A stretch of DNA of 40,500 bases, from NCBI GenBank assembly GCA_009839425.1, contig VXPS01000262.1:1-40500 (forward strand). Reading direction: 5' to 3'. The DNA is from Chloroflexota bacterium (GTDB lineage Bacteria > Chloroflexota > UBA11872). This document shows, one piece after another, positions 1-40,500 of this stretch. A model generated the notes under the pieces. It had not been told where the DNA came from. It saw only the letters and a program-made list of their open reading frames with translations, and searched no databases. Position numbers and translations under genes: made by a program. Numbering within the stretch: position 1 is the stretch's first letter; the number at the start of each line of letters is the position of its first letter.

Positions 1-149
1 AAAGCATGCCTAACTTGTTCCGCAACGCAACCCGAACCCGGAGTGAGATCCATGTTTGCGACATCCCACACCCCATCGCAGTCCGAAGTCGAGCAGGCAG
101 TGGCCCGTGCCCACCACCTGCGGAGCCAGGCATTCGCGGATGCATTTGC

Positions 150-490
150 CTGGCTTGGCAGTTCTGTCACCGCCGCCTTGGCAAAGCTGCGCCCGGCGCC
201 CGCCCGACGGTGCCGGGCAGCCTGAACTGCGGTCGCGCGGCTCTCGTTGTTCCTCGTCGTGCAGGGACGATCCCGGCGGCTTTCCGTACAAACGGGCACG
301 GCAGCTTGAGGGCGCAAACTACGACGATTTATCTGGTGGTTAACACGCGTGTGAAACGTCCGGTAAAGAGTCGTGATGAGCTCAAGATTGATGTCGCATG
401 TTGGGTCGTTACAAGGGGTGCAGGGCTCTTGTTTGTCTCACGTAACGTGTCGGATTTATCGCTACGGAATTGATAAGTTGTCTTGGCGGC
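150..490 (+). repeat. Repeat junction copy 1: beta-type element end (about 150-345, terminal GGTGGTTAACA), short spacer (ACGCG), alpha-type element end (350-490, starts TGTGAAACGTCCGGTAAAGAGTCG)
   Basis: Aligns by eye with copies at 3097-3520, 6301-6565, 5487-5650 (alpha only) and 40220-40448 (beta only). Shared blocks: GCGACAATTTATGTGGTGTTCAACA, ATAAAGAGTCG, GATTGATGTCGCAT, TGTCGGATTT. Confidence 0.7.
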
Positions 491-543
491 ACAGGACGGA
501 GCGTCGAAACAACGGTTAGTCGGCATTGTGCACTTCGCCTAGT

Positions 544-1422
544 CTATGTACTCAAGGACGTGCAGTCCGCCTTAAGGCCGGTGACCAAGCGTTCGACCAG
601 ATCGAGTGTGTCCCGGACCATTGGTGCTCGAACAACGATCCTCTGGCCAAGACGGTAGCGGGTGTCGCCGCTCCGGCTGAGATAGTCCTGGTCAACGATG
701 CCTTGCGTGTGAGCAAGGAGATGGCGTTGCTGGAAGGTTCGGGTCAGTCGGTTCAGCTCGTCTTCCGAGAGATGGTCTCTGTAGCTCTTTCCCGTCGCTG
801 CCCGCCAAAGCTGGTTGCCCTCAGCGAGGTTCTCAAACGCGTTCCGTCTAGCAGTCGGGGCCGAGGGAATGTTGGAGTACATGGCTTCGACGCACCGTTG
901 GAAAGCCGTAACAGCGTTTTTGAGGCCATTCTCGACGATAAAACGGGTCACACTTTCCGCCGTGTCGCGATCTTGAATAGCGGTGCGCACTGAGCCCAAC
1001 GACTCTAGAGACTGCGTGATGCCGGCGACCGTTCGGGCAAAGATCTCTTCAGCCGCGTTGTGACCACAGGAAGGGCAAAAGAAGGCGGGCCCAATAACCG
1101 CATATCGACATTCACAGACAGGACAGACGACCTTTAGTCGCATGGGTTCGGCCACCGCCGGCGGCACGGCGACATGTTGGGGCCGGCTGCCCACTTTCAT
1201 GGTCATGGAAATCAAGCCGCCGCGTGGTTGTCGACGGTTCCAGCGGTCAGCGTCACGCTTGAGAGCGTTGCCCAGGGTCGCCCGCAAATGAGCAACTGCC
1301 GCTTGCGTCAGGTGCTCGATTTGCTCTTCAGTGTGCCATTCAGTGGCAGCCGCCGAATGTCCGCAGAACGGGCAGAACACTTCTTCATCGCGGACCTTGG
1401 CCTTCCAATCCGCCATGAGCAC
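544..1422 (-). CDS. Zinc-ribbon protein with C-terminal HEPN-like (Rx4H) region; 5' end probably frameshifted
   Basis: 292-aa ORF. Cys pairs FCPFCGH and VCPVCEC...FFCPSCGH. C-terminal helical part contains QQRHLLAH (R-x4-H). In-frame sequence upstream of the listed Met reads DRECPSAECQFQFKVL with no start codon, whereas an ATG at 1553 opens another frame. Confidence 0.6.
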   Translation of the reverse strand: MLMADWKAKVRDEEVFCPFCGHSAAATEWHTEEQIEHLTQAAVAHLRATLGNALKRDADRWNRRQPRGGLISMTMKVGSRPQHVAVPPAVAEPMRLKVVCPVCECRYAVIGPAFFCPSCGHNAAEEIFARTVAGITQSLESLGSVRTAIQDRDTAESVTRFIVENGLKNAVTAFQRCVEAMYSNIPSAPTARRNAFENLAEGNQLWRAATGKSYRDHLSEDELNRLTRTFQQRHLLAHTQGIVDQDYLSRSGDTRYRLGQRIVVRAPMVRDTLDLVERLVTGLKADCTSLST

Positions 1423-1661
1423 CTTGAATTGGAATTGGCATTCCGCTGACGGGCACTCGCGATCGAGGTAGCCATCTTCGTCTGAGGAGATGGCCGCCCG
1501 GACGCCGGTAGTTCGCCAAGCTGCTGCATCGCTCGTTTCGTTTCTTCAAACACGGCCTTGCCTCTTCTCCTGAGCGGGAACTGCGTCCAGGTGTATCCCG
1601 GGTCTACCGGTCCGTGCGAACGTGTTCCAGATGGGTGTCAGCAACACTGCCTCAAGCGAGG

Positions 1662-2357
1662 TCAGAACTGGCCTCCTTCGCCGAATTCGCGCTTCTCATA
1701 GACCGTTTCAACCTTTCGTCCGTTCCATACGTAGCAGAGGTGACGCTCCTGGCGGGCATTGGAGAGAAGAGGAGGTCGGAACACCGCAGCACATTCGCCG
1801 TCTGTCTGGCGGACGCTGTCGTAGGCAATCCCGTTTGAGCCGGCCTCACGCAGCGTTCTCGCCAAATGCTGGCCGGCCGCGTAGCTGTCGTTGTGGTAGA
1901 CGAGCGGCTGGGTGACCTGCATGCCGCGCAGGTCATGTAAATCCCCGTCGAGGTCGGCGAGATAAACTCGCATGTCCAGTTCCATACGCCCCTGCGCGGT
2001 GGCGCTCATGAACTGCTCGCGATGGTACTTCGTCTCAGCTATAGCCGTGTCGAGGTCGTTGGCAGCGTAGAACACACCGTAGGTGCCGTCCGAGAACCGG
2101 CTGCCGATCGGGTTCAGATGGGTGAAAGCGGCCATGATGACGGCGGTCCCGGGCCCACTGATGCGATCCTCGGGCGGCACGAGCTTGAGATCACCGACCT
2201 CATCGCGAATCCGGGGGTTGGTGAGGGCATCCAGCTCGAACACCGCTTCAAGGTCGTCCGGTTCAGTCACCCGCTCGAAGAGTTGAATGGGCGGAAACCG
2301 GCTGGGGATGATTCGCCAGCACGGCTTCCATTCGATGCGGGCAACCGGCAACGTCAT
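1662..2357 (-). CDS. RES-domain toxin (RES-Xre type II TA, NAD+-targeting family)
   Basis: 231 aa. Ordered RES signature: GSRFSDG (Arg), AIAETKYH (Glu), YDSVR (Ser). Start overlaps the stop of the upstream antitoxin ORF by 4 nt. Confidence 0.88.
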   Translation of the reverse strand: MTLPVARIEWKPCWRIIPSRFPPIQLFERVTEPDDLEAVFELDALTNPRIRDEVGDLKLVPPEDRISGPGTAVIMAAFTHLNPIGSRFSDGTYGVFYAANDLDTAIAETKYHREQFMSATAQGRMELDMRVYLADLDGDLHDLRGMQVTQPLVYHNDSYAAGQHLARTLREAGSNGIAYDSVRQTDGECAAVFRPPLLSNARQERHLCYVWNGRKVETVYEKREFGEGGQF

Positions 2358-2758
2358 GCCCAGCCGTCCCGCTGCGCATCCAGGTATTGCCGTACGACGA
2401 AGAGGTCCGCCACCTGGCCGGACAACATGCGGTCAAGCGCTGAGCGACCACTGAATAGCGGCGCTGCGTTCGGACGCCTCACCCATTGGTCGGCCGCCTT
2501 CTCGTCGGGGAGCAGGAGCTGGAGCGCCTTGTAGACGCCCAGGACGTAGGAAATGCGCTCCAGCGTGTCCTTTGGCAGAACGGTGTTCGGGTCCTTCTTC
2601 CACTTGAAGAAGGTTGATCGGGCCGTTAGCCCGAGCAGGGTCATCTGTTCTTGAACCGAGAGGTCCCAAAGCGCCGCAATGCGAAAGAACGTGCGTAAAG
2701 CGGGGCCGGAGAGTTCCTTGCGGTCGGTCGCCGTTGCAAGCCGCACCTGAGCAGCCAT
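2354..2758 (-). CDS. Xre/MbcA/ParS-type antitoxin (DUF2384-like) partner of the RES toxin
   Basis: 134 aa. HTH-like LSVQEQMTLLGLTARSTFFKWKK and C-terminal PLFSGRSALDRMLSG pattern typical of RES partners. Operon position immediately 5' of the RES gene. Confidence 0.82.
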   Translation of the reverse strand: MAAQVRLATATDRKELSGPALRTFFRIAALWDLSVQEQMTLLGLTARSTFFKWKKDPNTVLPKDTLERISYVLGVYKALQLLLPDEKAADQWVRRPNAAPLFSGRSALDRMLSGQVADLFVVRQYLDAQRDGWA

Positions 2759-2850
2759 GACAGACTCCAGAAATAATCATATTCGTTATCATAGTCTATA
2801 TATGGATTACATGTAAGATCGAAACTAGCCATCTGACGAGGAGCCCGTGG
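2759..2850 (-). promoter_or_regulatory. AT-rich putative promoter/operator region of the Xre-RES operon
   Basis: Sharp drop in GC (aaataatcatattcgttatcatagtctatatatggattacatgtaagatcg) directly upstream of the antitoxin start. No -35/-10 assignment attempted. Confidence 0.3.
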
Positions 2851-3096
2851 CAGGTCAAAGAGGGACGTTGCTACGCGTCACCGCCTTCTGGAGGGAAGTC
2901 CACCGGATACGGCCTCGCGCAGCCCGGCGGGTTCAGGGGTATGCCGAACTTCGGCTTCGGGCTGTCGGACGCGGCGCGTGTCGGGACCTGCGGGCCCGTC
3001 GATGATGGTGAGTGAGGCACCCGCCGACGAGGCGCGAGGCGTTTTTCTCCTGTGGAAGCAGGGGCCGCGTCTTGCGCGGACACACGTAGCCGCAGG

Positions 3097-3520
3097 GCGC
3101 CTCGCCTGCCCTCTACCCGCCACCGGCCTGTGCATCCCCGGCATGCAAATGCAACGCCGGTTCGTCGCGCGCCTCACTGATCGCACGTTGGCAAGCTGCT
3201 AGCACGATTCCCGGCATCTGGCGGCGCTTATGGCTGAACCTGTCTGTTTGACTTGCGGGCCCTCACCGCCACAAGCGGACAAGGACCCATAAAGCGACAA
3301 ACGGCGACAATTTATGTGGTGTTCAACTTATGTGGTGTTCAACACGTTTGTGAAACATCGGATAAAGAGTCGAGGCACGCTCACGATTGATGTCGCATTT
3401 TGGGTAGTTCCAGCGTGCGTAGGACCAGTCTCGTCTACCGTAATCTGTCGGATTTCTCGCTGTACCACCAATTAGCTGTGACGTTTACGACTGCCTCCTC
3501 TGTCAGCGGGAGGTCAGCAT
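3097..3520 (+). repeat. Repeat junction copy 2: beta end (3097-3344), spacer CGTT, alpha end (3349-3520); carries a 16-bp tandem duplication of the beta terminus
   Basis: TTATGTGGTGTTCAAC occurs twice in tandem (3312-3327, 3328-3343). The beta end has GGACAA/GCGACAA motifs x3. The alpha end starts TGTGAAACATCGGATAAAGAGTCGAGG. Confidence 0.75.
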
Positions 3521-3790
3521 GGCCACCCGAGCCAGGAGGACTCCCCCGGACTCGAACATGGCCGACAGCTGGTTCCGCCTCGACGGCTCGCTGCCGGCGA
3601 TCGACGCCGCCGGGATCCTCGCGCGAGGCAGCCCGATGGCGAAGACCGGTCAGGCGGTAGCCGGCCCGCGGACGGCAGGGGTTTCCACGTTCGGCGCAGG
3701 CGCTGCCGCTCCGGCTCCCGGACACGGAGCCGGCCCAACCGGATCATCCCGAACGCACCTGACCGGTGAGTCCCTGGCGGCCCGCAATTC

Positions 3791-4993
3791 TCACCACTCT
3801 TTGGATTGTTCCGCGTAGACATGGTCGGGCAATCTGTAGCTGATCCCCTCCTTGTCGTACATCGACGCATCAAGGATGGTCATCATGTTGGAGGTAGCGG
3901 CGGCGCGGCTCGGGTTCAACCTGTTCCGAATCGCCTCGATCCGGTTCAGCAGCCGGAACTTCCACAGGATCCCCAGGGTCGGGCTCGCTGGATACATGAG
4001 CTCATCGGCCAACGCATTGCCGATCAGCGCGCGCGAGATCTGCGCGATGTAGCCAGCCAGTTTCTGGCGTGCGTCCCGTTCGGTCAGTCCAGCGAACAGC
4101 GGCGCGGAATTGATAAGGGACAACGCGAGGGCGATCGATTCCATCGAAGGCGAGGGTTCGCAGATGCGGCCGGTGTCGAAGATCCGCAGCGCGTCCGCTT
4201 CGTCCCGGAACAGGATGGTTTCCGGGATGCCCATCAGATAGCCGGAGTACCGCCAGACCGCCATGAAGCTCTTGCGTTCCTCGTCGCTGAAGGATCCGCC
4301 GAGTCTTGTCAGGTGCCTCAACGACCTAGCGGAAAAGGCCGCGATGGCGAAGCCGGTATGCGCCGCGCTGATGGGCGTGCCGAGTTCCCCGATGTCCCAT
4401 TCATCGGACTCGCTCAGAAGGCGCCGGATCTTGGCGTGTACCAGCCGCACCCGCACGGAGTGCGTCCACCCGTCGGCGTGCCTCTCCATGCCGCCAGGCA
4501 TGAAGATCTCCAGCATGTGGCGGTTGTTCTGCTTGAGGCGCCGCGTGCCCTGGTCGCGCAGCCTGCCGGTGATGAAGAACGACTTGGCGATGTTCGTGGA
4601 GAACCCCTCCACGAGCACGCCGCCCACCATGCCCGCGAGGATCAGCCGGGTATTCCGGTGGAACATGCGGCAGCCCGGCTGGAACGATGTCAGGTCAAGC
4701 CATTCCGGTGGCTCGCCACAGTGCTCGAAGAACGCCCTGACGGAGGCCGGTGCGCCGCGAAGCGCGGTGCGGTCCCGATCGTGCATGCCGAGCCTGATCA
4801 GCCTGGCTTGCTCATCCGGCCCGAGGCGGAGGAGATCCGCGATCATCGCGTCAGCCAGGGGGTCCCCGATCGTGGTGTGCGCGACATAGTTGGCGGACCG
4901 CTCGGGGTCCACCGCCCGGCCTCTGGCGTAGCCGTCGATATAGGCGCCCGGAATCTCCGCAGGTCCCGGAGTGAGATGTGTGCCGATGGTCAC
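3791..4993 (-). CDS. MpaB-family oxygenase (DUF2236-like)
   Basis: 400 aa. Central VRVRLVHAKIRRLL block and overall helical composition resemble the DUF2236/MpaB family. The opposite-strand 431-aa ORF looks like a high-GC shadow. Confidence 0.75.
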   Translation of the reverse strand: MTIGTHLTPGPAEIPGAYIDGYARGRAVDPERSANYVAHTTIGDPLADAMIADLLRLGPDEQARLIRLGMHDRDRTALRGAPASVRAFFEHCGEPPEWLDLTSFQPGCRMFHRNTRLILAGMVGGVLVEGFSTNIAKSFFITGRLRDQGTRRLKQNNRHMLEIFMPGGMERHADGWTHSVRVRLVHAKIRRLLSESDEWDIGELGTPISAAHTGFAIAAFSARSLRHLTRLGGSFSDEERKSFMAVWRYSGYLMGIPETILFRDEADALRIFDTGRICEPSPSMESIALALSLINSAPLFAGLTERDARQKLAGYIAQISRALIGNALADELMYPASPTLGILWKFRLLNRIEAIRNRLNPSRAAATSNMMTILDASMYDKEGISYRLPDHVYAEQSKEW

Positions 4994-5149
4994 GGCGTCT
5001 CGTGCTCGGCCTGGATGGGTCCCTCAGCCAGGGAGATGGCAGCCCGCGTGCTGCGCCAGATCGCCAAGCTCCATGACGGCCCCCGTCTACCCAGTGACTA
5101 ACCGACACGCGCCGGTCCGGGCCGACTCCCGGTGCGCTCCGGGCGTCTC

Positions 5150-5265
5150 GCCGACCCGTGCGTGCCCAGCGTGATGTTAACCCGCTTCGCCCGCCAAAGT
5201 CCCGGTTACTGCCGTCAAATGGCGCAACATTTATTATTCGGATATTGTGGGATCGGTGATGAACA
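5150..5265 (+). repeat. Possible degenerate beta-type end (GGCGCAACATTTAT...TGTGGGATCGGTGATGAACA)
   Basis: Weak by-eye similarity to GCGACAATTTATGTGGTGTTCAACA and to the inner beta sequence. Would close the unit that starts at 3349. Confidence 0.3.
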
Positions 5266-5486
5266 CGAAACGGTTACCTCGAGCGGCGTACAAGGGCCGC
5301 GCGGCCGAGCCCGCAGGGTCCGCGGCCATCGGTACCGGCTGGCGGTGCGATGAGGCTTGGCGAGGCCGCGACCGGCCCGTCCGTTGCCCGACGCCTGGTT
5401 CCGGGTGTTCGGCGGGACGGCGTCTGACATAGGACCACCCGGAGGGACGCCGAAGCCTTCCCGGAAGGCGGCGGCAGCGGGCGGTG

Positions 5487-5650
5487 TGTGACATCCGATA
5501 AGAGTCGAGGCACGCTCAAGATTGATGCCGCATCCTGGGTCGCTCCTGCGCGCGCAGGACCAATCTCGTCTACTACAACGTGTCGGATTTCCCACCGTAA
5601 GGCCAATGGGCCGTGACGTTTTCGACTGCCTTCTCTGTCAGGAGGAGGAT
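5487..5650 (+). repeat. Alpha-type element end only (copy 3), starts TGTGACATCCGATAAGAGTCGAGG
   Basis: Homology to copy 2 runs from the TGTG terminus through GATTGATGCCGCAT, TGTCGGATTT and GTGACGTTTTCGACTGCCTTCTCTGTCAGG. Sequence to the left is unrelated to beta ends. Confidence 0.7.
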
Positions 5651-5733
5651 ACTCGGCCACTTCGTTGCTCATGAGCACCGCCCTTCTCGCAAGTTGGTAG
5701 GCCCGACTGTTGCCTAAGGCGGGGTCGTGCAAG

Positions 5734-6300
5734 TTACTGCCTTCTGGCGCCGAAGGCGGCCGTGAGATCGACGCGCTCAACCGATCCGCCCACGCCTTCG
5801 TGGTTCGGGCCGTAGAACTGCCCGTTGACGGTCCCGGTGTCGCCCCCAGTGCTCCGCAGGTAGTTCGTGCCGACGGTGATGGCGTAGCCGAGATCCCTGT
5901 CTCCCCACGTGGAGCCGTCCTCGTTCTCGAGCCCGGTGAAATCGGCCCGCCCGTTCATCGTGCCGAGGTTCACGCTGATCTCCGCATCGCCCTGCACGCC
6001 GTCGAGCGTCGGCGGGAAGCCGATCAGATCCCCGTTCCAAGTCGCGGTTCCCGGCAGTCGTGAGTTGTCGGCAAGGGCTTGGGCGGGTTCCACGCCCGTC
6101 GTCCACGGCATGGTGACCCCGTTGGCGTGCCGCACGCCGAATGAGACCTGCGACAGGCTCCGCGTGAGATCGGTCGTCTCCCCCTCCCACGCGCCGAGGC
6201 TCGTGATGGACAGGCGTTCAGGTTCGGTATCCGTTCCAAGGCGCATGTAGAGCGCGAGGATCCCGGCGGCGTCCGCCGAGTACCTGTCCGGCGGGTTCAC
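5734..6300 (-). CDS. TbpB-like (transferrin-binding-protein-like) beta-barrel domain protein, probably 5'-truncated
   Basis: 188 aa ending GQFYGPNHEGVGGSVERVDLTAAFGARRQ, the typical C-terminal strand pattern of the TbpB_B_D/handle-barrel family. No signal or lipobox sequence. The GTG start abuts the point (6301) where beta-end homology begins. Confidence 0.55.
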   Translation of the reverse strand: MNPPDRYSADAAGILALYMRLGTDTEPERLSITSLGAWEGETTDLTRSLSQVSFGVRHANGVTMPWTTGVEPAQALADNSRLPGTATWNGDLIGFPPTLDGVQGDAEISVNLGTMNGRADFTGLENEDGSTWGDRDLGYAITVGTNYLRSTGGDTGTVNGQFYGPNHEGVGGSVERVDLTAAFGARRQ

Positions 6301-6565
6301 GAGTCCTAATGCCTCGTCGTGCCGGTGACGGAACCCGCCTAGCTAGCTTTCGGAACCTCACCAGGACAATCGGACAAACACCCATAGAGGGACAAACGGC
6401 GACAACTTATGTGGTGTTTGACAACGTTTGTTAAACACCAAATAAAGAGTCGGGGCGCGCTCGCAATTGTTGTCGCATTCGGTCCACTATTGAGGGCATG
6501 AGGCTTTCAATTGGCTCCCGTAACTTGTCGGATTTCTCTCCGGATGGTCGATAAGTTGTCATAGG
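6301..6565 (+). repeat. Repeat junction copy 4: inner-truncated beta end (6301-6423, terminal GGTGTTTGACA), spacer ACGTT (6424-6428), alpha end (6429-6565, starts TGTTAAACACCAAATAAAGAGTCG)
   Basis: The 27-nt imperfect palindrome GGTGTTTGACA-ACGTT-TGTTAAACACC is formed by two facing termini. Flanks align with the other copies. Confidence 0.75.
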
Positions 6566-6652
6566 TTTCGCGGCAATTCACGTCTTGGTGCAAAAAAACG
6601 CCGTGAACAGGTTTTGAGACCATCTAGCAACCCAACATGGGGACATGAGGAC

Positions 6653-8068
6653 ATGGAAAGCGGTAGGAAGCCGCCGGAGCGGTTGTACAAGTATCGTGCC
6701 TTGACTGCTCGCACGCTGGACATGGTCGTAGGAGACAGACTTCATTTTGCTGACCCGCGTACGTTCAACGACCCCCTGGATACCCGCCCCTCGCTTCAGA
6801 GCGATGTCAATGGCGTTGAACTCGCGAGAATCCTGTGGATGCTGATTGAACAACGCACCGTCGCCGAAATGCGGACGGCGGCTGCCGCAATGAAACTCAA
6901 GGATCCCGAAACGGCGAATTGGATCGAAACGCGTAGTGGCGAGGAGGCGGATCAGAGCGTAGCTGACATAGTTGATACGGCATTCGGTGGCAGAGACGTG
7001 GATTACGAATCCGAAGTCGAGCCAAAGGGACGCCTCACCTACCGCATCGAGTTGGAACTTCTTCGGAGATACAAGAAGGGGATCGTCTCTTTGGGCGAGC
7101 GGGACGACTGTCCGTTGATGTGGAGCCACTACGGCGATCAGCATCGGGGCATATGCCTGGGCTTTTCGGTGCCGCAGCGGGCATCTCAGGATGTTCAAAA
7201 GGTCGAGTACGATGGAGGGAGGCTGGTCAGGGCAAGCGATATAGCTGCCATGCTCTACGGAGACGATGAAGCCGGAGCCAGAGTCGACAAATCTGTGCTG
7301 TTGAGGAAAGCCAAGAATTGGTCCTATGAACGGGAGTGGCGTCTAATTGGGCGCCAGGGGACACACGGGTCGCCACTGGAACTGGAAGAGATAATCTTTG
7401 GTACAGAGTGTAGGCCGTCAACAAAATACACAGTGGTGAAAGTGCTCAAAGAGAGGACCAAATCGGTGAGATTCTACGAGATGCGCGAGCAACATGGCAC
7501 TTTCGGTCTAGAGAAGTGCGAGTTGAGTGGTAACGAGGAACTCTTTGCTCGTTTGCCCCGGCGGCATCTTTCGACGCTGGAAGCATTCAAACCACTGGCT
7601 ACTCCACCGGCCACTCTTGGAGAAAAGCCGTCCGGCCCTGCAGGCGGTCGGTCCAAGACAACCGAAGAGGACGACCCGGAGGTGTCGCGCACAGTCGAAG
7701 TTTCCGAGTGGACTTTCGGTCGTTTCCAACAGTCAAAAAAGAGCAGCAAGGAATCAGACGATGCCGCGTTGCGGCGGCTGATCGTATCGATGCGCCCTTG
7801 GGTGAGTCATGGCGTGTCGCTGCCCCACGGGACACTGCTGGTGATGCACAACCACGGACAGAGGCACTACGGAGTCATCCTGGGGGGTTCATGGATAGTC
7901 GGTGGCAAGAGATTTCAGTCCCCCAGCGCAGCCTCACGCGAGGTAGGTCGGACCCTTGACGGACGGAAGACCGAATGGAACGGCTGGCGTGAATGGAGCG
8001 TGAAGCGGCCTGGAGATAAGGAGTGGATGTCGCTATCGCTGTTGCGCCTCCAGAGCAAACGGGTGTGA
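6653..8068 (+). CDS. DUF2971-like N-terminal domain protein with DUF4357-like C-terminus
   Basis: ORF 6614-8068, with the first ATG at 6653. N-terminal LYKYR...LHFADPRTFNDPLD...LMWSHYGDQHRGICLGF fits the DUF2971 pattern. C-terminal FQSPSAASREVGRTLDGRKTEWNGW fits the DUF4357 pattern. Lower GC than the surroundings. Confidence 0.7.
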   Translation: MESGRKPPERLYKYRALTARTLDMVVGDRLHFADPRTFNDPLDTRPSLQSDVNGVELARILWMLIEQRTVAEMRTAAAAMKLKDPETANWIETRSGEEADQSVADIVDTAFGGRDVDYESEVEPKGRLTYRIELELLRRYKKGIVSLGERDDCPLMWSHYGDQHRGICLGFSVPQRASQDVQKVEYDGGRLVRASDIAAMLYGDDEAGARVDKSVLLRKAKNWSYEREWRLIGRQGTHGSPLELEEIIFGTECRPSTKYTVVKVLKERTKSVRFYEMREQHGTFGLEKCELSGNEELFARLPRRHLSTLEAFKPLATPPATLGEKPSGPAGGRSKTTEEDDPEVSRTVEVSEWTFGRFQQSKKSSKESDDAALRRLIVSMRPWVSHGVSLPHGTLLVMHNHGQRHYGVILGGSWIVGGKRFQSPSAASREVGRTLDGRKTEWNGWREWSVKRPGDKEWMSLSLLRLQSKRV

Positions 8069-8070
8069 GC

Positions 8071-8625
8071 ATGTGGCTTCATTTGCCCGCTAGGGGTCAA
8101 TCAGACCGAGACAGCGAATGGTCAGCGGCTAGCCGGCGTGGTCCGACCCTTGGCCCATCGGAAACCGGCGGTTTGGACATTCTACGAACGTTGGCATTTG
8201 CTGCATTTTGGGTCACAGCTCTGACAGTAGAAGCGGACGCGGAGCTAATCCGGGAAGAAAGGGGCCCCGGTCACGTGACAGCCGTTTGCCATTTTCTCAG
8301 TGATGGCCAGATGCGAAATGACTTTTTCGAGTTCTTTACCAAAACAGGAGAAGTGTGGTTTGGAGACATCTATTCGGGTTCCCGTAAAGCGGGCCGCATA
8401 ATCTTCGTCAGTGAACGGCTGCTCGCTGCAGAAGTAGCTATCGTTGGCGCCCTGACGGTTCATTACTTCGCGAGTGTCCTGATCGACCTTGAGAACCACA
8501 AGTACCTGAAATCTGAAATTCGGCAACACGAGTGTAAGACGTTCGTTAACTGCGATTATGCGGCGACTGCCTTTGAAGGAAAATGTCACCAGATTATCGG
8601 AGCGGATGGCCTGAAAGAGAAATGA
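8071..8625 (+). CDS. Hypothetical protein with a hydrophobic segment and four Cys
   Basis: The ATG lies 2 nt after the upstream stop. Hydrophobic LDILRTLAFAAFWVTALTVEA segment (alternative TTG start at 8173). The stop overlaps the next ATG (ATGA). Confidence 0.4.
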   Translation: MWLHLPARGQSDRDSEWSAASRRGPTLGPSETGGLDILRTLAFAAFWVTALTVEADAELIREERGPGHVTAVCHFLSDGQMRNDFFEFFTKTGEVWFGDIYSGSRKAGRIIFVSERLLAAEVAIVGALTVHYFASVLIDLENHKYLKSEIRQHECKTFVNCDYAATAFEGKCHQIIGADGLKEK

Positions 8626-8855
8626 AACGGACATTAGCAAGATTCGGAACTTTCGCCGTTCGGTCGTGGAAGCTCTTATGGATCGTTTTTCGGACTACCT
8701 GGGCAGTGGCGCAGCAAGTGGCCAGAGTCGTGACTGCGGTTGGTTTGATATGGCTTGTTCTGGTGTTATCCAGTGAGGCACCAAAGATCGTTGACGCTAT
8801 CGACCGAGCGAGTTTTGCAATACGTTACGAAATCCGAAATTTCTCTGTGTTTTAG
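8622..8855 (+). CDS. Small putative membrane protein
   Basis: 77 aa from the ATG at 8622. ATGA overlap with the upstream ORF. Hydrophobic stretch VVTAVGLIWLVLVLS. Confidence 0.35.
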   Translation: MKRTLARFGTFAVRSWKLLWIVFRTTWAVAQQVARVVTAVGLIWLVLVLSSEAPKIVDAIDRASFAIRYEIRNFSVF

Positions 8856-9090
8856 GAGTGGTGAAGCTCGTCAATCGCCGTAGGAGCGTGACCGCAAAAC
8901 CGATGCTTGACCCTGAACGCGACTTGAAAGGCGCATAGTGGTGCGCTACTAGCCGCCCGGATATCTGGCTTCACGAAGCCTGGGAACTTGACACTTCGGA
9001 TCCCGTACGGGATCCGATCACTGGCGGAGCGGTTAGCGGCGTTGCAGACTGTGGACTTGCCCCGAACGTTGGAGCGAGTCTGGGCGGGGT

Positions 9091-9501
9091 AGATCTGCGT
9101 GCATTGAGGGCGCTGCAGCTCTTCCGCGTCGTGCGGAATCTCAAGTTGGCCCGGTACAGCGAGGCGATGGCCCGATTCGGGAAGGCAGTGGCCCTCGCGA
9201 AGGAAGAGATTGTGCTGTTCGCCGGCGTCGCCTTGCTCTACCTGTCGGCGGCAAGTATCTGGTACTTTGAGCACGAAGCGCAGCGCGAAGCCTTCGCGAG
9301 CATCCCGCACAGCCTCTGGTGGGCAACCGCGACCCTCACGACGGCGGGCTACGGCGATGTCTACCCGGTCACCGCGGCCGGCAAACTTTTCACGTTTGTC
9401 ATCTGATGTGTGGGCTTGGAATCGTCGCGGTGCCCGCTGCGCTGGTCGCTTCAGCGTTGTCGCAAATCCGCCGGGAGAACGCTGGAACGAGGGAGCTATA
9501 G
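9091..9501 (+). pseudogene. Voltage-gated-type K+ channel remnant (S4 to pore to S6), N-terminally truncated and frameshifted
   Basis: S4-like LRALQLFRVVRNLKLARY and selectivity filter TLTTAGYGD. The frame breaks near 9395-9405, and S6-like GLGIVAVPAALVASAL continues in another frame. No S1-S3 upstream (stop at 9088-9090). Confidence 0.75.
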
Positions 9502-9694
9502 GTTGTGATGACCATGGTAACCGCGCACCAACATTGCGCTTGGACCAATCGTTCGGGACTGATCAAGAACTAGGCGCGGGACTGATGGATTGTTGGCTGG
9601 TTGCGCCCGACAGACACAGCAGGCCGTGGGGCATCTGATCAATAGTGACGCTATGTTGACTGGCTGTCACTAATTCGTTGTATTAGGCTTCACG

Positions 9695-10447
9695 ATGCAA
9701 ACAGTTTGCAAACTTTGCGTAAAAGAAGAAAACACTCTCCTTTCGCACATAATTCCCGAGTGGGGTTATGCTGGAGCGTACGACAATAAGCACCGCTTTG
9801 TTCCTTATGATGCACTAAATGAAAAAGAGGGTCGGATAGAGCAAAAGGGTATCCGCGAGCGAATGTTATGCGGCAAGTGCGAGACTGTATTCAGCAAGTG
9901 GGAACAATATGGTAAGAGCGTGTGGGAGTTGAAAACAGGCCAATGGAAGACACTTAGTAACGGAAGTTTAGTTGGATTGAACTTGGAGTACAAGAAATTA
10001 AGATTATTTTTGCTTTCGATCCTGTGGCGTGCCCATGTTGCAGAAGGTTGTTTCGCAGAAAACGTGGCTCTCGGTCCGCACGGCGAGAGGATTCGTCTCA
10101 TGCTGTTGAATAATGATCCCAATGGGCCAGAGTTGTATCCGTGCATGATGATGCGAATCTTCGAGGGCAACACGCCGCAAGAGGTTGGATTACGGTTTCC
10201 GATCTGCGGGCGATGGTACGGGGAGCGAGCCTACTCAGTGGCCTTCAAGGGTATTGGGTTGCTCTACATTATGAAACGGGGAGCTCGGCGTGAGGTCAGC
10301 CAACGAAGATCAATTAACATAGCTGGAGAATTAGTCATCGGCACCAGTCAAGCCCTCAATTGGGTTGGAGGTATGGAAAACCTGCAGATAGCATGGCCAG
10401 TAGAGAGACTTGTCCGAGAGGCTATTGGTGACAGCGAGGGGGAATAG
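9695..10447 (+). CDS. Hypothetical protein with N-terminal CxxC...H...CxxC arrangement
   Basis: 250 aa in a low-GC stretch. CKLCVKEENTLLSHIIPEW and LCGKCETVFSKWE resemble the metal-binding scaffold of HNH_5-like proteins, but without a clear catalytic Asn. Confidence 0.5.
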   Translation: MQTVCKLCVKEENTLLSHIIPEWGYAGAYDNKHRFVPYDALNEKEGRIEQKGIRERMLCGKCETVFSKWEQYGKSVWELKTGQWKTLSNGSLVGLNLEYKKLRLFLLSILWRAHVAEGCFAENVALGPHGERIRLMLLNNDPNGPELYPCMMMRIFEGNTPQEVGLRFPICGRWYGERAYSVAFKGIGLLYIMKRGARREVSQRRSINIAGELVIGTSQALNWVGGMENLQIAWPVERLVREAIGDSEGE

Positions 10448-11013
10448 GTGCTTGAAAATACTTCACTGCCTCTAAACGCGGTAACTGCCCTTTAATCGAA
10501 AGCGTGAGCAAATCTGCAGAGGTGCGAGTCCTCGTGCAGGTTCGGATCACGAAATTCCGCAAATTGCGTTGGTTCCATGCGGACGCGCCAGAGCCCGCGC
10601 TAGGAGTCGCCGCTGAACAGGGTGGCGGCTCCGGCCATCAGCCGTGATTTCTCGTATTGTGGTCATTTGTACGAGTTCCTGCGGCGGGCGACCGAGAAGT
10701 TTCTCGCCATTCCCGGCCCATAGCGTCCGGCAGGTCAGGATGGTGGCTCTGCTGCTTCGCGTTCGATACGCTACGCCGTCGGAACCGCCGATGGCGTGCC
10801 CCAATTTGTTTTCTTGTTTGGTGCATGCCAATGGGCGCGCATGATTGCGTTCTACGACTGAGTTGCCGCAGGACCCGCGCAGATTCCCTCCGGGCAATCG
10901 TTGCAGCGATTCCCAACGAAAGGGCACATGCTTCCGGTTCAGGTTTCCCGTGAAGTCGCAGTCATCGATTCAGCCAGGGCTTGCTGGCTGAGTCGCCGTA
11001 GGCCCTCGTGGTC

Positions 11014-11403
11014 TCAGGTTCGTACCCGGACCGCATCAGGTAAGTCCAAGACACGGCGGGCTCCCAGCACGTCCGAGGTCACGATTTCGTCGCCCGTTTC
11101 CTCGTCGGTGCTCACTGACAGATTCTCAACCTTCTGCGCGCTCAGGCAGGGATTGTGACCAACAAACGCGATAGGTCCGTCCGCTGTGCGTTCCACTTGA
11201 AATCGATATGGCCTGTGGTCCGGTCGACTGTCCAATTCAAGGCTGGCGCGCTCGCGGGTGGAGAGGAACAGGAGGTCGTGCAGTCTTTGAAGGTTGTCGG
11301 AAACATAGTCCTCACTCTTTCCCGCACTCACGATATCGACAATCGGGTGCGTGACGGCTGCGTGTTCGCCAAACCATTTCAAACTGGTCACCCAAGCTGT
11401 CAT
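11014..11403 (-). CDS. Hypothetical protein
   Basis: 129-aa ORF with protein-like composition. No recognisable motif. Confidence 0.35.
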   Translation of the reverse strand: MTAWVTSLKWFGEHAAVTHPIVDIVSAGKSEDYVSDNLQRLHDLLFLSTRERASLELDSRPDHRPYRFQVERTADGPIAFVGHNPCLSAQKVENLSVSTDEETGDEIVTSDVLGARRVLDLPDAVRVRT

Positions 11404-11539
11404 CGATTGAACTCCCGTTCCTCGGACCGCAAACGTGCGCCCGAATCTACAGGGCTAGAGCCGTTTTCCACCCGTATGCATGCACGGGCCCGTCGATGAG
11501 CCGTACCCGGCCCCAACCCGGTCACGGAGTTTCGGCAGA

Positions 11540-11614
11540 ATGCAATTGCCTTTGTTGCGGGAACACTGTATAACTATATGATTTTATGTGTATTATATAG
11601 AAGGAAGAGCAAAC
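11540..11614 (+). promoter_or_regulatory. AT-rich putative promoter and RBS region upstream of the ssp-like operon
   Basis: tgtataactatatgattttatgtgtattatatagaaggaagagcaaac precedes a GTG at 11615. aaggaag is a plausible Shine-Dalgarno sequence. Confidence 0.3.
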
Positions 11615-12805
11615 GTGACCCATCCGCGCGATAGGGCTGGAACCTTGGCCAGAAGATCCGGGTCACGCGTTCGTCAAGAACCGATCTTCCTTGATTTTCA
11701 GGCGACCACGCCACTGGATCCGGTTGTGCTCGAGGCGATGCTTCCCTGGATGAGCGGCGCGTGGAACGCCCACGCGATTGAACATGGCATGGGTCGCACA
11801 GCCAGCGCGGCAGTGGAGACGGCCAGGGAACAGGTTGCGGCGCTGCTCGGGTGTCGGTCATCCGAGATCACGTTTACTTCGGGCGCGACCGAGGCCTCGA
11901 ACATCGTCTTGCGTGGCGCCACAAGTGCTGGCGACGCAGTCGTGACGACAGAACTCGAGCACGCAAGCGTCTCGGAAACCGCCGATGACCTGGAGGCCAA
12001 TGGCAGATTCATCCATCGCGTCACGGCCAGCGAAGACGGAATCGTCGACGTCGCTGCACTTGCTGAAGCGTTGGACTCGCAGCCAGCGCTCGCGTCAATC
12101 ACCGCCGTCAACAGCGAAATCGGAACGGTCCAGCCGATCGACGACGTGGCCGCGATGTGCGCGGATCGCGACGTCCCGCTGCACAGCGACCTGACGCAGG
12201 CGGTGGGCAGGATTCCGGTGAAGCTCAGCGACTGGTTCGTGTCGTACGCCTCGATTTCCTCCCACAAGATCTACGGGCCCCAGGGGATCGGCGCACTCTT
12301 CGTTGCGGACGCCGCCGCCGCGCCCAGGCCCCTCGCGACGGGCGGAGGGCAGGAGAACGGGTTGAGACCCGGAACGCTTCCCGTTGCAAGCTGCATCGGC
12401 TTTGGTGCGGCGTGCGACCTGGCTCGGACGCGCCGGGAGCAGGATGATGCGCACGCCCAGACGCTCGCGCGCATGATGCTGAACGGGCTATCCGAACTCG
12501 AAGGATGGCAGTTGAACGGATCGCTGGAGACACGCATCCCGCACAATCTCAGTGTGGCCTTCGAAGGGGTGGATGCCGAGATGCTGCTGGCGTCGCTACC
12601 GGAGCTCGCGCTTGCAACAGGTTCAGCATGCAGCGCCGGATCGCTTCGAGGATCCGCGACGTTGCGCGCCATCAGCGTGCCGGAACCTCTGGCAAACGGC
12701 ACCATTCGGATCGGCTTCGGCCGGACCACTACCCCGGAAGAGGTCCGGACGGCCGCGAGCCTCTTGTGCGATCGTGTGCACTTGCTTCGAGGCGACGCGC
12801 CATGA
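11615..12805 (+). CDS. sspA: Class V aminotransferase-fold cysteine desulfurase (SspA/DndA/IscS-like)
   Basis: The ORF track starts at 11588; a GTG at 11615 has the better RBS. PLP-lysine motif SSHKIYGPQGIGALF, catalytic Cys loop ATGSACSAGS, N-terminal FLDFQATTPLDP. Stop overlaps the next start (ATGA). Confidence 0.82.
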   Translation: MTHPRDRAGTLARRSGSRVRQEPIFLDFQATTPLDPVVLEAMLPWMSGAWNAHAIEHGMGRTASAAVETAREQVAALLGCRSSEITFTSGATEASNIVLRGATSAGDAVVTTELEHASVSETADDLEANGRFIHRVTASEDGIVDVAALAEALDSQPALASITAVNSEIGTVQPIDDVAAMCADRDVPLHSDLTQAVGRIPVKLSDWFVSYASISSHKIYGPQGIGALFVADAAAAPRPLATGGGQENGLRPGTLPVASCIGFGAACDLARTRREQDDAHAQTLARMMLNGLSELEGWQLNGSLETRIPHNLSVAFEGVDAEMLLASLPELALATGSACSAGSLRGSATLRAISVPEPLANGTIRIGFGRTTTPEEVRTAASLLCDRVHLLRGDAP

Positions 12806-13734
12806 CGGCGACGGGTGGCCCTGACGCTCCGGAGGTCGGATGGCCGATTGTGCCCGGTCCGCGTGTCTTCTCCGGGCACGAGTCGTTCGCTTGCCGGTAC
12901 GGCTGGATCCCGAAACTGTACGAAGCTGTGATCGAGGATCCGGACCTGTTTGCGTCGGACGATCACGCGATCCTTCGGCTGGGACTCGGCCGCAACATGG
13001 TCAAGTCGCTCCGTTTCTGGGGAGAGGCGCTCCGGCTCACCCAGCGGAACGGGCGGGAGGTACACGTCACGGAGTTTGCCCGGATGCTGCTGGACCCGCG
13101 GGTCGGCCAGGACCCGTACCTTGAAACTCCGGGTGCGCTCTGGCGCCTCCACTGGACGCTGACCGTGCACGCCGGCCTGGGGGCATGGGCCGTGGTCTTC
13201 TTGGAAATGCAGGACCGTGAGATCACCAGAGAGCGACTGGTGACAGCCGTGCGCGGGTGCGCTGCGCGCGTGCGCGGAACGATTACTTCGGGCACGGCCG
13301 CCAACCATGTCAATGTGTTCCTCCAGACCTACGCGGCAAGCGAGCAGGCGGAAGGACCGCCAGAGGAGACGCTGGGCAGCCCTTTCCAGGAACTGGCGCT
13401 GGTGCGGCTGGCGGCGCCGGGCGGCGTGCCGACAGTGCGGCTCCCACGCGGCCCCAAGCGGTCGCTCGACGCGAGCGCGCTTGCCTTCATCCTGCACGAC
13501 TTCTGGCAGGGCAGCATGCCCGGGAGCGAAACCCTGTCCCTGCGGTCGCTCATGCTCGCGCGCGCTGCCCCCGGTGCAGTCCTGCTGCTGGATGAACCCG
13601 GCCTGCACGAGGCGCTCGATTCCGTCTGCTGCCGGTCGGGTAGGCTTACACTGCGGGGCGACGGAGCCGGCGGTCTGGACCTGACCTGCAAAGGTGAGCC
13701 ATTGCGCGAACTCTGGGAGATAGCTTGGTCATGA
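12802..13734 (+). CDS. sspB: DUF4007-like protein (SspB-like, putative nickase of Ssp phosphorothioation systems)
   Basis: In-frame ATG at 12802 within ORF 12505-13734. N-terminal VFSGHESFACRYGWIPKLYEAV matches the DUF4007 opening pattern as I recall it. ATGA coupling at both ends. Confidence 0.7.
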   Translation: MTATGGPDAPEVGWPIVPGPRVFSGHESFACRYGWIPKLYEAVIEDPDLFASDDHAILRLGLGRNMVKSLRFWGEALRLTQRNGREVHVTEFARMLLDPRVGQDPYLETPGALWRLHWTLTVHAGLGAWAVVFLEMQDREITRERLVTAVRGCAARVRGTITSGTAANHVNVFLQTYAASEQAEGPPEETLGSPFQELALVRLAAPGGVPTVRLPRGPKRSLDASALAFILHDFWQGSMPGSETLSLRSLMLARAAPGAVLLLDEPGLHEALDSVCCRSGRLTLRGDGAGGLDLTCKGEPLRELWEIAWS

Positions 13735-16700
13735 CCGGACCCACAGTCGCTACGCGGGTCACCGTTGGACGCCGCTACGTGCGGGCCGTCGAAATCACGC
13801 GCGACGTCGACGATCCGGATGCCCTCGACGGGTACGTCATCACGCCGTCAGTGCGCGATGCGGCCGTCCGCATTTGCGCTGGGCTGTCCCCCACCTCGAC
13901 ACAGCGTGCGTTCCGCGTTGTCGGCCCGTATGGCGCCGGAAAATCCGCGTTCGCCGTGTTCCTCGCTCAGCTCTGCCGGGAGCACGGAGAAGGACCGGCC
14001 ATGGAGCTTCTCGCGGCAGCGACCGGCGGCTCGGTGGCGATCGCGCCGTGGCGGCCGGCCGTTGTCAGCGGCCGGCGGATCAGCTTTGCACGCGAACTGC
14101 TGAGCGTCGTCGTCCGGGAATGCAGCGCTGGCACGACGGAAGTCGCAGAAGCCGCGGCACAGGCTGCTGCATTGCTGACGCGGGACGATCCACTTGATGT
14201 CCAGGAGGTTGTCGCGCTCCTTGAGTCCGCGGCTGCAGCCGTGCGGCAAACCTCCGGCGAGGGCCTGCTGCTGCTCGTTGACGAGATGGGCAGGTTCCTG
14301 GAGCACGCCGCGCTGGGTAACGAAGATCCGTCCATCTTTCAGGCGCTCGCCGAGCGGGCGGGCGGGCGCCCGGGAGCCGACCTCGCGGTCGTCGGCTTCC
14401 TCCATCACCGTTTTGCCGACTATGTGGCCGGACTGGGCAAGTGGATGGAGGCGGAATGGACACGATCGTCGGAGCGTTACGAGGAAGTGCCATTCAGCAG
14501 CTCTTCCGAACAGTCGCTCTTCATGCTGGCCCGTGCACTGACGCCGGTTCGGCGCCACACGCCTGCGGTGCGGAAACGGGCGGCCGAGCTCTATGGAGAA
14601 GCGGTGGACCGCGGCCTGTTTGCGGTGGCGCGCGAGGATGCCACTGATGTCTCGCAGACGCTGTACCCGCTGCACCCTGTGGCGGTTGCGACCCTCGTTT
14701 GGGCGATGCGGCGGTTCGGCCAGAACGAGCGATCACTGTTCAGCTTCCTGGGGTCCCTTGAACCCTCAGGTTTCCAGCGGTTCGCGCACGCCACCCGGTA
14801 CGACGCGGCGCACTGGTATCGGGCGCCGCACGCGTTCGACTACCTAGCGGCCATGATCAGCGGCTCCCCGGGGAGCGATCGTGGACGGCGATGGTCGCTG
14901 GCGTTTGACGCTGTGGCCCTTGCGGACGGCCTGCCGGGACGGCATCAGGACGTACTGAAGACCGTCGCGCTGGCGGCCGTCCTGGAACCAGTTCCCGGGT
15001 TGGTCGCCGACAACGATACGGTCGCCTGGTCCGTCGGAATGGATCCAGCGGAGACAGACCGGATTCTCGCAGATCTGGCGGAGCGCAAGCTGATCTATCG
15101 CCGATCGCACCGCCAGGACTATGCCCTCTGGTCAAGCTCCAGCGTCGATCTGTCGCAGTGGCTGGAGGATGCAAAGTTGCATGCCCGCATCCCGGAGCGC
15201 CTAGATGACGTCGAGTCCCTGTGGAAGCTCGCTCGGCCGGTGGTCGCCCACCGCCATTACCACGCCACCGGAACGCTCCGGACCTTTGAAGTTCGGCTTT
15301 GGGCAGGCGGGCAAGTCGCTGCACGCGAGGCCGACGGGCTGATCCTGATTGCACCGACCCACCCGGGCGAGGATATGGAGGCGGTGCTGCGCCAAGCGGC
15401 GGCTGCAGTTGCCGACGACCCGCTTGCACTGGTGTGCGCGCGTGCGATTCACCGGGACGACCTGGAATGGGCTCGTGAACTCACGCTGTGGCGCTGGATA
15501 CGCGAAAACTGCGACGAACTCAGGGTGGACGAACTGGCGCGAGCGGAGGTGTACGAACGCATTGCTGCGGCCGAGCGAGCGCTCACGCGGGTTGCCGCGC
15601 TCCTGTCGACGGTGAGCGACGAACGCGCGGAAGCATGGTGGCATGCAGGCAAGCCGGTCACCATGCCCAAGGGACTAAGCGCTTTCCTCAGCGACATCTG
15701 CGATCGCGTGTACGATGAGGCCCCGATCCTGAAGAACGAACTTATCAACCGTAGACGCCTCTCGGCGGCTGGCGCCAGCGCTCGAATGCGCCTGCTGGAC
15801 AGAATGCTCAGCAGTGCCAATCGCGATCAGCTGGGAATGGACAGCGCTCCACCCGAGCGCACGATCTTTCGATCCGTGTTCCTGACGTCCGGCATGCATA
15901 CGCCAACAAGCAATGGCATGTTCGCCTTCGCTCTACCCAGTCTGTCGGACCCGTGCCGCTGGAGACCGGTCTGGCAACGCATTGAGGAGCTGATCCACAC
16001 TGACGAGCCCATTGGTTTCGGCGTCCTCATGGACGAGTTGGGGCGGCCACCGTACGGCTTGCGCGCCGGACCGGCCCTGCTCGTGATCGTGGCAATCATC
16101 CTGGCGTCGAGACTTCATGTTGCGGTCATGGAGCGAAACAGCTTCGTGCCTGAACTGTCGGTGGCGCATCTGATGCGGCTCGCCAAGTCGCCAAACCGTT
16201 TTGCTGTCAAGTCCCTGCACGAGGGTGCCGCACGAAAGGGAGTTGTGCGGGCACTGGCCGCACGGCTGCAGGTTGCGGGAGCGCGTTCTGCAACACTGCA
16301 CGCACTTTCCGAGTGGCTCTTCACCTGGTACAACGCGCTACCCGTTTACGCGTTGCAGACCCGGACGATCTCCCCTGTCGCGCTCGCAGTCCGCACCGCG
16401 CTGCGCAAGGCATCGGAACCCGGACTTTTGTTCTTTCATGAACTGCCGGCAGCGTGCGCTGCACTGCGCGACCGCGGACGGATCGATATCGAACGCTATC
16501 TTGACGTGCTTGACGACGCGTTGCGCGAAATTGGTGACGCTGCGCCCAAGCTACGGATGCGAGCTGCTGCCGCTACCCAGGAAGCATTCGGCGCCGATGA
16601 TATCGCGACGCTCCGTTCCCGGTTCCAGGACGACTACCCACCGCACTGCCTGGAAAGACTGGATGATCGACTGCGGAACTTCGTGGAGCGAGCGATCGAT

Positions 16701-17093
16701 GCGCAAAGGACCGACGATGAATGGCTGGACCGGATCGCAGGCCATGTGTCCGGTCATCGGCCGGAGAGCTGGGACGACGACACGCTCAACCAGTTCGCAG
16801 TGGAAATCCGGGCCATGGCCGGCAATCTGGCGCGCTGGCTCGCCTTGGCCGGAACCCGGCCGGGGTGCGGAACGGATCTGCAAAGCGTCCACGTTGTCGG
16901 GCTCAACGGGCAGGAACGCGTCGTCGTTGTCCGCCGTGACCGGCCGAACCCGCAGCTGCACAGCCGGCTGAACGCGGTGCGGGAGGCTCTCGGTAACGAG
17001 CCCAACGCCGTGGAGGTGCTGGGGCACCTCCTCGCCGAATACACGGAAGGCCATGTCGGTTGGCAGGAGAGAAAAGCGGTCAGTTCGACATGA
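13731..17093 (+). CDS. sspC: Large P-loop ATPase (SspC-like / DUF499-BrxC-like)
   Basis: About 1120 aa. Walker A VVGPYGAGKSAFAV, Walker B-like LLLLVDEMGRF. ATG at 13731 overlaps the upstream TGA. Its own stop overlaps the next ATG. Confidence 0.68.
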   Translation: MTGPTVATRVTVGRRYVRAVEITRDVDDPDALDGYVITPSVRDAAVRICAGLSPTSTQRAFRVVGPYGAGKSAFAVFLAQLCREHGEGPAMELLAAATGGSVAIAPWRPAVVSGRRISFARELLSVVVRECSAGTTEVAEAAAQAAALLTRDDPLDVQEVVALLESAAAAVRQTSGEGLLLLVDEMGRFLEHAALGNEDPSIFQALAERAGGRPGADLAVVGFLHHRFADYVAGLGKWMEAEWTRSSERYEEVPFSSSSEQSLFMLARALTPVRRHTPAVRKRAAELYGEAVDRGLFAVAREDATDVSQTLYPLHPVAVATLVWAMRRFGQNERSLFSFLGSLEPSGFQRFAHATRYDAAHWYRAPHAFDYLAAMISGSPGSDRGRRWSLAFDAVALADGLPGRHQDVLKTVALAAVLEPVPGLVADNDTVAWSVGMDPAETDRILADLAERKLIYRRSHRQDYALWSSSSVDLSQWLEDAKLHARIPERLDDVESLWKLARPVVAHRHYHATGTLRTFEVRLWAGGQVAAREADGLILIAPTHPGEDMEAVLRQAAAAVADDPLALVCARAIHRDDLEWARELTLWRWIRENCDELRVDELARAEVYERIAAAERALTRVAALLSTVSDERAEAWWHAGKPVTMPKGLSAFLSDICDRVYDEAPILKNELINRRRLSAAGASARMRLLDRMLSSANRDQLGMDSAPPERTIFRSVFLTSGMHTPTSNGMFAFALPSLSDPCRWRPVWQRIEELIHTDEPIGFGVLMDELGRPPYGLRAGPALLVIVAIILASRLHVAVMERNSFVPELSVAHLMRLAKSPNRFAVKSLHEGAARKGVVRALAARLQVAGARSATLHALSEWLFTWYNALPVYALQTRTISPVALAVRTALRKASEPGLLFFHELPAACAALRDRGRIDIERYLDVLDDALREIGDAAPKLRMRAAAATQEAFGADDIATLRSRFQDDYPPHCLERLDDRLRNFVERAIDAQRTDDEWLDRIAGHVSGHRPESWDDDTLNQFAVEIRAMAGNLARWLALAGTRPGCGTDLQSVHVVGLNGQERVVVVRRDRPNPQLHSRLNAVREALGNEPNAVEVLGHLLAEYTEGHVGWQERKAVSST

Positions 17094-17890
17094 GGCACAT
17101 TCTCAGCCTCTCCGGCGGCAAGGATTCGGCGGCACTCGCCATCTACATGCGCGATCGCGTGCCCGAGATGGAGTACGTCTTCTCCGATACCCGCAAGGAG
17201 CTCCCGGAAACGTACGCGTACCTGGAGCGGATCGAGGACTATCTGGGAAGGCGGGTAAACCGGCTCAACGCCGAGCTGGGCTTCGACCACTGGTACGAGG
17301 TCTACGGCGGGATGATTCCCTCAAACCACCGCCGATGGTGCACCAAAATGCTCAAGCTCAAGCCGTTCGAGCAATTCGTAGGTGACGATCCCGTACGCAA
17401 CTACGTCGGGTTGCGCGCCGACGAGAACCGTTCTGGCTACATCAGCCACAAGCCAAACATTACGCCGGTCTATCCATTCCAGCAGGACGGGCTGAAGCTC
17501 GAGGACATCGAGGAAATCCTGCAATCTTCGGGAATCGGGATGCCGCCCTACACGGCATGGGGCCGGTCCCGGTCGGGATGCTACTTCTGCTTTTACCAGC
17601 AGAAAATCGAATGGGTTCGCTTGAAGGAGCAGCACCCGGAGCTCTTCGAGGCAGCAAAGGCCTACGAACGGCCGTTTGCGGGCAGCGGCAACACGTTCAC
17701 CTGGAGCCAGCAGGAATCGCTGACGGAGCTGGAACGGCCAGAGCGTGTGCAAGCAATCAAGGACGAGCACACCCGCCGCCAGGCCGCAAGGAAGGCCAGT
17801 GGCGCGGACCTGACGCTCGCCGAGGTCTACCGACGCCGCGCCGCACAGGACGACGCGGATGATGACGCCTGCCTGATCTGTCACCTGTAA
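17090..17890 (+). CDS. sspD: PAPS reductase/ATP pyrophosphatase-fold protein (SspD-like)
   Basis: PP-loop SLSGGKDSAA near the N-terminus. C-terminal CYFCFYQQ and DDACLICHL Cys motifs. ATG at 17090 in ORF 17060-17890. Confidence 0.8.
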   Translation: MRHILSLSGGKDSAALAIYMRDRVPEMEYVFSDTRKELPETYAYLERIEDYLGRRVNRLNAELGFDHWYEVYGGMIPSNHRRWCTKMLKLKPFEQFVGDDPVRNYVGLRADENRSGYISHKPNITPVYPFQQDGLKLEDIEEILQSSGIGMPPYTAWGRSRSGCYFCFYQQKIEWVRLKEQHPELFEAAKAYERPFAGSGNTFTWSQQESLTELERPERVQAIKDEHTRRQAARKASGADLTLAEVYRRRAAQDDADDDACLICHL

Positions 17891-17900
17891 GGGCGCCACG

Positions 17901-20252
17901 ATGAGCTTCAAGTTTGCGGCCCGCACGATCCTGGAGCTTGGCAAGGAACTGATCAGCTCCGACGAGGTGGCGCTCTACGAGTTGATCAAGAACGCGGTCG
18001 ACGCCGGGTCGCCACGCATCGAAATTGCCGTGCACAACCTGCTGGGTGGATCCCGATACCGTGAAGCAGTCGAGCGCCTCACGGAAGAAGGCCAGAGCCG
18101 GTCCGAGGTTCTGAAGTTCGTCCGCGCGGGACTGGTCGATTCGGACAGACCGGTTTCCGAGGAACTCCTGGCCAGTCTCAAGAAATGTTCGGGCAACAGG
18201 AGTTTCCTGCAAACGCTCCGGTCATTCCATGACGACGTGAACTACATCGAGATCCGGGATACCGGACATGGAATGAGTCTGGACGAGTTGAAGGACGTCT
18301 TTCTCCGGATCGGGACGTACTCCCGCCGGAACGAAAATCTGAAGGGCGCGCAACACCTGGGAGACAAGGGCATCGGGCGTCTTTCGGCAATGCGGCTGGG
18401 CGATCGTTTACGGGTCACCACCACGAAGCGCGGCGAGCAATACTGGAACCTGCTGGACATCGACTGGGCACTGTTCGCGGGCGATGAGGATGTCGATGCA
18501 GACTCCATCAGCCTTGAACCCGAACTTGGGGACGAGAAGATCGACCGCGACAAGCAGGGAACGGTCGTCCGCATTTCGGCGCTGCGGGGCGATTGGGACA
18601 AAGAGCGGTTTACGGACATGCTGCAGGGCAAGGTTGCCCGGATGGTCGATCCGTTCATCCGTGGTAACGCCAACCGTCTGATCGTTGCCAGGCACAATGG
18701 TACGCGAGTGCAAGTGCCGTCCATTCGAGCAACGCTGCTCCGAGCCGCGCATGCCGTCTGCCATGTGGAGTTTCGCATGGAGGATGACACGCCGGTCATC
18801 GAAGGCGAGATCAACTACCGGCTTCGGCATCGGAAGCGGCGGATCGATGCCCAAGGCCCCGAGCTCTACTCACTCACGCAGGAAGCGGTCAAGCGGCGGG
18901 CAAAACGGGGACACGCCGCGTTCAGATTGATCCCGATACGGCCAGCTGCCCTGAAACGCTTGGATCATTTCAAGTGCGACATTTACTGGTTCAACCGCAA
19001 TGCGTTAGTGGGCGTCGAGGGCCTCAGCGAGGGACGGGACGAAACCCGGAAGCAGATCTCATACTGGAGCGGTGGCCCGATGCTCTATCGGTACGGGTAC
19101 CGCATCCTGCCCTACGGGGATCTTGATGATGACTGGCTGGGACTGGACGAAGCAGCTTTCGGGGCCAGCGGGTTCAAGCTCAATCGTCAGCAGGTGATCG
19201 GGCGGGTGCGCATCGACACACCCCACAGCGCATTGAGTGAGAAGACCGACCGCGAGGGCCTGATCGACTCCGACACATTCAACGCGCTGCAGAAGATCCT
19301 GATTTGGATCGTGCATACGGAAATGCGCGGGTTGATCAACCTGGCTGACAAACTGGAACAGGACAAGGGACGTGAGGCCGATCTGGACACGCAGACCGTC
19401 GCGAAAATGCGTGCCCGAGTCGAAGCGGCACTTCAGCGCCTGTGTGAACAGGTTGGTGATTCGTCTGCCGCCGAAATCAAGTCCCTCTCACGCAGCGTAG
19501 AGAGCCTTGCGAAGCACTCCCAGGATCTCGTCGAACGGATCGACGGCGTCATCAAAGAGGCTGATCAAGAGCGTGAAAAATACGTCTACCTTGCGGGCAT
19601 CGGCCTGATGACCGAGTTCATCTTCCATGAACTCGAGAGGGCAGTTTCCCATGCAATGGAGGCCGTGTCCGGCCGCACACTAAGACAGTCGACGATCGAA
19701 TCCCTGCGCGAACAGCTGAAGACGCTGCACAAGCGAATCGCTGCGTTCGATGAGCTCACGACCGAGAAACGGCAAAGGAAGTCGACTGTTGACCTCGCCG
19801 AAGTTGTCGACCTCACCCTGGAGAATCACATTCGCAAATTCGAGCGACACGGAATCGTCGCAAGTGTCGAACCGCCAGACCGTTCCTTCAAGGTGAAGGC
19901 TGTGCGCGGAATGGTCATCCAGATCCTTGAGAACCTCATCGTCAATGCGGCCTATTGGCTCAAGGAGCAGAGACAGTTCGAAACCGACTTTAGGCCGACA
20001 TTGAAAGTGAGCCTCGATGCCGATGCCAAGACGGTGACGGTGGAGGACAATGGCCCGGGAGTGATCGTCGACCGGCGCGAGCATATCTTTCAGCCCTTTA
20101 TTTCATTGAAGCCGTCTGGGCTCGGTCGAGGTCTCGGGCTGTACATCTCCCGTGAGATGGCCGAATATCACGGTTGGAAGCTTCGCATGACCGAGGACGT
20201 CGGCCGTGTGCGTGACGGGCGATTGAACGCGTTTGTGCTTGATATGGGGTAA
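17901..20252 (+). CDS. Dual GHKL protein: N-terminal Hsp90/MORC-type ATPase module plus C-terminal histidine-kinase core (H-box + HATPase_c)
   Basis: N-terminal module: YELIKNAVDAG (N-box), IRDTGHGMS (G1), GDKGIGRLSAMRLG (G2). C-terminal module: FIFHELERAV (H-box-like), ILENLIVNAAYW (N), VEDNGPGV (G1), IFQPF (F), GLGRGLGLYISRE (G2). Starts 10 nt after sspD. Confidence 0.8.
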   Translation: MSFKFAARTILELGKELISSDEVALYELIKNAVDAGSPRIEIAVHNLLGGSRYREAVERLTEEGQSRSEVLKFVRAGLVDSDRPVSEELLASLKKCSGNRSFLQTLRSFHDDVNYIEIRDTGHGMSLDELKDVFLRIGTYSRRNENLKGAQHLGDKGIGRLSAMRLGDRLRVTTTKRGEQYWNLLDIDWALFAGDEDVDADSISLEPELGDEKIDRDKQGTVVRISALRGDWDKERFTDMLQGKVARMVDPFIRGNANRLIVARHNGTRVQVPSIRATLLRAAHAVCHVEFRMEDDTPVIEGEINYRLRHRKRRIDAQGPELYSLTQEAVKRRAKRGHAAFRLIPIRPAALKRLDHFKCDIYWFNRNALVGVEGLSEGRDETRKQISYWSGGPMLYRYGYRILPYGDLDDDWLGLDEAAFGASGFKLNRQQVIGRVRIDTPHSALSEKTDREGLIDSDTFNALQKILIWIVHTEMRGLINLADKLEQDKGREADLDTQTVAKMRARVEAALQRLCEQVGDSSAAEIKSLSRSVESLAKHSQDLVERIDGVIKEADQEREKYVYLAGIGLMTEFIFHELERAVSHAMEAVSGRTLRQSTIESLREQLKTLHKRIAAFDELTTEKRQRKSTVDLAEVVDLTLENHIRKFERHGIVASVEPPDRSFKVKAVRGMVIQILENLIVNAAYWLKEQRQFETDFRPTLKVSLDADAKTVTVEDNGPGVIVDRREHIFQPFISLKPSGLGRGLGLYISREMAEYHGWKLRMTEDVGRVRDGRLNAFVLDMG

Positions 20253-20254
20253 CG

Positions 20255-22201
20255 ATGGACCACGCCAAGCGTATCATTCAGGCATTCAAGTCGAACGAGA
20301 TCCAGAGAATTCTGCTGGTCGATGACGCGTATGATCCCCCGGATCTCGATGAAGATGTCACGGCGCCGGTGGCCGATTTTCTGTTAACGGAGGAGGGTCT
20401 AGCAGCCTGCGAAGACTGCGGAATCGAACCAGATACACGTGAGCGAGCAGCCAGTGCCGCGGAGGCAGGGGATCCCACCAACCCGGCACTTGTGGAAATG
20501 TATCATGCCCTCTACGCAAGGTTTACCGAAACCGGCGAGGAGCGGTTTGATCCTGGTGAACGGTTTCGCCTTATCAAGGAAGGCGCGCTGAAGGATCTTC
20601 ACCCGCTACGCGCTTTCCTGGGACAGTGCGGTGACGGTATACAAGTGCGGACGGTTGGCCTGGACAACGCCCCGGCCTGCTTCGGAGAGTTTCGACCGCA
20701 AGTCTTGTTTCTTGACTACTACCTGAGCGACGATGTTCCCCCCACGGGCGACGTGAGCGAAGGCAAGAAGGAACAGGCAAGGAAAGCATCGCTCGATCTG
20801 CTGCGACAGTTGGTGGAAACCAAAGACATCGATGGCATTCCGGCGATCGTGCTCATGTCCTCCCGGGAAATAGCTGACGTCAACAGTTACCGGCACGATC
20901 TGGGAGAGCCGCACGTCCTCGCCCTCCGGTTTCACTTCCTGCAAAAGCGATCGATCCTGTACAAGGATGGCAAACTCGTCCCGGAGCTGGATGCCGTCAA
21001 TGCGCTTCTGAATACAAGTCAGGGCTACCTGTTCCGCCAGCAGGTTCAGCACGCGCTCGCACAATGGAAAAATGGTGCGGAAGATGCGCTTCGCGCATTC
21101 ATGGAAAATGTCAGCGATCTGGAAACGAAAGATTTTGCCTACCTCCTGCGTTTCCGGCTTCGCGAGGACGGACAGACGCTGGGCGACTATTTGGACTGGT
21201 TTTTTGGTGAATGCCTGAAAGGCTTCGTCGAGGAGAAGGTCGACTGGCAACACAGTTCGTTCGCGTCCCTCAATGCAGACGGGCGCCCTGAGCAGGGAAT
21301 CGAAGGTGCCTTCGAAGGACCATCCCCCACTATCGCAAGGTTGTTTCACCGCGTGCGGGTGACAAGCCGTCGGGGACACCCGGGGATGGATTATCGACTG
21401 GGCGATCTATTTGCCGAGCGCAGGACGAACCGCATTTGCACAGTGATCACGCCAGATTGCGACCTCGTACAACGAAACGGCCCACCGAAAGCCGAAAGCG
21501 TCCTCACCATGAGGGGCACCGTCAAGTCGTTCGATGATGAGAACAGTTCCGCTGACGACTTCCTGCTCCTGAAGGACGGGCTCTGCAGTGTTCGGTGGGA
21601 TCCGAAAGACCTGCAGACCTTTCCCTACAGCGGGCGGGGGGCGCTGGCCACCCACTACAGGTTCAAGTTTCTCGGTACTTTGCGTCCACTCTATGCGCAA
21701 GAGATTCAGCGACGGGCGCTGACGGATCTTGCCCGTGTTGGCCTGCCGGTCGCTCCGGCATTTGGAATCAACACTCCCGCCAGCGTCTGGGTGCGGGAGG
21801 CGGGACGACACTTCACCGAGATACACCTGTCGAGTCAGGCAATTGCAACCATGGTTCCGCCTCGGACAGGAGAACACCAGGTTGCCAAGTTCGTGCTCCG
21901 GCGCAGGTTTCTTGATGAAATGATCACCAAATTGAGCCAGATAGCACCGGATTCCATGTCCAGCGGAGATCATGGCTCGCTCCGCGCGCTTCAAACGGAA
22001 GATGCACTTGAGAAGCTGTATGCCACGTTTCTGATCGACGGCGGCCGGATTGGCGACAACTGTTACGGGATCGGGCTCACCATGGGAACAGAGCCCCGCC
22101 AAGGAAAAAAGGCAAATTGGCTGCAGATTGTCCTCGGAACCCCCGCCGACGTGATGGAAACAATCGTTACCTTCGATCCCATCACGAATGCATCCGGTTA
22201 G
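20255..22201 (+). CDS. Receiver (REC)-like N-terminal domain protein with a large uncharacterised C-terminal domain
   Basis: RILLVDDAYD (acidic pocket), VLFLDYYLSDD (candidate phospho-Asp), AIVLMSS and FLQKR in REC-like order, with an insertion of about 110 aa after strand 1. The C-terminal 400 aa have no motif I recognise. Start is 2 nt after the upstream stop. Confidence 0.65.
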   Translation: MDHAKRIIQAFKSNEIQRILLVDDAYDPPDLDEDVTAPVADFLLTEEGLAACEDCGIEPDTRERAASAAEAGDPTNPALVEMYHALYARFTETGEERFDPGERFRLIKEGALKDLHPLRAFLGQCGDGIQVRTVGLDNAPACFGEFRPQVLFLDYYLSDDVPPTGDVSEGKKEQARKASLDLLRQLVETKDIDGIPAIVLMSSREIADVNSYRHDLGEPHVLALRFHFLQKRSILYKDGKLVPELDAVNALLNTSQGYLFRQQVQHALAQWKNGAEDALRAFMENVSDLETKDFAYLLRFRLREDGQTLGDYLDWFFGECLKGFVEEKVDWQHSSFASLNADGRPEQGIEGAFEGPSPTIARLFHRVRVTSRRGHPGMDYRLGDLFAERRTNRICTVITPDCDLVQRNGPPKAESVLTMRGTVKSFDDENSSADDFLLLKDGLCSVRWDPKDLQTFPYSGRGALATHYRFKFLGTLRPLYAQEIQRRALTDLARVGLPVAPAFGINTPASVWVREAGRHFTEIHLSSQAIATMVPPRTGEHQVAKFVLRRRFLDEMITKLSQIAPDSMSSGDHGSLRALQTEDALEKLYATFLIDGGRIGDNCYGIGLTMGTEPRQGKKANWLQIVLGTPADVMETIVTFDPITNASG

Positions 22202-22637
22202 CAGCCCGTAAGCCCGGCTACCGGTTCTGCGACCCCGAGATGGCTCGACGCGAGAAGCCCTTCGCATCCAGGTGTTCGCGCTGATCGATCACACCCGGAC
22301 CGCGCCAGGAAACAGCCTTGCCGCTGGCCAGCGGGCCTGCCAGAGGACGCTGTACAGCGCCTCGATCGACGGGGTCGGCCCGCACGCCGCGACCACGTCC
22401 CCACCTGTCCCAGCACGCCTTGAGGGTCGCCGCTTCTTTCGAGACGCGCAGCCAAGGCCCGCAGCCCTGCCCGTCTTGCGGTATCCAACGCTTCCTTCGA
22501 GATCCCGTGTATGTCGGCCGCTTCCGCTGCATGAACCAGCGCGGCCGCCTGCTCCGCATACCAGAGGCGGCGCGCTGCCTCCGAGCTCGGATCGGATCGC
22601 CCGAGCACCAAAGGCGGGCCGGCGAGGTCGCGGCCGC

Positions 22638-23318
22638 GAACGAGCCGTTGAACGACTCGATGAAGGCGTTGTCGGTGGGCTTGCCCGGCCTTGAGAAGTC
22701 GAGTGTCACGCCGTTGAGCCAGGCCCACAGATCAAGCGCCTTGCTGATGAACTCGGGCCCGTTGTCGAGGCGGATCGTCTTCGGTGTGCCGTAGACGCGA
22801 GTGACCCGCTCCAGTGTCTCGACCACGTCCGTGCCGCGGTAGTGCGGCCGCACGTCGATCGCCGGCGAGAGCCGGCTGTAGGCATCGACGATGGTGAGGA
22901 TGCGGATCCTGCGCCCGTTGAACAGCTGGTCCGAGAGGAAGTCCATCGCCCACACCTGGTTCGGCGCTGCGGGCGGAGAGCGGTCCCCGCGAAGCTTCGC
23001 CGCGACCCGGCGCTTGGGCGTCTTATGGCGCAGTTGCAGGCCTTCCTCGGTGTAGAGCCGGTAGATCCGCTTCACGTTCACCTGCCAGCCTTCGCGTCGC
23101 AGGAGCACGTGGATCCGGCGATACCCGTAGCGTACCCGGGTCTCGGCGATCTCGCGGATGCGCTGGCTCAGGACCGCCTGCGATGGCCGGCGGGCGGCGT
23201 AGTGGTAGCTCGACCGGCCGGCTCCCAGCACCGCGCATACGCGCCGGATGCTCACCTGCCAGACCTCCCGAGTCTCGTCGACCAGCTCCCGCCGCCGCGC
23301 CGGCCCTAGAGCTTTTTT
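22638..23318 (-). pseudogene. IS3-family transposase OrfB (rve/DDE), C-terminal part missing or scrambled
   Basis: WAMDF, TIVDAYSR, LDNGPEF and KPTDNAFIESFNG motifs are present. After FNGSF, none of the three frames shows the expected ECLN...WF...RPH tail. Confidence 0.7.
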
Positions 23319-23623
23319 CGCACCACCTCCTGGAGCATCTCCTTGTCGAGACTCAGGTCCGCCACCAGCCGCTTCAGGCGCTGGTTCTCCTCCTCGAGCT
23401 GCTTGAGACGCTTCATCTCGGAGGGCATCAGCCCGCCGTACTTCTTGCGCCATCGGTAATACGTCTGCGCGGAGATCCCCGCCTTCCGGCAGACCTCCTC
23501 GACCCGCGTCCCTTCCTCCGCCTGGCGCAGGATGAACGCAATCTGCTGCTCGCTGAACTTCGACCGTTTCATGGCCTCTTCCCCACTGGGTCCATGAAAA
23601 CCTATCCGAGAATTCTCTCGCAA
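23306..23623 (-). CDS. IS3-family transposase OrfA (HTH + leucine zipper)
   Basis: MKRSKFSEQQIAFILRQAEEGTRVEEVCRKAGISAQTYYRWRKKYGGLMPSEMKRLKQLEEENQRLKRLVADLSLDKEMLQ is a textbook IS3/IS407 OrfA. Confidence 0.88.
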   Translation of the reverse strand: MRENSRIGFHGPSGEEAMKRSKFSEQQIAFILRQAEEGTRVEEVCRKAGISAQTYYRWRKKYGGLMPSEMKRLKQLEEENQRLKRLVADLSLDKEMLQEVVRKKL

Positions 23624-23653
23624 TCAGTGGTCCAACTTCCGGGGAGCAGGTCA

Positions 23654-24290
23654 GCGCGGGCGCGAGCCTACGCGCACTCGACTTGTTCTCGGGCTGCGGC
23701 GGATTGTCGCTCGGGTTTCATGCCGCCGGCTTTGACATCGCGGCCGCGATGGACGTCGACCCGGTGGCAGCGGCATCCCACGGCACCAACTTTCATCCCG
23801 GCTTCCCGAAGCATGCTCAGGGCCGGGACTTGACCGTGATCACGCCCTGTCGCCTTGCGCGCGAATTGGATGTGGGTGACGTCGCGGGGGCTTTCGAAGT
23901 GGTCGTTGGGGACCCGCCTTGCCAGGCGTTCGCACGTGTCGGCAGATCGAAGCTGCGGGCGGTCGATGCCGATCCGGACGCGTTCCGGGCCGACCCGCGG
24001 GCCAGACTGAACGCCCCCTACCTGAGGTACGTGGAGTCGTGTCTTCCTCTGACCGTTCTGATAGAAAACGTACCGGACGTCATGAATTTCAGGGGACGAA
24101 ACGTTGCGGAGCAGATCTGCGCCGCATTGGAGAGCCTCGGCTATGTCTGCGCCTATACGCTGCTCAATGCGGCGTTCTAGGGTGGCTGCCCGCAGCGACC
24201 ATGTCCGGCTGTCCGGGCATTCGAAGCGCACCGTACAAGAATAGAACACCGGGCGCGCCGCGCGCATGCCCGGGCTGACCAATTTGCAAC
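23654..24290 (+). pseudogene. DNA (cytosine-5) methyltransferase remnant, 5' end cut by the IS and interrupted by an in-frame stop
   Basis: Motif I LDLFSGCGGLSLGF begins 10 codons after the IS terminus with no start codon. Motif IV GDPPCQAF and ENV motif LIENVPD are present. TAG at 24178 sits where LNAA(D/F)YGVPQ is expected (reads LNAAF*GGCPQR), and the frame then degrades. Confidence 0.78.
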
Positions 24291-24296
24291 CTGATT

Positions 24297-24410
24297 CCGG
24301 CTTCACGCCTCTCGAGTACTTGATACGTGATGTCTCAAGTCGAACAATACCGTTGGACCCGTTCTGTTCTGACCGGGTCTGACGCCACCGTAAGGGAGGC
24401 GTGAAGCCGG
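24297..24410. repeat. Perfect 15-bp inverted repeat (CCGGCTTCACGCCTC / GAGGCGTGAAGCCGG) enclosing 84 nt
   Basis: Arms at 24297-24311 and 24396-24410. The loop contains a nested ACTTGA/TCAAGT pair. Lies between the dcm remnant and tniA. Confidence 0.6.
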
Positions 24411-24519
24411 GGTTGAGTTCGTAGCACCGAACCCGACCAGCACACCGGACCCACCTTTAACCGACGATCCGGCATGACAACTCTACCCGCAGTGGCATGC
24501 CGTTTCAACGAGGAAACGA

Positions 24520-27288
24520 TTGCCAATGCCGTCAAACGACGAGAATTTCTCCCGCGTCCACGAACCGGACGCAGCCGCCCAAGTCCCTTTCTCCTACGAC
24601 CTTGCGGAACCGGTTGAGGCCGCCGACGCCGAGGACCTGAGGATCGGCCTCTGGCCCTGGTCCGTACTCAGGGACCGGCTGGTCAACGTCACCGACGAAG
24701 GCCTGGACTGGATCCGCGACAGCATCCGCCAGCTGGGCCGGCACGTCCGTGGACACGGCTCGAACGTCCGCTCGCGATTCTGGTCCGAAAAGAACCGGAT
24801 GATCGTGCCGTGCGAATCCCGCACGGTCGAGCGCCCGCTGTTCACGAGCATGGAGATCGACCGCGCGGTCGCCTGGTATCTGGCGCAGCTCCAGCCGCTG
24901 GACCTGACGGGTGTCGATGCGCGGGGCCGGACCCTGCCGATCACCAAGACCTTCGACGCGCTGGTCGGGCTCGTGAGCGGCGAGGTGTTCGTCGCCGAGT
25001 TCAGGAGCGAGGAACAGCTCCGGGCGCAGCTCCGGGACCAGCCGCACCTCTACCGGCAGGAAGGGGACGTCGTGCGGTACACGCCGTACGGGGAGATGGC
25101 GGAGCGCTTCGGGATCCCCGACCGGGTCCTGACCCCCGCGAACCTCCCGAAGATGGCCATCACCAACTGGGAGCTGCTCAAGGGGTATTCCCGGCGCCGC
25201 GTGAGTGAGGCCGACTTCCAACGCGTGCGGGAGGCCGTGCGCGACCGCCCCGCAACCGTGGTCGAGGTCGCTCAACAGGCGGAGGTCCCGGTGGACGTCG
25301 TGCTGGCGGCGATCGCCCGCGGCGTGGTCTTCGTGGACGTCAACCGGCAGCTCGTGGTGGAGACGGAGACCACGCTGGTCCACGCGTCGTTCGCGACGTT
25401 CGTGGCCTACACCGACGCTCCTCGCGGGGCCGCTACGGGCGTCCGGGTCATCGCCGGCCTGCGGGACGGCACGGTGGCCAGCTGGGACAGCGACCCGGTG
25501 GAGCTCGTGCACGTCGGCCAGACCAGGGTCGTGGTGCGCTGGGAGGGCAGCGGGCGCATCGTCGAGGTGCCCATCGCGGACTTCGAACGTTTCGTGCAGG
25601 ACGGCACGGTGGGGCTGCCCACGACGGATCTGTCCGCCGACCCCGTCGCCGAGGCCCTGGCGCGCTCCAATCAGCGCGAGCGCGACGTCGCGACCGATCG
25701 CGCCAGTGTGATCCGGCTGGTCCTCGACGGCCAGCTGTCGAAGGAACAGGCTGCCGAAGCGCTGGGCGTGAAGTCCCCCCGGACGATCGAGCGCCACATG
25801 CGCGATTACCGCCAGTTGGGCTGGGCCGGGTGCGTCCCGAACTGGCGAGCCCGCGGCAACCGCAAGCGGCGGATCTCCGTCGGGCGGCTGGTGGGGATGG
25901 ATGCGGCCATCGCCACCTACTACGTGGGCAAGAACGGCTTCGCCAAGCCGAAACGCACGATGGAAGCGGCCTACAAGATGTACCGGGAAAATTCCCCCGA
26001 CCCCGTGTCCCTGGCGACGTTCAAGCGCCGGATCCGCGAGCTTGCGGGCCTCGAGCAGACACGCCACCGGGACGGCGACCGGGCCGCGAACCGGTTCCGG
26101 ACGGCGCGGGGCCGCGACCCGTTCGTGGACCTGTACCCGCTGCACGTCATCCAGGTCGATGCCACGCTCGGCGACATCTTCCTCACGCTGCTCGAGTCGG
26201 TGCTCGGCCATGACGCGTTTCTGGTGCGTCCGCAGGTCTCGATCGCCGTCGATGTCTTTTCACAGTGTGTGGTCGGCCTCTACGTGTCCCTCGGGGGCGA
26301 GTCCGCGGCCACGGCGCTGATGCTCCTGCGGGACGTGGTCCGCCGCCACGGGCGGATGGCCGACATCGTCCTGATGGACAACGGCGCCGGCTACCGCTCC
26401 AAGGACGTGCAGAACTTCGTCGTCGGGATCTGCGGCCGGGAGCTGCAGCACCGGGCGCCGCACCGCCCGCAGATCGGCGGGATCTGCGAGCGACTGTTCG
26501 AGACCATGCGGGCCGAGCTCTTGGTGTCCATGGCCGGCCAGACGTCGCGCCTCAAGGCGGTGCGCGAGGTCACGAAGTCAATGGATCCGCGGCGCGACGC
26601 CGCGTGGACCCTGGCGGCGTTCACCGGGATCCTCGAGCACTTCTTCTTCGAGATCTACAACCGGCGCGTGCACCCGGGCGTGGACATGGCGCCCCTCGAG
26701 AAGCTGGAGCAGGGCTACCTCCTCCGGGGGTACCGCGAGCAGCAGCGGGTGGCGTTCGATGCGAACCTGCTCGCCGCCACCTCGCCGTCGTGCGGAACGC
26801 GGCAGATCGACCCGAAACTGGGTGTCTGGGTCGACTACCGGCGGTTCCGGAATGCCGAGGTCTCGAAGCGGTTCCACGGCCGCGACGACCGCACCGTCGA
26901 GGTCAGGCGGGAACCCGACGATTGCACGCTGGTGCGGGTCCTGGCGGACCGCCAGTGGGAGGAGTTCACGAGCGACGACCGCCCTCTGCTGCAGTCGTAC
27001 AGCGCCGCCGACCAAGTCGCGATCAGCAAGGCGTACCGGGCCGTGAAGGCCAGCGTGCGCCGCGAGCGGGGCCGGAAAGGCTTTGGCCTCGGTGCCTTCC
27101 TCACGCGCATCCACGAGGCGCAGGAAGCCGTCCTGAAGGAACGACGGTCGGCCGAGCGGCGGCGGGCGTCCGATGCCGGGTCCGGGCGCACCGTCCGCCG
27201 TCCGGACAAGGCCCGGAAAGGGGCCGGCACGGGCCTGTCGCTGGATTTCCTCGACCGCGATGCGAAGCACTTCGGGGAGGACGGCTGA
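24520..27288 (+). CDS. tniA: TniA/TnsB-type DDE transposase (Mu/rve superfamily), unusually long
   Basis: 922 aa. DDE context HVIQVDATLGDIF, IVLMDNGAGYRS, IGGICERLFETM. N-terminal and central HTH-like segments. Followed by TniB-like and TniQ-like genes with overlapping stops and starts. Confidence 0.82.
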   Translation: MPMPSNDENFSRVHEPDAAAQVPFSYDLAEPVEAADAEDLRIGLWPWSVLRDRLVNVTDEGLDWIRDSIRQLGRHVRGHGSNVRSRFWSEKNRMIVPCESRTVERPLFTSMEIDRAVAWYLAQLQPLDLTGVDARGRTLPITKTFDALVGLVSGEVFVAEFRSEEQLRAQLRDQPHLYRQEGDVVRYTPYGEMAERFGIPDRVLTPANLPKMAITNWELLKGYSRRRVSEADFQRVREAVRDRPATVVEVAQQAEVPVDVVLAAIARGVVFVDVNRQLVVETETTLVHASFATFVAYTDAPRGAATGVRVIAGLRDGTVASWDSDPVELVHVGQTRVVVRWEGSGRIVEVPIADFERFVQDGTVGLPTTDLSADPVAEALARSNQRERDVATDRASVIRLVLDGQLSKEQAAEALGVKSPRTIERHMRDYRQLGWAGCVPNWRARGNRKRRISVGRLVGMDAAIATYYVGKNGFAKPKRTMEAAYKMYRENSPDPVSLATFKRRIRELAGLEQTRHRDGDRAANRFRTARGRDPFVDLYPLHVIQVDATLGDIFLTLLESVLGHDAFLVRPQVSIAVDVFSQCVVGLYVSLGGESAATALMLLRDVVRRHGRMADIVLMDNGAGYRSKDVQNFVVGICGRELQHRAPHRPQIGGICERLFETMRAELLVSMAGQTSRLKAVREVTKSMDPRRDAAWTLAAFTGILEHFFFEIYNRRVHPGVDMAPLEKLEQGYLLRGYREQQRVAFDANLLAATSPSCGTRQIDPKLGVWVDYRRFRNAEVSKRFHGRDDRTVEVRREPDDCTLVRVLADRQWEEFTSDDRPLLQSYSAADQVAISKAYRAVKASVRRERGRKGFGLGAFLTRIHEAQEAVLKERRSAERRRASDAGSGRTVRRPDKARKGAGTGLSLDFLDRDAKHFGEDG

Positions 27289-28454
27289 TGCCCGGGCCGG
27301 TGCCGGCCGGGCGGGACCGCCCGCTCGAGAGAATTATCGCGGCGATGCGCAAGACCGTCGTGTCGCACCCCGCCCACGATGCCGCGTGCACGACGCTCCG
27401 GAAATTCCTGTCGGCGCGCGAGGGCGCCGTCTGCCTCGTGACGGGGCCGAAAGACGCGGGCCGGAGCACGGTGGCCCGGGCCGTCTTCGGCCCGCGCAAA
27501 GATGCGCTGGTCGTGCGCACGCCGGCGGGTCCGCTGGCCGGCCGGGGGTTCCGCGCCACGCGGCTCCTGGAGGCCATCCTGCGGACCGGCAAGGCGCCGA
27601 TGGTCGATGGCCTGGTGGCTCATCAGCTGCCCCTGATGACCCGGGACGGGCGCGTGCTCGTGATCATGCCGGACCCGTCCCGCCAGGGGGGCCGGGACGC
27701 GGCGGAGGCGACCCTCGTGGGTGCGATCAGCCAGATGAGGAAATACCGCGGCGTCCGGTTCCTGGTGCTCGATGACGCGGATCCCCTGGTCGGGCTGTCG
27801 AGCGTGGAGCACGTCGACTGGATCCTCCGGGTGGCGCGCGAGGTCGGGCTGCGCCTGGTCCTGGTGACGTCCAACCACACGGCCGCCACGGTGCTGGAGA
27901 AGCTCGCGCACGCGGTCGAGTGGCACCTGGTCGAGGTGCAGCGGTACACGTCCCGGTCGGGTCCCGGCGCGTTCACCGGGTTCCGCGACGCCCTGGAGGA
28001 GCTGCTGGAAGCGGTTCCCGAGGTCCGTTTCCCGCCGCTCGGGAGCACCGAGTTCTACTACGTGTCCTGCTATTCCCTCGGCTGTTTCGGCCGCGCCTGC
28101 CAGTACCTTGAGACGCTGGTGGCGAGGGCGCTCGCCAAGCAGGGCGCCGCGCGGGGCATCCTCACGGTCGAGGACATGCGCCTGGACGGGGCCGCGGAGG
28201 AGCGCCTGCATGTGCTGCTGAGCGCCATCGAAGAGGGCGAGGAGCGGCTGCGCAACATCTTGTCGGCGGGGCGGGACGGCCGGCCCCTGCACCAACGGCT
28301 GGGTCTGGCCGTGCCGTCCGAATCGAAGTCGGCATCGGAGGACGAACTCGAACCCGGGCCGGCGCCGAAGGGCAATGGCATCCACCGGCCGCGGGTGGGC
28401 GACCCGGCCCTGGACCGGATCGGCGAGGCCCAGATCGCGGAACTCGGGTTTTGA
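27288..28454 (+). CDS. tniB: TniB/TnsC-like AAA+ regulator with deviant Walker A
   Basis: ATG at 27288 shares its first base (A) with the last base of the tniA TGA. Deviant Walker A region CLVTGPKDAGRSTVARAV, Walker B RFLVLDDAD. Position between tniA and tniQ. Confidence 0.68.
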   Translation: MPGPVPAGRDRPLERIIAAMRKTVVSHPAHDAACTTLRKFLSAREGAVCLVTGPKDAGRSTVARAVFGPRKDALVVRTPAGPLAGRGFRATRLLEAILRTGKAPMVDGLVAHQLPLMTRDGRVLVIMPDPSRQGGRDAAEATLVGAISQMRKYRGVRFLVLDDADPLVGLSSVEHVDWILRVAREVGLRLVLVTSNHTAATVLEKLAHAVEWHLVEVQRYTSRSGPGAFTGFRDALEELLEAVPEVRFPPLGSTEFYYVSCYSLGCFGRACQYLETLVARALAKQGAARGILTVEDMRLDGAAEERLHVLLSAIEEGEERLRNILSAGRDGRPLHQRLGLAVPSESKSASEDELEPGPAPKGNGIHRPRVGDPALDRIGEAQIAELGF

Positions 28455-29347
28455 CCCCGCTCTACGACGTGGCCCCGATCGGGCTGGGCGGCGCGCACGT
28501 GGAGAGCCTGACCGGGTACGTCACGCGGCTCGCCGGGGAACACTGCGTGCGGCCCGAGCGGCTGCTGCGGGAAGTGGTCAGACGCCGCCCCGAGGTCGGG
28601 CGCGGCATGCTCGACCCGCGTTTCTTTGCGGTCGACTCGCGATCCGCCGACGGCCTGGGGCGCTACGCTGCCAGGCTCTCCCGGGCCCTGGAATACCTGA
28701 CGGGCCGGCAGGACCTGCATTACCTCACGATGCTGCGCTGGTCGGGCCTTCTGGATCGGACCGGGAAGGGCATGTTCCGCCTGCGGCGAGCGTGGTGCCC
28801 CCGCTGTTTCCGGGATCAGCTGGCGGCGGGGCAGCCGGTCTACGAGCCGCTGCTCTGGAGGTTCCGGGCGACGAGGATCTGCGACGTGCACGGGACCCGT
28901 CTGCGGGAGTGCTGCGTGGCCTGCGGCAGCCCGCAGCCGACGATTCCGCGCCTGGGGGCGACGGGGATGTGCGGCGTGTGCGGTTCGTTCCTGGGCCTGC
29001 CGGACGGCTGCGCGGAAGCGCGTAGCCGCGCGCCGCCCCTTGTCGAGCGGTGGTCGATGGCGGCGTTGCGGGGAATGTTGCAGCGGCACGGCAGGAAGCG
29101 GGGTGTCGGGGCCCGCGCACAGATGCTGGCGCGCATGGAGACGGCTTGGCGCAGGCCCTCCGTGACGGCGGCGGCGCGGCAGCAGGTCAGGCGGATGTAC
29201 GCCCAGTGGCGAACCAAGGGGTGCCTGCCGACGCTCGCGGGGCTGTTCCGGTTCGCGATGGCGACGCGGACCCAGCCGGTGTGGCTGCTCGAGGGGGTGG
29301 CGTGCGACGACGGCGATCCGCTGGAGGCGGATGAGATCCCGGGATAA
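28451..29347 (+). CDS. tniQ: TniQ-family target-selection protein
   Basis: 298 aa. N-terminal ESLTGYVTRLA pattern. Zinc-finger-like WCPRCF...CDVHGTRLRECCVACGSPQ...CGVCG. TTG start overlapping the tniB stop. Confidence 0.72.
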   Translation: MTPLYDVAPIGLGGAHVESLTGYVTRLAGEHCVRPERLLREVVRRRPEVGRGMLDPRFFAVDSRSADGLGRYAARLSRALEYLTGRQDLHYLTMLRWSGLLDRTGKGMFRLRRAWCPRCFRDQLAAGQPVYEPLLWRFRATRICDVHGTRLRECCVACGSPQPTIPRLGATGMCGVCGSFLGLPDGCAEARSRAPPLVERWSMAALRGMLQRHGRKRGVGARAQMLARMETAWRRPSVTAAARQQVRRMYAQWRTKGCLPTLAGLFRFAMATRTQPVWLLEGVACDDGDPLEADEIPG

Positions 29348-29376
29348 GGGCGCGCAGGCGGAGGAATCCCGACGAC

Positions 29377-29712
29377 GTGCGTGGGGCGCTGCTGCGGCTG
29401 CTCGCGGAGGAGCCGGTGTCAGCGGTCGTCGCGTGCCGGCGGCTTGGCGTCAGCCTCGGGTACTTGGCGTACCGGTTTCCTGTCCAGTTGCGGCTGCTGC
29501 GGGAGCGCTGGGCCGCCCGGGTGGCGCGCGACCGGCGGCAGGAGCATGATCGCAAGGTGCAGGCGATCCAGCGGATTCTGGCGCGGTTTCGACAACAGGG
29601 AGTGGAACCTGTGCCCGCGCTGGTGATCAGGGCCTATTACGGGGATGGCCGGCGGAAGTCATCCATCCGGATCCACCGCCTGGTCTGTCAGGTCATCGCT
29701 GATGACCGATGA
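29377..29712 (+). CDS. Small HTH-like protein downstream of tniQ
   Basis: 111 aa with a GTG start. VSAVVACRRLGVSLGYLAYRF resembles a helix-turn-helix. May be a detached C-terminal TniQ/TnsD-like module. Confidence 0.4.
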   Translation: MRGALLRLLAEEPVSAVVACRRLGVSLGYLAYRFPVQLRLLRERWAARVARDRRQEHDRKVQAIQRILARFRQQGVEPVPALVIRAYYGDGRRKSSIRIHRLVCQVIADDR

Positions 29713-29910
29713 TGACGTCGGGTCGTGTCCGCAGGCGAACTCGACACGCAGGTTTAGCCGGCAACGGTGAACTTCCCATTCCAGTGGCAAGGAGATGCGA
29801 CCGTGACGGGAGGCTGGACGATCTTGCGGCATTCTCGCCGGCGGGAGTGTGTTGGGGCTTTCTGGCGTGGCGCAAGGTCGTTCCGCCGGAATTTGTGAAG
29901 GGACGGGACC

Positions 29911-30414
29911 ATGAACTCGGGACAGGGACCGGTTCTGACGAATGTTGGAATATTCAGGTCGATCGCGGCGGACGCTTACCGGCAAATGGCGGTGAGCATG
30001 GCTGAGAATGTCCGCGCCGCGCCGGGGAAAGAGGGCGCTGTCGTCAAGACCTTCGATCCCGAGCAGCTGTCGTTCAAGCAGGCAATGATATCGGTTGTCT
30101 TTACCTGCATCTGGCTGGAAGCCGCGTTGCACCTTCTGATCGTCAGGAACTTTGGCAGGGAGGCCTACACGGACAAGGTTGACCGCTCGAATTACGCTGC
30201 CAAGTTGACGTTACTGGAATGCGGGGATGGAGACCTGCTGAGGAAGGTCGAACGTTTGCGAGCGGCGAGGCGAGATCTCATCCACGAGAAGGCCCACCGC
30301 GAATTCAACGATGAAGGGAAGTTCACGGGGGCGTTGAGGACGGCACAGGACGAAGCCGAGAACGCGCGTGCGGTCATGCTGGCTGTCGAGGAATGGTTCG
30401 GTCTGGCTGGTTGA
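29911..30414 (+). CDS. Small alpha-helical hypothetical protein with an Rx4H (HEPN-like) motif
   Basis: 167 aa. RAARRDLIHEKAH contains R-x4-H. Composition is consistent with an all-helical fold. Confidence 0.45.
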   Translation: MNSGQGPVLTNVGIFRSIAADAYRQMAVSMAENVRAAPGKEGAVVKTFDPEQLSFKQAMISVVFTCIWLEAALHLLIVRNFGREAYTDKVDRSNYAAKLTLLECGDGDLLRKVERLRAARRDLIHEKAHREFNDEGKFTGALRTAQDEAENARAVMLAVEEWFGLAG

Positions 30415-30456
30415 CGTAACAGGCTCGGCCGGGCTCCTGACATCGCGGACCGGGCC

Positions 30457-31433
30457 TTATCCGGGCGTCCCGCCGCTGCGCCCGAGAACGGCGTCGCGCA
30501 CTGCGCCTTCCAGTATCCTGAGCGGCTCCAGGTCCTCAGCCGTGCGCCGGGCGACGAAGCCGGTGCCGTAGCGGCGCCGGGCGAATGCCAGGGGGAGAGC
30601 CTTCAGCGGCGCTCCGGGCAGCAGCCCGATCAGTTCGACCGGCTGCTAGGCGAGCCTCGCGACTGCCGCAAGTAGTGCAATGCCGGGCGAACCGGCACGG
30701 ACGACCGCCCGCCCGGTGTCGCATCGGTCCCATCGAGGTCGATCCACGGCCGGTCGGCGAGGTCGCGGGGCTCGGGCCCGGCGGCTGGAAGGGGATGCCC
30801 GCGGGCGGCGACGATGCCGGCGGCCACACCAAGGAAGCGCTCGCGCCGGAGGTGCGCCGGCAGGGCCTTGCCGGTGTCGAGGCCGCCGCAGTGCAGGTCG
30901 CTCCGGCCGTCGGCGAGGAGCCTGACGCCATTGCGCCACGTGGCCGTGCGGAGCTTCAGCTTGGCCTCGGGGAAGGCGGCGTGGCACGCCCGGACGACGG
31001 GCGCGACAACGGCCTGCATCCAGACGGGCGCTGCGGTGACGCGGAAGAGGCCGGTACGGTCCCTGGACGCGCCCCCGGGAGCTGGGCGCTCACGGCATCC
31101 GTCTCTGCGCCGTTCGCCGAACTGCAGCTCAAATTCTTCCCGCTTCTCCCCCAAGTTGGGGACGCGCAATTCGTAGCAGCGCCTTACAGTCCAGTCTGGC
31201 GTCGGCGCAGCGGAGACGGCTGCGGCGATGCGCCGTGCGGGGGATTTGGGACGTTGCGCAGCCATGCGGAAAAGTCTCGACGGAACAAGTCGCAGAGTCT
31301 CGCATCTCGATCCGCGAACGATCTTCGACAAGCTCGAGCGATCGTCCTCGCCCGGCGAGGGCACCTGCCCATCCACGCCGGTTTCACGGCATACCGCCCG
31401 CGCACGGATGTTCCGGCGATCAGCACTATCCAT
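30457..31433 (-). pseudogene. LysR-family transcriptional regulator, disrupted (frameshift or stop near 30630)
   Basis: The substrate-binding-domain-like part LFRVTAAPVWMQAVVAPVVRACHAAFPEAKLKLRTATW...DLHCGGLD lies in one frame. The C-terminal VELIGLLPGAPLKALPLAFARRRYGTGFVARR continues in another frame after a TAG. The N-terminal HTH is only weakly recognisable. Confidence 0.6.
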
Positions 31434-31781
31434 GGGGGCCTTGGTTTGCTGACGAGGACAGGCGGAGAAGGGAGAACGCAGGGACCCAACTCCTTCGCGG
31501 CGGCGACCGCCGATAAGCGTCGCCAATCGGGGCCATCGGAAAATTCAACTGGATGCAAGTGATCGCATTCCTATTTGAATTCGTAGCGCATCCTGCGAGG
31601 AAGCGCCCCTGTCGAGACGCGGGGAAGCGGGCGATGAACGTCCAGAATGCGGGTAACCAGGCAGCGGAATTGACCCTCGGCGGCTGGGAGGGCCGTACGG
31701 GGTCTGATGTACCTGGAATATCAGGCTCTTGTGTCGCTTTCCGGGCGACGCGAGGCCGACCGGCTACCACCGGGATTACGT

Positions 31782-31803
31782 GCGATAGCTGTCGTTATCA
31801 AAC
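31782..31803. repeat. Palindromic site GCGATAGC-TGTC-GTTATCAAAC (site 1 of an inverted pair flanking the recombinase gene)
   Basis: 19 of 22 positions match the reverse complement of 33095-33116. A partial third copy ACGATAACTGT lies at 31982-31992. Confidence 0.6.
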
Positions 31804-32068
31804 ATAAACTTGTCAACCCGCTATAGCGCCGGGGTGTCCCGCCGTGCCCCGGAGGCACCCGGTCCCGCGCTGCCACGAGCCGGTATGTCCTGATTTGGAG
31901 CGGGTTTCGGGGGGCTGGACAGGTCCGGAAGCGCCTCGCCGGGACGGGTCCGGGCGTCTCGGGTAGCGCCGATTTTTGGGTACGATAACTGTTGTGTGAA
32001 TCTGCGCCCGGCAGGCGCGTGCAGCCCGGCCGCGGGCGAGAGCGCGCACGCCAGAGCGGTGCGGCGGC

Positions 32069-33055
32069 TCAATCGCGCTGCTGCAGCCGGGCAAGCTGCG
32101 CCGCACCGCTGCGCCTTGCCAGCAACCGCTCACCGTAGCGGTTCACCATCGCGGTGGACCTCCACCGCCCGGCCTGCAGGATCGCCGGCAGCTCGATGCC
32201 GGCGGCGATCATGTCCTGAGCCGCGCCGACCCGGGCGCTGTGCCCGGACAGTCCCTCGACCACCTCGTCCGGCAGGCCGGCGTCGCGCGCCATCGCCTTG
32301 AGGATGCGCGCCACATGGGCGGGGTGGAGCCGGTCGCCGACCCGTCCGCCCTTGGCGACCGAGCGGAGCAACAACCCCTCCGCGATCCCTGCCCTCCCGA
32401 GCCACGTCCGCACCAACCGGACGGTATCCCGCGCGACATAGACGATCTCGCCCCGTCCCTCGCCGTCCGTCTTGGACCGCCGCACCAGGAGGCTGGCGTT
32501 TCCGGGCATTTCCTCCAGCAGGTCGGCGACTTGCAGGGAGACGAGCTCCGCCCGGCGGAGCATCGTGTCGTAGGCGACAGCCAGCAGCGCCCGGTTGCGG
32601 TCGTCGATCAGCCGCCCGCCCGCGGCCTCCAGCAGGCGCTGGCGCAGCGGCCAGGTCAGCCCCGTCGCTTGGCCCTGGCGGCGCCCCTTCATCCGGTGCA
32701 TGCGCTGGAGCGCGAGCCGGATTGCCGGGCTCGACATCGTCCGGCCGCGACCGAGCGCCCGGTGGGCGATCGCGATGCTGGCGACGTAGCGGCGCACCGT
32801 TGCCGGTTTCCGCAGCTCGGCCTTGTCGTCGACGAAAGCGGCGACGGTCTCTGGCTCCGCCGGCAGCGCCCTCAGCCCGTGTAGCGCACACCAGGCGGCG
32901 TAGATGGCGAGGTCGGATCTCACCGCCCGCTCGGTGTTGCGGCTGAAAGCGTTCCGGGCCGCCCGGACAAAGTGTCCGAGCTGTTCCGCGAGCGCCTGCT
33001 CGCGGTCCGCTCCCGTCGCCTCCGACGCGCTGAACGGGGGTTCGAGATACATCAC
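32069..33055 (-). CDS. Tyrosine recombinase/integrase
   Basis: 328 aa. SAM-like N-terminal domain. Catalytic pattern AYDTMLRRAEL (Arg), GHSARVGAAQ (His-x-x-Arg), GRWRSTAMVNRYGE (Trp/His ... Tyr). Confidence 0.9.
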   Translation of the reverse strand: MMYLEPPFSASEATGADREQALAEQLGHFVRAARNAFSRNTERAVRSDLAIYAAWCALHGLRALPAEPETVAAFVDDKAELRKPATVRRYVASIAIAHRALGRGRTMSSPAIRLALQRMHRMKGRRQGQATGLTWPLRQRLLEAAGGRLIDDRNRALLAVAYDTMLRRAELVSLQVADLLEEMPGNASLLVRRSKTDGEGRGEIVYVARDTVRLVRTWLGRAGIAEGLLLRSVAKGGRVGDRLHPAHVARILKAMARDAGLPDEVVEGLSGHSARVGAAQDMIAAGIELPAILQAGRWRSTAMVNRYGERLLARRSGAAQLARLQQRD

Positions 33056-33094
33056 TGGGCCTCCGGATCGTCCAGGGCCAAGTCCCCGGTTTGC

Positions 33095-33116
33095 GTTCGA
33101 TAACGACAGTTATCGT
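33095..33116. repeat. Palindromic site GTTCGATAAC-GACA-GTTATCGT (site 2), 40 bp upstream of the recombinase start and about 110 bp upstream of the RTX gene
   Basis: GATAAC-N4-GTTATC core. The central tetramer GACA is the reverse complement of TGTC in site 1, so the two sites are inverted relative to each other. Confidence 0.6.
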
Positions 33117-33224
33117 GCGCAATCCCGCGCTGTCACGGGTAATGCCGCGCATTAGGAACAGGGCGCAGCTTGCTCGTGCAACATCGAAACATCGAATTGC
33201 AGAAGTAAATCAAGAGAATCGAAA

Positions 33225-40500: not shown

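Follow-up and report, generated by a model that had tools for sequence, protein, structure and literature searches.

The window, that is, the whole stretch of 40,500 nucleotides of DNA catalogued as Chloroflexota and analysed here, contains one 34-kb element and at least three small units that carry genes but none for transposition, arranged head to tail and numbered from left to right, with a truncated tRNA-Glu(CTC) gene at its right edge. The features are as follows:

247-345, + strand: alpha end of U0 (nhmmer E=9e-21); the body of U0 lies to the left of the window
346-349: 4-nt spacer CGCG between U0 and U1, read from the sequence
350-3344, + strand: U1, 2,995 bp, no transposition genes
350-487, + strand: beta end of U1
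544-1422, - strand: zinc-ribbon protein gene of U1
1662-2357, - strand: RES toxin gene of U1
2354-2758, - strand: Xre antitoxin gene of U1
3090-3344, + strand: alpha end of U1 (alpha2)
3345-3348: 4-nt spacer CGTT between U1 and U2, read from the sequence
3349-5484, + strand: U2
3349-3513, + strand: beta end of U2
3791-4993, - strand: MpaB/Lcp-like oxygenase gene of U2
5485-6423, + strand: U3, 939 bp
5485-5648, + strand: beta end of U3 (beta3)
5734-6300, - strand: gene of U3 for a 188-aa protein
6325-6423, + strand: alpha end of U3 (alpha4)
6424-6428: left-hand ACGTT of U4's 5-bp target duplication (a single ACGTT in contig L006)
6429-40448, + strand: U4, 34,020 bp, missing from the sibling contigs L006 and L007
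6429-6566, + strand: beta end of U4 (beta4), spaced sites
24290-24415, + strand: element of about 130 nt within the tnsAB leader, conserved and strongly structured (z=-6.7)
24526-27288, + strand: tnsAB, TnsA-like nuclease domain fused to a TnsB DDE transposase, 920 aa
27285-28454, + strand: tnsC, AAA+ regulator, 388-389 aa (AAA_22)
28451-29347, + strand: tniQ, target selector, 298 aa (PF06527, 56 bits)
29377-29712, + strand: conserved 111-aa ORF with weak helix-turn-helix matches
40210-40448, + strand: tRNA-proximal alpha end of U4 (alpha5), packed sites at positions 20, 30 and 48 from the tip
40449-40453: right-hand ACGTT of the same duplication, directly after the last alpha end
40454-40475: 22-nt spacer GCCCGGCGGGCTCGAGATGGCC from the insertion point to the tRNA gene, identical in L006, L008 and L011
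40476-40500, - strand: 3' end of tRNA-Glu(CTC), cut by the window end and assigned by identity with L006, L008 and L011

The dispersed repeat that separates these units represents the two ends, alpha and beta, of a rare Tn7-like transposon family. The two-part structure with TGT/ACA tips described in an earlier note on this DNA was recovered by self-BLAST, repeat finding and an nhmmer end profile, which together give four alpha copies (247-345, 3230-3344, 6325-6423, and 40350-40448; E 1e-20 to 4e-28), four beta copies (350-487, 3349-3487, 5485-5622, and 6429-6566; E 1e-34 to 4e-38), and no further copy of either in the window. Alpha copies finish in ...GGTGTTYRACA at 345, 3344, 6423, and 40448, and beta copies start with TGTKAAAC at 350, 3349, 5485, and 6429; the terminal pattern TGTNAAACANC is matched 11 times against 3.6 expected, a count reached in none of 100 shuffles. 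Every partial or full copy breaks off at the proposed tips; this includes a relative from another genome, whose similarity ends precisely at ...TTTAACA. The termini of a unit are, as had been noted, inverted repeats of each other (12-21 of 30 positions match without gaps), the best-matching pair being U4's own ends (21/30). The additional TGTC[GC] motifs, previously likened to multi-site transposase-binding ends, occupy fixed positions counted inward from the tip, namely 43 and about 98 in beta and 20, 30, 48, and sometimes 56 in alpha, all of them in a single orientation, the density in the whole window being 0.4 per 140 nt per strand; these positions are kept in the relative despite diverged sequence between the sites. 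Alpha is, then, an end of closely packed putative transposase-binding sites and beta one of spaced sites, as in beta4, where the tip TGTTAAACACC is followed by TGTCGC (position 43), TGTCGG (position 98), and TTGTCA (near position 127). The alpha end of U0 is the most decayed copy, all of its TGTC[GC] sites being lost in a motif scan, and in alpha2 the tip is duplicated in tandem over 16 nt (3312-3327 = 3328-3343).

Other elements of the initial description need revision. Abutting termini had been placed 4-5 nt apart around a constant pentamer; counted with the ACA tips kept aligned, this distance stands for ACGTT at 6424-6428, whereas the other two spacers measure 4 nt, not 5, and the sequence is not the same at all junctions (CGCG, CGTT, and ACGTT). 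Similarly, the unit 350-3344 keeps its proposed limits, but the boundary suggested near 5265 is at shuffle level, the candidate alpha end there scoring 18 in local alignment versus 18.5 +/- 3.4 for shuffles, and the third unit begins at 5485 rather than 5487. U2, therefore, has no recognisable alpha end and beta3, preceded by GGCGG instead of ACGTT, has none abutting it, while U1 and U3 are complete at both ends. The view that the small units carry only cargo holds: a RES/Xre pair with a zinc-ribbon protein, an MpaB-like oxygenase, and the 188-aa protein.

Comparison with other contigs delimits U4. Over window 50-6428, metagenome contig L006 shows 98.7% identity; it then passes from alpha4-ACGTT directly to GCCCGG...tRNA-Glu(CTC) without 6429-40448, whereas the window reads alpha4-ACGTT-[34,020 bp]-ACGTT-GCCCGG...; L007 (99.86% identical) likewise lacks this segment. 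Thus, 6429-40448 was inserted as one discrete unit and is bordered by a 5-bp duplication, ACGTT, whereas L006, with its single ACGTT at the tRNA-Glu flank, has a site free of U4. L002, from another genome, has an ankyrin gene interrupted at 5063-6268 by a 1,206-bp unit that carries genes between these same ends. A 5-bp duplication, ACAAC, borders this unit, whose removal leaves an uninterrupted ankyrin-repeat ORF, so small units of this family can transpose as such. The anticipated 5-bp target duplication is, therefore, found in two independent events, ACGTT for the 34-kb unit and ACAAC for the 1.2-kb unit. Three haplotypes have the postulated fixed attachment site by a tRNA gene, at 22 nt downstream of tRNA-Glu(CTC); ARAGORN calls this tRNA in L006 (4581-4656), L008 (7487-7562), and L011 (1031-1106) and none inside the window, because the gene is truncated by the window end.

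Among the units, U4 alone contains transposition genes, and the predicted cognate set (tnsAB, tnsC, and tniQ) is bounded by the same ends; its cargo comprises defence and secretion genes, and U4 also contains a Phage_integrase-family gene (32069-33055). The tnsAB product, with HTH_28 and rve domain matches, aligns with PmcCAST TnsAB (PDB 9bw1) over residues 69-879 (E=1e-61), TnsC has PmcCAST TnsC as its best PDB match in a profile search (E=7e-9), and TniQ matches PmcCAST TnsD (E=7.6e-33). The 111-aa ORF is the last gene of a conserved tns block extending from 24178 to about 29740-29780, and the structured element in the tnsAB leader has stems invariant with respect to L003 and no match in Rfam. 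Moreover, L008 contains tnsAB-tnsC-tniQ-orfX, 93.5% identical to window 24795-29780, and then, across 2.2 kb of cargo unlike that of U4, an alpha end (88%), followed by ACGTT, the identical 22-nt spacer, and tRNA-Glu; transposition genes, alpha end, and tRNA-Glu site are, thus, linked in a second element. By its gene set, U4 is an autonomous element. Arg occupies the expected Lys position in the TnsA-like motif and, in alignments, also replaces Lys in the Walker A motif of TnsC (GPKDAGRST); therefore, the activity of this particular copy is only predicted.

The array very probably consists of stacked Tn7-like cut-and-paste transposons serially inserted downstream of tRNA-Glu(CTC). TniQ, perhaps assisted by the 111-aa ORF, would steer insertion in a single orientation about 22-27 bp downstream of the tRNA gene. 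The recognised sequence would be offset from the insertion point and so remain intact after each insertion, and each newcomer would therefore land between the tRNA gene and the previous occupant, re-creating ACGTT. The units would accordingly line up head to tail, their age increasing with distance from the tRNA gene; U4 would be the newest unit and 350-3344, 3349-5484, and 5485-6423 older ones, either mobilised in trans or shrunk in place. Several features speak against this model, including the 4-nt spacers, U2 without an alpha end, GGCGG before beta3, and the distance of the tns genes from the ends (18 kb to beta4 and 10.7 kb to alpha5). In addition, target immunity is normally strong in Tn7-like elements and guards the neighbourhood of resident ends against a second insertion (PMC11014353, PMC11406308), but U4 is located only 5 bp from alpha4, whose TGTC[GC] sites all remain; stacking, thus, needs weak or bypassed immunity, on which the TnsC without a Walker A lysine offers a lead.

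Among known systems, and in agreement with the site used here, the fused-TnsAB branch (PmcCAST type I-B2, McCAST/CyCAST type I-D, and Tn5469) has been described as the one that targets tRNA genes (PMC9881144), its homing falling 30-33 nt beyond the end of the tRNA (PMC10293859). U4 shares with it a single TnsA-TnsB polypeptide with full-length homology and insertion a few tens of bases past a tRNA gene in one orientation; its TnsC is equal in size to that of PmcCAST, its best structural relative, and its TniQ core is homologous to PmcCAST TnsD and TniQ. However, U4 has no CRISPR-Cas genes, contains one 298-aa TniQ and the 111-aa ORF instead of a TnsD of about 460 aa and a second TniQ, has replaced the Walker A lysine of TnsC, and carries tns genes that adjoin neither end. 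Its host resembles a Rhodospirillales-type alphaproteobacterium rather than a cyanobacterium, its tips are TGT/ACA rather than the TAC/GTA of McCAST, and its sites all point one way, whereas both orientations are reported in the left end of that branch. Tn7, which inserts at attTn7 downstream of glmS, shares the TGT/ACA tips, the 5-bp duplication, asymmetric multi-site ends (one packed, one spaced) with the packed end towards the recognised gene, and insertion about 23-25 bp from that gene, which is left intact; it differs in its separate TnsA and TnsB, 508-aa TnsD, TnsE pathway, use of glmS instead of a tRNA gene, and strong target immunity, which normally blocks stacking. Several related elements per site, with accumulation despite immunity that diversifies cargo as here, are also found for Tn6022/AbaR in comM (PMC11014353) and in tandem telomeric Tn7-like insertions (bioRxiv 10.1101/2024.11.13.623437). 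Those stacks occupy different sites and rely on different selectors (TnsF for comM), whereas in the present array the order is strictly head-to-tail, the junctions are canonical (4-5 nt), and most units are very small, carrying one to three genes.

It is possible, although clearly less probable than serial stacking of small and large units, that U1-U3 were never mobile as small units and arrived as full-size autonomous elements whose transposition genes, and in U2 also an end, were deleted in place. The missing alpha end of U2 and the orphan stretch 5266-5484 fit such a history, as do the homology of about 240 nt that alpha2 shares with alpha5 and L008 and the 165 nt shared by beta2 and beta3 at about 80%, as deletion derivatives predict. 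Against it stand the complete ends of U1 and U3 and the L002 unit, with intact ends and a duplication at only 1,206 bp.

A tyrosine recombinase, e.g., the integrase within U4, could instead have built the array, with alpha-ACGTT-beta as hybrid att sites left by serial integration of islands at the tRNA gene, or with integron-like cassettes. tRNA genes are classic sites of island integration and the junction is an imperfect palindrome about a short spacer, but this origin is very improbable: the flanking repeat varies by event and equals the target sequence, its removal with the unit restoring an ORF; element tips and tRNA flank show no resemblance; the tRNA gene is not duplicated in any part; the spacer is 4-5 nt versus 6-8; and the integrase is missing from the L008 element, while the U0-U3 array shows none over the roughly 15 kb that L006 covers.

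Membership of the Tn5053/Tn402 family (without TnsA, replicative, and res-site hunting) seems just as improbable. The order DDE transposase, AAA+ protein, and TniQ, the 5-bp duplication, and several repeats per end are shared, defective derivatives mobilised in trans are a further likeness, and the Arg in the TnsA-like motif leaves room for replicative transposition. Nevertheless, Tn5053/Tn402 has a resolvase and a res site but no TnsA domain, whereas the N-terminal domain here is homologous to the TnsA part of PmcCAST TnsAB in a match over the full length; resolvase and res site are absent among the scanned ORFs, and the target is a fixed site adjoining a tRNA gene. Thus, of the tandem array of Tn7/Tn5053-like units originally suggested, the stacked, Tn7-like part is retained and Tn5053 is not. 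Finally, a structured RNA gene or REP/RIME-like regulatory repeat with coincidental cargo would match the hairpin that the inverted-repeat tips let a junction form, but this reading is refuted by the 34-kb presence/absence polymorphism at the repeat boundaries and the restored ankyrin ORF, and no Rfam family matches the repeats, whose alpha and beta parts are separable (alpha5 at the tRNA flank, beta3 alone, and L002 ends 1.2 kb apart around genes).

As a series of Tn7-like transposons very probably stacked at one tRNA-Glu site, the array represents a clean example of a known route for building genomic islands.

The dispersed repeat consists of two transposon end types, alpha and beta, and the locus is a CRISPR-free alphaproteobacterial lineage of fused-TnsAB Tn7-like transposons, stacked at a tRNA-Glu gene with non-autonomous cargo mini-elements. 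The units U1 (350-3344), U2 (3349-5484), U3 (5485-6423) and U4 (6429-40448) follow head to tail behind U0, whose body lies to the left of the window, and all units are in one orientation. An exact-sequence look-up of the RES toxin of U1 found two sibling contigs that lack U4. The first, L006 (ena:ERZ25069412:ctg849112, a 72-kb contig, of which 19.4 kb was analysed), is 98.7% identical to positions 50-6428 and reads alpha4-ACGTT-GCCCGGCGGGCTCGAGATGGCC-tRNA-Glu(CTC), followed by the chromosomal genes for Lnt and an FAA hydrolase, whereas in the window alpha4-ACGTT is followed by 6429...40448 and then by ACGTT-GCCCGG..., up to the window end within this tRNA-Glu gene. The segment 6429-40448 (34,020 bp, from beta4 to alpha5) was thus inserted as a discrete piece, with duplication of the 5-bp ACGTT. 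It lies 22 nt from the tRNA-Glu 3' end, where at least four older ends were already present. These haplotypes, near-identical apart from a 34-kb Tn7-like insertion that the window has and the siblings lack, represent a natural before/after pair at single-base resolution. The second sibling, L007, is 99.86% identical and its contig is broken exactly at 6428. Short-read contigs stop exactly at a transposon tip or the alpha repeat (L007 at position 1, L011 at position 1136, L005 at its end) and, therefore, assemblies tend to fragment at this array.

The four alpha copies end at 345, 3344, 6423 and 40448 (alpha1, alpha2, alpha4 and alpha5) in ...GCGACAAYTTATGYGGTGTTYRACA, and the four beta copies start at 350, 3349, 5485 and 6429 with TGTKAAACAYC...AAGAGTCG...ATTGWTGTCGCAT...TGTCGGATTT, as delimited by self-comparison, repeat finding, multiple alignments and nhmmer end profiles, which score the copies at E = 1e-20 to 4e-38. 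No alpha or beta copies beyond these eight were detected in the window by nhmmer with both end profiles, and the tip pattern occurs 11 times in the window against 3.6 expected, a count reached by no shuffle. Read inward from their tips, alpha and beta are inverted repeats matching at 12-21 of 30 positions, beta4 and alpha5 being the best pair. TGTC[GC] sites, whose background across the window is 0.4 per 140 nt, occupy positions 43 and ~98 in beta and positions 20, 30, 48 and sometimes 56 in alpha, all in one orientation, and this spacing identifies alpha as the packed-site end and beta as the spaced-site end. Both types thereby combine a terminal TGT/ACA with several asymmetric sub-terminal putative transposase sites, the arrangement of Tn7-like ends and, as in Tn7, it is the packed-site end that faces the recognised gene. 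Conservation of alpha spans ~240 nt at 76-88% (window 3090-3344 and 40210-40448; 7217-7459 of L008, a second element at the same tRNA-Glu site), well past the TGTC[GC] sites, which fall within ~60 nt, and in alpha2 (3312-3343) the terminal 16-nt transposase site is duplicated in tandem (TTATGTGGTGTTCAAC x2).

The array is less regular than the earlier note had proposed. Of its ACGTT/ACGCG spacers between abutting termini, the 5-nt ACGTT holds at one junction, while the other two are the 4-nt CGCG and CGTT; a fourth ACGTT directly follows alpha5. Unit 3, placed from 5487, in fact starts at 5485, and its beta3 end is preceded by GGCGG, not ACGTT. The alpha end envisaged near 5265 to close unit 2 could not be recovered, since a decayed alpha at 5222-5265 aligns locally no better than shuffled sequence and has no nhmmer match; U2 is without an alpha end. 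The 219 nt at 5266-5484, between the MpaB gene region and beta3, have no likeness elsewhere in the window. Pattern and nhmmer searches for a beta-type end shortly before tnsAB, at ~24.2 kb, likewise found none; the block shared with the metagenome contig L003 begins there, at 24178, without end-like sequence.

Units of this family that lack transposition genes do move. A search of GTDB genomes with the alpha pattern gave one true match, on the chromosome of an alphaproteobacterial MAG (L002, OZ244069.1); a further match, L001, is a chance one inside a transketolase-like gene, and JGI metagenomes gave no match to the pattern. In L002, the similarity to alpha ends exactly at ...TTTAACA, and 1.2 kb away lies a diverged beta end, whose TGTCGC and TGTCGG are as far from its tip as they are in the window. 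The unit so bounded (5063-6268, 1,206 bp) contains two small ORFs and has ACAAC on each side; once the unit and one of the ACAAC copies are taken out, an ankyrin-repeat ORF reads through without interruption (...PLHWAASYDN|VGMVRALLAGGADPS...). This is a transposition footprint with a 5-bp duplication, left by a unit without transposition genes; the alpha and beta tips are true mobile-element boundaries.

Both 5-bp target duplications, ACGTT for U4 relative to the unoccupied L006 and ACAAC for the L002 unit, bear on the possibility that the array was built by a tyrosine recombinase or from integron-like cassettes. U4 does carry a tyrosine recombinase gene (32069-33055, minus strand), which adjoins a LysR-type regulator (30630-31526). 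Nevertheless, this explanation is disfavoured, because the flanking 5-mers differ from each other and derive from the target, the flanks are unlike the element tips and share no common recombination core, and the integrase is missing from the L008 variant, so that it is probably cargo.

Transposition genes are found in the 34-kb U4 only, where they are placed mid-element:

Transposition genes of U4
24526-27288, tnsAB, 920 aa, matching PDB 9bw1, the TnsAB of the type I-B2 CRISPR-associated transposon PmcCAST (phmmer E=1e-61)
27285-28454, tnsC, overlapping the tnsAB stop codon; AAA_22 at E=5.6e-5, under the gathering score
28451-29347, tniQ, 298 aa; PF06527 at 56.4 bits against a cut-off of 27

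Residues 69-879 of TnsAB align with residues 29-848 of PmcCAST TnsAB, the TnsA-like N-terminal part included. In its TnsB part, which scores 22.4 bits against Pfam rve (under the cut-off), the DDE motifs read in translation are VDAT (D545), MDNG (D618) and CERLF (E655), invariant in three homologues. In the TnsA-like motif (E...D...ExK), E97 and D144 align with PmcCAST, and the position of the catalytic Lys of PmcCAST is R160 (EFR vs ECK, residues 158-160), also invariant in the three homologues. The top PDB match of the TnsC profile is PmcCAST TnsC (E=7e-9), and the first 183 residues of TniQ match both the TnsD (E=7.6e-33) and the TniQ of PmcCAST. U4 contains only this one TniQ, the sole additional candidate selector being a conserved 111-aa ORF downstream of tniQ with weak helix-turn-helix matches. 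A reading of this ORF as the split C-terminus of a longer TniQ is rejected, since no similarity links it to the TniQ of the relative L012, which is 355 aa long.

The gene set also weighs on the Tn5053 half of the Tn7/Tn5053-like affinity that the earlier note had suggested. The Tn5053/Tn402 family is excluded: its members move replicatively by a transposase that lacks a TnsA domain, whereas an N-terminal TnsA-like domain is present here; they carry a resolvase (TniR) and a res site, whereas no resolvase family appears among the ORFs scanned here, the sole recombinase being the tyrosine integrase; and Tn5053/Tn402 elements target res sites of plasmids and transposons, whereas the target here is a tRNA-Glu flank. 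A reading of the repeat as a structured RNA or regulatory repeat is refuted, as alpha and beta also occur separately, the 34-kb segment is polymorphic for presence and absence, and Rfam holds nothing relevant at gathering or permissive thresholds.

Close homologues number three among 5.8 billion proteins, and peptide-seeded searches with TnsAB as a protein and as a profile gave no relatives in GTDB genomes or JGI metagenomes; this transposon family is rare, within a wider fused-TnsAB family of 507 full-length relatives (cluster representatives) at E<=1e-30. The tns block, from 24178 to ~29740, is ~80% conserved in L003 and in a further metagenome contig, L004. In L008, which comes from the sample that also yielded L006, these genes recur at 93.5%, followed in order by a different 2.2-kb cargo, an alpha end at 88%, ACGTT, the 22-nt spacer and tRNA-Glu; this independent element thus links the tns genes to an alpha end and to the attachment site. 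No recognisable ends and no tRNA genes lie on the contigs of L009 and L012, the two nearest relatives of TnsAB. In the window and in L006, L008 and L011 alike, an alpha end, ACGTT and an identical 22-nt spacer adjoin tRNA-Glu(CTC), so the elements insert at a specific site, in a specific orientation and at a constant distance downstream of the tRNA. L011, the contig of a GTDB representative (a Rhodospirillales MAG), is broken at the transposon tip and begins ACA|ACGTT|GCCCGG...tRNA-Glu, which makes Rhodospirillales the likely host lineage of the array.

In the tnsAB leader, 24290-24415 forms a strongly structured element of ~130 nt (MFE -66.5 kcal/mol, z=-6.7) with invariant stems and variable loops relative to L003 9759-9895. 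It has no match in Rfam at gathering or permissive thresholds and could act as a regulatory RNA or as a palindrome bound by protein.

The cargo is typical of Tn7-like elements of this kind, comprising a RES/Xre toxin-antitoxin pair among the mini-elements and, in U4, SspABCD, a PDC-S31 candidate defence gene, an IS3 element, RTX proteins and a type I secretion system. The SspABCD phosphorothioation module (11588-17890) is complete (PADLOC E 1e-70 to 5e-238); two proteins encoded after it, a HATPase protein of 783 aa and another of 648 aa, may be its restriction partners. Within 22218-24180, the IS3-family element (transposase 22218-23453, orfA 23306-23623) adjoins a C5 cytosine methylase ORF truncated at 24180, exactly at the start of the conserved tns block (24178). 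An ion-channel gene fragment at 9080-9482, 89% identical to L003 2335-2744, 7 kb upstream of the L003 tns genes, looks like a remnant, common to both, of the variable left arm of the element. The tRNA-proximal cargo (33225-40131) consists of two RTX repeat proteins with 27-nt periodicity and a type I secretion ABC transporter with its HlyD partner. Exact-sequence look-ups of the U2 and U3 cargo proteins returned the same array only. To the left of the window, L006 10861-19445 supplies at least 8.6 kb of the body of U0, the putatively oldest unit, with zeta-toxin, YaaC and KAP NTPase genes and, in this stretch, no transposition genes or further ends.

In Tn7-like elements, target choice begins with a TniQ-family selector bound to a conserved gene; TnsC passes the signal on to the TnsA+TnsB transposase, whose insertion at a fixed offset spares the recognised sequence. 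Targeting of tRNA genes belongs to the fused-TnsAB branch, which homes 30-33 nt past the tRNA (PMC11014353, PMC11406308, PMC9881144, PMC10293859). In this array, TniQ, perhaps together with the 111-aa ORF, would read tRNA-Glu, and each newcomer would insert between tRNA-Glu and the previous occupant, so that the array order would mirror the order of arrival. The small units could have been mobilised in trans or shrunk in place. Only alpha1, the most distal end, is clearly the most decayed (58-63% identity to the other alpha ends, all TGTC[GC] sites lost, adjoining spacer now CGCG). A strict age gradient along the array does not hold, since alpha2 (84%) and alpha4 (81%) are nearly equal in identity to alpha5.

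U4 landed in an occupied attachment site, the very case that target immunity should prevent, and it sits 5 bp from alpha4, whose sites all remain, at odds with immunity against a second insertion near resident ends. A stack of at least five ends argues that target immunity may be weak or bypassed here. The Walker A motif of TnsC (residues ~54-62) reads GP(K/H)DAGRST in the window and L008 (GPKDAGRST in the window) and GPNGAGTST in L003 and L004; the canonical GxxxxGK[ST] is thus absent from all four sub-family members, with Arg or Thr in place of Lys, whereas the Lys is kept in the nearest relatives L009 (GPPFVGKTT) and L012 (GPPLVGKS) and in PmcCAST (GASGVGKTT). The Walker B region reads LVLD(D/Q)AD. 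The unusual TnsC is thus a plausible candidate cause of the stacking. It seems rather unlikely that loss of the Walker A Lys has given this sub-family a naturally relaxed target immunity, turning the tRNA-Glu site into an open accretion platform where single-module defence and toxin-antitoxin mini-transposons pile up and can be re-mobilised singly or en bloc, the latter by pairing of a distal beta end with the proximal alpha end. If so, the array would be an integron-like cassette system made from Tn7 ends.

The fused-TnsAB tRNA-targeting branch, best known from cyanobacterial CRISPR-associated transposons, is widened in range to alphaproteobacteria, where its selector is very compact (a 298-aa TniQ and the 111-aa ORF). 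If the unusual TnsC explains the stacking, it would offer a direct handle on how immunity is encoded, useful for multi-copy or repeated insertions with transposon-based genome-editing tools; if it does not, the locus represents ordinary, well-resolved island building by Tn7-like elements.

Follow-up and report, generated by a model that had tools for sequence, protein, structure and literature searches.

Organization of the ssp operon

We analyzed a 40,500-nt stretch of DNA (the window), in which six plus-strand open reading frames, g1 to g6, lie between positions 11588 and 22201 (Table 1). Start and stop codons overlap as ATGA at the g1/g2, g2/g3 and g3/g4 junctions, and gaps of 10 nt and 2 nt separate g4 from g5 and g5 from g6, respectively; the reading frames and the junctions agree with the head-to-tail arrangement, with overlaps or small gaps, described in an earlier note on this DNA. 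Judging from the junctions, the genes of the operon are translationally coupled. A consensus scan of positions 10400-23600 detected no promoter-like site on the plus strand and 5 terminator-like sites, fewer than the mean of 9.4 in shuffled sequence. The same string of genes was found again in dozens of unrelated genomes, and because of this recurrence we regard it as more than a chance arrangement. Other island-type genes of the window region include a DUF2971/RAMA protein, an IS3 element and a Tn7-like element.

Table 1. Genes and protein domains of the six-gene operon, with their positions in the window.
Feature	Position	Strand	Evidence
g1 sspA, PLP-dependent cysteine desulfurase (sulfur donor)	11588..12805	+	Profile searches
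g2 sspB, DUF4007 protein	12802..13734	+	Profile searches
g3 sspC, 1120-aa BrxC-like ATPase	13731..17093	+	Profile searches
g4 sspD, PAPS-reductase-like ATP pyrophosphatase	17090..17890	+	Profile searches
g5, cytoplasmic histidine kinase, 783 aa, second GHKL ATPase at N-terminus	17901..20252	+	Pfam, motifs
g5 residues 1-235, Hsp90/MORC-type GHKL ATPase module	17901..18605	+	Motifs, PDB profile
g5 residues 236-470, strongly conserved middle domain, fold not recognised	18606..19310	+	Alignment
g5 residues 561-630, DHp helix pair, phospho-acceptor His576 (codon 19626-19628)	19581..19790	+	H-box, PDB profile
g5 residues 640-783, kinase catalytic (CA) domain	19818..20249	+	Invariant boxes, Pfam HATPase_c 6e-21
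g6, receiver-effector protein, 648 aa, partner of g5	20255..22201	+	Homologues, AF2 model
g6 residues 1-245, REC domain, helical insert 33-125, phospho-acceptor Asp154 (codon 20714-20716)	20255..20989	+	Foldseek, hhalign
g6 residues 246-370, conserved all-helical linker domain	20990..21364	+	AF2 model, alignments
g6 residues 380-495, beta-barrel, MazF/PemK/CcdB-like predicted fold, putative effector	21392..21739	+	Foldseek
g6 residues 505-640, variable alpha/beta C-terminal domain	21767..22174	+	Predicted, pLDDT ~80-90

The assignment of the first four genes to SspABCD, the genes of a system that tags DNA with sulfur (phosphorothioation), was borne out by Pfam and PADLOC profiles at very low E-values. 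The g1 product matched Aminotran_5 (Pfam, 2.4e-65) and the PADLOC models of SspA (1.3e-113) and DndA (8e-112); the position of its start codon is known only to within about 30 codons, with the similarity of relatives starting at residues 3-33. Matches of g2 were to DUF4007 (Pfam, 9.7e-57) and SspB (PADLOC, 6.6e-71), those of g3 to SspC (4.7e-238) and BrxC (6.5e-110) in PADLOC, and those of g4 to PAPS_reduct (Pfam, 3.9e-11) and SspD (PADLOC, 3.2e-116).

Gene 5 encodes a histidine kinase with a second GHKL module

The last two genes had been proposed to encode a dual-GHKL histidine kinase and a REC-like protein, and motifs, Pfam, Foldseek and hhalign agree on this. Two Pfam ATPase domains were found in g5, HATPase_c_3 at residues 113-221 (2.6e-18) and HATPase_c at residues 672-768 (6e-21), and the H, N, G1 and G2 boxes of the kinase are intact. 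The best 119 database relatives share 58-72% identity with g5 and carry the source names ‘sensor histidine kinase’ or ‘ATP-binding protein’. The H-box, F-I-F-H576-E-L-E-R580, is unvarying across 26 homologues, in which the catalytic domain likewise retains E677-N678..N682, D716-N-G-P-G720, F730 and G744-L-G-L747. The kinase matches in the PDB include LvrB (4e-22) and HK853-type proteins (2e-13); these matches begin at profile positions 519-606, and therefore the longest of them span the DHp segment.

The N-terminal GHKL module is invariant in the 26 homologues at E27..N31..D34, D120-x-G-x-G124 and G154-x-K-G-x-G-R160, and the g5 profile matched Hsp90 N-domains in the PDB (1e-4). The module also weakly resembles GHKL-bearing type II restriction enzymes (BbrUII/HgiDII, 1.5e-14 in NCBIfam), and further weak matches confined to it were to REase_II (4.6e-07) and MzaB (2.8e-04) in PADLOC. 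The middle domain yielded no sequence match in Pfam or the PDB; its mean majority-residue frequency of 0.72 is near that of the kinase core (DHp 0.78, CA 0.73), and W363-x-N-R366, W389, P404-x-G406, D411-W412 and N428..Q431 are invariant in the same homologues. As far as its sequence tells, g5 is a soluble histidine kinase whose input module appears to be an Hsp90/MORC-type GHKL ATPase plus the conserved middle domain rather than a membrane sensor.

Gene 6 combines a receiver with a predicted toxin-like barrel

The full-length g6 product matched nothing in Pfam, PADLOC or NCBIfam. Its homologues form about 200 clusters, all of about 650 aa and all annotated ‘hypothetical’, and the family comprises 585 representatives at 50% identity, with the same architecture in nearly all. 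An AF2 model (mean pLDDT 84.5) was compared with known structures. The receiver resembles those of Spo0A, MtrA and KdpE at a Foldseek probability of 0.99, and with its insert removed it aligned with a CheY/Spo0F/PhoB/NarL profile (hhalign probability 73%, E 3e-5) that places the aspartate pair at D12/D13, D154 at D57 and S202 at T87; Pfam Response_reg was not matched. Residues D23, D24, D154 and K231 do not vary across 85 sequences; S202 never varies in a 20-sequence alignment and keeps at least 90% conservation in the larger one. We consider g6 to be the cognate response regulator of g5. Linker helices spanning residues 245-368 in the model have a mean conservation of 0.66. The linker positions invariant in the 20 sequences are K292-D-F-A-Y-L-x-R-F-R-L302, Y312, W315, G318-E319 and E350-G351, and Y296, L297, R299, F300, L302, Y312 and W315 remain so in the 85, with the rest at least 90% conserved.

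The output of g6 is predicted to be a toxin-fold beta-barrel rather than a DNA-binding domain. When the C-terminal part of the model was compared with the PDB using Foldseek, the top 8 matches were MazF-type toxin or toxin-antitoxin entries, with CcdB entries lower; among the top matches of the barrel was 5ck9_B (E 2e-3, probability 1.00, TM 0.61 on target). PemK-like proteins and an endoribonuclease lead the Foldseek matches in BFVD (probability 0.97-0.99), and the full-length model also retrieved MazF. The E-values for the toxin fold are marginal, 2e-3 to 6e-2, with TM scores of 0.5-0.6, and Pfam and sequence-profile searches found no sequence-level similarity for the barrel. The barrel belongs to the better conserved regions of g6: G383, P400, C402, D403, L404, W448, K451, G474, Y480 and Q485 do not vary in either alignment (20 and 85 sequences), and conservation is at least 90% for D384, D401, R407, T418, D434 and T475. 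At the position of Arg29, which is catalytic in MazF, most homologues have Arg, this g6 has Cys and two others have Val. The invariant and near-invariant C402, D403, D384, D401, D434 and K451 are unlike a MazF active site. No gene resembling an antitoxin is present. With a conservation of 0.50, the C-terminal domain is among the two least conserved segments of g6, and it gave no match by fold (Foldseek against the PDB and BFVD) or by sequence search.

The pair is linked to Ssp genes in many phyla

A survey for co-occurrence with sspBCD, which the earlier note had proposed, was strongly positive. Ssp genes (SspBCD or SspFGH) lie within 10 kb of the pair in 34 of the 37 genome loci, and a g5 homologue is directly upstream of a g6 homologue in every full-length locus. 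The Ssp-linked pairs span Latescibacterota, Thermodesulfobacteriota, Spirochaetia, Acidobacteria, Gemmatimonadaceae and Alpha-, Beta- and Gammaproteobacteria. Two of the three remaining loci are contigs of about 6 kb; the third (L003) has a different cysteine-desulfurase cluster, with the desulfurase and a gene weakly matching the SspD model immediately upstream of the pair. All of the plasmid loci (5/5) and isolate loci (4/4) examined have Ssp genes near the pair, and plasmid relatives at 22-26% identity retain the linkage in a different gene order. When loci are compared pairwise, the identities of g5 and g6 are closely correlated (rho 0.92), compared with cross-module rho values of 0.43-0.56; the pair is a conserved cassette that has been exchanged among divergent SspC lineages (compare L009 with L027). 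IMG/VR viral contigs did not contain the pair, a result that is uninformative either way about defence.

Profile searches (Pfam, PADLOC, NCBIfam) of the six proteins rejected SspE, SspF, SspG, SspH and every other PADLOC family as identities for g5 and g6, the only matches being the weak GHKL ones of g5. In all six frames the window lacks a DGQQR motif, and SspF, SspG and SspH from related loci did not match it as tblastn queries. The suggestion that the pair stands in place of a known Ssp restriction partner holds for the window and for one Pseudomonas island, which is flanked by integrases and a ParE-type toxin-antitoxin pair and contains only sspBCD and the g5-g6 pair. It does not hold for the module in general: SspFGH is also carried by 7 of the 37 genome loci, one of them colinear as SspBCD-HK-REC-SspFGH (L035), and by several plasmid and isolate loci including Aeromonas veronii. 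The pair is therefore an add-on module and not simply a substitute, and it is tied more often to modification genes (29/37 loci) than to restriction genes (7/37).

Possible role of the pair

Our leading interpretation, to which we assign a probability of roughly 0.45, is that an SspABCD operon carries a two-component cassette in which a phosphorelay gates a toxic effector coupled to phosphorothioation. The toxin assignment comes solely from the predicted fold. The GHKL input of g5 would monitor a DNA-linked or Ssp-linked cue, such as incoming DNA that lacks the modification, SspBCD that has stalled or been inhibited, or phosphorothioate sites that are damaged, and the cue would set the phosphorylation state of His576. 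Phosphotransfer to Asp154 of g6 might then switch the toxin-fold domain, perhaps through dimerisation driven by the receiver, leading to growth arrest or nucleic-acid attack that would halt the spread of phage or plasmid. As the earlier note suggested, the module might read phosphorothioate status. What the analysis shows is the gene content, the intact catalytic motifs, the predicted folds and an obligate genomic linkage to Ssp; we infer the signal, the direction of control (phosphorylation turning the effector on or off), what the effector does biochemically and its part in defence.

The pair might instead regulate Ssp, with the kinase sensing DNA or redox state and the receiver modulating SspBCD or SspFGH by protein-protein contact, thereby tuning phosphorothioate density or restraining restriction against self-damage. 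We judge this unlikely, although the presence of the pair with and without SspFGH, and its location between modification and restriction genes in L035, are consistent with it; the occurrence of SspFGH at some of the loci would fit a purely regulatory role, profile searches recognised in g6 no catalytic motif from any known family of nucleases or toxins, and the variable C-terminal domain could serve to bind a partner. In two reports, histidine kinase genes adjoining ssp in Acinetobacter are mentioned in passing, with speculation that they regulate the restriction component or mark a new variant (PMC7464106; PMC12421847). The claim that such a pair is not described was thus nearly right: apart from those passing mentions, we found no characterisation of it in the literature. 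Transcriptional control by g6 is unlikely because Pfam and Foldseek revealed no helix-turn-helix or other DNA-binding output, and separate XRE regulators precede sspA in related loci. The output has roughly 30 residues that vary little or not at all, many of which are polar, and in a toxin-like barrel this looks enzymatic. On the regulatory reading, five-gene islands that lack a restriction partner would be modification-only systems with an elaborate regulator.

An autonomous two-gene defence or abortive-infection system, sharing Ssp islands without depending on phosphorothioation, is improbable. Defence genes generally cluster in islands, the window region has the other island-type genes noted above, and g5-g6 evolves coherently and is swapped between divergent SspC lineages. 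Against this, Ssp-type genes lie beside the pair wherever the flanks suffice, in many phyla and down to 22% identity, a fidelity of linkage not seen for mere island neighbours; no Ssp-free locus was seen, with L003, the one exception, still having the desulfurase and the gene weakly matching SspD, and here the pair is translationally coupled to sspD. We hold equally little expectation that the pair is a housekeeping safeguard, a damage or redox checkpoint outside defence that halts growth upon oxidised or nicked phosphorothioate sites. Inputs of the GHKL/MORC type are characteristic of ATPases that engage DNA, and the preference for modification over restriction genes would suit such a role, as would the reactive phosphorothioate sulfur, which lowers fitness under oxidative or inflammatory chemicals according to PMC7464106 and PMC11931770. 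On the other side, the loci lie on plasmids and on integrase- or transposase-flanked mobile islands typical of defence cargo, and within the locus g6 is one of the genes that evolve faster, a common trait of conflict genes.

In favour of the phosphorelay-gated effector, SspE or SspFGH accompanies only about 15% of 2,678 sspBCD modules (PMC8092258), which leaves room for a new partner. Since it lies beside Ssp genes in dozens of bacteria, the g5-g6 pair is probably a new working part of the Ssp anti-phage system, a cassette that, from its distribution, can be the sole partner of SspBCD, as here, and elsewhere an extra layer beside SspFGH.

Results

Modification genes and operon layout

We compared all six proteins with the Pfam and PADLOC profiles. 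The proposal in the earlier note that genes 1-4 follow the SspABCD pattern was borne out, as the SspA, SspB, SspC and SspD profiles were all matched in order, and by these matches the four genes are the canonical SspABCD phosphorothioation module, which would place single-strand phosphorothioates in the host DNA. Direct reading of the junctions revealed ATGA overlaps between genes 1 and 2, 2 and 3, and 3 and 4, followed by gaps of 10 nt ahead of gene 5 and 2 nt ahead of gene 6. Consensus scans of 10400-23600 found no promoter-like site on the plus strand, and terminator-like sites were scarcer than after shuffling of the sequence. The layout of genes 1-6 is that of a single operon. A 445-aa antisense ORF over sspA and sspB looks like the long spurious ORFs common in GC-rich DNA; its only relatives in the grouping are comparable antisense ORFs from two further loci.

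The GC content of sspD, gene 5 and gene 6 was systematically 4-6 points below that of sspC of the same locus, both in the window (17090-22201) and in 27 other loci. We considered the lower GC over genes 5 and 6 as a mark of recent separate acquisition and rejected it: GC was higher in sspC than in gene 5 or gene 6 in 93-96% of the 28 loci, and since the same step recurs at this frequency, it is a property of the family.

Features of the window and of related loci in other genomes and plasmids (L numbers)
Feature	Locus	Coordinates	Strand	Description
Gene 1 (sspA)	Window	11588-12805	+	Cysteine desulfurase; Aminotran_5 2.4e-65, PADLOC SspA 1.3e-113
Gene 2 (sspB)	Window	12802-13734	+	DUF4007 1e-56 (Pfam), PADLOC SspB 6.6e-71
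Gene 3 (sspC)	Window	13731-17093	+	1120-aa BrxC-like ATPase; no Pfam match, PADLOC SspC 4.7e-238
Gene 4 (sspD)	Window	17090-17890	+	PAPS-reductase-like; PAPS_reduct 4e-11 (Pfam), PADLOC SspD 3.2e-116
Gene 5	Window	17901-20252	+	Histidine kinase ORF
Gene 6	Window	20255-22201	+	Receiver protein ORF
Antisense ORF	Window	12271-13608	-	445 aa, over sspA and sspB
DUF2971 protein	Window	6614-8068	+	Weak RAMA match
IS3-family transposase	Window	22218-23453	-	HTH_21 and rve
rve/HTH protein	Window	24520-27288	+	Large; Tn7-like set
TniQ protein	Window	28451-29347	+	Tn7-like set
RTX-repeat protein	Window	33225-35204	+	659 aa; HemolysinCabind 3e-119
Pair and preceding set	L003	1048-7314		One MAG
About 806-aa protein	L026	12215-14632	+	Directly after gene 6 homologue
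About 806-aa protein	L028, L029, L030		+	Directly after gene 6 homologue
About 806-aa protein	L036	11988-14420	+	Directly after gene 6 homologue
About 806-aa protein	L039	6715-9132	-	Ensifer plasmid
About 806-aa protein	L010	54-641		Fragment
Split gene 6 homologue	L012	5768-11206		About 4 kb of inserted ORFs
Fragmented genes	L011	Whole locus		sspC, gene 5 and gene 6
DUF2971 protein	L043	3992-5002	-	Agrobacterium sp. T29 plasmid
Methyltransferase	L037	5870-7360; 12156-14869
Methyltransferase	L042	2229-2933
Methyltransferase	L039	20791-21384

Known Ssp partners in the window and in its relatives

The PADLOC SspE, SspF, SspG and SspH models did not match gene 5 or gene 6, and neither protein contained a DUF262 or DUF1524 Pfam domain; on neighbours in related loci, the PADLOC Ssp-partner models scored E = 0 to 1e-196 (E = 0 in L007 and L002). 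We therefore rejected the possibility that gene 5 or gene 6 is a divergent SspE, SspF, SspG or SspH or another known defence protein, as PADLOC, Pfam and NCBIfam gave no such match. The DGQQR motif was absent from all six frames of the window, and tblastn with queries from the related loci L007 and L035 detected no SspF, SspG or SspH homologue there. SspFGH or SspE elsewhere in the window was likewise rejected on the negative tblastn and motif searches, the flanks carrying an IS3 transposase and Tn7-like genes. These results agree with the earlier note, which had found no DGQQR motif and no known Ssp restriction partner, and they confirm by profile that the last two genes are not SspF, SspG or SspH homologues. 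Its further statement, that the pair stands instead of a known partner, held in the window but not generally, as SspF, SspG or SspH was found in the flanks of 7/37 loci.

The IS3-family transposase begins 17 nt past the gene 6 stop codon on the opposite strand, and beyond it lie the large rve/HTH protein and the TniQ protein of the Tn7-like set. Whatever first followed the operon may have been severed from it or displaced when these elements inserted. Further into the GC-rich flank is an unrelated protein with 17 RTX nonapeptide repeat matches.

Gene 5 encodes a predicted histidine kinase with an ATPase input

Two GHKL domains were recognized by Pfam in gene 5, HATPase_c_3 at residues 113-221 and HATPase_c at residues 672-768, and no further Pfam family was detected. 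We aligned 26 homologues, three of them distant, and found the kinase boxes invariant (H-box F-H576-E-L-x-R580, N678..N682, D716-N-G-x-G720, F730 and G744-L-G-L). The N-terminal ATP-binding motifs E27..N31..D34, D120-x-G-x-G124 and G154-x-K-G-x-G-R160 were invariant in the same alignment; they are the Bergerat-fold motifs (N-box, G1 and G2) of this module, which matched HATPase_c_3 at 2.6e-18. A profile search of the PDB retrieved histidine kinases over the DHp and CA regions (LvrB 4e-22, HK853-type 2e-13) and Hsp90 N-domains over the N-terminal module. The kinase boxes, N-terminal ATP motifs and PDB matches identify gene 5, at the level of sequence, as a histidine kinase with a GHKL ATPase input. 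GHKL ATPases of this type occur on DNA-engaging machines.

The N-terminal module also weakly matched BbrUII/HgiDII (1.5e-14, NCBIfam) and, in PADLOC, REase_II and MzaB. The BbrUII/HgiDII score was 53.5 against a cut-off of 550 bits, and the alignment was limited to the GHKL core. BbrUII/HgiDII-type enzymes and MzaB share the ATP-binding motifs of the gene 5 N-terminus, whereas the GHKL module of gene 5 is fused to a DHp-CA kinase core. The 235 residues between the two GHKL modules (residues 236-470) are very conserved and matched nothing in any of the searches, including that of the PDB profiles.

Gene 6 carries a putative receiver domain

Gene 6 had no library match in Pfam, PADLOC or NCBIfam, and the Pfam Response_reg model did not match it. 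Residues D23, D24, D154 and K231 were invariant in both alignments that we made (20 and 85 sequences), and S202 was invariant in the smaller and at least 90% conserved in the larger; D23/D24, D154, S202 and K231 together form a receiver-domain signature. In the AlphaFold2 model (mean pLDDT 84.5) residues 33-125 form a helical insert within a receiver fold, and Foldseek retrieved the Spo0A, MtrA and KdpE receivers with a probability of 0.99. When this insert was taken out, an hhalign comparison with four classical receivers returned a probability of 73% (E 3e-5), pairing the acidic pair, Asp154 and Ser202 of gene 6 with D12/D13, D57 and T87 of CheY. The receiver is followed by a conserved helical region (residues 246-370) and then by a beta-rich domain. 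The kinase boxes, the receiver signature and the Foldseek matches uphold the earlier description of the last two genes as a dual-GHKL kinase and a REC-like protein. Genes 5 and 6 thus have the sequence features of a two-component pair, and His-to-Asp transfer between them is predicted.

The output of gene 6 resembles MazF-type toxins in predicted fold

We modelled residues 371-648 separately (pLDDT 79). The eight top-ranking PDB entries in Foldseek for residues 380-495 were of MazF type, either toxins or toxin-antitoxin pairs, and CcdB entries ranked lower (top match E 2e-3, probability 1.00, TM 0.61 on the target), and the top matches in the viral structure library (BFVD) were PemK-like proteins and an endoribonuclease. 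Over both libraries the probabilities were 0.97-1.00, but the E values were 2e-3 or weaker, with TM scores of 0.5-0.6. The model therefore suggests that residues 380-495 resemble MazF/PemK toxins, in predicted fold only. The PemK_toxin and CcdB Pfam models did not match gene 6, a PDB profile search with the output region returned nothing at E up to 10, and hhalign against MazF, Kid, EndoA and CcdB gave probabilities below 1%; these PDB profile and hhalign results gave no support at the sequence level for a relationship to MazF. We also compared the position of MazF Arg29, which together with a threonine is catalytic in that toxin; an arginine was not conserved there, the residue being Cys in gene 6 of the window and Val in two homologues.

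Ten residues of the output were invariant in both alignments (G383, P400, C402, D403, L404, W448, K451, G474, Y480 and Q485) and a further set was at least 90% conserved (D384, D401, R407, T418, D434 and T475). This conservation argues for a specific activity or interface. A PD-(D/E)xK reading of P400-D401 ... D449-x-K451 was rejected: D, N or S can occupy position 449, and the model predicts a barrel in place of a restriction-endonuclease fold. The C-terminal domain (residues 505-640) was confidently folded in the model and variable in sequence, and it gave no fold or sequence match.

Distribution of the kinase-receiver pair and its linkage to Ssp

About 200 gene 6 homologue clusters were recovered at 90% identity, all of about 650 aa and unnamed. 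The output region alone retrieved 585 representatives at 50% identity, and since nearly all share the same length and domain position, the architecture of gene 6 is fixed. We scanned one genome per GTDB species, which yielded 38 loci representing no fewer than eight major lineages. Every full-length locus had a gene 5 homologue directly upstream of the gene 6 homologue. Following the suggestion of the earlier note, we surveyed co-occurrence with ssp genes: SspB, SspC or SspD was present within the 10-kb flanks of 29/37 loci, and Ssp genes of either kind, these or SspF, SspG or SspH, in 34/37. The remaining three were L003, a locus from one MAG, and two short contigs (about 6 kb each). The pair in L003 is preceded, instead of SspBCD, by two PDC-M33-like genes, a DUF6339 protein, a 432-aa protein with a weak SspD-model match and a DndA/SspA-type cysteine desulfurase, and this set may be another sulfur-modification system with the same pair.

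We further analyzed five plasmid records of distant relatives (22-34% identical). All five had a 'sensor histidine kinase' or 'ATP-binding protein' gene and a hypothetical gene adjoining Ssp genes; SspABCD was fully visible in three, and in the other two SspD and SspC could be seen where the locus is cut off. An SspFGH-like trio was present in three and a partly visible gene for an FtsK/SpoIIIE ATPase, the type found in SspH, in a fourth, and the gene order varied among the records. Seeding the search with a distant Neptuniibacter protein added Pseudomonas, Aeromonas, Agrobacterium, Rhizobium, Mesorhizobium and Hydrogenophaga. The Pseudomonas island (GCA_900585725.1), which extends from a ParE toxin-antitoxin pair to integrases, contained only sspBCD and the pair; Aeromonas veronii (CP077237.1) had the same five genes with a convergent SspFGH-looking trio of 634-aa, 516-aa and 1805-aa (FtsK/SpoIIIE) genes. 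Cultured hosts include Pseudomonas, Aeromonas, Agrobacterium, Rhizobium, Ensifer and Brevundimonas, and the pair is also carried on plasmids. We found no copy in IMG/VR viral contigs, and phage-borne copies were rejected on that basis.

Pairwise identities across 25 loci were most strongly correlated between genes 5 and 6 (rho 0.92), followed by SspC and SspD (0.75) and the cross-module comparisons (0.43-0.56); these values are descriptive and not independent tests, as the loci are related. Strict adjacency and this co-variation are the two lines of evidence for the putative His-to-Asp partnership. Modules have also been exchanged, as L009 combines a close pair with a distant SspC and L027 the reverse.

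Several neighbours recurred among the loci. A protein of about 806 aa directly follows the gene 6 homologue in five loci and is also found on the Ensifer plasmid (L039) and as a fragment in L010; the L036 and L039 copies are 50% identical. It had only a weak N-terminal HATPase_c_3 match, was rejected as SspE for want of a PADLOC match, and may be a third component in one subclade. DUF2971 proteins occur in the window, 3.5 kb upstream of sspA and with a weak match to RAMA (restriction-enzyme/methylase-associated), and on the Agrobacterium sp. T29 plasmid (L043), where one lies with a 1205-aa P-loop NTPase just upstream of the kinase; this protein may be a recurrent island neighbour. Methyltransferase genes lie in or beside several loci, the types including SAM-dependent Methyltransf_25-type enzymes and, directly before sspA in Methylorubrum, a DNA adenine methylase, which hints at mixed methylation and phosphorothioation islands. 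The gene 6 homologue of L012 is split and all three genes of L011 are fragmented, and the breakage could be system decay or long-read assembly error.

Discussion

The locus is an Ssp system with a previously uncharacterised two-component partner cassette. The finding is real, and the core interpretation of the earlier note survives with corrections. In SspE, as described by Xiong et al. 2020 (cited in PMC8092258), a single polypeptide combines a DUF1524 nuclease with a DUF262 NTPase that bears the DGQQR motif. The SspABCD-SspE system has the same SspA-B-C-D order as the window, with the partner directly downstream of sspD in both, but its partner is one protein whereas that of the window is a predicted His-Asp phosphorelay pair. 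SspFGH is a three-gene cassette that has no phosphorelay; one of its products carries a Walker A motif and another is FtsK-like (Wang et al. 2021, PMC8092258). Its modification module is identical in kind to that of the window; genuine SspF, SspG and SspH, matched by the PADLOC models at E values of 6e-209 or lower, adjoin the kinase-receiver pair in relatives and are absent here.

Detocs (DtcABC) has three genes: the kinase is accompanied by a buffer receiver that stands alone and by a second receiver, to which an effector of the nucleoside-phosphorylase type is fused. The logic is the same, with a soluble histidine kinase acting on a receiver fused to a non-transcriptional effector. Unlike Detocs, the present operon has two such genes only and lacks an ORF for a separate receiver, its kinase has a GHKL ATPase as input, the effector is MazF-like in predicted fold instead of a nucleoside phosphorylase, and the pair is obligately linked to a DNA-modification system. 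PADLOC 2.0, which presumably contains the Detocs models, returned nothing for gene 6 and only weak GHKL matches for gene 5. The predicted fold of residues 380-495 is like that of MazF from four species and of PemK-like phage proteins, with no sequence similarity to MazF, PemK or CcdB. Unlike those type II systems, the locus has no antitoxin gene; the barrel is embedded in a 648-aa receiver protein, and its control would be by phosphorylation, in place of the antitoxin of MazF.

We regard a phosphorelay-gated effector as the most economical reading of the pair, at a probability of roughly 0.45. The GHKL input of the kinase would sense a DNA-linked or Ssp-linked cue, which could be phosphorothioate status, phosphate would pass from His576 to Asp154, and the toxin-fold output of gene 6 would be switched, turned either on or off by phosphorylation. 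Receiver-driven dimerisation is suggested as the switch since MazF-type toxins work as dimers. Because the pair is found both with SspBCD alone and beside SspFGH, it could serve as the only effector in certain hosts, whereas elsewhere it could add a further layer or act as a controller. The stronger proposal, that Ssp has a third partner class in which a MORC/Hsp90-like ATPase on a soluble kinase reads the phosphorothioation or SspBCD state and licenses a MazF-fold toxin by receiver phosphorylation, is a speculative one that we think doubtful at present.

The pair might otherwise act as a post-translational regulator of Ssp, which we consider rather unlikely. Control of the classical transcriptional kind is unlikely given that the gene 6 receiver lacks a DNA-binding output and that related loci have separate XRE regulators. 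The pair could also be an autonomous neighbour that hitch-hikes on the same islands; the linkage survives deep divergence, changes of gene order and cassette exchange, which argues for functional dependence on Ssp and not for hitch-hiking, and we give this alternative little credence. A checkpoint outside defence is similarly improbable.

Kinases near ssp genes have been mentioned before. Histidine kinase genes adjoin sspE in 211 Acinetobacter strains, and regulation of sspE was speculated (2020; PMC7464106, section 3.3). For A. baumannii global clone 2, whose Ssp lacks a nuclease, a nearby two-component system was suggested to be a possible new variant (2025; PMC12421847). As here, these kinases lie in the ssp neighbourhood and the cognate nuclease is often missing, but the remarks were made in passing, without protein or domain analysis, and a partner combining a receiver with a toxin fold was not reported (PMC7464106, PMC12421847). 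Among the gene 5 and gene 6 family matches listed there was no Acinetobacter protein; the supplements of the Acinetobacter paper did not list the ssp-adjacent kinase, and cluster look-ups gave unnamed metagenomic proteins. The module does not appear in a reappraisal of Dnd (PMC10853773) or in a paper on BREX diversity (PMC12839542). Full-text searches yielded no characterisation of an ssp-linked kinase-receiver module, and a description in a subscription journal is possible.

SspE or SspFGH was found beside only about 15% of 2,678 sspBCD modules in a 2021 survey (PMC8092258). The role of the remaining 85% or so is a gap, part of which a third partner class could explain, if true. Our analysis defines a conserved two-gene cassette that spans many phyla and is tied to Ssp in essentially every readable locus. 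The kinase beside the nuclease-less ssp locus of A. baumannii global clone 2 (PMC12421847) may provide a clinical link. The pair is of clear interest for the phage-defence field and readily testable, through point mutants of H576 and D154 and through the compact five- and six-gene islands. If the pair is functional, His-Asp signalling can be connected to immunity based on phosphorothioates, and a receiver domain can take the place of an antitoxin in gating a toxin-type fold; if the third-class reading is true, the system would be the first example of two-component signalling coupled directly to a DNA backbone modification.

Follow-up and report, generated by a model that had tools for sequence, protein, structure and literature searches.

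A MORC/Hsp90-type ATPase fused to a histidine kinase, and a predicted cryptic response regulator, beside the Ssp DNA-phosphorothioate genes

In Ssp DNA-phosphorothioate (PT) systems, the effector role beside sspBCD is held by SspE, a DUF262 GTPase joined to an HNH-type nickase, or by SspFGH, which includes a Walker-A protein and an FtsK/HerA-like translocase. In a 2021 survey of sspBCD loci, about 84% had no known restriction partner (PMC8092258). Of the Ssp systems in Acinetobacter baumannii, 5,518 of 5,530 were without sspE (PMC12421847).

Detocs (DtcA/DtcB/DtcC) is a defence system in which a cytoplasmic histidine kinase acts on a response regulator with an effector output and not a transcription-factor output. 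Its sensor part consists of TPR repeats, a third protein serves as a 'buffer' receiver, the effector is usually a PNP ATP-nucleosidase, and the system has no tie to DNA modification. The His and Asp have been shown to be required for defence, and Detocs demonstrates that phages can be countered through His-Asp phosphotransfer to an effector that does not act on transcription (bioRxiv 10.1101/2023.01.24.525353).

The paraMORCs of restriction-modification systems (Iyer, Abhiman and Aravind 2008, PMC2292703) have a GHKL ATPase of the HATPase_c_3 type followed by a middle domain, and lie in modification-based defence loci. Those described carry S5 domains, nucleases or TIR domains at the end and are paired with helicases or nucleases; the paper describes none with a fused histidine-kinase core or with a receiver protein as partner. 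A histidine-kinase-type module at a defence locus based on an epigenetic mark is also found in the Schlafen RNase-'minimal histidine kinase'-wHTH protein by BREX and BREX-related loci (PMC12839542). There, the RNase is fused directly to the kinase, a second GHKL and a receiver partner are absent, and the host system is a different one.

We analyzed a window of 40,500 nt (the entire stretch, from contig VXPS01000262.1 of a Chloroflexota bacterium), which contains an sspABCD operon on the + strand. The first gene, sspA (11588..12805), encodes a cysteine desulfurase (PADLOC SspA, E 1.3e-113; Pfam Aminotran_5, E 2.4e-65); its true start may lie downstream of the listed ORF start. It is followed by sspB (12505..13734; DUF4007; PADLOC SspB, E 1.6e-70; Pfam DUF4007, E 2.4e-56), the true start of which is probably later than 12505, because the profile match begins at residue 122. 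The third gene, sspC (13725..17093), encodes a BrxC/PglY-like ATPase (PADLOC SspC, E 4.8e-238), and the fourth, sspD (17060..17890), a PAPS-reductase-like protein (PADLOC SspD, E 3.7e-116; Pfam PAPS_reduct).

Gene five of the operon (17901..20252, + strand) is a single uninterrupted reading frame of 783 aa, publicly annotated as 'sensor histidine kinase' or 'ATP-binding protein'. Behind it lies a gene for a 648-aa protein annotated as 'hypothetical' (20255..22201, + strand), here called the partner. Between the sspD stop and the kinase ATG there are 10 nt, and between the kinase stop and the partner ATG 2 nt; neither gap showed promoter or terminator signals beyond those expected by chance. 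The kinase and partner genes abut or overlap in essentially all loci. They probably form a translationally coupled, two-gene module belonging to the Ssp system, a claim that we grade jointly with the mechanism considered below. The operon with sspABCD, the predicted response regulator downstream and the conservation of the pair as an Ssp accessory had all been missed in the initial annotation.

The kinase gene encodes a MORC/Hsp90-type ATPase clamp fused to a complete histidine kinase. Two different GHKL modules had been proposed from the letters, and they indeed fell into separate Pfam families, HATPase_c_3 (residues 113-221, E 2.6e-18) and HATPase_c (residues 672-768, E 6e-21), both well over the cut-offs. 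The motifs named for them were also placed correctly: ELIKNAVDAG (27-36), DTGHGMS (120-126) and GDKGIGRLS (154-162) for the N, G1 and G2 boxes of the N-terminal module, and FIFHELERAV (573-582), NLIVNAAYW (678-686), DNGPGV (716-721), IFQPF (729-733) and GLGRGLGLY (740-748) for the kinase core. The expected lack of a transmembrane segment was confirmed (highest 19-residue Kyte-Doolittle mean, 1.1), as was that of a classical sensor domain. Taken together, Pfam, conservation, Foldseek and the H-box alignment supported the presence of two apparently active GHKL modules and a genuine H-box/DHp within one cytoplasmic polypeptide.

Both active sites are under purifying selection, the catalytic residues being kept in 48 orthologs down to 34-36% identity. 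E27, N31, D34, D120, G122, G124, G154, K156, G157 and G159 of the N-terminal module were invariant in each ortholog that covered the column, and so were H576, E577, N678, N682, D716, G720 and G746 of the kinase core. All of these were also retained in the A. baumannii ortholog, at 27% identity.

The GHKL head (residues 1-230; 17901..18590) was delimited by Pfam, conservation and Foldseek. Motif I (E27/N31/D34) was invariant in 47/47 orthologs covering those columns, and G1 (D120-x-G122-x-G124) and G2 (G154-x-K156-G157-x-G159) in 48/48. Residues 46-113 form a four-helix insert. In the AF2 model, the 10-residue block-mean pLDDT was 81-95 across residues ~21-130 and 160-190. Foldseek matched the N-terminal ~530-555 columns of this model to the MORC2 ATPase-DNA complex (9cdh/9cdj, E 5e-9), and the N-terminal part also to TRAP1/Hsp90 (4j0b, E 5.7e-9). 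This upheld the Bergerat fold of the module, and the match to DNA-bound MORC2 is a likeness to the MORC group. Among profiles, the head came closest to the GHKL heads of restriction enzymes of the BbrUII/HgiDII type (NF050001; E 1.5e-14, well short of the family cut-off); the only PADLOC matches of the kinase, REase_II and MzaB, were weak. Such sequence comparisons support the assignment of the head as a probable member of the MORC/paraMORC-like GHKLs.

The middle domain (residues 231-457; 18591..19271), recognized from AF2 secondary structure, Foldseek and conservation, is 'transducer'-like and of α/β type. It aligned to the middle regions of MORC2 and TRAP1 within the 530-555 columns, with TM scores on the target of only 0.45 and 0.32, respectively. 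It contains many invariant basic residues (R332 R333 K335, K426 R429 and R435), located in low-confidence loops. A coiled coil of about 300 aa had been suggested between the two modules. Only part of this stood: in the AF2 secondary structure, residues ~458-560 are a long helix running into the DHp, whereas residues ~231-457 are the mixed α/β domain. The helical, coiled-coil-like connector (residues 458-560; 19272..19580) comprises AF2 helices 458-495 and 499-590, the latter continuing into the DHp.

The head might alternatively be an Hsp90-like client clamp that senses a protein, for instance one from a phage or from the Ssp system itself, and not DNA. In favor of this reading, the fold match to TRAP1/Hsp90 is about as good as that to MORC2. 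We consider it improbable, because Pfam assigns HATPase_c_3, which is of the MORC/MutL type, and by profile the head is closest to restriction enzymes and MzaB. The abundance of invariant basic residues in the middle domain, and a surrounding system that concerns a DNA-backbone mark, also argue against it.

The DHp helical hairpin (residues 561-620; 19581..19760), defined by conservation, alignment and fold match, contains the H-box GLMTEFIFHELxR. Its H576 (codon 19626-19628) aligned with the H-box His in two kinases of solved structure, LvrB (8vc9) and ThkA (3a0r), and H576-E577 was invariant in 48/48 orthologs. In Foldseek, the C-terminal ~245 residues of the AF2 model matched HK853 over its entire DHp+CA core (E 1.3e-10; target TM score 0.62), the DHp helices having pLDDT below 50 in this monomer model. 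The identity of the H-box region as a DHp was thus upheld by this fold match and by the alignment to LvrB and ThkA.

The CA domain (residues 621-783 plus the stop codon; 19761..20252) was supported by HATPase_c, conservation and matches to solved kinases, of which 36 were found in the sequence search. It has the N box (N678, N682), G1 (D716-x-G-x-G720), the F box (F730, F733) and G2 (G742-x-G744-x-G746). N678, N682, D716, G720 and G746 were present in 48/48 orthologs, G718, F730, G742 and G744 in 47/48, and F733 in 46/48.

The kinase thus resembles the class I (HisKA-type) kinases HK853, ThkA and LvrB in the H-box His-Glu, the DHp hairpin, the N/G1/F/G2 boxes and a structural match that spans the full cytoplasmic core. 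It differs from them in its input, a second Bergerat-fold ATPase in place of any transmembrane, PAS, HAMP or GAF module, and in having no Pfam HisKA match. No Pfam HisKA-type profile matched the window's kinase at E <= 0.01, and the A. baumannii ortholog gave a weak match to Pfam HEF_HK (E 0.0023), below the cut-off. The residue at His+4 of the H-box is an invariant Arg, another difference from the class I kinases; many HisKA kinases have Thr or Asn there.

The partner was identified, from sequence profiles and the AF2 model, as a putative cryptic response regulator with effector domains, in which the receiver would be masked by a helical insert of ~90 aa. This makes the kinase reading of the upstream gene credible. 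The predicted CheY-like receiver (partner residues 15-245; 20297..20989, + strand) was delimited by AF2 topology, conservation, hhalign and Foldseek. Its strands are β1 (18-22, followed by D23 and D24), β3 (150-154, ending in D154, codon 20714-20716), β4 (197-202, ending in S202) and β5 (226-230, followed by K231), and the insert spans residues 33-124. In the AF2 model (pLDDT 85), the elements follow the (βα)5 order, and the quintet sits relative to the strands as in CheY. D23, D24, D154 and S202 were present in 91/91 diverse representatives of 50% clusters, and K231 in 89/91. The quintet is also present in the A. baumannii partner.

Hhalign of the partner against CheY, Spo0F, PhoB and NtrC aligned precisely these residues. 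With the insert kept, P was 1.2e-3; with the insert excised, P was 2.9e-6 and the probability 88%, the excision having been chosen with the receiver hypothesis already in mind. Alignment of the partner N-terminus to receivers failed in global mode, because of the insert, and succeeded in local mode and after excision. Foldseek against the PDB returned the receivers of KdpE, MtrA, NarL, Spo0A and CheB with probabilities of 0.82-0.99 and TM scores on the target of 0.25-0.59 (0.45-0.59 for isolated receiver-domain entries). All E values were above 0.01, as a consequence of the query being a 648-aa multi-domain protein. In BFVD, a 'response regulator' matched with a probability of 0.90, so that receiver domains were high-probability matches in both databases. 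On the other hand, Pfam Response_reg matched neither the partner nor 12 relatives, even at E <= 0.1-1, and Pfam gave nothing else meaningful. NCBIfam had no match in the partner, and a search of its profile against PDB sequences gave only a chance match to troponin.

The failure of Pfam HisKA and Response_reg to match would also be expected if the kinase were a paraMORC-type DNA clamp without phosphotransfer, in which the DHp and CA served only dimerization and a second ATPase cycle and a pseudo-receiver in the partner docked a nuclease or toxin. Type II restriction enzymes have the GHKL heads closest to the N-terminal one, and paraMORC GHKL proteins partner nucleases in restriction-modification systems (PMC2292703). 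We consider this quite unlikely from the invariance of H576-E577 and the invariance or near-invariance of the receiver quintet (K231 in 89/91), which extend to relatives at 27% identity. The His or the Asp is usually missing in pseudo-kinases and pseudo-receivers.

The rest of the partner contains three regions. A helical domain (residues 246-370; 20990..21364) has the conserved KDFAYLLRFRL, Y312 and W315 and is predicted by AF2. It is followed by a β-barrel with a C-terminal helix (residues 375-495; 21377..21739), based on conservation and Foldseek, with the near-invariant motif G383-D384 ... C402-D403-L404 ... W448 ... R494-x-G496. In Foldseek, the barrel matched MazF (7d2n) and CcdB (7epi) with probabilities of 0.93-0.99 and TM scores of 0.52-0.58 on the target, and in BFVD PemK-like and endoribonuclease entries with a probability of 0.84; all of these matches were weak (E ~0.06-0.1). 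The order of the strands and the initial G-D motif fit a PemK/MazF/CcdB-type fold. Hhalign of residues 370-560 against MazF/Kid/EndoA and CcdB was not significant (probability <1%). From the model, the barrel is possibly of a toxin-like, PemK/MazF/CcdB-like fold. The last region (residues 496-648 plus the stop codon; 21740..22201) is α/β in the AF2 model, with P501 and R537 conserved. No HTH or other recognized regulatory output was found in the partner by Pfam, NCBIfam or Foldseek.

When loci were collected with the kinase as anchor, 45 of 50 had Ssp genes within 10 kb, and three of the other five were truncated contigs. With SspD as anchor, the pair was present in 64 of 80 loci, a figure biased to SspD sequences resembling those already linked to the pair. 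The pair adjoined Ssp genes in over 100 loci, spread over at least 10 phyla. The position of the pair varied (downstream, convergent or upstream), and the linkage persisted. The pair was also found on plasmids and in A. baumannii. The partner family comprises 867 clusters at 50% identity, and none of those examined has a Pfam annotation. Among distant relatives of the partner (profile E 1e-38 to 1e-65), a double-GHKL protein preceded all four examined; in the three cases where the contig extended far enough upstream to tell, sspBCD came before them as well.

An ordinary housekeeping sensor kinase that adjoins sspABCD by chance would suit the public annotation of the kinase. This is scarcely credible in view of the neighborhood analysis, with its many phyla and several gene orders, and of the lack of a membrane or classical sensor domain. 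The pair appears to be a widespread partner of the Ssp phosphorothioate defence system and new to the literature. We found no description of it in the Ssp and phosphorothioate literature, including PMC10853773, PMC12839542, PMC2292703, PMC7159879 and PMC13251355. One passing remark in PMC12421847 may concern the pair, or a canonical HAMP kinase and regulator nearby in that genome.

The pair usually occupies the sspE slot and sometimes occurs together with sspFGH, as does SspE (PMC8092258). It shares with SspE and SspFGH the genomic position and presumptive role beside sspBCD and the mobility with sspBCD, but has no sequence or domain relationship with them. A disguised SspE or SspFGH was considered and rejected: neither protein matched PADLOC SspE, SspF, SspG or SspH, and the SspF/G/H models strongly matched neighboring genes in related loci. 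Nor did the pair fit any other system model of PADLOC. As in Detocs, a cytoplasmic kinase would act on a regulator with effector output; the pair differs from Detocs in using a second GHKL ATPase as sensor, in lacking a buffer protein, in its unrelated effector and in being bound to SspABCD. The pair has neither TPR repeats nor a third receiver gene, and PADLOC, in a release that may not hold Detocs models, gave no Detocs-type match to the kinase or the partner.

Our preferred reading, with a probability of about 0.6, is that the pair serves Ssp immunity as a two-component effector module, in which an ATP-driven DNA clamp gates His-to-Asp transfer to a toxin-like effector. The kinase would be a soluble sensor, with the GHKL head and middle domain as the 'sensor', a coiled coil of ~100 aa, and then the DHp (H576) and CA. 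It would dimerize through the DHp, as is usual in the family. The two heads would close with ATP as in MORC, MutL and Hsp90 and trap or read DNA, with an outcome set by the presence of PT marks written by SspABCD. The coiled coil would relay the state of the clamp to the DHp and switch autophosphorylation of H576, for which the catalytic residues are present and invariant. The phosphoryl group would pass to D154 of the partner, where the acceptor quintet is fully or almost fully conserved. The C-terminal domains of the partner would then be released and stop the infection by nucleic-acid attack or cell arrest. The output would be the helical domain and possibly the toxin-like β-barrel, and not a DNA-binding regulator domain. 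The pair would fill the role held by SspE or SspFGH in other Ssp systems.

More tentatively, the pair might constitute a third, possibly the commonest, class of SspABCD effector, in which the PT state is passed through a His-to-Asp phosphorelay to a toxin-type response regulator. A cytoplasmic sensor kinase for the state of DNA, as put forward in the initial annotation, is compatible with the evidence, DNA or phosphorothioate being the presumed signal; as a whole, that annotation was partly supported.

The pair might instead be a regulatory two-component system that follows the state of the DNA or its PT marks and adjusts how active or abundant SspABCD is, for PT homeostasis or epigenetic control, harming neither phage nor host. 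Its tight linkage to the modification genes, the partial and dynamic nature of PT marks (PMC8092258) and the suggestion of 'a role in epigenetics' as an alternative by the A. baumannii authors (PMC12421847) are in line with this. We regard it as unlikely, since the partner has no HTH or other recognized regulatory output and the pair sits in the sspE slot and co-occurs with sspFGH just as sspE does. The pair also moves as a unit between Ssp lineages: identity-to-window values of kinase and partner correlated with rho 0.88, as against 0.43-0.45 between the kinase and SspB/D. This shuffling fits the reading of a DNA mark better than the binding of particular Ssp proteins.

Under the effector reading, the conserved kinase/regulator pair in the sspE slot could be the missing effector, and in A. 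baumannii global clone 2 the missing 'nuclease' of the Ssp system. If so, phosphorothioate immunity would gain a phosphorelay-based discrimination of self from non-self DNA, and the pair would be the first two-component system with an epigenetic DNA-backbone mark as input. Histidine kinases would gain a new input domain, a second GHKL ATPase acting as DNA clamp, and the partners would form a large family of unrecognized response regulators. H576, D154, E27/N31 and C402/D403 are residues open to point mutation.

The GC content of the pair is 58%, as against 69% in the right flank of the window, and IS and Tn elements adjoin the pair.

The kinase gene, at 17901–20252 (+), was an uninterrupted reading frame of 783 aa, and each motif quoted in the initial annotation lay at the position given for it. 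That annotation had placed two different GHKL ATPase modules in the polypeptide, and Pfam recovered both far over the gathering scores: HATPase_c_3 (the MutL/MORC/Hsp90-type model) at residues 113–221 (E 2.6e-18) and HATPase_c at residues 672–768 (E 6e-21). In NCBIfam, the GHKL head of the BbrUII/HgiDII restriction enzymes aligned to residues 112–247 and many sensor kinases to residues ~577–768; PADLOC gave weak REase_II and MzaB GHKL matches and nothing else. A profile of 74 homologs matched 36 solved histidine kinases, including LvrB (E 2e-17) and ThkA (E 6e-13). H576 fell on the H-box histidine in both of these alignments. The protein had also been read as free of transmembrane segments, and a hydrophobic segment was indeed absent from the 783 residues.

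An AlphaFold2 model (pLDDT 75) was compared with known structures by Foldseek, one of the checks that the initial annotation had proposed. The C-terminal part matched the complete DHp+CA core of HK853 (E 1.3e-10, TM 0.62 on the target), and the N-terminal ~530–555 columns matched MORC2 ATPase–DNA complexes (E 5e-9) and TRAP1/Hsp90. The supposed coiled coil of about 300 aa between the modules was confined to residues ~458–560, a long helix that continues as part of the DHp; residues ~231–457 formed a folded α/β middle domain instead.

Both Pfam domains were present in more than 120 full-length homologs of 58–72% identity. Fifty loci from one-genome-per-species contigs extended the range of homologs down to 34–36% identity. 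Among 48 orthologs, E27, N31 and D34 of motif I were invariant in every sequence covering the column, as were D120, G122 and G124, then G154, K156, G157 and G159, and the H-box block 568–578 (GLMTEFIFHEL) followed by R580. N678, N682, D716, G720 and G746 were also invariant, and G718, G742 and G744 were each kept in 47 of the 48. The catalytic Glu of motif I is typical of hydrolysing GHKLs. The same catalytic residues were kept in an Acinetobacter baumannii ortholog at 27% identity. We infer from this conservation that both active sites are under selection.

The partner, a 648-aa protein encoded by the next gene (20255–22201), had no match in Pfam, NCBIfam or PADLOC, and all its relatives are annotated 'hypothetical'. 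In 48 orthologs the invariant residues included D23-D24 (ILLVDD), D154 (VLFLDYYL), S202 (VLMSS) and K231 (FLQK), the residues of the CheY quintet. A full-library HMMER search with the partner returned 867 representatives after clustering at 50%. Among 91 diverse full-length representatives, D23, D24, D154 and S202 were present in all, and K231 in 89. The AlphaFold2 model (pLDDT 85) contained β1 (18–22), a helical insert (33–124), β2 (130–134), β3 (150–154), β4 (197–202) and β5 (226–230), with the quintet residues placed as in CheY.

Alignment by hhalign to CheY, Spo0F, PhoB and NtrC put D154 on D57, S202 on T87 and K231 on K109. The unedited partner gave P 1.2e-3 against these four receivers, whose sequences were entered by hand. 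Cutting out the insert, an excision chosen with the hypothesis known and scored against the same four sequences, gave a probability of 88% and P 2.9e-6.

Foldseek with the full 648-aa model as query returned nothing at E ≤ 1e-3. Its high-probability matches were to the receivers KdpE, MtrA, NarL, Spo0A and CheB (up to 0.99) and, separately, to MazF and CcdB (0.93–0.99). A viral structure library independently gave 'response regulator', 'PemK-like' and 'endoribonuclease'. Beyond the proposed receiver, the partner carries another motif that hardly varies (G383-D384 ... C402-D403-L404 ... W448 ... R494-x-G496 ... P501), in a region whose strand order resembles that of MazF; homology to MazF was unsupported by hhalign. 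The residue pattern and the model together indicate that the partner is probably a hidden response regulator.

The pair stood in an Ssp operon, a DNA-phosphorothioate (PT) defence in which SspABCD write the PT marks. sspA, sspB, sspC and sspD were found upstream of the kinase gene (PADLOC E 1e-70 to 1e-238), with 10 nt between the sspD stop and the kinase ATG and 2 nt between the kinase stop and the partner ATG. The kinase and partner genes are translationally coupled, and promoter- or terminator-like sites inside the cluster did not exceed chance expectation. The listed ORFs of sspA and sspB (11588–13734) share 300 nt. Because the SspB profile match begins only at residue 122, sspB itself probably starts near 12868.

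The GC content of the two genes was 57–59%, versus 69% in the right flank. An IS3-type transposase gene (rve, HTH_21; 22218–23453, −) begins 17 nt past the partner stop, and a set of TniA-like (HTH + rve), TniB-like (AAA_22) and TniQ genes follows beyond it (24520–29347, +). The Ssp island therefore adjoins mobile elements.

In essentially all of 50 loci collected around kinase homologs, the partner gene abutted or overlapped the kinase gene. sspB, sspC or sspD lay within 10 kb in 39 of these, mostly directly upstream, and six further loci contained SspFGH, a known restriction partner of SspABCD (PADLOC-confirmed, E down to 0). The others were one locus with an SspA-like gene alone, three truncated contigs, and L050, with only Tn-like neighbours. 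TniQ, TniB or Mu-transposase genes also adjoin the pair or the Ssp cluster in L050 and L055/L056. A protein of ~750–810 aa with HATPase_c_3 and HATPase_c preceded all four distant partner relatives examined, and sspBCD preceded the pair in the three whose contigs reach far enough upstream.

Loci collected around SspD were the best 80 of at least 401 matches, a sample biased to SspD like the query. In this biased sample, the kinase and/or partner was found in 64, and SspFGH in 22, eight of them with the kinase too; two had neither, one of these on a 3-kb contig. The linkage of the pair to the PT-writing genes is persistent, though gene order varies among lineages, and the pair is independent of SspFGH and of the other known restriction partner, SspE. 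Hosts were Pseudomonadota, Acidobacteriota, Bacteroidota, Planctomycetota, Spirochaetota, Thermodesulfobacteriota, Latescibacterota, Verrucomicrobiota, Chloroflexota, Gemmatimonadota and Armatimonadota, with some copies on plasmids. Measured crudely as identity to the window, kinase and partner varied closely together (rho 0.88), as did SspB and SspD (0.94); the kinase correlated only weakly with SspB or SspD (0.43–0.45). This suggests that the two genes pass between Ssp lineages as a unit.

The A. baumannii pair (27% identity) is in strain VB1190 (L136, CP040048.1 546593–550847), convergent with sspD-C-B. FDE89_18550 is annotated 'sensor histidine kinase' and FDE89_18555 'hypothetical protein'; the latter carries KKILIIDD, LLIVDWFL, IILLTS, LIKK and ITQPCDL. 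CP040048.1 is labelled a 658-kb plasmid, but its genes for ribonucleotide reductase and yajC make it look chromosomal. The sole related statement in the searched literature (PMC12421847) is ambiguous, as the VB1190 genome also has a canonical HAMP kinase and regulator near the pair. The openly accessible literature that was searched, including the SspFGH and paraMORC papers, Dnd and BREX comparative-genomics papers and a 2026 SspE paper, contained no description of the pair.

The kinase/partner architecture is clear, and all its catalytic and phospho-acceptor residues are conserved. We put the probability that the two proteins are a true kinase–receiver pair devoted to Ssp systems at roughly 0.6–0.7. 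In MutL-, Hsp90- and MORC-type GHKL clamps, the C-termini are constitutively dimerised and ATP drives the closure of the N-termini (PMC2292703). In the kinase, the DHp would be the C-terminal dimeriser, and the N-terminal clamp would close, plausibly on DNA and plausibly depending on the PT mark. The coiled coil could relay this closure to H576, much as signals travel in other sensor kinases, and phosphotransfer from H576 to D154 would then switch on the C-terminal domains of the partner. The trigger could be either PT-DNA, as for SspE, or unmodified DNA, as for SspFGH. Detocs offers a precedent for such a defensive His–Asp relay to a non-transcriptional effector.

The initial annotation had proposed a DNA-state sensor kinase. 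Its double-GHKL architecture with an H-box held; that the MORC-like head reads DNA or PT state is conjectural, and we give it somewhat less than an even chance. The proposed interpretation is thus supported in part, and the discovery of the partner and of the Ssp linkage considerably enriches it. The pair is akin to Ssp effector modules, to defensive two-component systems and to paraMORC-type GHKLs.

SspFGH (PADLOC-confirmed) lay directly beside the pair in about a fifth of the loci (L003, L004, L009, L012, L024, L031, L032, L041, L044, L046, L049 and several of L057–L135). This suggested that two effector modules are stacked on one SspBCD there; SspE has likewise been reported together with SspFGH. 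A single divergent subclade has a conserved third gene (~806 aa) directly 3' of the partner gene (L052 12662–15082; L053 12304–14727; L054 12256–14679). It had no Pfam or PADLOC match and may encode a further part of the module.

Elsewhere in the window, the product of a gene at 1662–2357 (−) matches Pfam RES (E 1.7e-33), the domain of the toxins in RES–Xre toxin–antitoxin pairs. Upstream of the Ssp operon, a DUF2971 protein with a weak RAMA (restriction enzyme adenine methylase associated) match (6614–8068, +) may be a further defence-island gene. A type I secretion locus at 33225–40131 (+) consists of two proteins with RTX repeats (17 and 14 HemolysinCabind stretches), followed by an ABC transporter and an HlyD-family protein; its GC content of ~69% exceeds that of the Ssp island.

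At L017 (3402–9668), four genes of 668, 295, 294 (weak DUF6339) and 432 aa precede the pair instead of sspBCD, with an SspA-like desulfurase and an sspD fragment also upstream; these may be a different or decayed modification module. At L008 the partner gene is fragmented and out of place (14526–14945 and 16667–17779), and at L038 two ORFs together make up the kinase. In both loci the module has decayed or taken up an insertion.

Follow-up and report, generated by a model that had tools for sequence, protein, structure and literature searches.

What protein, if any, acts as the restriction partner at the many loci where DNA is modified by Ssp enzymes? The sspABCD genes only modify DNA, and SspE and SspFGH are missing from 83.9% of sspBCD loci (PMC8092258). 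In the window considered here (the whole stretch of 40,500 nucleotides that was analyzed), the question takes a concrete form: an sspABCD operon ends in a kinase gene and a gene for a receiver-like (REC-like) protein of 648 residues (20255..22201; this and the other genes and domains of the operon given here lie on the plus strand). The latter open reading frame is a real gene, which begins with an ATG 2 nt past the stop of the kinase gene. A search clustered at 90% gave 201 homologues of its product, all without annotation, and a profile search gave a superfamily of 860 representatives (50% identity clustering) that has neither a Pfam model nor a functional annotation. In scans of Pfam, NCBIfam and PADLOC, the protein and about 70 of its relatives matched no model, and a profile search against PDB sequences returned only a chance match to Notch ankyrin (E = 0.24). 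The full-length protein is modeled by AlphaFold2 with a pLDDT of 84.6 and a pTM of 0.80.

The genes of the operon follow the order sspA-sspB-sspC-sspD-kinase-REC, with the REC-like gene last. They encode a cysteine desulfurase (sspA, 11588..12805; Pfam Aminotran_5, 2.4e-65; PADLOC SspA, 1.3e-113), a DUF4007 protein (sspB, 12505..13734; Pfam DUF4007, 2.4e-56; PADLOC SspB, 1.6e-70), a BrxC-like ATPase (sspC, 13725..17093; PADLOC SspC, 4.8e-238), and a PAPS-reductase-like protein (sspD, 17060..17890; PADLOC SspD, 3.7e-116; Pfam PAPS_reduct). Because homology begins at residue 122 of the mechanically called sspB frame, the true start of this gene is probably near 12868. The gap between sspD and the kinase gene is 10 nt. 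Judged from the sequence, sspABCD here is a complete phosphorothioation module that forms one tightly packed operon with the kinase/REC pair. A scan for promoters and terminators gave no signal over background, and no RNA runs containing the sequence of the locus, which derives from sponge metagenomes, were found. Elsewhere, the window is a defence/mobile island with a RES toxin gene, a PDC-S31-like gene, an IS3 element, and Tn7-like genes; beyond the IS3 element lies a truncated C5 methylase gene (23683-24180), which is not conserved at other loci.

Whether the pair belongs with Ssp can be judged from other genomes. Of 36 species-representative genome loci, 35 contain the REC-like gene, each time with the kinase gene directly upstream, and the 36th locus is a fragment. 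Thirty-three loci were informative for ssp neighbors within a radius of 10 kb, and all 33 have them (sspB/C/D in 26, sspFGH in 6 more, and sspA with a remnant of sspD in 1). The same context is repeated in metagenome contigs, on plasmids of Ensifer, Methylorubrum, Rhizorhabdus, and Polaromonas, and in one Acinetobacter baumannii record. At many loci, nothing besides the ssp genes and this pair is conserved. Furthermore, the order of the genes varies, being tandem, divergent, or convergent, which argues that the linkage is functional rather than accidental. Across many phyla, the kinase/REC pair constantly accompanies Ssp systems; given this position, the REC-like protein is probably the missing half, for signaling or as effector, of a third type of sulfur-based anti-phage system.

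The linkage also bears on another explanation. Detocs defends against phage by two-component signaling, and the best-known form of its receiver-fused effector is an ATP nucleosidase of the PNP type. It has to be considered whether the pair is an autonomous abortive-infection system of this type, which would share islands with Ssp and make no use of the PT marks. A soluble kinase with a REC-effector fusion does resemble Detocs as generally known, the window is an island of the appropriate kind, and the pair, at 57-59% GC, is poorer in GC than sspA-C (64-67%). However, ssp genes lie within 10 kb at every informative locus, mostly as part of one operon with the pair and at spacings of about 10 nt, and the pair was not found alone at any locus. 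In addition, a third receiver gene like that of Detocs is absent, and no PADLOC model matched, in a release that may lack Detocs models. An autonomous system is judged improbable.

As to the signaling half of an Ssp partner, the upstream gene (17901..20252, 783 residues) had been described in the original prediction as kinase-like, and its product can now be called a genuine HisKA-type histidine kinase. The H, N, G1, and G2 boxes are invariant (H576/E577, N678/N682, DNGPG at 716-720, and GxGLGL at 742-747), with the H-box residues H576-E577 of the DHp region encoded at 19626-19631. Solved histidine kinases in the PDB match positions 527-790 (E = 2.6e-26), and the C-terminal catalytic domain is canonical and matches HATPase_c (Pfam, 6e-21). 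The N-terminus (residues ~20-225) is a GHKL/paraMORC-type ATPase domain (HATPase_c_3; Pfam, 2.6e-18), of which positions 72-197 are matched by Hsp90-type N-domains. The kinase is soluble, with this ATPase filling the place of a sensor. On a Bacillus plasmid, a gene for a homologous GHKL-kinase is followed by genes for a small REC-like protein, an HNH nuclease, and an N6 methylase, an arrangement which shows that the same kind of kinase is coupled there to a restriction-type effector.

Other features of the kinase have to be set against the REC-like protein as the effector. The GHKL domain resembles restriction enzymes of the BbrUII/HgiDII type (NCBIfam, 1.5e-14; PADLOC REase_II, 4.6e-7), and between it and the DHp region lie about 300 conserved, uncharacterized residues. 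A third gene, encoding a GHKL-like protein of 805 residues, is conserved in some loci. Thus, the effector activity could reside in the middle of the kinase or in this optional third protein, and the REC-like protein could be a phosphate sink or a scaffold. However, the third gene is missing from most loci, including the window, and in the REC-like protein the 390-residue output region, which every relative examined retains, is no less conserved than the receiver. We regard an effector located outside the REC-like protein as unlikely.

Can the REC-like protein receive a phosphoryl group? The landmarks that had been claimed for its N-terminal domain (residues 1-256; 20255..21022) are found where they were placed: the acidic pair D23/D24 in LLVDD (20321-20326), the putative phospho-acceptor D154 in FLDYYL (20714-20716), S202 in LMSS (20858-20860), and K231 in FLQK (20945-20947), together with a switch aromatic, F228. 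None of the five catalytic positions (D23, D24, D154, S202, and K231) varies among 58 homologues (37-54% identity). In 40 relatives at about 20% identity, D23, D24, D154, and S202 remain invariant and K231 is near-invariant. Even the A. baumannii and Polaromonas relatives (14-16% identity) keep the catalytic residues, except that S202 is replaced by Thr in A. baumannii. The AlphaFold2 model (pLDDT of about 90 in this domain) has strands at 18-22, 130-134, 150-154, 197-202, and 226-230 with helices between them, which is the (beta-alpha)5 topology of the flavodoxin-like REC fold that had been foreseen. The acidic helical insertion after the first strand is also real, at ~96 residues (~30-125; 20342..20629). 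It replaces receiver helix alpha-1, contains 22 Asp/Glu versus 9 Lys/Arg, and is modeled as helices at 33-123; an insert of like length and variable sequence is present in the aligned distant relatives, including those of A. baumannii and Polaromonas.

Comparisons with known receivers yield a more complicated picture. Foldseek matches the domain to the receivers of Spo0A, MtrA, and NarL with a probability of 0.96-0.99, but at E >= 0.03. Pfam Response_reg gave no match at E <= 1 for the REC-like protein, nor at E <= 10 for the 58 relatives, and a profile comparison with CheY alone by hhalign yielded no match. When the insert was removed and five receivers were used instead, hhalign returned a probability of 45-52% (E of about 2e-4), and the catalytic residues lined up. 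The conserved residues and the model together indicate that the N-terminus is a divergent receiver with a complete catalytic set, fused to an unannotated output region.

The output region was originally taken to be a single domain of about 400 residues. Instead, its 390 residues comprise a helical linker (257-370; 21023..21364), a beta-barrel (~380-495; 21392..21739), and an alpha/beta tail (~500-648; 21752..22198). The linker, with its motifs KDFAYLLRFRL and YLxWxFGE, is among the best-conserved stretches of the protein and is all-helical in both models; structure and sequence searches with it gave no match. The tail is poorly conserved, as seen from low column conservation, and is modeled at moderate confidence; no structural match to it was found. 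The earlier description of the C-terminal region as being of unknown function has held, since searches of Pfam, NCBIfam, PADLOC, and PDB sequences were all empty and no housekeeping family was matched. The view that ICTVITPDCDLVQ is the sole conserved block has not: KDFAYLLRFRL (292-302), W448, and GTLRPLYAQExQ...R494-x-G496 are conserved equally.

Within the barrel, the most consistent feature is the motif Cys402-Asp403-Leu404 (21458-21466). In the TPDCDL block, the close family shows no variation at P400, C402, D403, or L404. In a 40-member superfamily alignment, C402 is invariant and D403 and L404 are at least 90% conserved, and even the A. baumannii and Polaromonas relatives, which are very distant, keep all three residues. 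The barrel also carries G383-D384, W448, and a near-invariant R494. Two readings of this neighborhood were rejected. PD401...D403...K451 was discarded as a PD-(D/E)xK nuclease site, because the superfamily does not conserve D401 and K451 and because this part of the protein folds as a barrel, and C402...R407 was discarded as a CX4R phosphatase-like motif, because R407 is unconserved beyond the close family. No enzymatic motif was recognized in the output region.

The fold of the barrel is more informative. In Foldseek searches with the model of the C-terminal region, MazF (from Escherichia coli, Mycobacterium tuberculosis, and Deinococcus radiodurans) and CcdB rank at the top, with a probability of up to 1.00, a target TM-score of 0.53-0.58, and an rmsd of about 5 A over about 120 columns, at an E-value of about 0.01 and never lower. 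Such matches are also obtained with the independent full-length model, and a phage PemK-like protein is matched in BFVD. The MazF/PemK/Kid and CcdB proteins, with their SH3-like barrel, are the only fold match for residues ~380-495, and the two share a co-linear strand order, a C-terminal helix, and Gly-Asp at the first strand. However, in the best co-linear alignment the 9-residue beta1-beta2 loop of MazF, which holds the catalytic Arg (the equivalent of R29), appears to be deleted. Within the REC-like family, the residue that precedes the second strand varies among R, D, S, and G, and a counterpart of the conserved Thr/Ser of MazF was not found either. Conversely, MazF lacks the invariant Cys-Asp-Leu of this family and its Arg, and the barrel here is embedded in a protein of 648 residues. 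No PemK_toxin or CcdB match was found in Pfam for the REC-like protein and its relatives, and none of the loci inspected has a small gene, such as one for an antitoxin, next to the kinase and REC-like genes or between them. Furthermore, profile comparisons by hhalign gave probabilities of 0.8-1.4%, both for the whole family with E. coli MazF and for the barrel with five MazF/PemK sequences. Because this profile comparison is non-significant, membership in the MazF family is rejected and the resemblance in fold alone is retained: as modeled, the core of the output region resembles the MazF/CcdB fold without the MazF catalytic loop.

These results lead to a model in which phosphorylation gates the REC-like protein, which would be the output subunit of a new partner module for Ssp, in a role like that of SspE or SspFGH. 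We infer this role tentatively, though it is a serious candidate. In this model, the pair would be a cytoplasmic two-component system whose kinase senses the state of DNA through its GHKL domain, be it the presence, absence, or density of the PT mark, or invading DNA. It would autophosphorylate H576 and pass the phosphoryl group to D154, and the helical insert in place of alpha-1 would provide a docking surface private to the pair. The phosphorylation signal would then act through the conserved helical linker to free or activate the C-terminal output. Finally, the barrel, with its invariant Cys402-Asp403 and near-invariant Arg494, would hit nucleic acid or an essential target, so that phage replication stops. 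An effector is favored because most sspBCD loci lack SspE or SspFGH and because the output region is conserved across the superfamily and has a toxin-type fold. It is weakened by the kinase, since the ~300 uncharacterized residues could hold the real effector activity. No relatives of the REC-like family were found on viral or phage contigs, a result that is neutral for the effector.

A different role is suggested by the company that the pair sometimes keeps. Seven genome loci, of which 6 belong to the informative 33 and one has sspBCD as well, also carry the complete restriction module sspFGH, as does the Polaromonas plasmid. Consequently, the pair is not simply an alternative restriction module, and it could be a regulator. 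It might sense DNA or the PT state and tune the activity or expression of the Ssp machinery, or tune SspFGH, or couple PT status to other processes, with the C-terminal region as an adaptor that binds protein or DNA and is neither catalytic nor toxic. The missing catalytic motif and the missing MazF loop would fit such an adaptor, PT modification is partial and tightly controlled (PMC8092258), and "a role in epigenetics" has been raised for the A. baumannii Ssp region (PMC12421847). However, Pfam scans of the REC-like protein and its relatives revealed neither an HTH nor any other DNA-binding output such as regulators usually have, and at several loci an XRE-type regulator is already encoded by a separate gene beside sspA. 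In addition, no other candidate effector is present at most loci, and the superfamily-wide Cys-Asp motif and Arg494 suggest an active site or a ligand site rather than an interface. A purely regulatory pair is considered less likely.

If the REC-like protein is instead an effector, the pair may be a third, new restriction partner, in which the GHKL kinase reads the PT state and phosphotransfer activates an effector of MazF/CcdB fold with a Cys-Asp-Arg site. This would explain many orphan sspBCD loci, including those of most A. baumannii global-clone-2 genomes. In this full form, the proposal is speculative and is advanced only as a possibility. A survey in 2025 found Ssp in 61.9% of A. baumannii genomes, almost always without SspE, and a histidine-kinase two-component system is among the global-clone-2 signature genes of the same region, where it was noted and not analyzed (PMC12421847). 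A distant kinase/REC pair adjoins sspBCD in the one A. baumannii record found here. Apart from that passing remark, a literature search for Ssp with histidine kinases found the pair nowhere characterized. The pair is a strong and testable candidate for the partner of a large share of orphan sspBCD loci. If this is correct, two-component phosphotransfer would for the first time be linked to a DNA-backbone-modification system, and the receiver-effector repertoire would gain a new output domain.

How does the pair compare with systems already described? Like SspE and SspFGH, it occupies the position adjoining sspBCD, and it co-occurs with SspFGH as SspE does (PMC8092258). Neither protein of the window is SspE, SspF, SspG, or SspH, since neither matches the PADLOC models of these partners and the published description of SspFGH differs; the SspF, SspG, and SspH models do work, matching other loci at E = 0. 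SspE is a PT-stimulated NTPase/nickase and SspFGH is a complex of Walker-A and FtsK-like proteins, whereas the kinase and the REC-like protein are predicted to be a His-Asp phosphotransfer pair. By description, Detocs shares a histidine-kinase-like sensor and a receiver fused to an output domain. The present locus differs in having only two genes, with neither a small buffer receiver nor a known effector domain such as PNP or TIR, in having a GHKL ATPase rather than TPR as the sensor, and in the obligate linkage of the pair to a DNA-modification module.

A closer parallel in architecture is offered by the pairs of HEF_HK (PF19191) and Response_reg_2 (PF19192) beside restriction-modification genes, above all those for C5 methylases, a computational prediction of Bellieny-Rabelo et al. 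2021 (PMC8011034). In profile scans, PF19191 gave matches below threshold to the kinase homologues of A. baumannii (E = 0.0023) and Polaromonas (E = 0.2) and none to the kinase of the window. PF19192 had no match in a Pfam profile scan of the window protein, 58 close and 10 distant relatives, and the plasmid and A. baumannii relatives. The accessible portion of PMC8011034 contains no mention of Ssp or Dnd genes. Those pairs and the present one have in common a soluble kinase with an N-terminal HATPase_c_3, a His-Glu DHp, and a C-terminal HATPase_c; an adjacent gene for a divergent receiver whose loops are extended and which has no further known domain; and a place next to DNA-modification genes. 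They differ in the partner, which here is SspABCD and/or sspFGH rather than C5 or N6 methylation.

Read from its sequence, the REC-like protein encoded at 20255-22201 (+ strand, 648 aa) appears to serve a GHKL histidine kinase as its receiver-type partner, and the module that the two form is a fixed companion of Ssp, the DNA phosphorothioation (PT) system. The ORF is a real gene, and its ATG lies 2 nt past the stop of the upstream 783-aa kinase ORF (17901-20252, +). Among 5.8 billion proteins searched there were 201 relatives, most of them 640-670 aa; every one is unnamed or 'hypothetical', and a precomputed Pfam domain is recorded for none. A profile search of 1.84 billion cluster representatives found 860 at E <= 1e-3 and 197 at E <= 1e-30. 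The original prediction, a receiver-like domain joined to an unfamiliar C-terminal region, is confirmed as an observation; the evidence supports its interpretation, which can be made more precise.

Upstream on the same strand lie sspA (11588-12805; PADLOC 1.3e-113), sspB (to 13734; 1.6e-70), sspC (13725-17093; 4.8e-238), and sspD (17060-17890; 3.7e-116). Given the shared strand and the gaps of 10 nt between sspD and the kinase and 2 nt between the kinase and the REC-like gene, the latter ends a six-gene operon, sspABCD-kinase-REC. In the stretch 12505-12870, the mechanical sspB ORF begins 300 nt inside sspA; its SspB/DUF4007 homology starts at residue 122, and the true start is probably near 12868. 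Along the operon (11588-22201), GC content is 64% in sspA, 67% in sspB, 65% in sspC, 61% in sspD, 59% in the kinase, and 57% in the REC-like gene, with flanks reaching 70-75%; this fall fits a mosaic, horizontally acquired island. The exact sequence of 17901-22201 occurs in sponge-metagenome DNA runs only, with a partial match in one other run, and no RNA run holds it.

The stretch 22218-29347 opens with an IS3-family element, 17 nt past the REC stop, with transposase ORFs at 22218-23453 and 23306-23623 on the minus strand. Next come a C5 cytosine methylase ORF (23683-24180), which spans no more than positions 1-145 of the 324 in the Pfam profile, and Tn7/Tn5053-like genes for a TnsB-like protein (24520-27288), an AAA_22 protein (to 28454), and TniQ (28451-29347). 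On the other side, a 484-aa protein (6614-8068, +) that combines DUF2971 with a RAMA domain at its C-terminus matches PDC-S31 (E = 7.9e-42), a candidate defence family in PADLOC, and PDC-S14, and a RES-domain toxin gene (1662-2357, -; Pfam 1.7e-33) adjoins an ORF (544-1422, -) with no Pfam match. The stretch 33225-40131 encodes two proteins with RTX repeats, of which 17 stretches were matched in one and 14 in the other, and after them an ABC transporter for type I secretion and an HlyD-family protein.

The receiver landmarks are all present in the predicted order: RILLVDDAYD (D23, D24), VLFLDYYL (D154), AIVLMSS (S202), and FHFLQK (K231). The acidic, helical insertion proposed after strand 1 is likewise borne out, since the part that separates the first landmark from the second has, at residues 30-125, 22 acidic residues against 9 basic ones. 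An AlphaFold2 model built with 58 homologues (mean pLDDT 84.6, pTM 0.80) has four parts, the first of which is a (beta-alpha)5 receiver with a helical bundle (residues 33-123) in place of the first helix; strands 1, 3, 4, and 5 end at D23/D24, D154, S202, and K231, respectively. Foldseek against the PDB and viral models retrieved the receivers of Spo0A, MtrA, NarL, and a phage response regulator at probability 0.91-0.99, none with E < 0.01. The Pfam Response_reg profile did not match the protein or its relatives, and profile comparison with CheY alone gave nothing. An insert-free profile compared with five classical receivers gave a probability of 45-52% (E ~2e-4), aligning D23/D24 with CheY D12/D13, D154 with D57, the serine of LMSS with T87, and K231 with K109. 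F228, three residues before K231, occupies the position of the CheY switch residue Y106. D23, D24, D27, D154, S202, and K231 are invariant in the 58 homologues (37-54% identity). The domain is thus judged to be a very divergent, catalytically complete receiver, not a pseudo-receiver.

The output region has its own conserved residues. In the same 58 homologues, P400, C402, D403, L404, W448, K451, and a block from G474 to G504 are invariant. Among 40 superfamily members (~20% identity), D23, D24, D27, D154, P196, S202, G383, C402, G421, W448, and G496 are invariant, and conservation reaches 90% or more at K231, D384, D403, L404, R494, and P501; even at 14-16% identity (Acinetobacter baumannii, Polaromonas), D23, D24, D154, P196, K231, G383, C402-D403-L404, and R494 are kept. 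Conservation is highest at 241-320, 381-420, 441-460, and 481-500; therefore the TPDCDL block around C402, once taken as the only conspicuous conserved-looking block, is conspicuous but not unique.

The model divides this region into an all-helical part (258-368), a beta-rich domain with a long helix at its end (384-493), and a mixed tail (505-637). No Pfam, NCBIfam, or PADLOC model matched it, and a profile search of PDB sequences with the family gave a chance match only. The proposed Foldseek search, run on a separate model of residues 256-648 (pLDDT 85.7), returned from the PDB a single coherent result, the MazF/CcdB fold. E. coli MazF, M. tuberculosis MazF-mt9, D. radiodurans MazF, and CcdB ranked highest (probability up to 1.00, target-normalised TM 0.53-0.58, ~120 aligned columns, E ~0.01). 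The full-length model gave the same fold and, in BFVD, a phage PemK-like protein; neither the helical region nor the tail had any match. Comparison with MazF by hhalign was not significant (probability ~1%). Its best alignment is co-linear along the entire MazF chain, with GD on GD and strand-plus-Pro on RPxxVxS-P, but deletes the beta1-beta2 loop that holds the MazF catalytic arginine; the residue preceding the second strand varies across the family. The barrel's conserved polar set (D384, C402, D403, R494) also differs from that of MazF/CcdB. Consequently, membership of the MazF/CcdB family was rejected for want of any sequence-level agreement, and the likeness is one of fold. The output region is an unannotated family, and its core is predicted to be MazF/CcdB-like in fold, with a conserved Cys-Asp-Arg set of its own.

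The kinase begins with a HATPase_c_3 domain (GHKL/paraMORC-type; invariant E27, N31, D34, D120-x-G-x-G, G154-x-K-G-x-G-R), continues through ~300 residues with no domain assignment, and ends with a DHp helix (invariant H576-E577) and a canonical catalytic domain (N678/N682, DNGPG 716-720, GxGLGL 742-747). Positions 527-790 match solved histidine kinases (E down to 2.6e-26) and positions 72-197 match Hsp90-type N-domains; within the GHKL part there is also similarity to restriction enzymes of the BbrUII/HgiDII type (NCBIfam 1.5e-14; PADLOC REase_II 4.6e-7). The kinase's motifs indicate a complete histidine kinase in which a GHKL ATPase takes the place of the sensor.

The gene order is the same in three metagenome homologues (48%, 42%, and 37% identity). 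A GTDB scan with one genome per species found relatives at 36 loci in Latescibacterota, Thermodesulfobacteriota, Spirochaetia, Planctomycetales, Acidobacteriota, and Alpha- and Gammaproteobacteria. By tblastn the kinase is immediately upstream in 35/35 gene-holding loci (L044 is a fragment). Two of the 35 sit on short contigs and were left out; among the 33 informative loci, sspB/C/D lie within 10 kb of the pair in 26, sspFGH is in the flank instead in six (PADLOC E = 0 for SspG/H), and sspA is accompanied by an sspD remnant in the last. In L012 (L012:7418-7570), sspD is reduced to 50 residues between sspA and the kinase. In L022 (L022:3419-11206), ~4.2 kb separate the kinase from a REC-like match that begins only at residue 251, so that the gene looks interrupted. 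Plasmid relatives (<= ~25% identity) in Ensifer, Methylorubrum, Rhizorhabdus wittichii RW1 (Swit_5323/5324), and Polaromonas all adjoin ssp genes, and their orientation may be tandem, divergent, or convergent. A very distant pair in A. baumannii VB1190 (CP040048.1, L046:11992-21333; 27% and about 16% identity) consists of a 779-aa kinase and a 637-aa REC-like protein convergent with sspD-C-B; the latter matches the superfamily profile at probability 96.8% (E = 2.4e-10), CDL motif included. Although its label says plasmid, CP040048.1 has nuo and nrd genes and is therefore probably chromosomal. The REC-like family was not found on viral contigs.

In some loci the pair is joined by an optional third gene of 805 aa, at L002:12038-14455 (+), L005:2715-5132 (-), and L038:12048-14156, with partial copies at the ends of L019, L023, and L025. 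Identity among the copies is 66-72% even at loci whose REC-like proteins share only ~25%, and one copy has a weak HATPase_c_3 (GHKL) match (E = 0.022). The window lacks this gene; there the REC gene is followed by the IS3 element.

Directly supported are a complete receiver, a complete kinase, a tight operon, and ssp linkage in all 33 informative loci. In the proposed mechanism, the kinase would sense DNA or PT state, phosphoryl would pass from H576 to D154 of the receiver, and phosphorylation would release the output region as a restriction or abortive effector of the Ssp system. This effector role is put forward tentatively, as the preferred reading, on four grounds. SspABCD by itself only modifies DNA, and in many loci the pair is the sole other conserved component. 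On plasmid pl193 of Bacillus sp. SH8-8 (L008:6992-12366), a GHKL-histidine kinase homologue of 843 aa (22% identity), in which the His-Glu dyad is retained, precedes a 215-aa receiver-like protein (weak cREC_REC and Response_reg matches), an HNH endonuclease, and an N6 DNA methylase; a kinase of this type is there coupled with a classical restriction-modification pair. Furthermore, SspE or SspFGH is missing from 83.9% of sspBCD loci (PMC8092258).

Three observations weaken the effector role. No catalytic motif was identified in the output region, and the kinase has an uncharacterised region of its own; an effector located elsewhere than in the REC-like protein is very unlikely. In addition, the pair co-occurs with sspFGH in several loci, and it might instead be a regulator, which is rather unlikely. 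The pair and sspFGH lie directly together in the order sspF-G-H-kinase-REC at L016:15-7549, L017, L011:24-6101, L041, L034, L032, L039, and L047:107-8957. L039 and L047 (Polaromonas pPNAP02) have sspBCD too, and therefore one Ssp island can carry both modules. Identities of the REC-like protein and kinase do not follow that of SspC (for example, 34%/51% pairs occur with SspC at 44% or 30%), which fits modules exchanged between Ssp lineages. It is very unlikely that the pair is an autonomous system merely co-located with Ssp; no locus was found with the pair by itself. The pair would represent modification-linked defence with a two-component switch and an unannotated output domain.

Among known systems, Detocs is a functional analogue, and its defining trio and effectors are absent here. 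Two comparative surveys covering PT and BREX systems make no mention of a kinase/receiver partner of Ssp. The SspFGH proteins are unrelated to the pair (PMC8092258), and PMC12421847 mentions a histidine-kinase two-component system, listed with the global-clone-2 signature genes, in the A. baumannii Ssp region but gives no analysis of it. The closest published description is of the HEF_HK/Response_reg_2 'TCS-like' pairs beside C5 methylases and other restriction-modification genes, a computational report only (PMC8011034). Its Pfam models gave no match above threshold to the window proteins or their relatives, and below threshold HEF_HK matched only the A. baumannii kinase (E = 0.0023) and the Polaromonas kinase (E = 0.2). 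The architecture is identical, but those pairs are tied to methylation, whereas the present family is tied to phosphorothioation; the two are probably sister groups.
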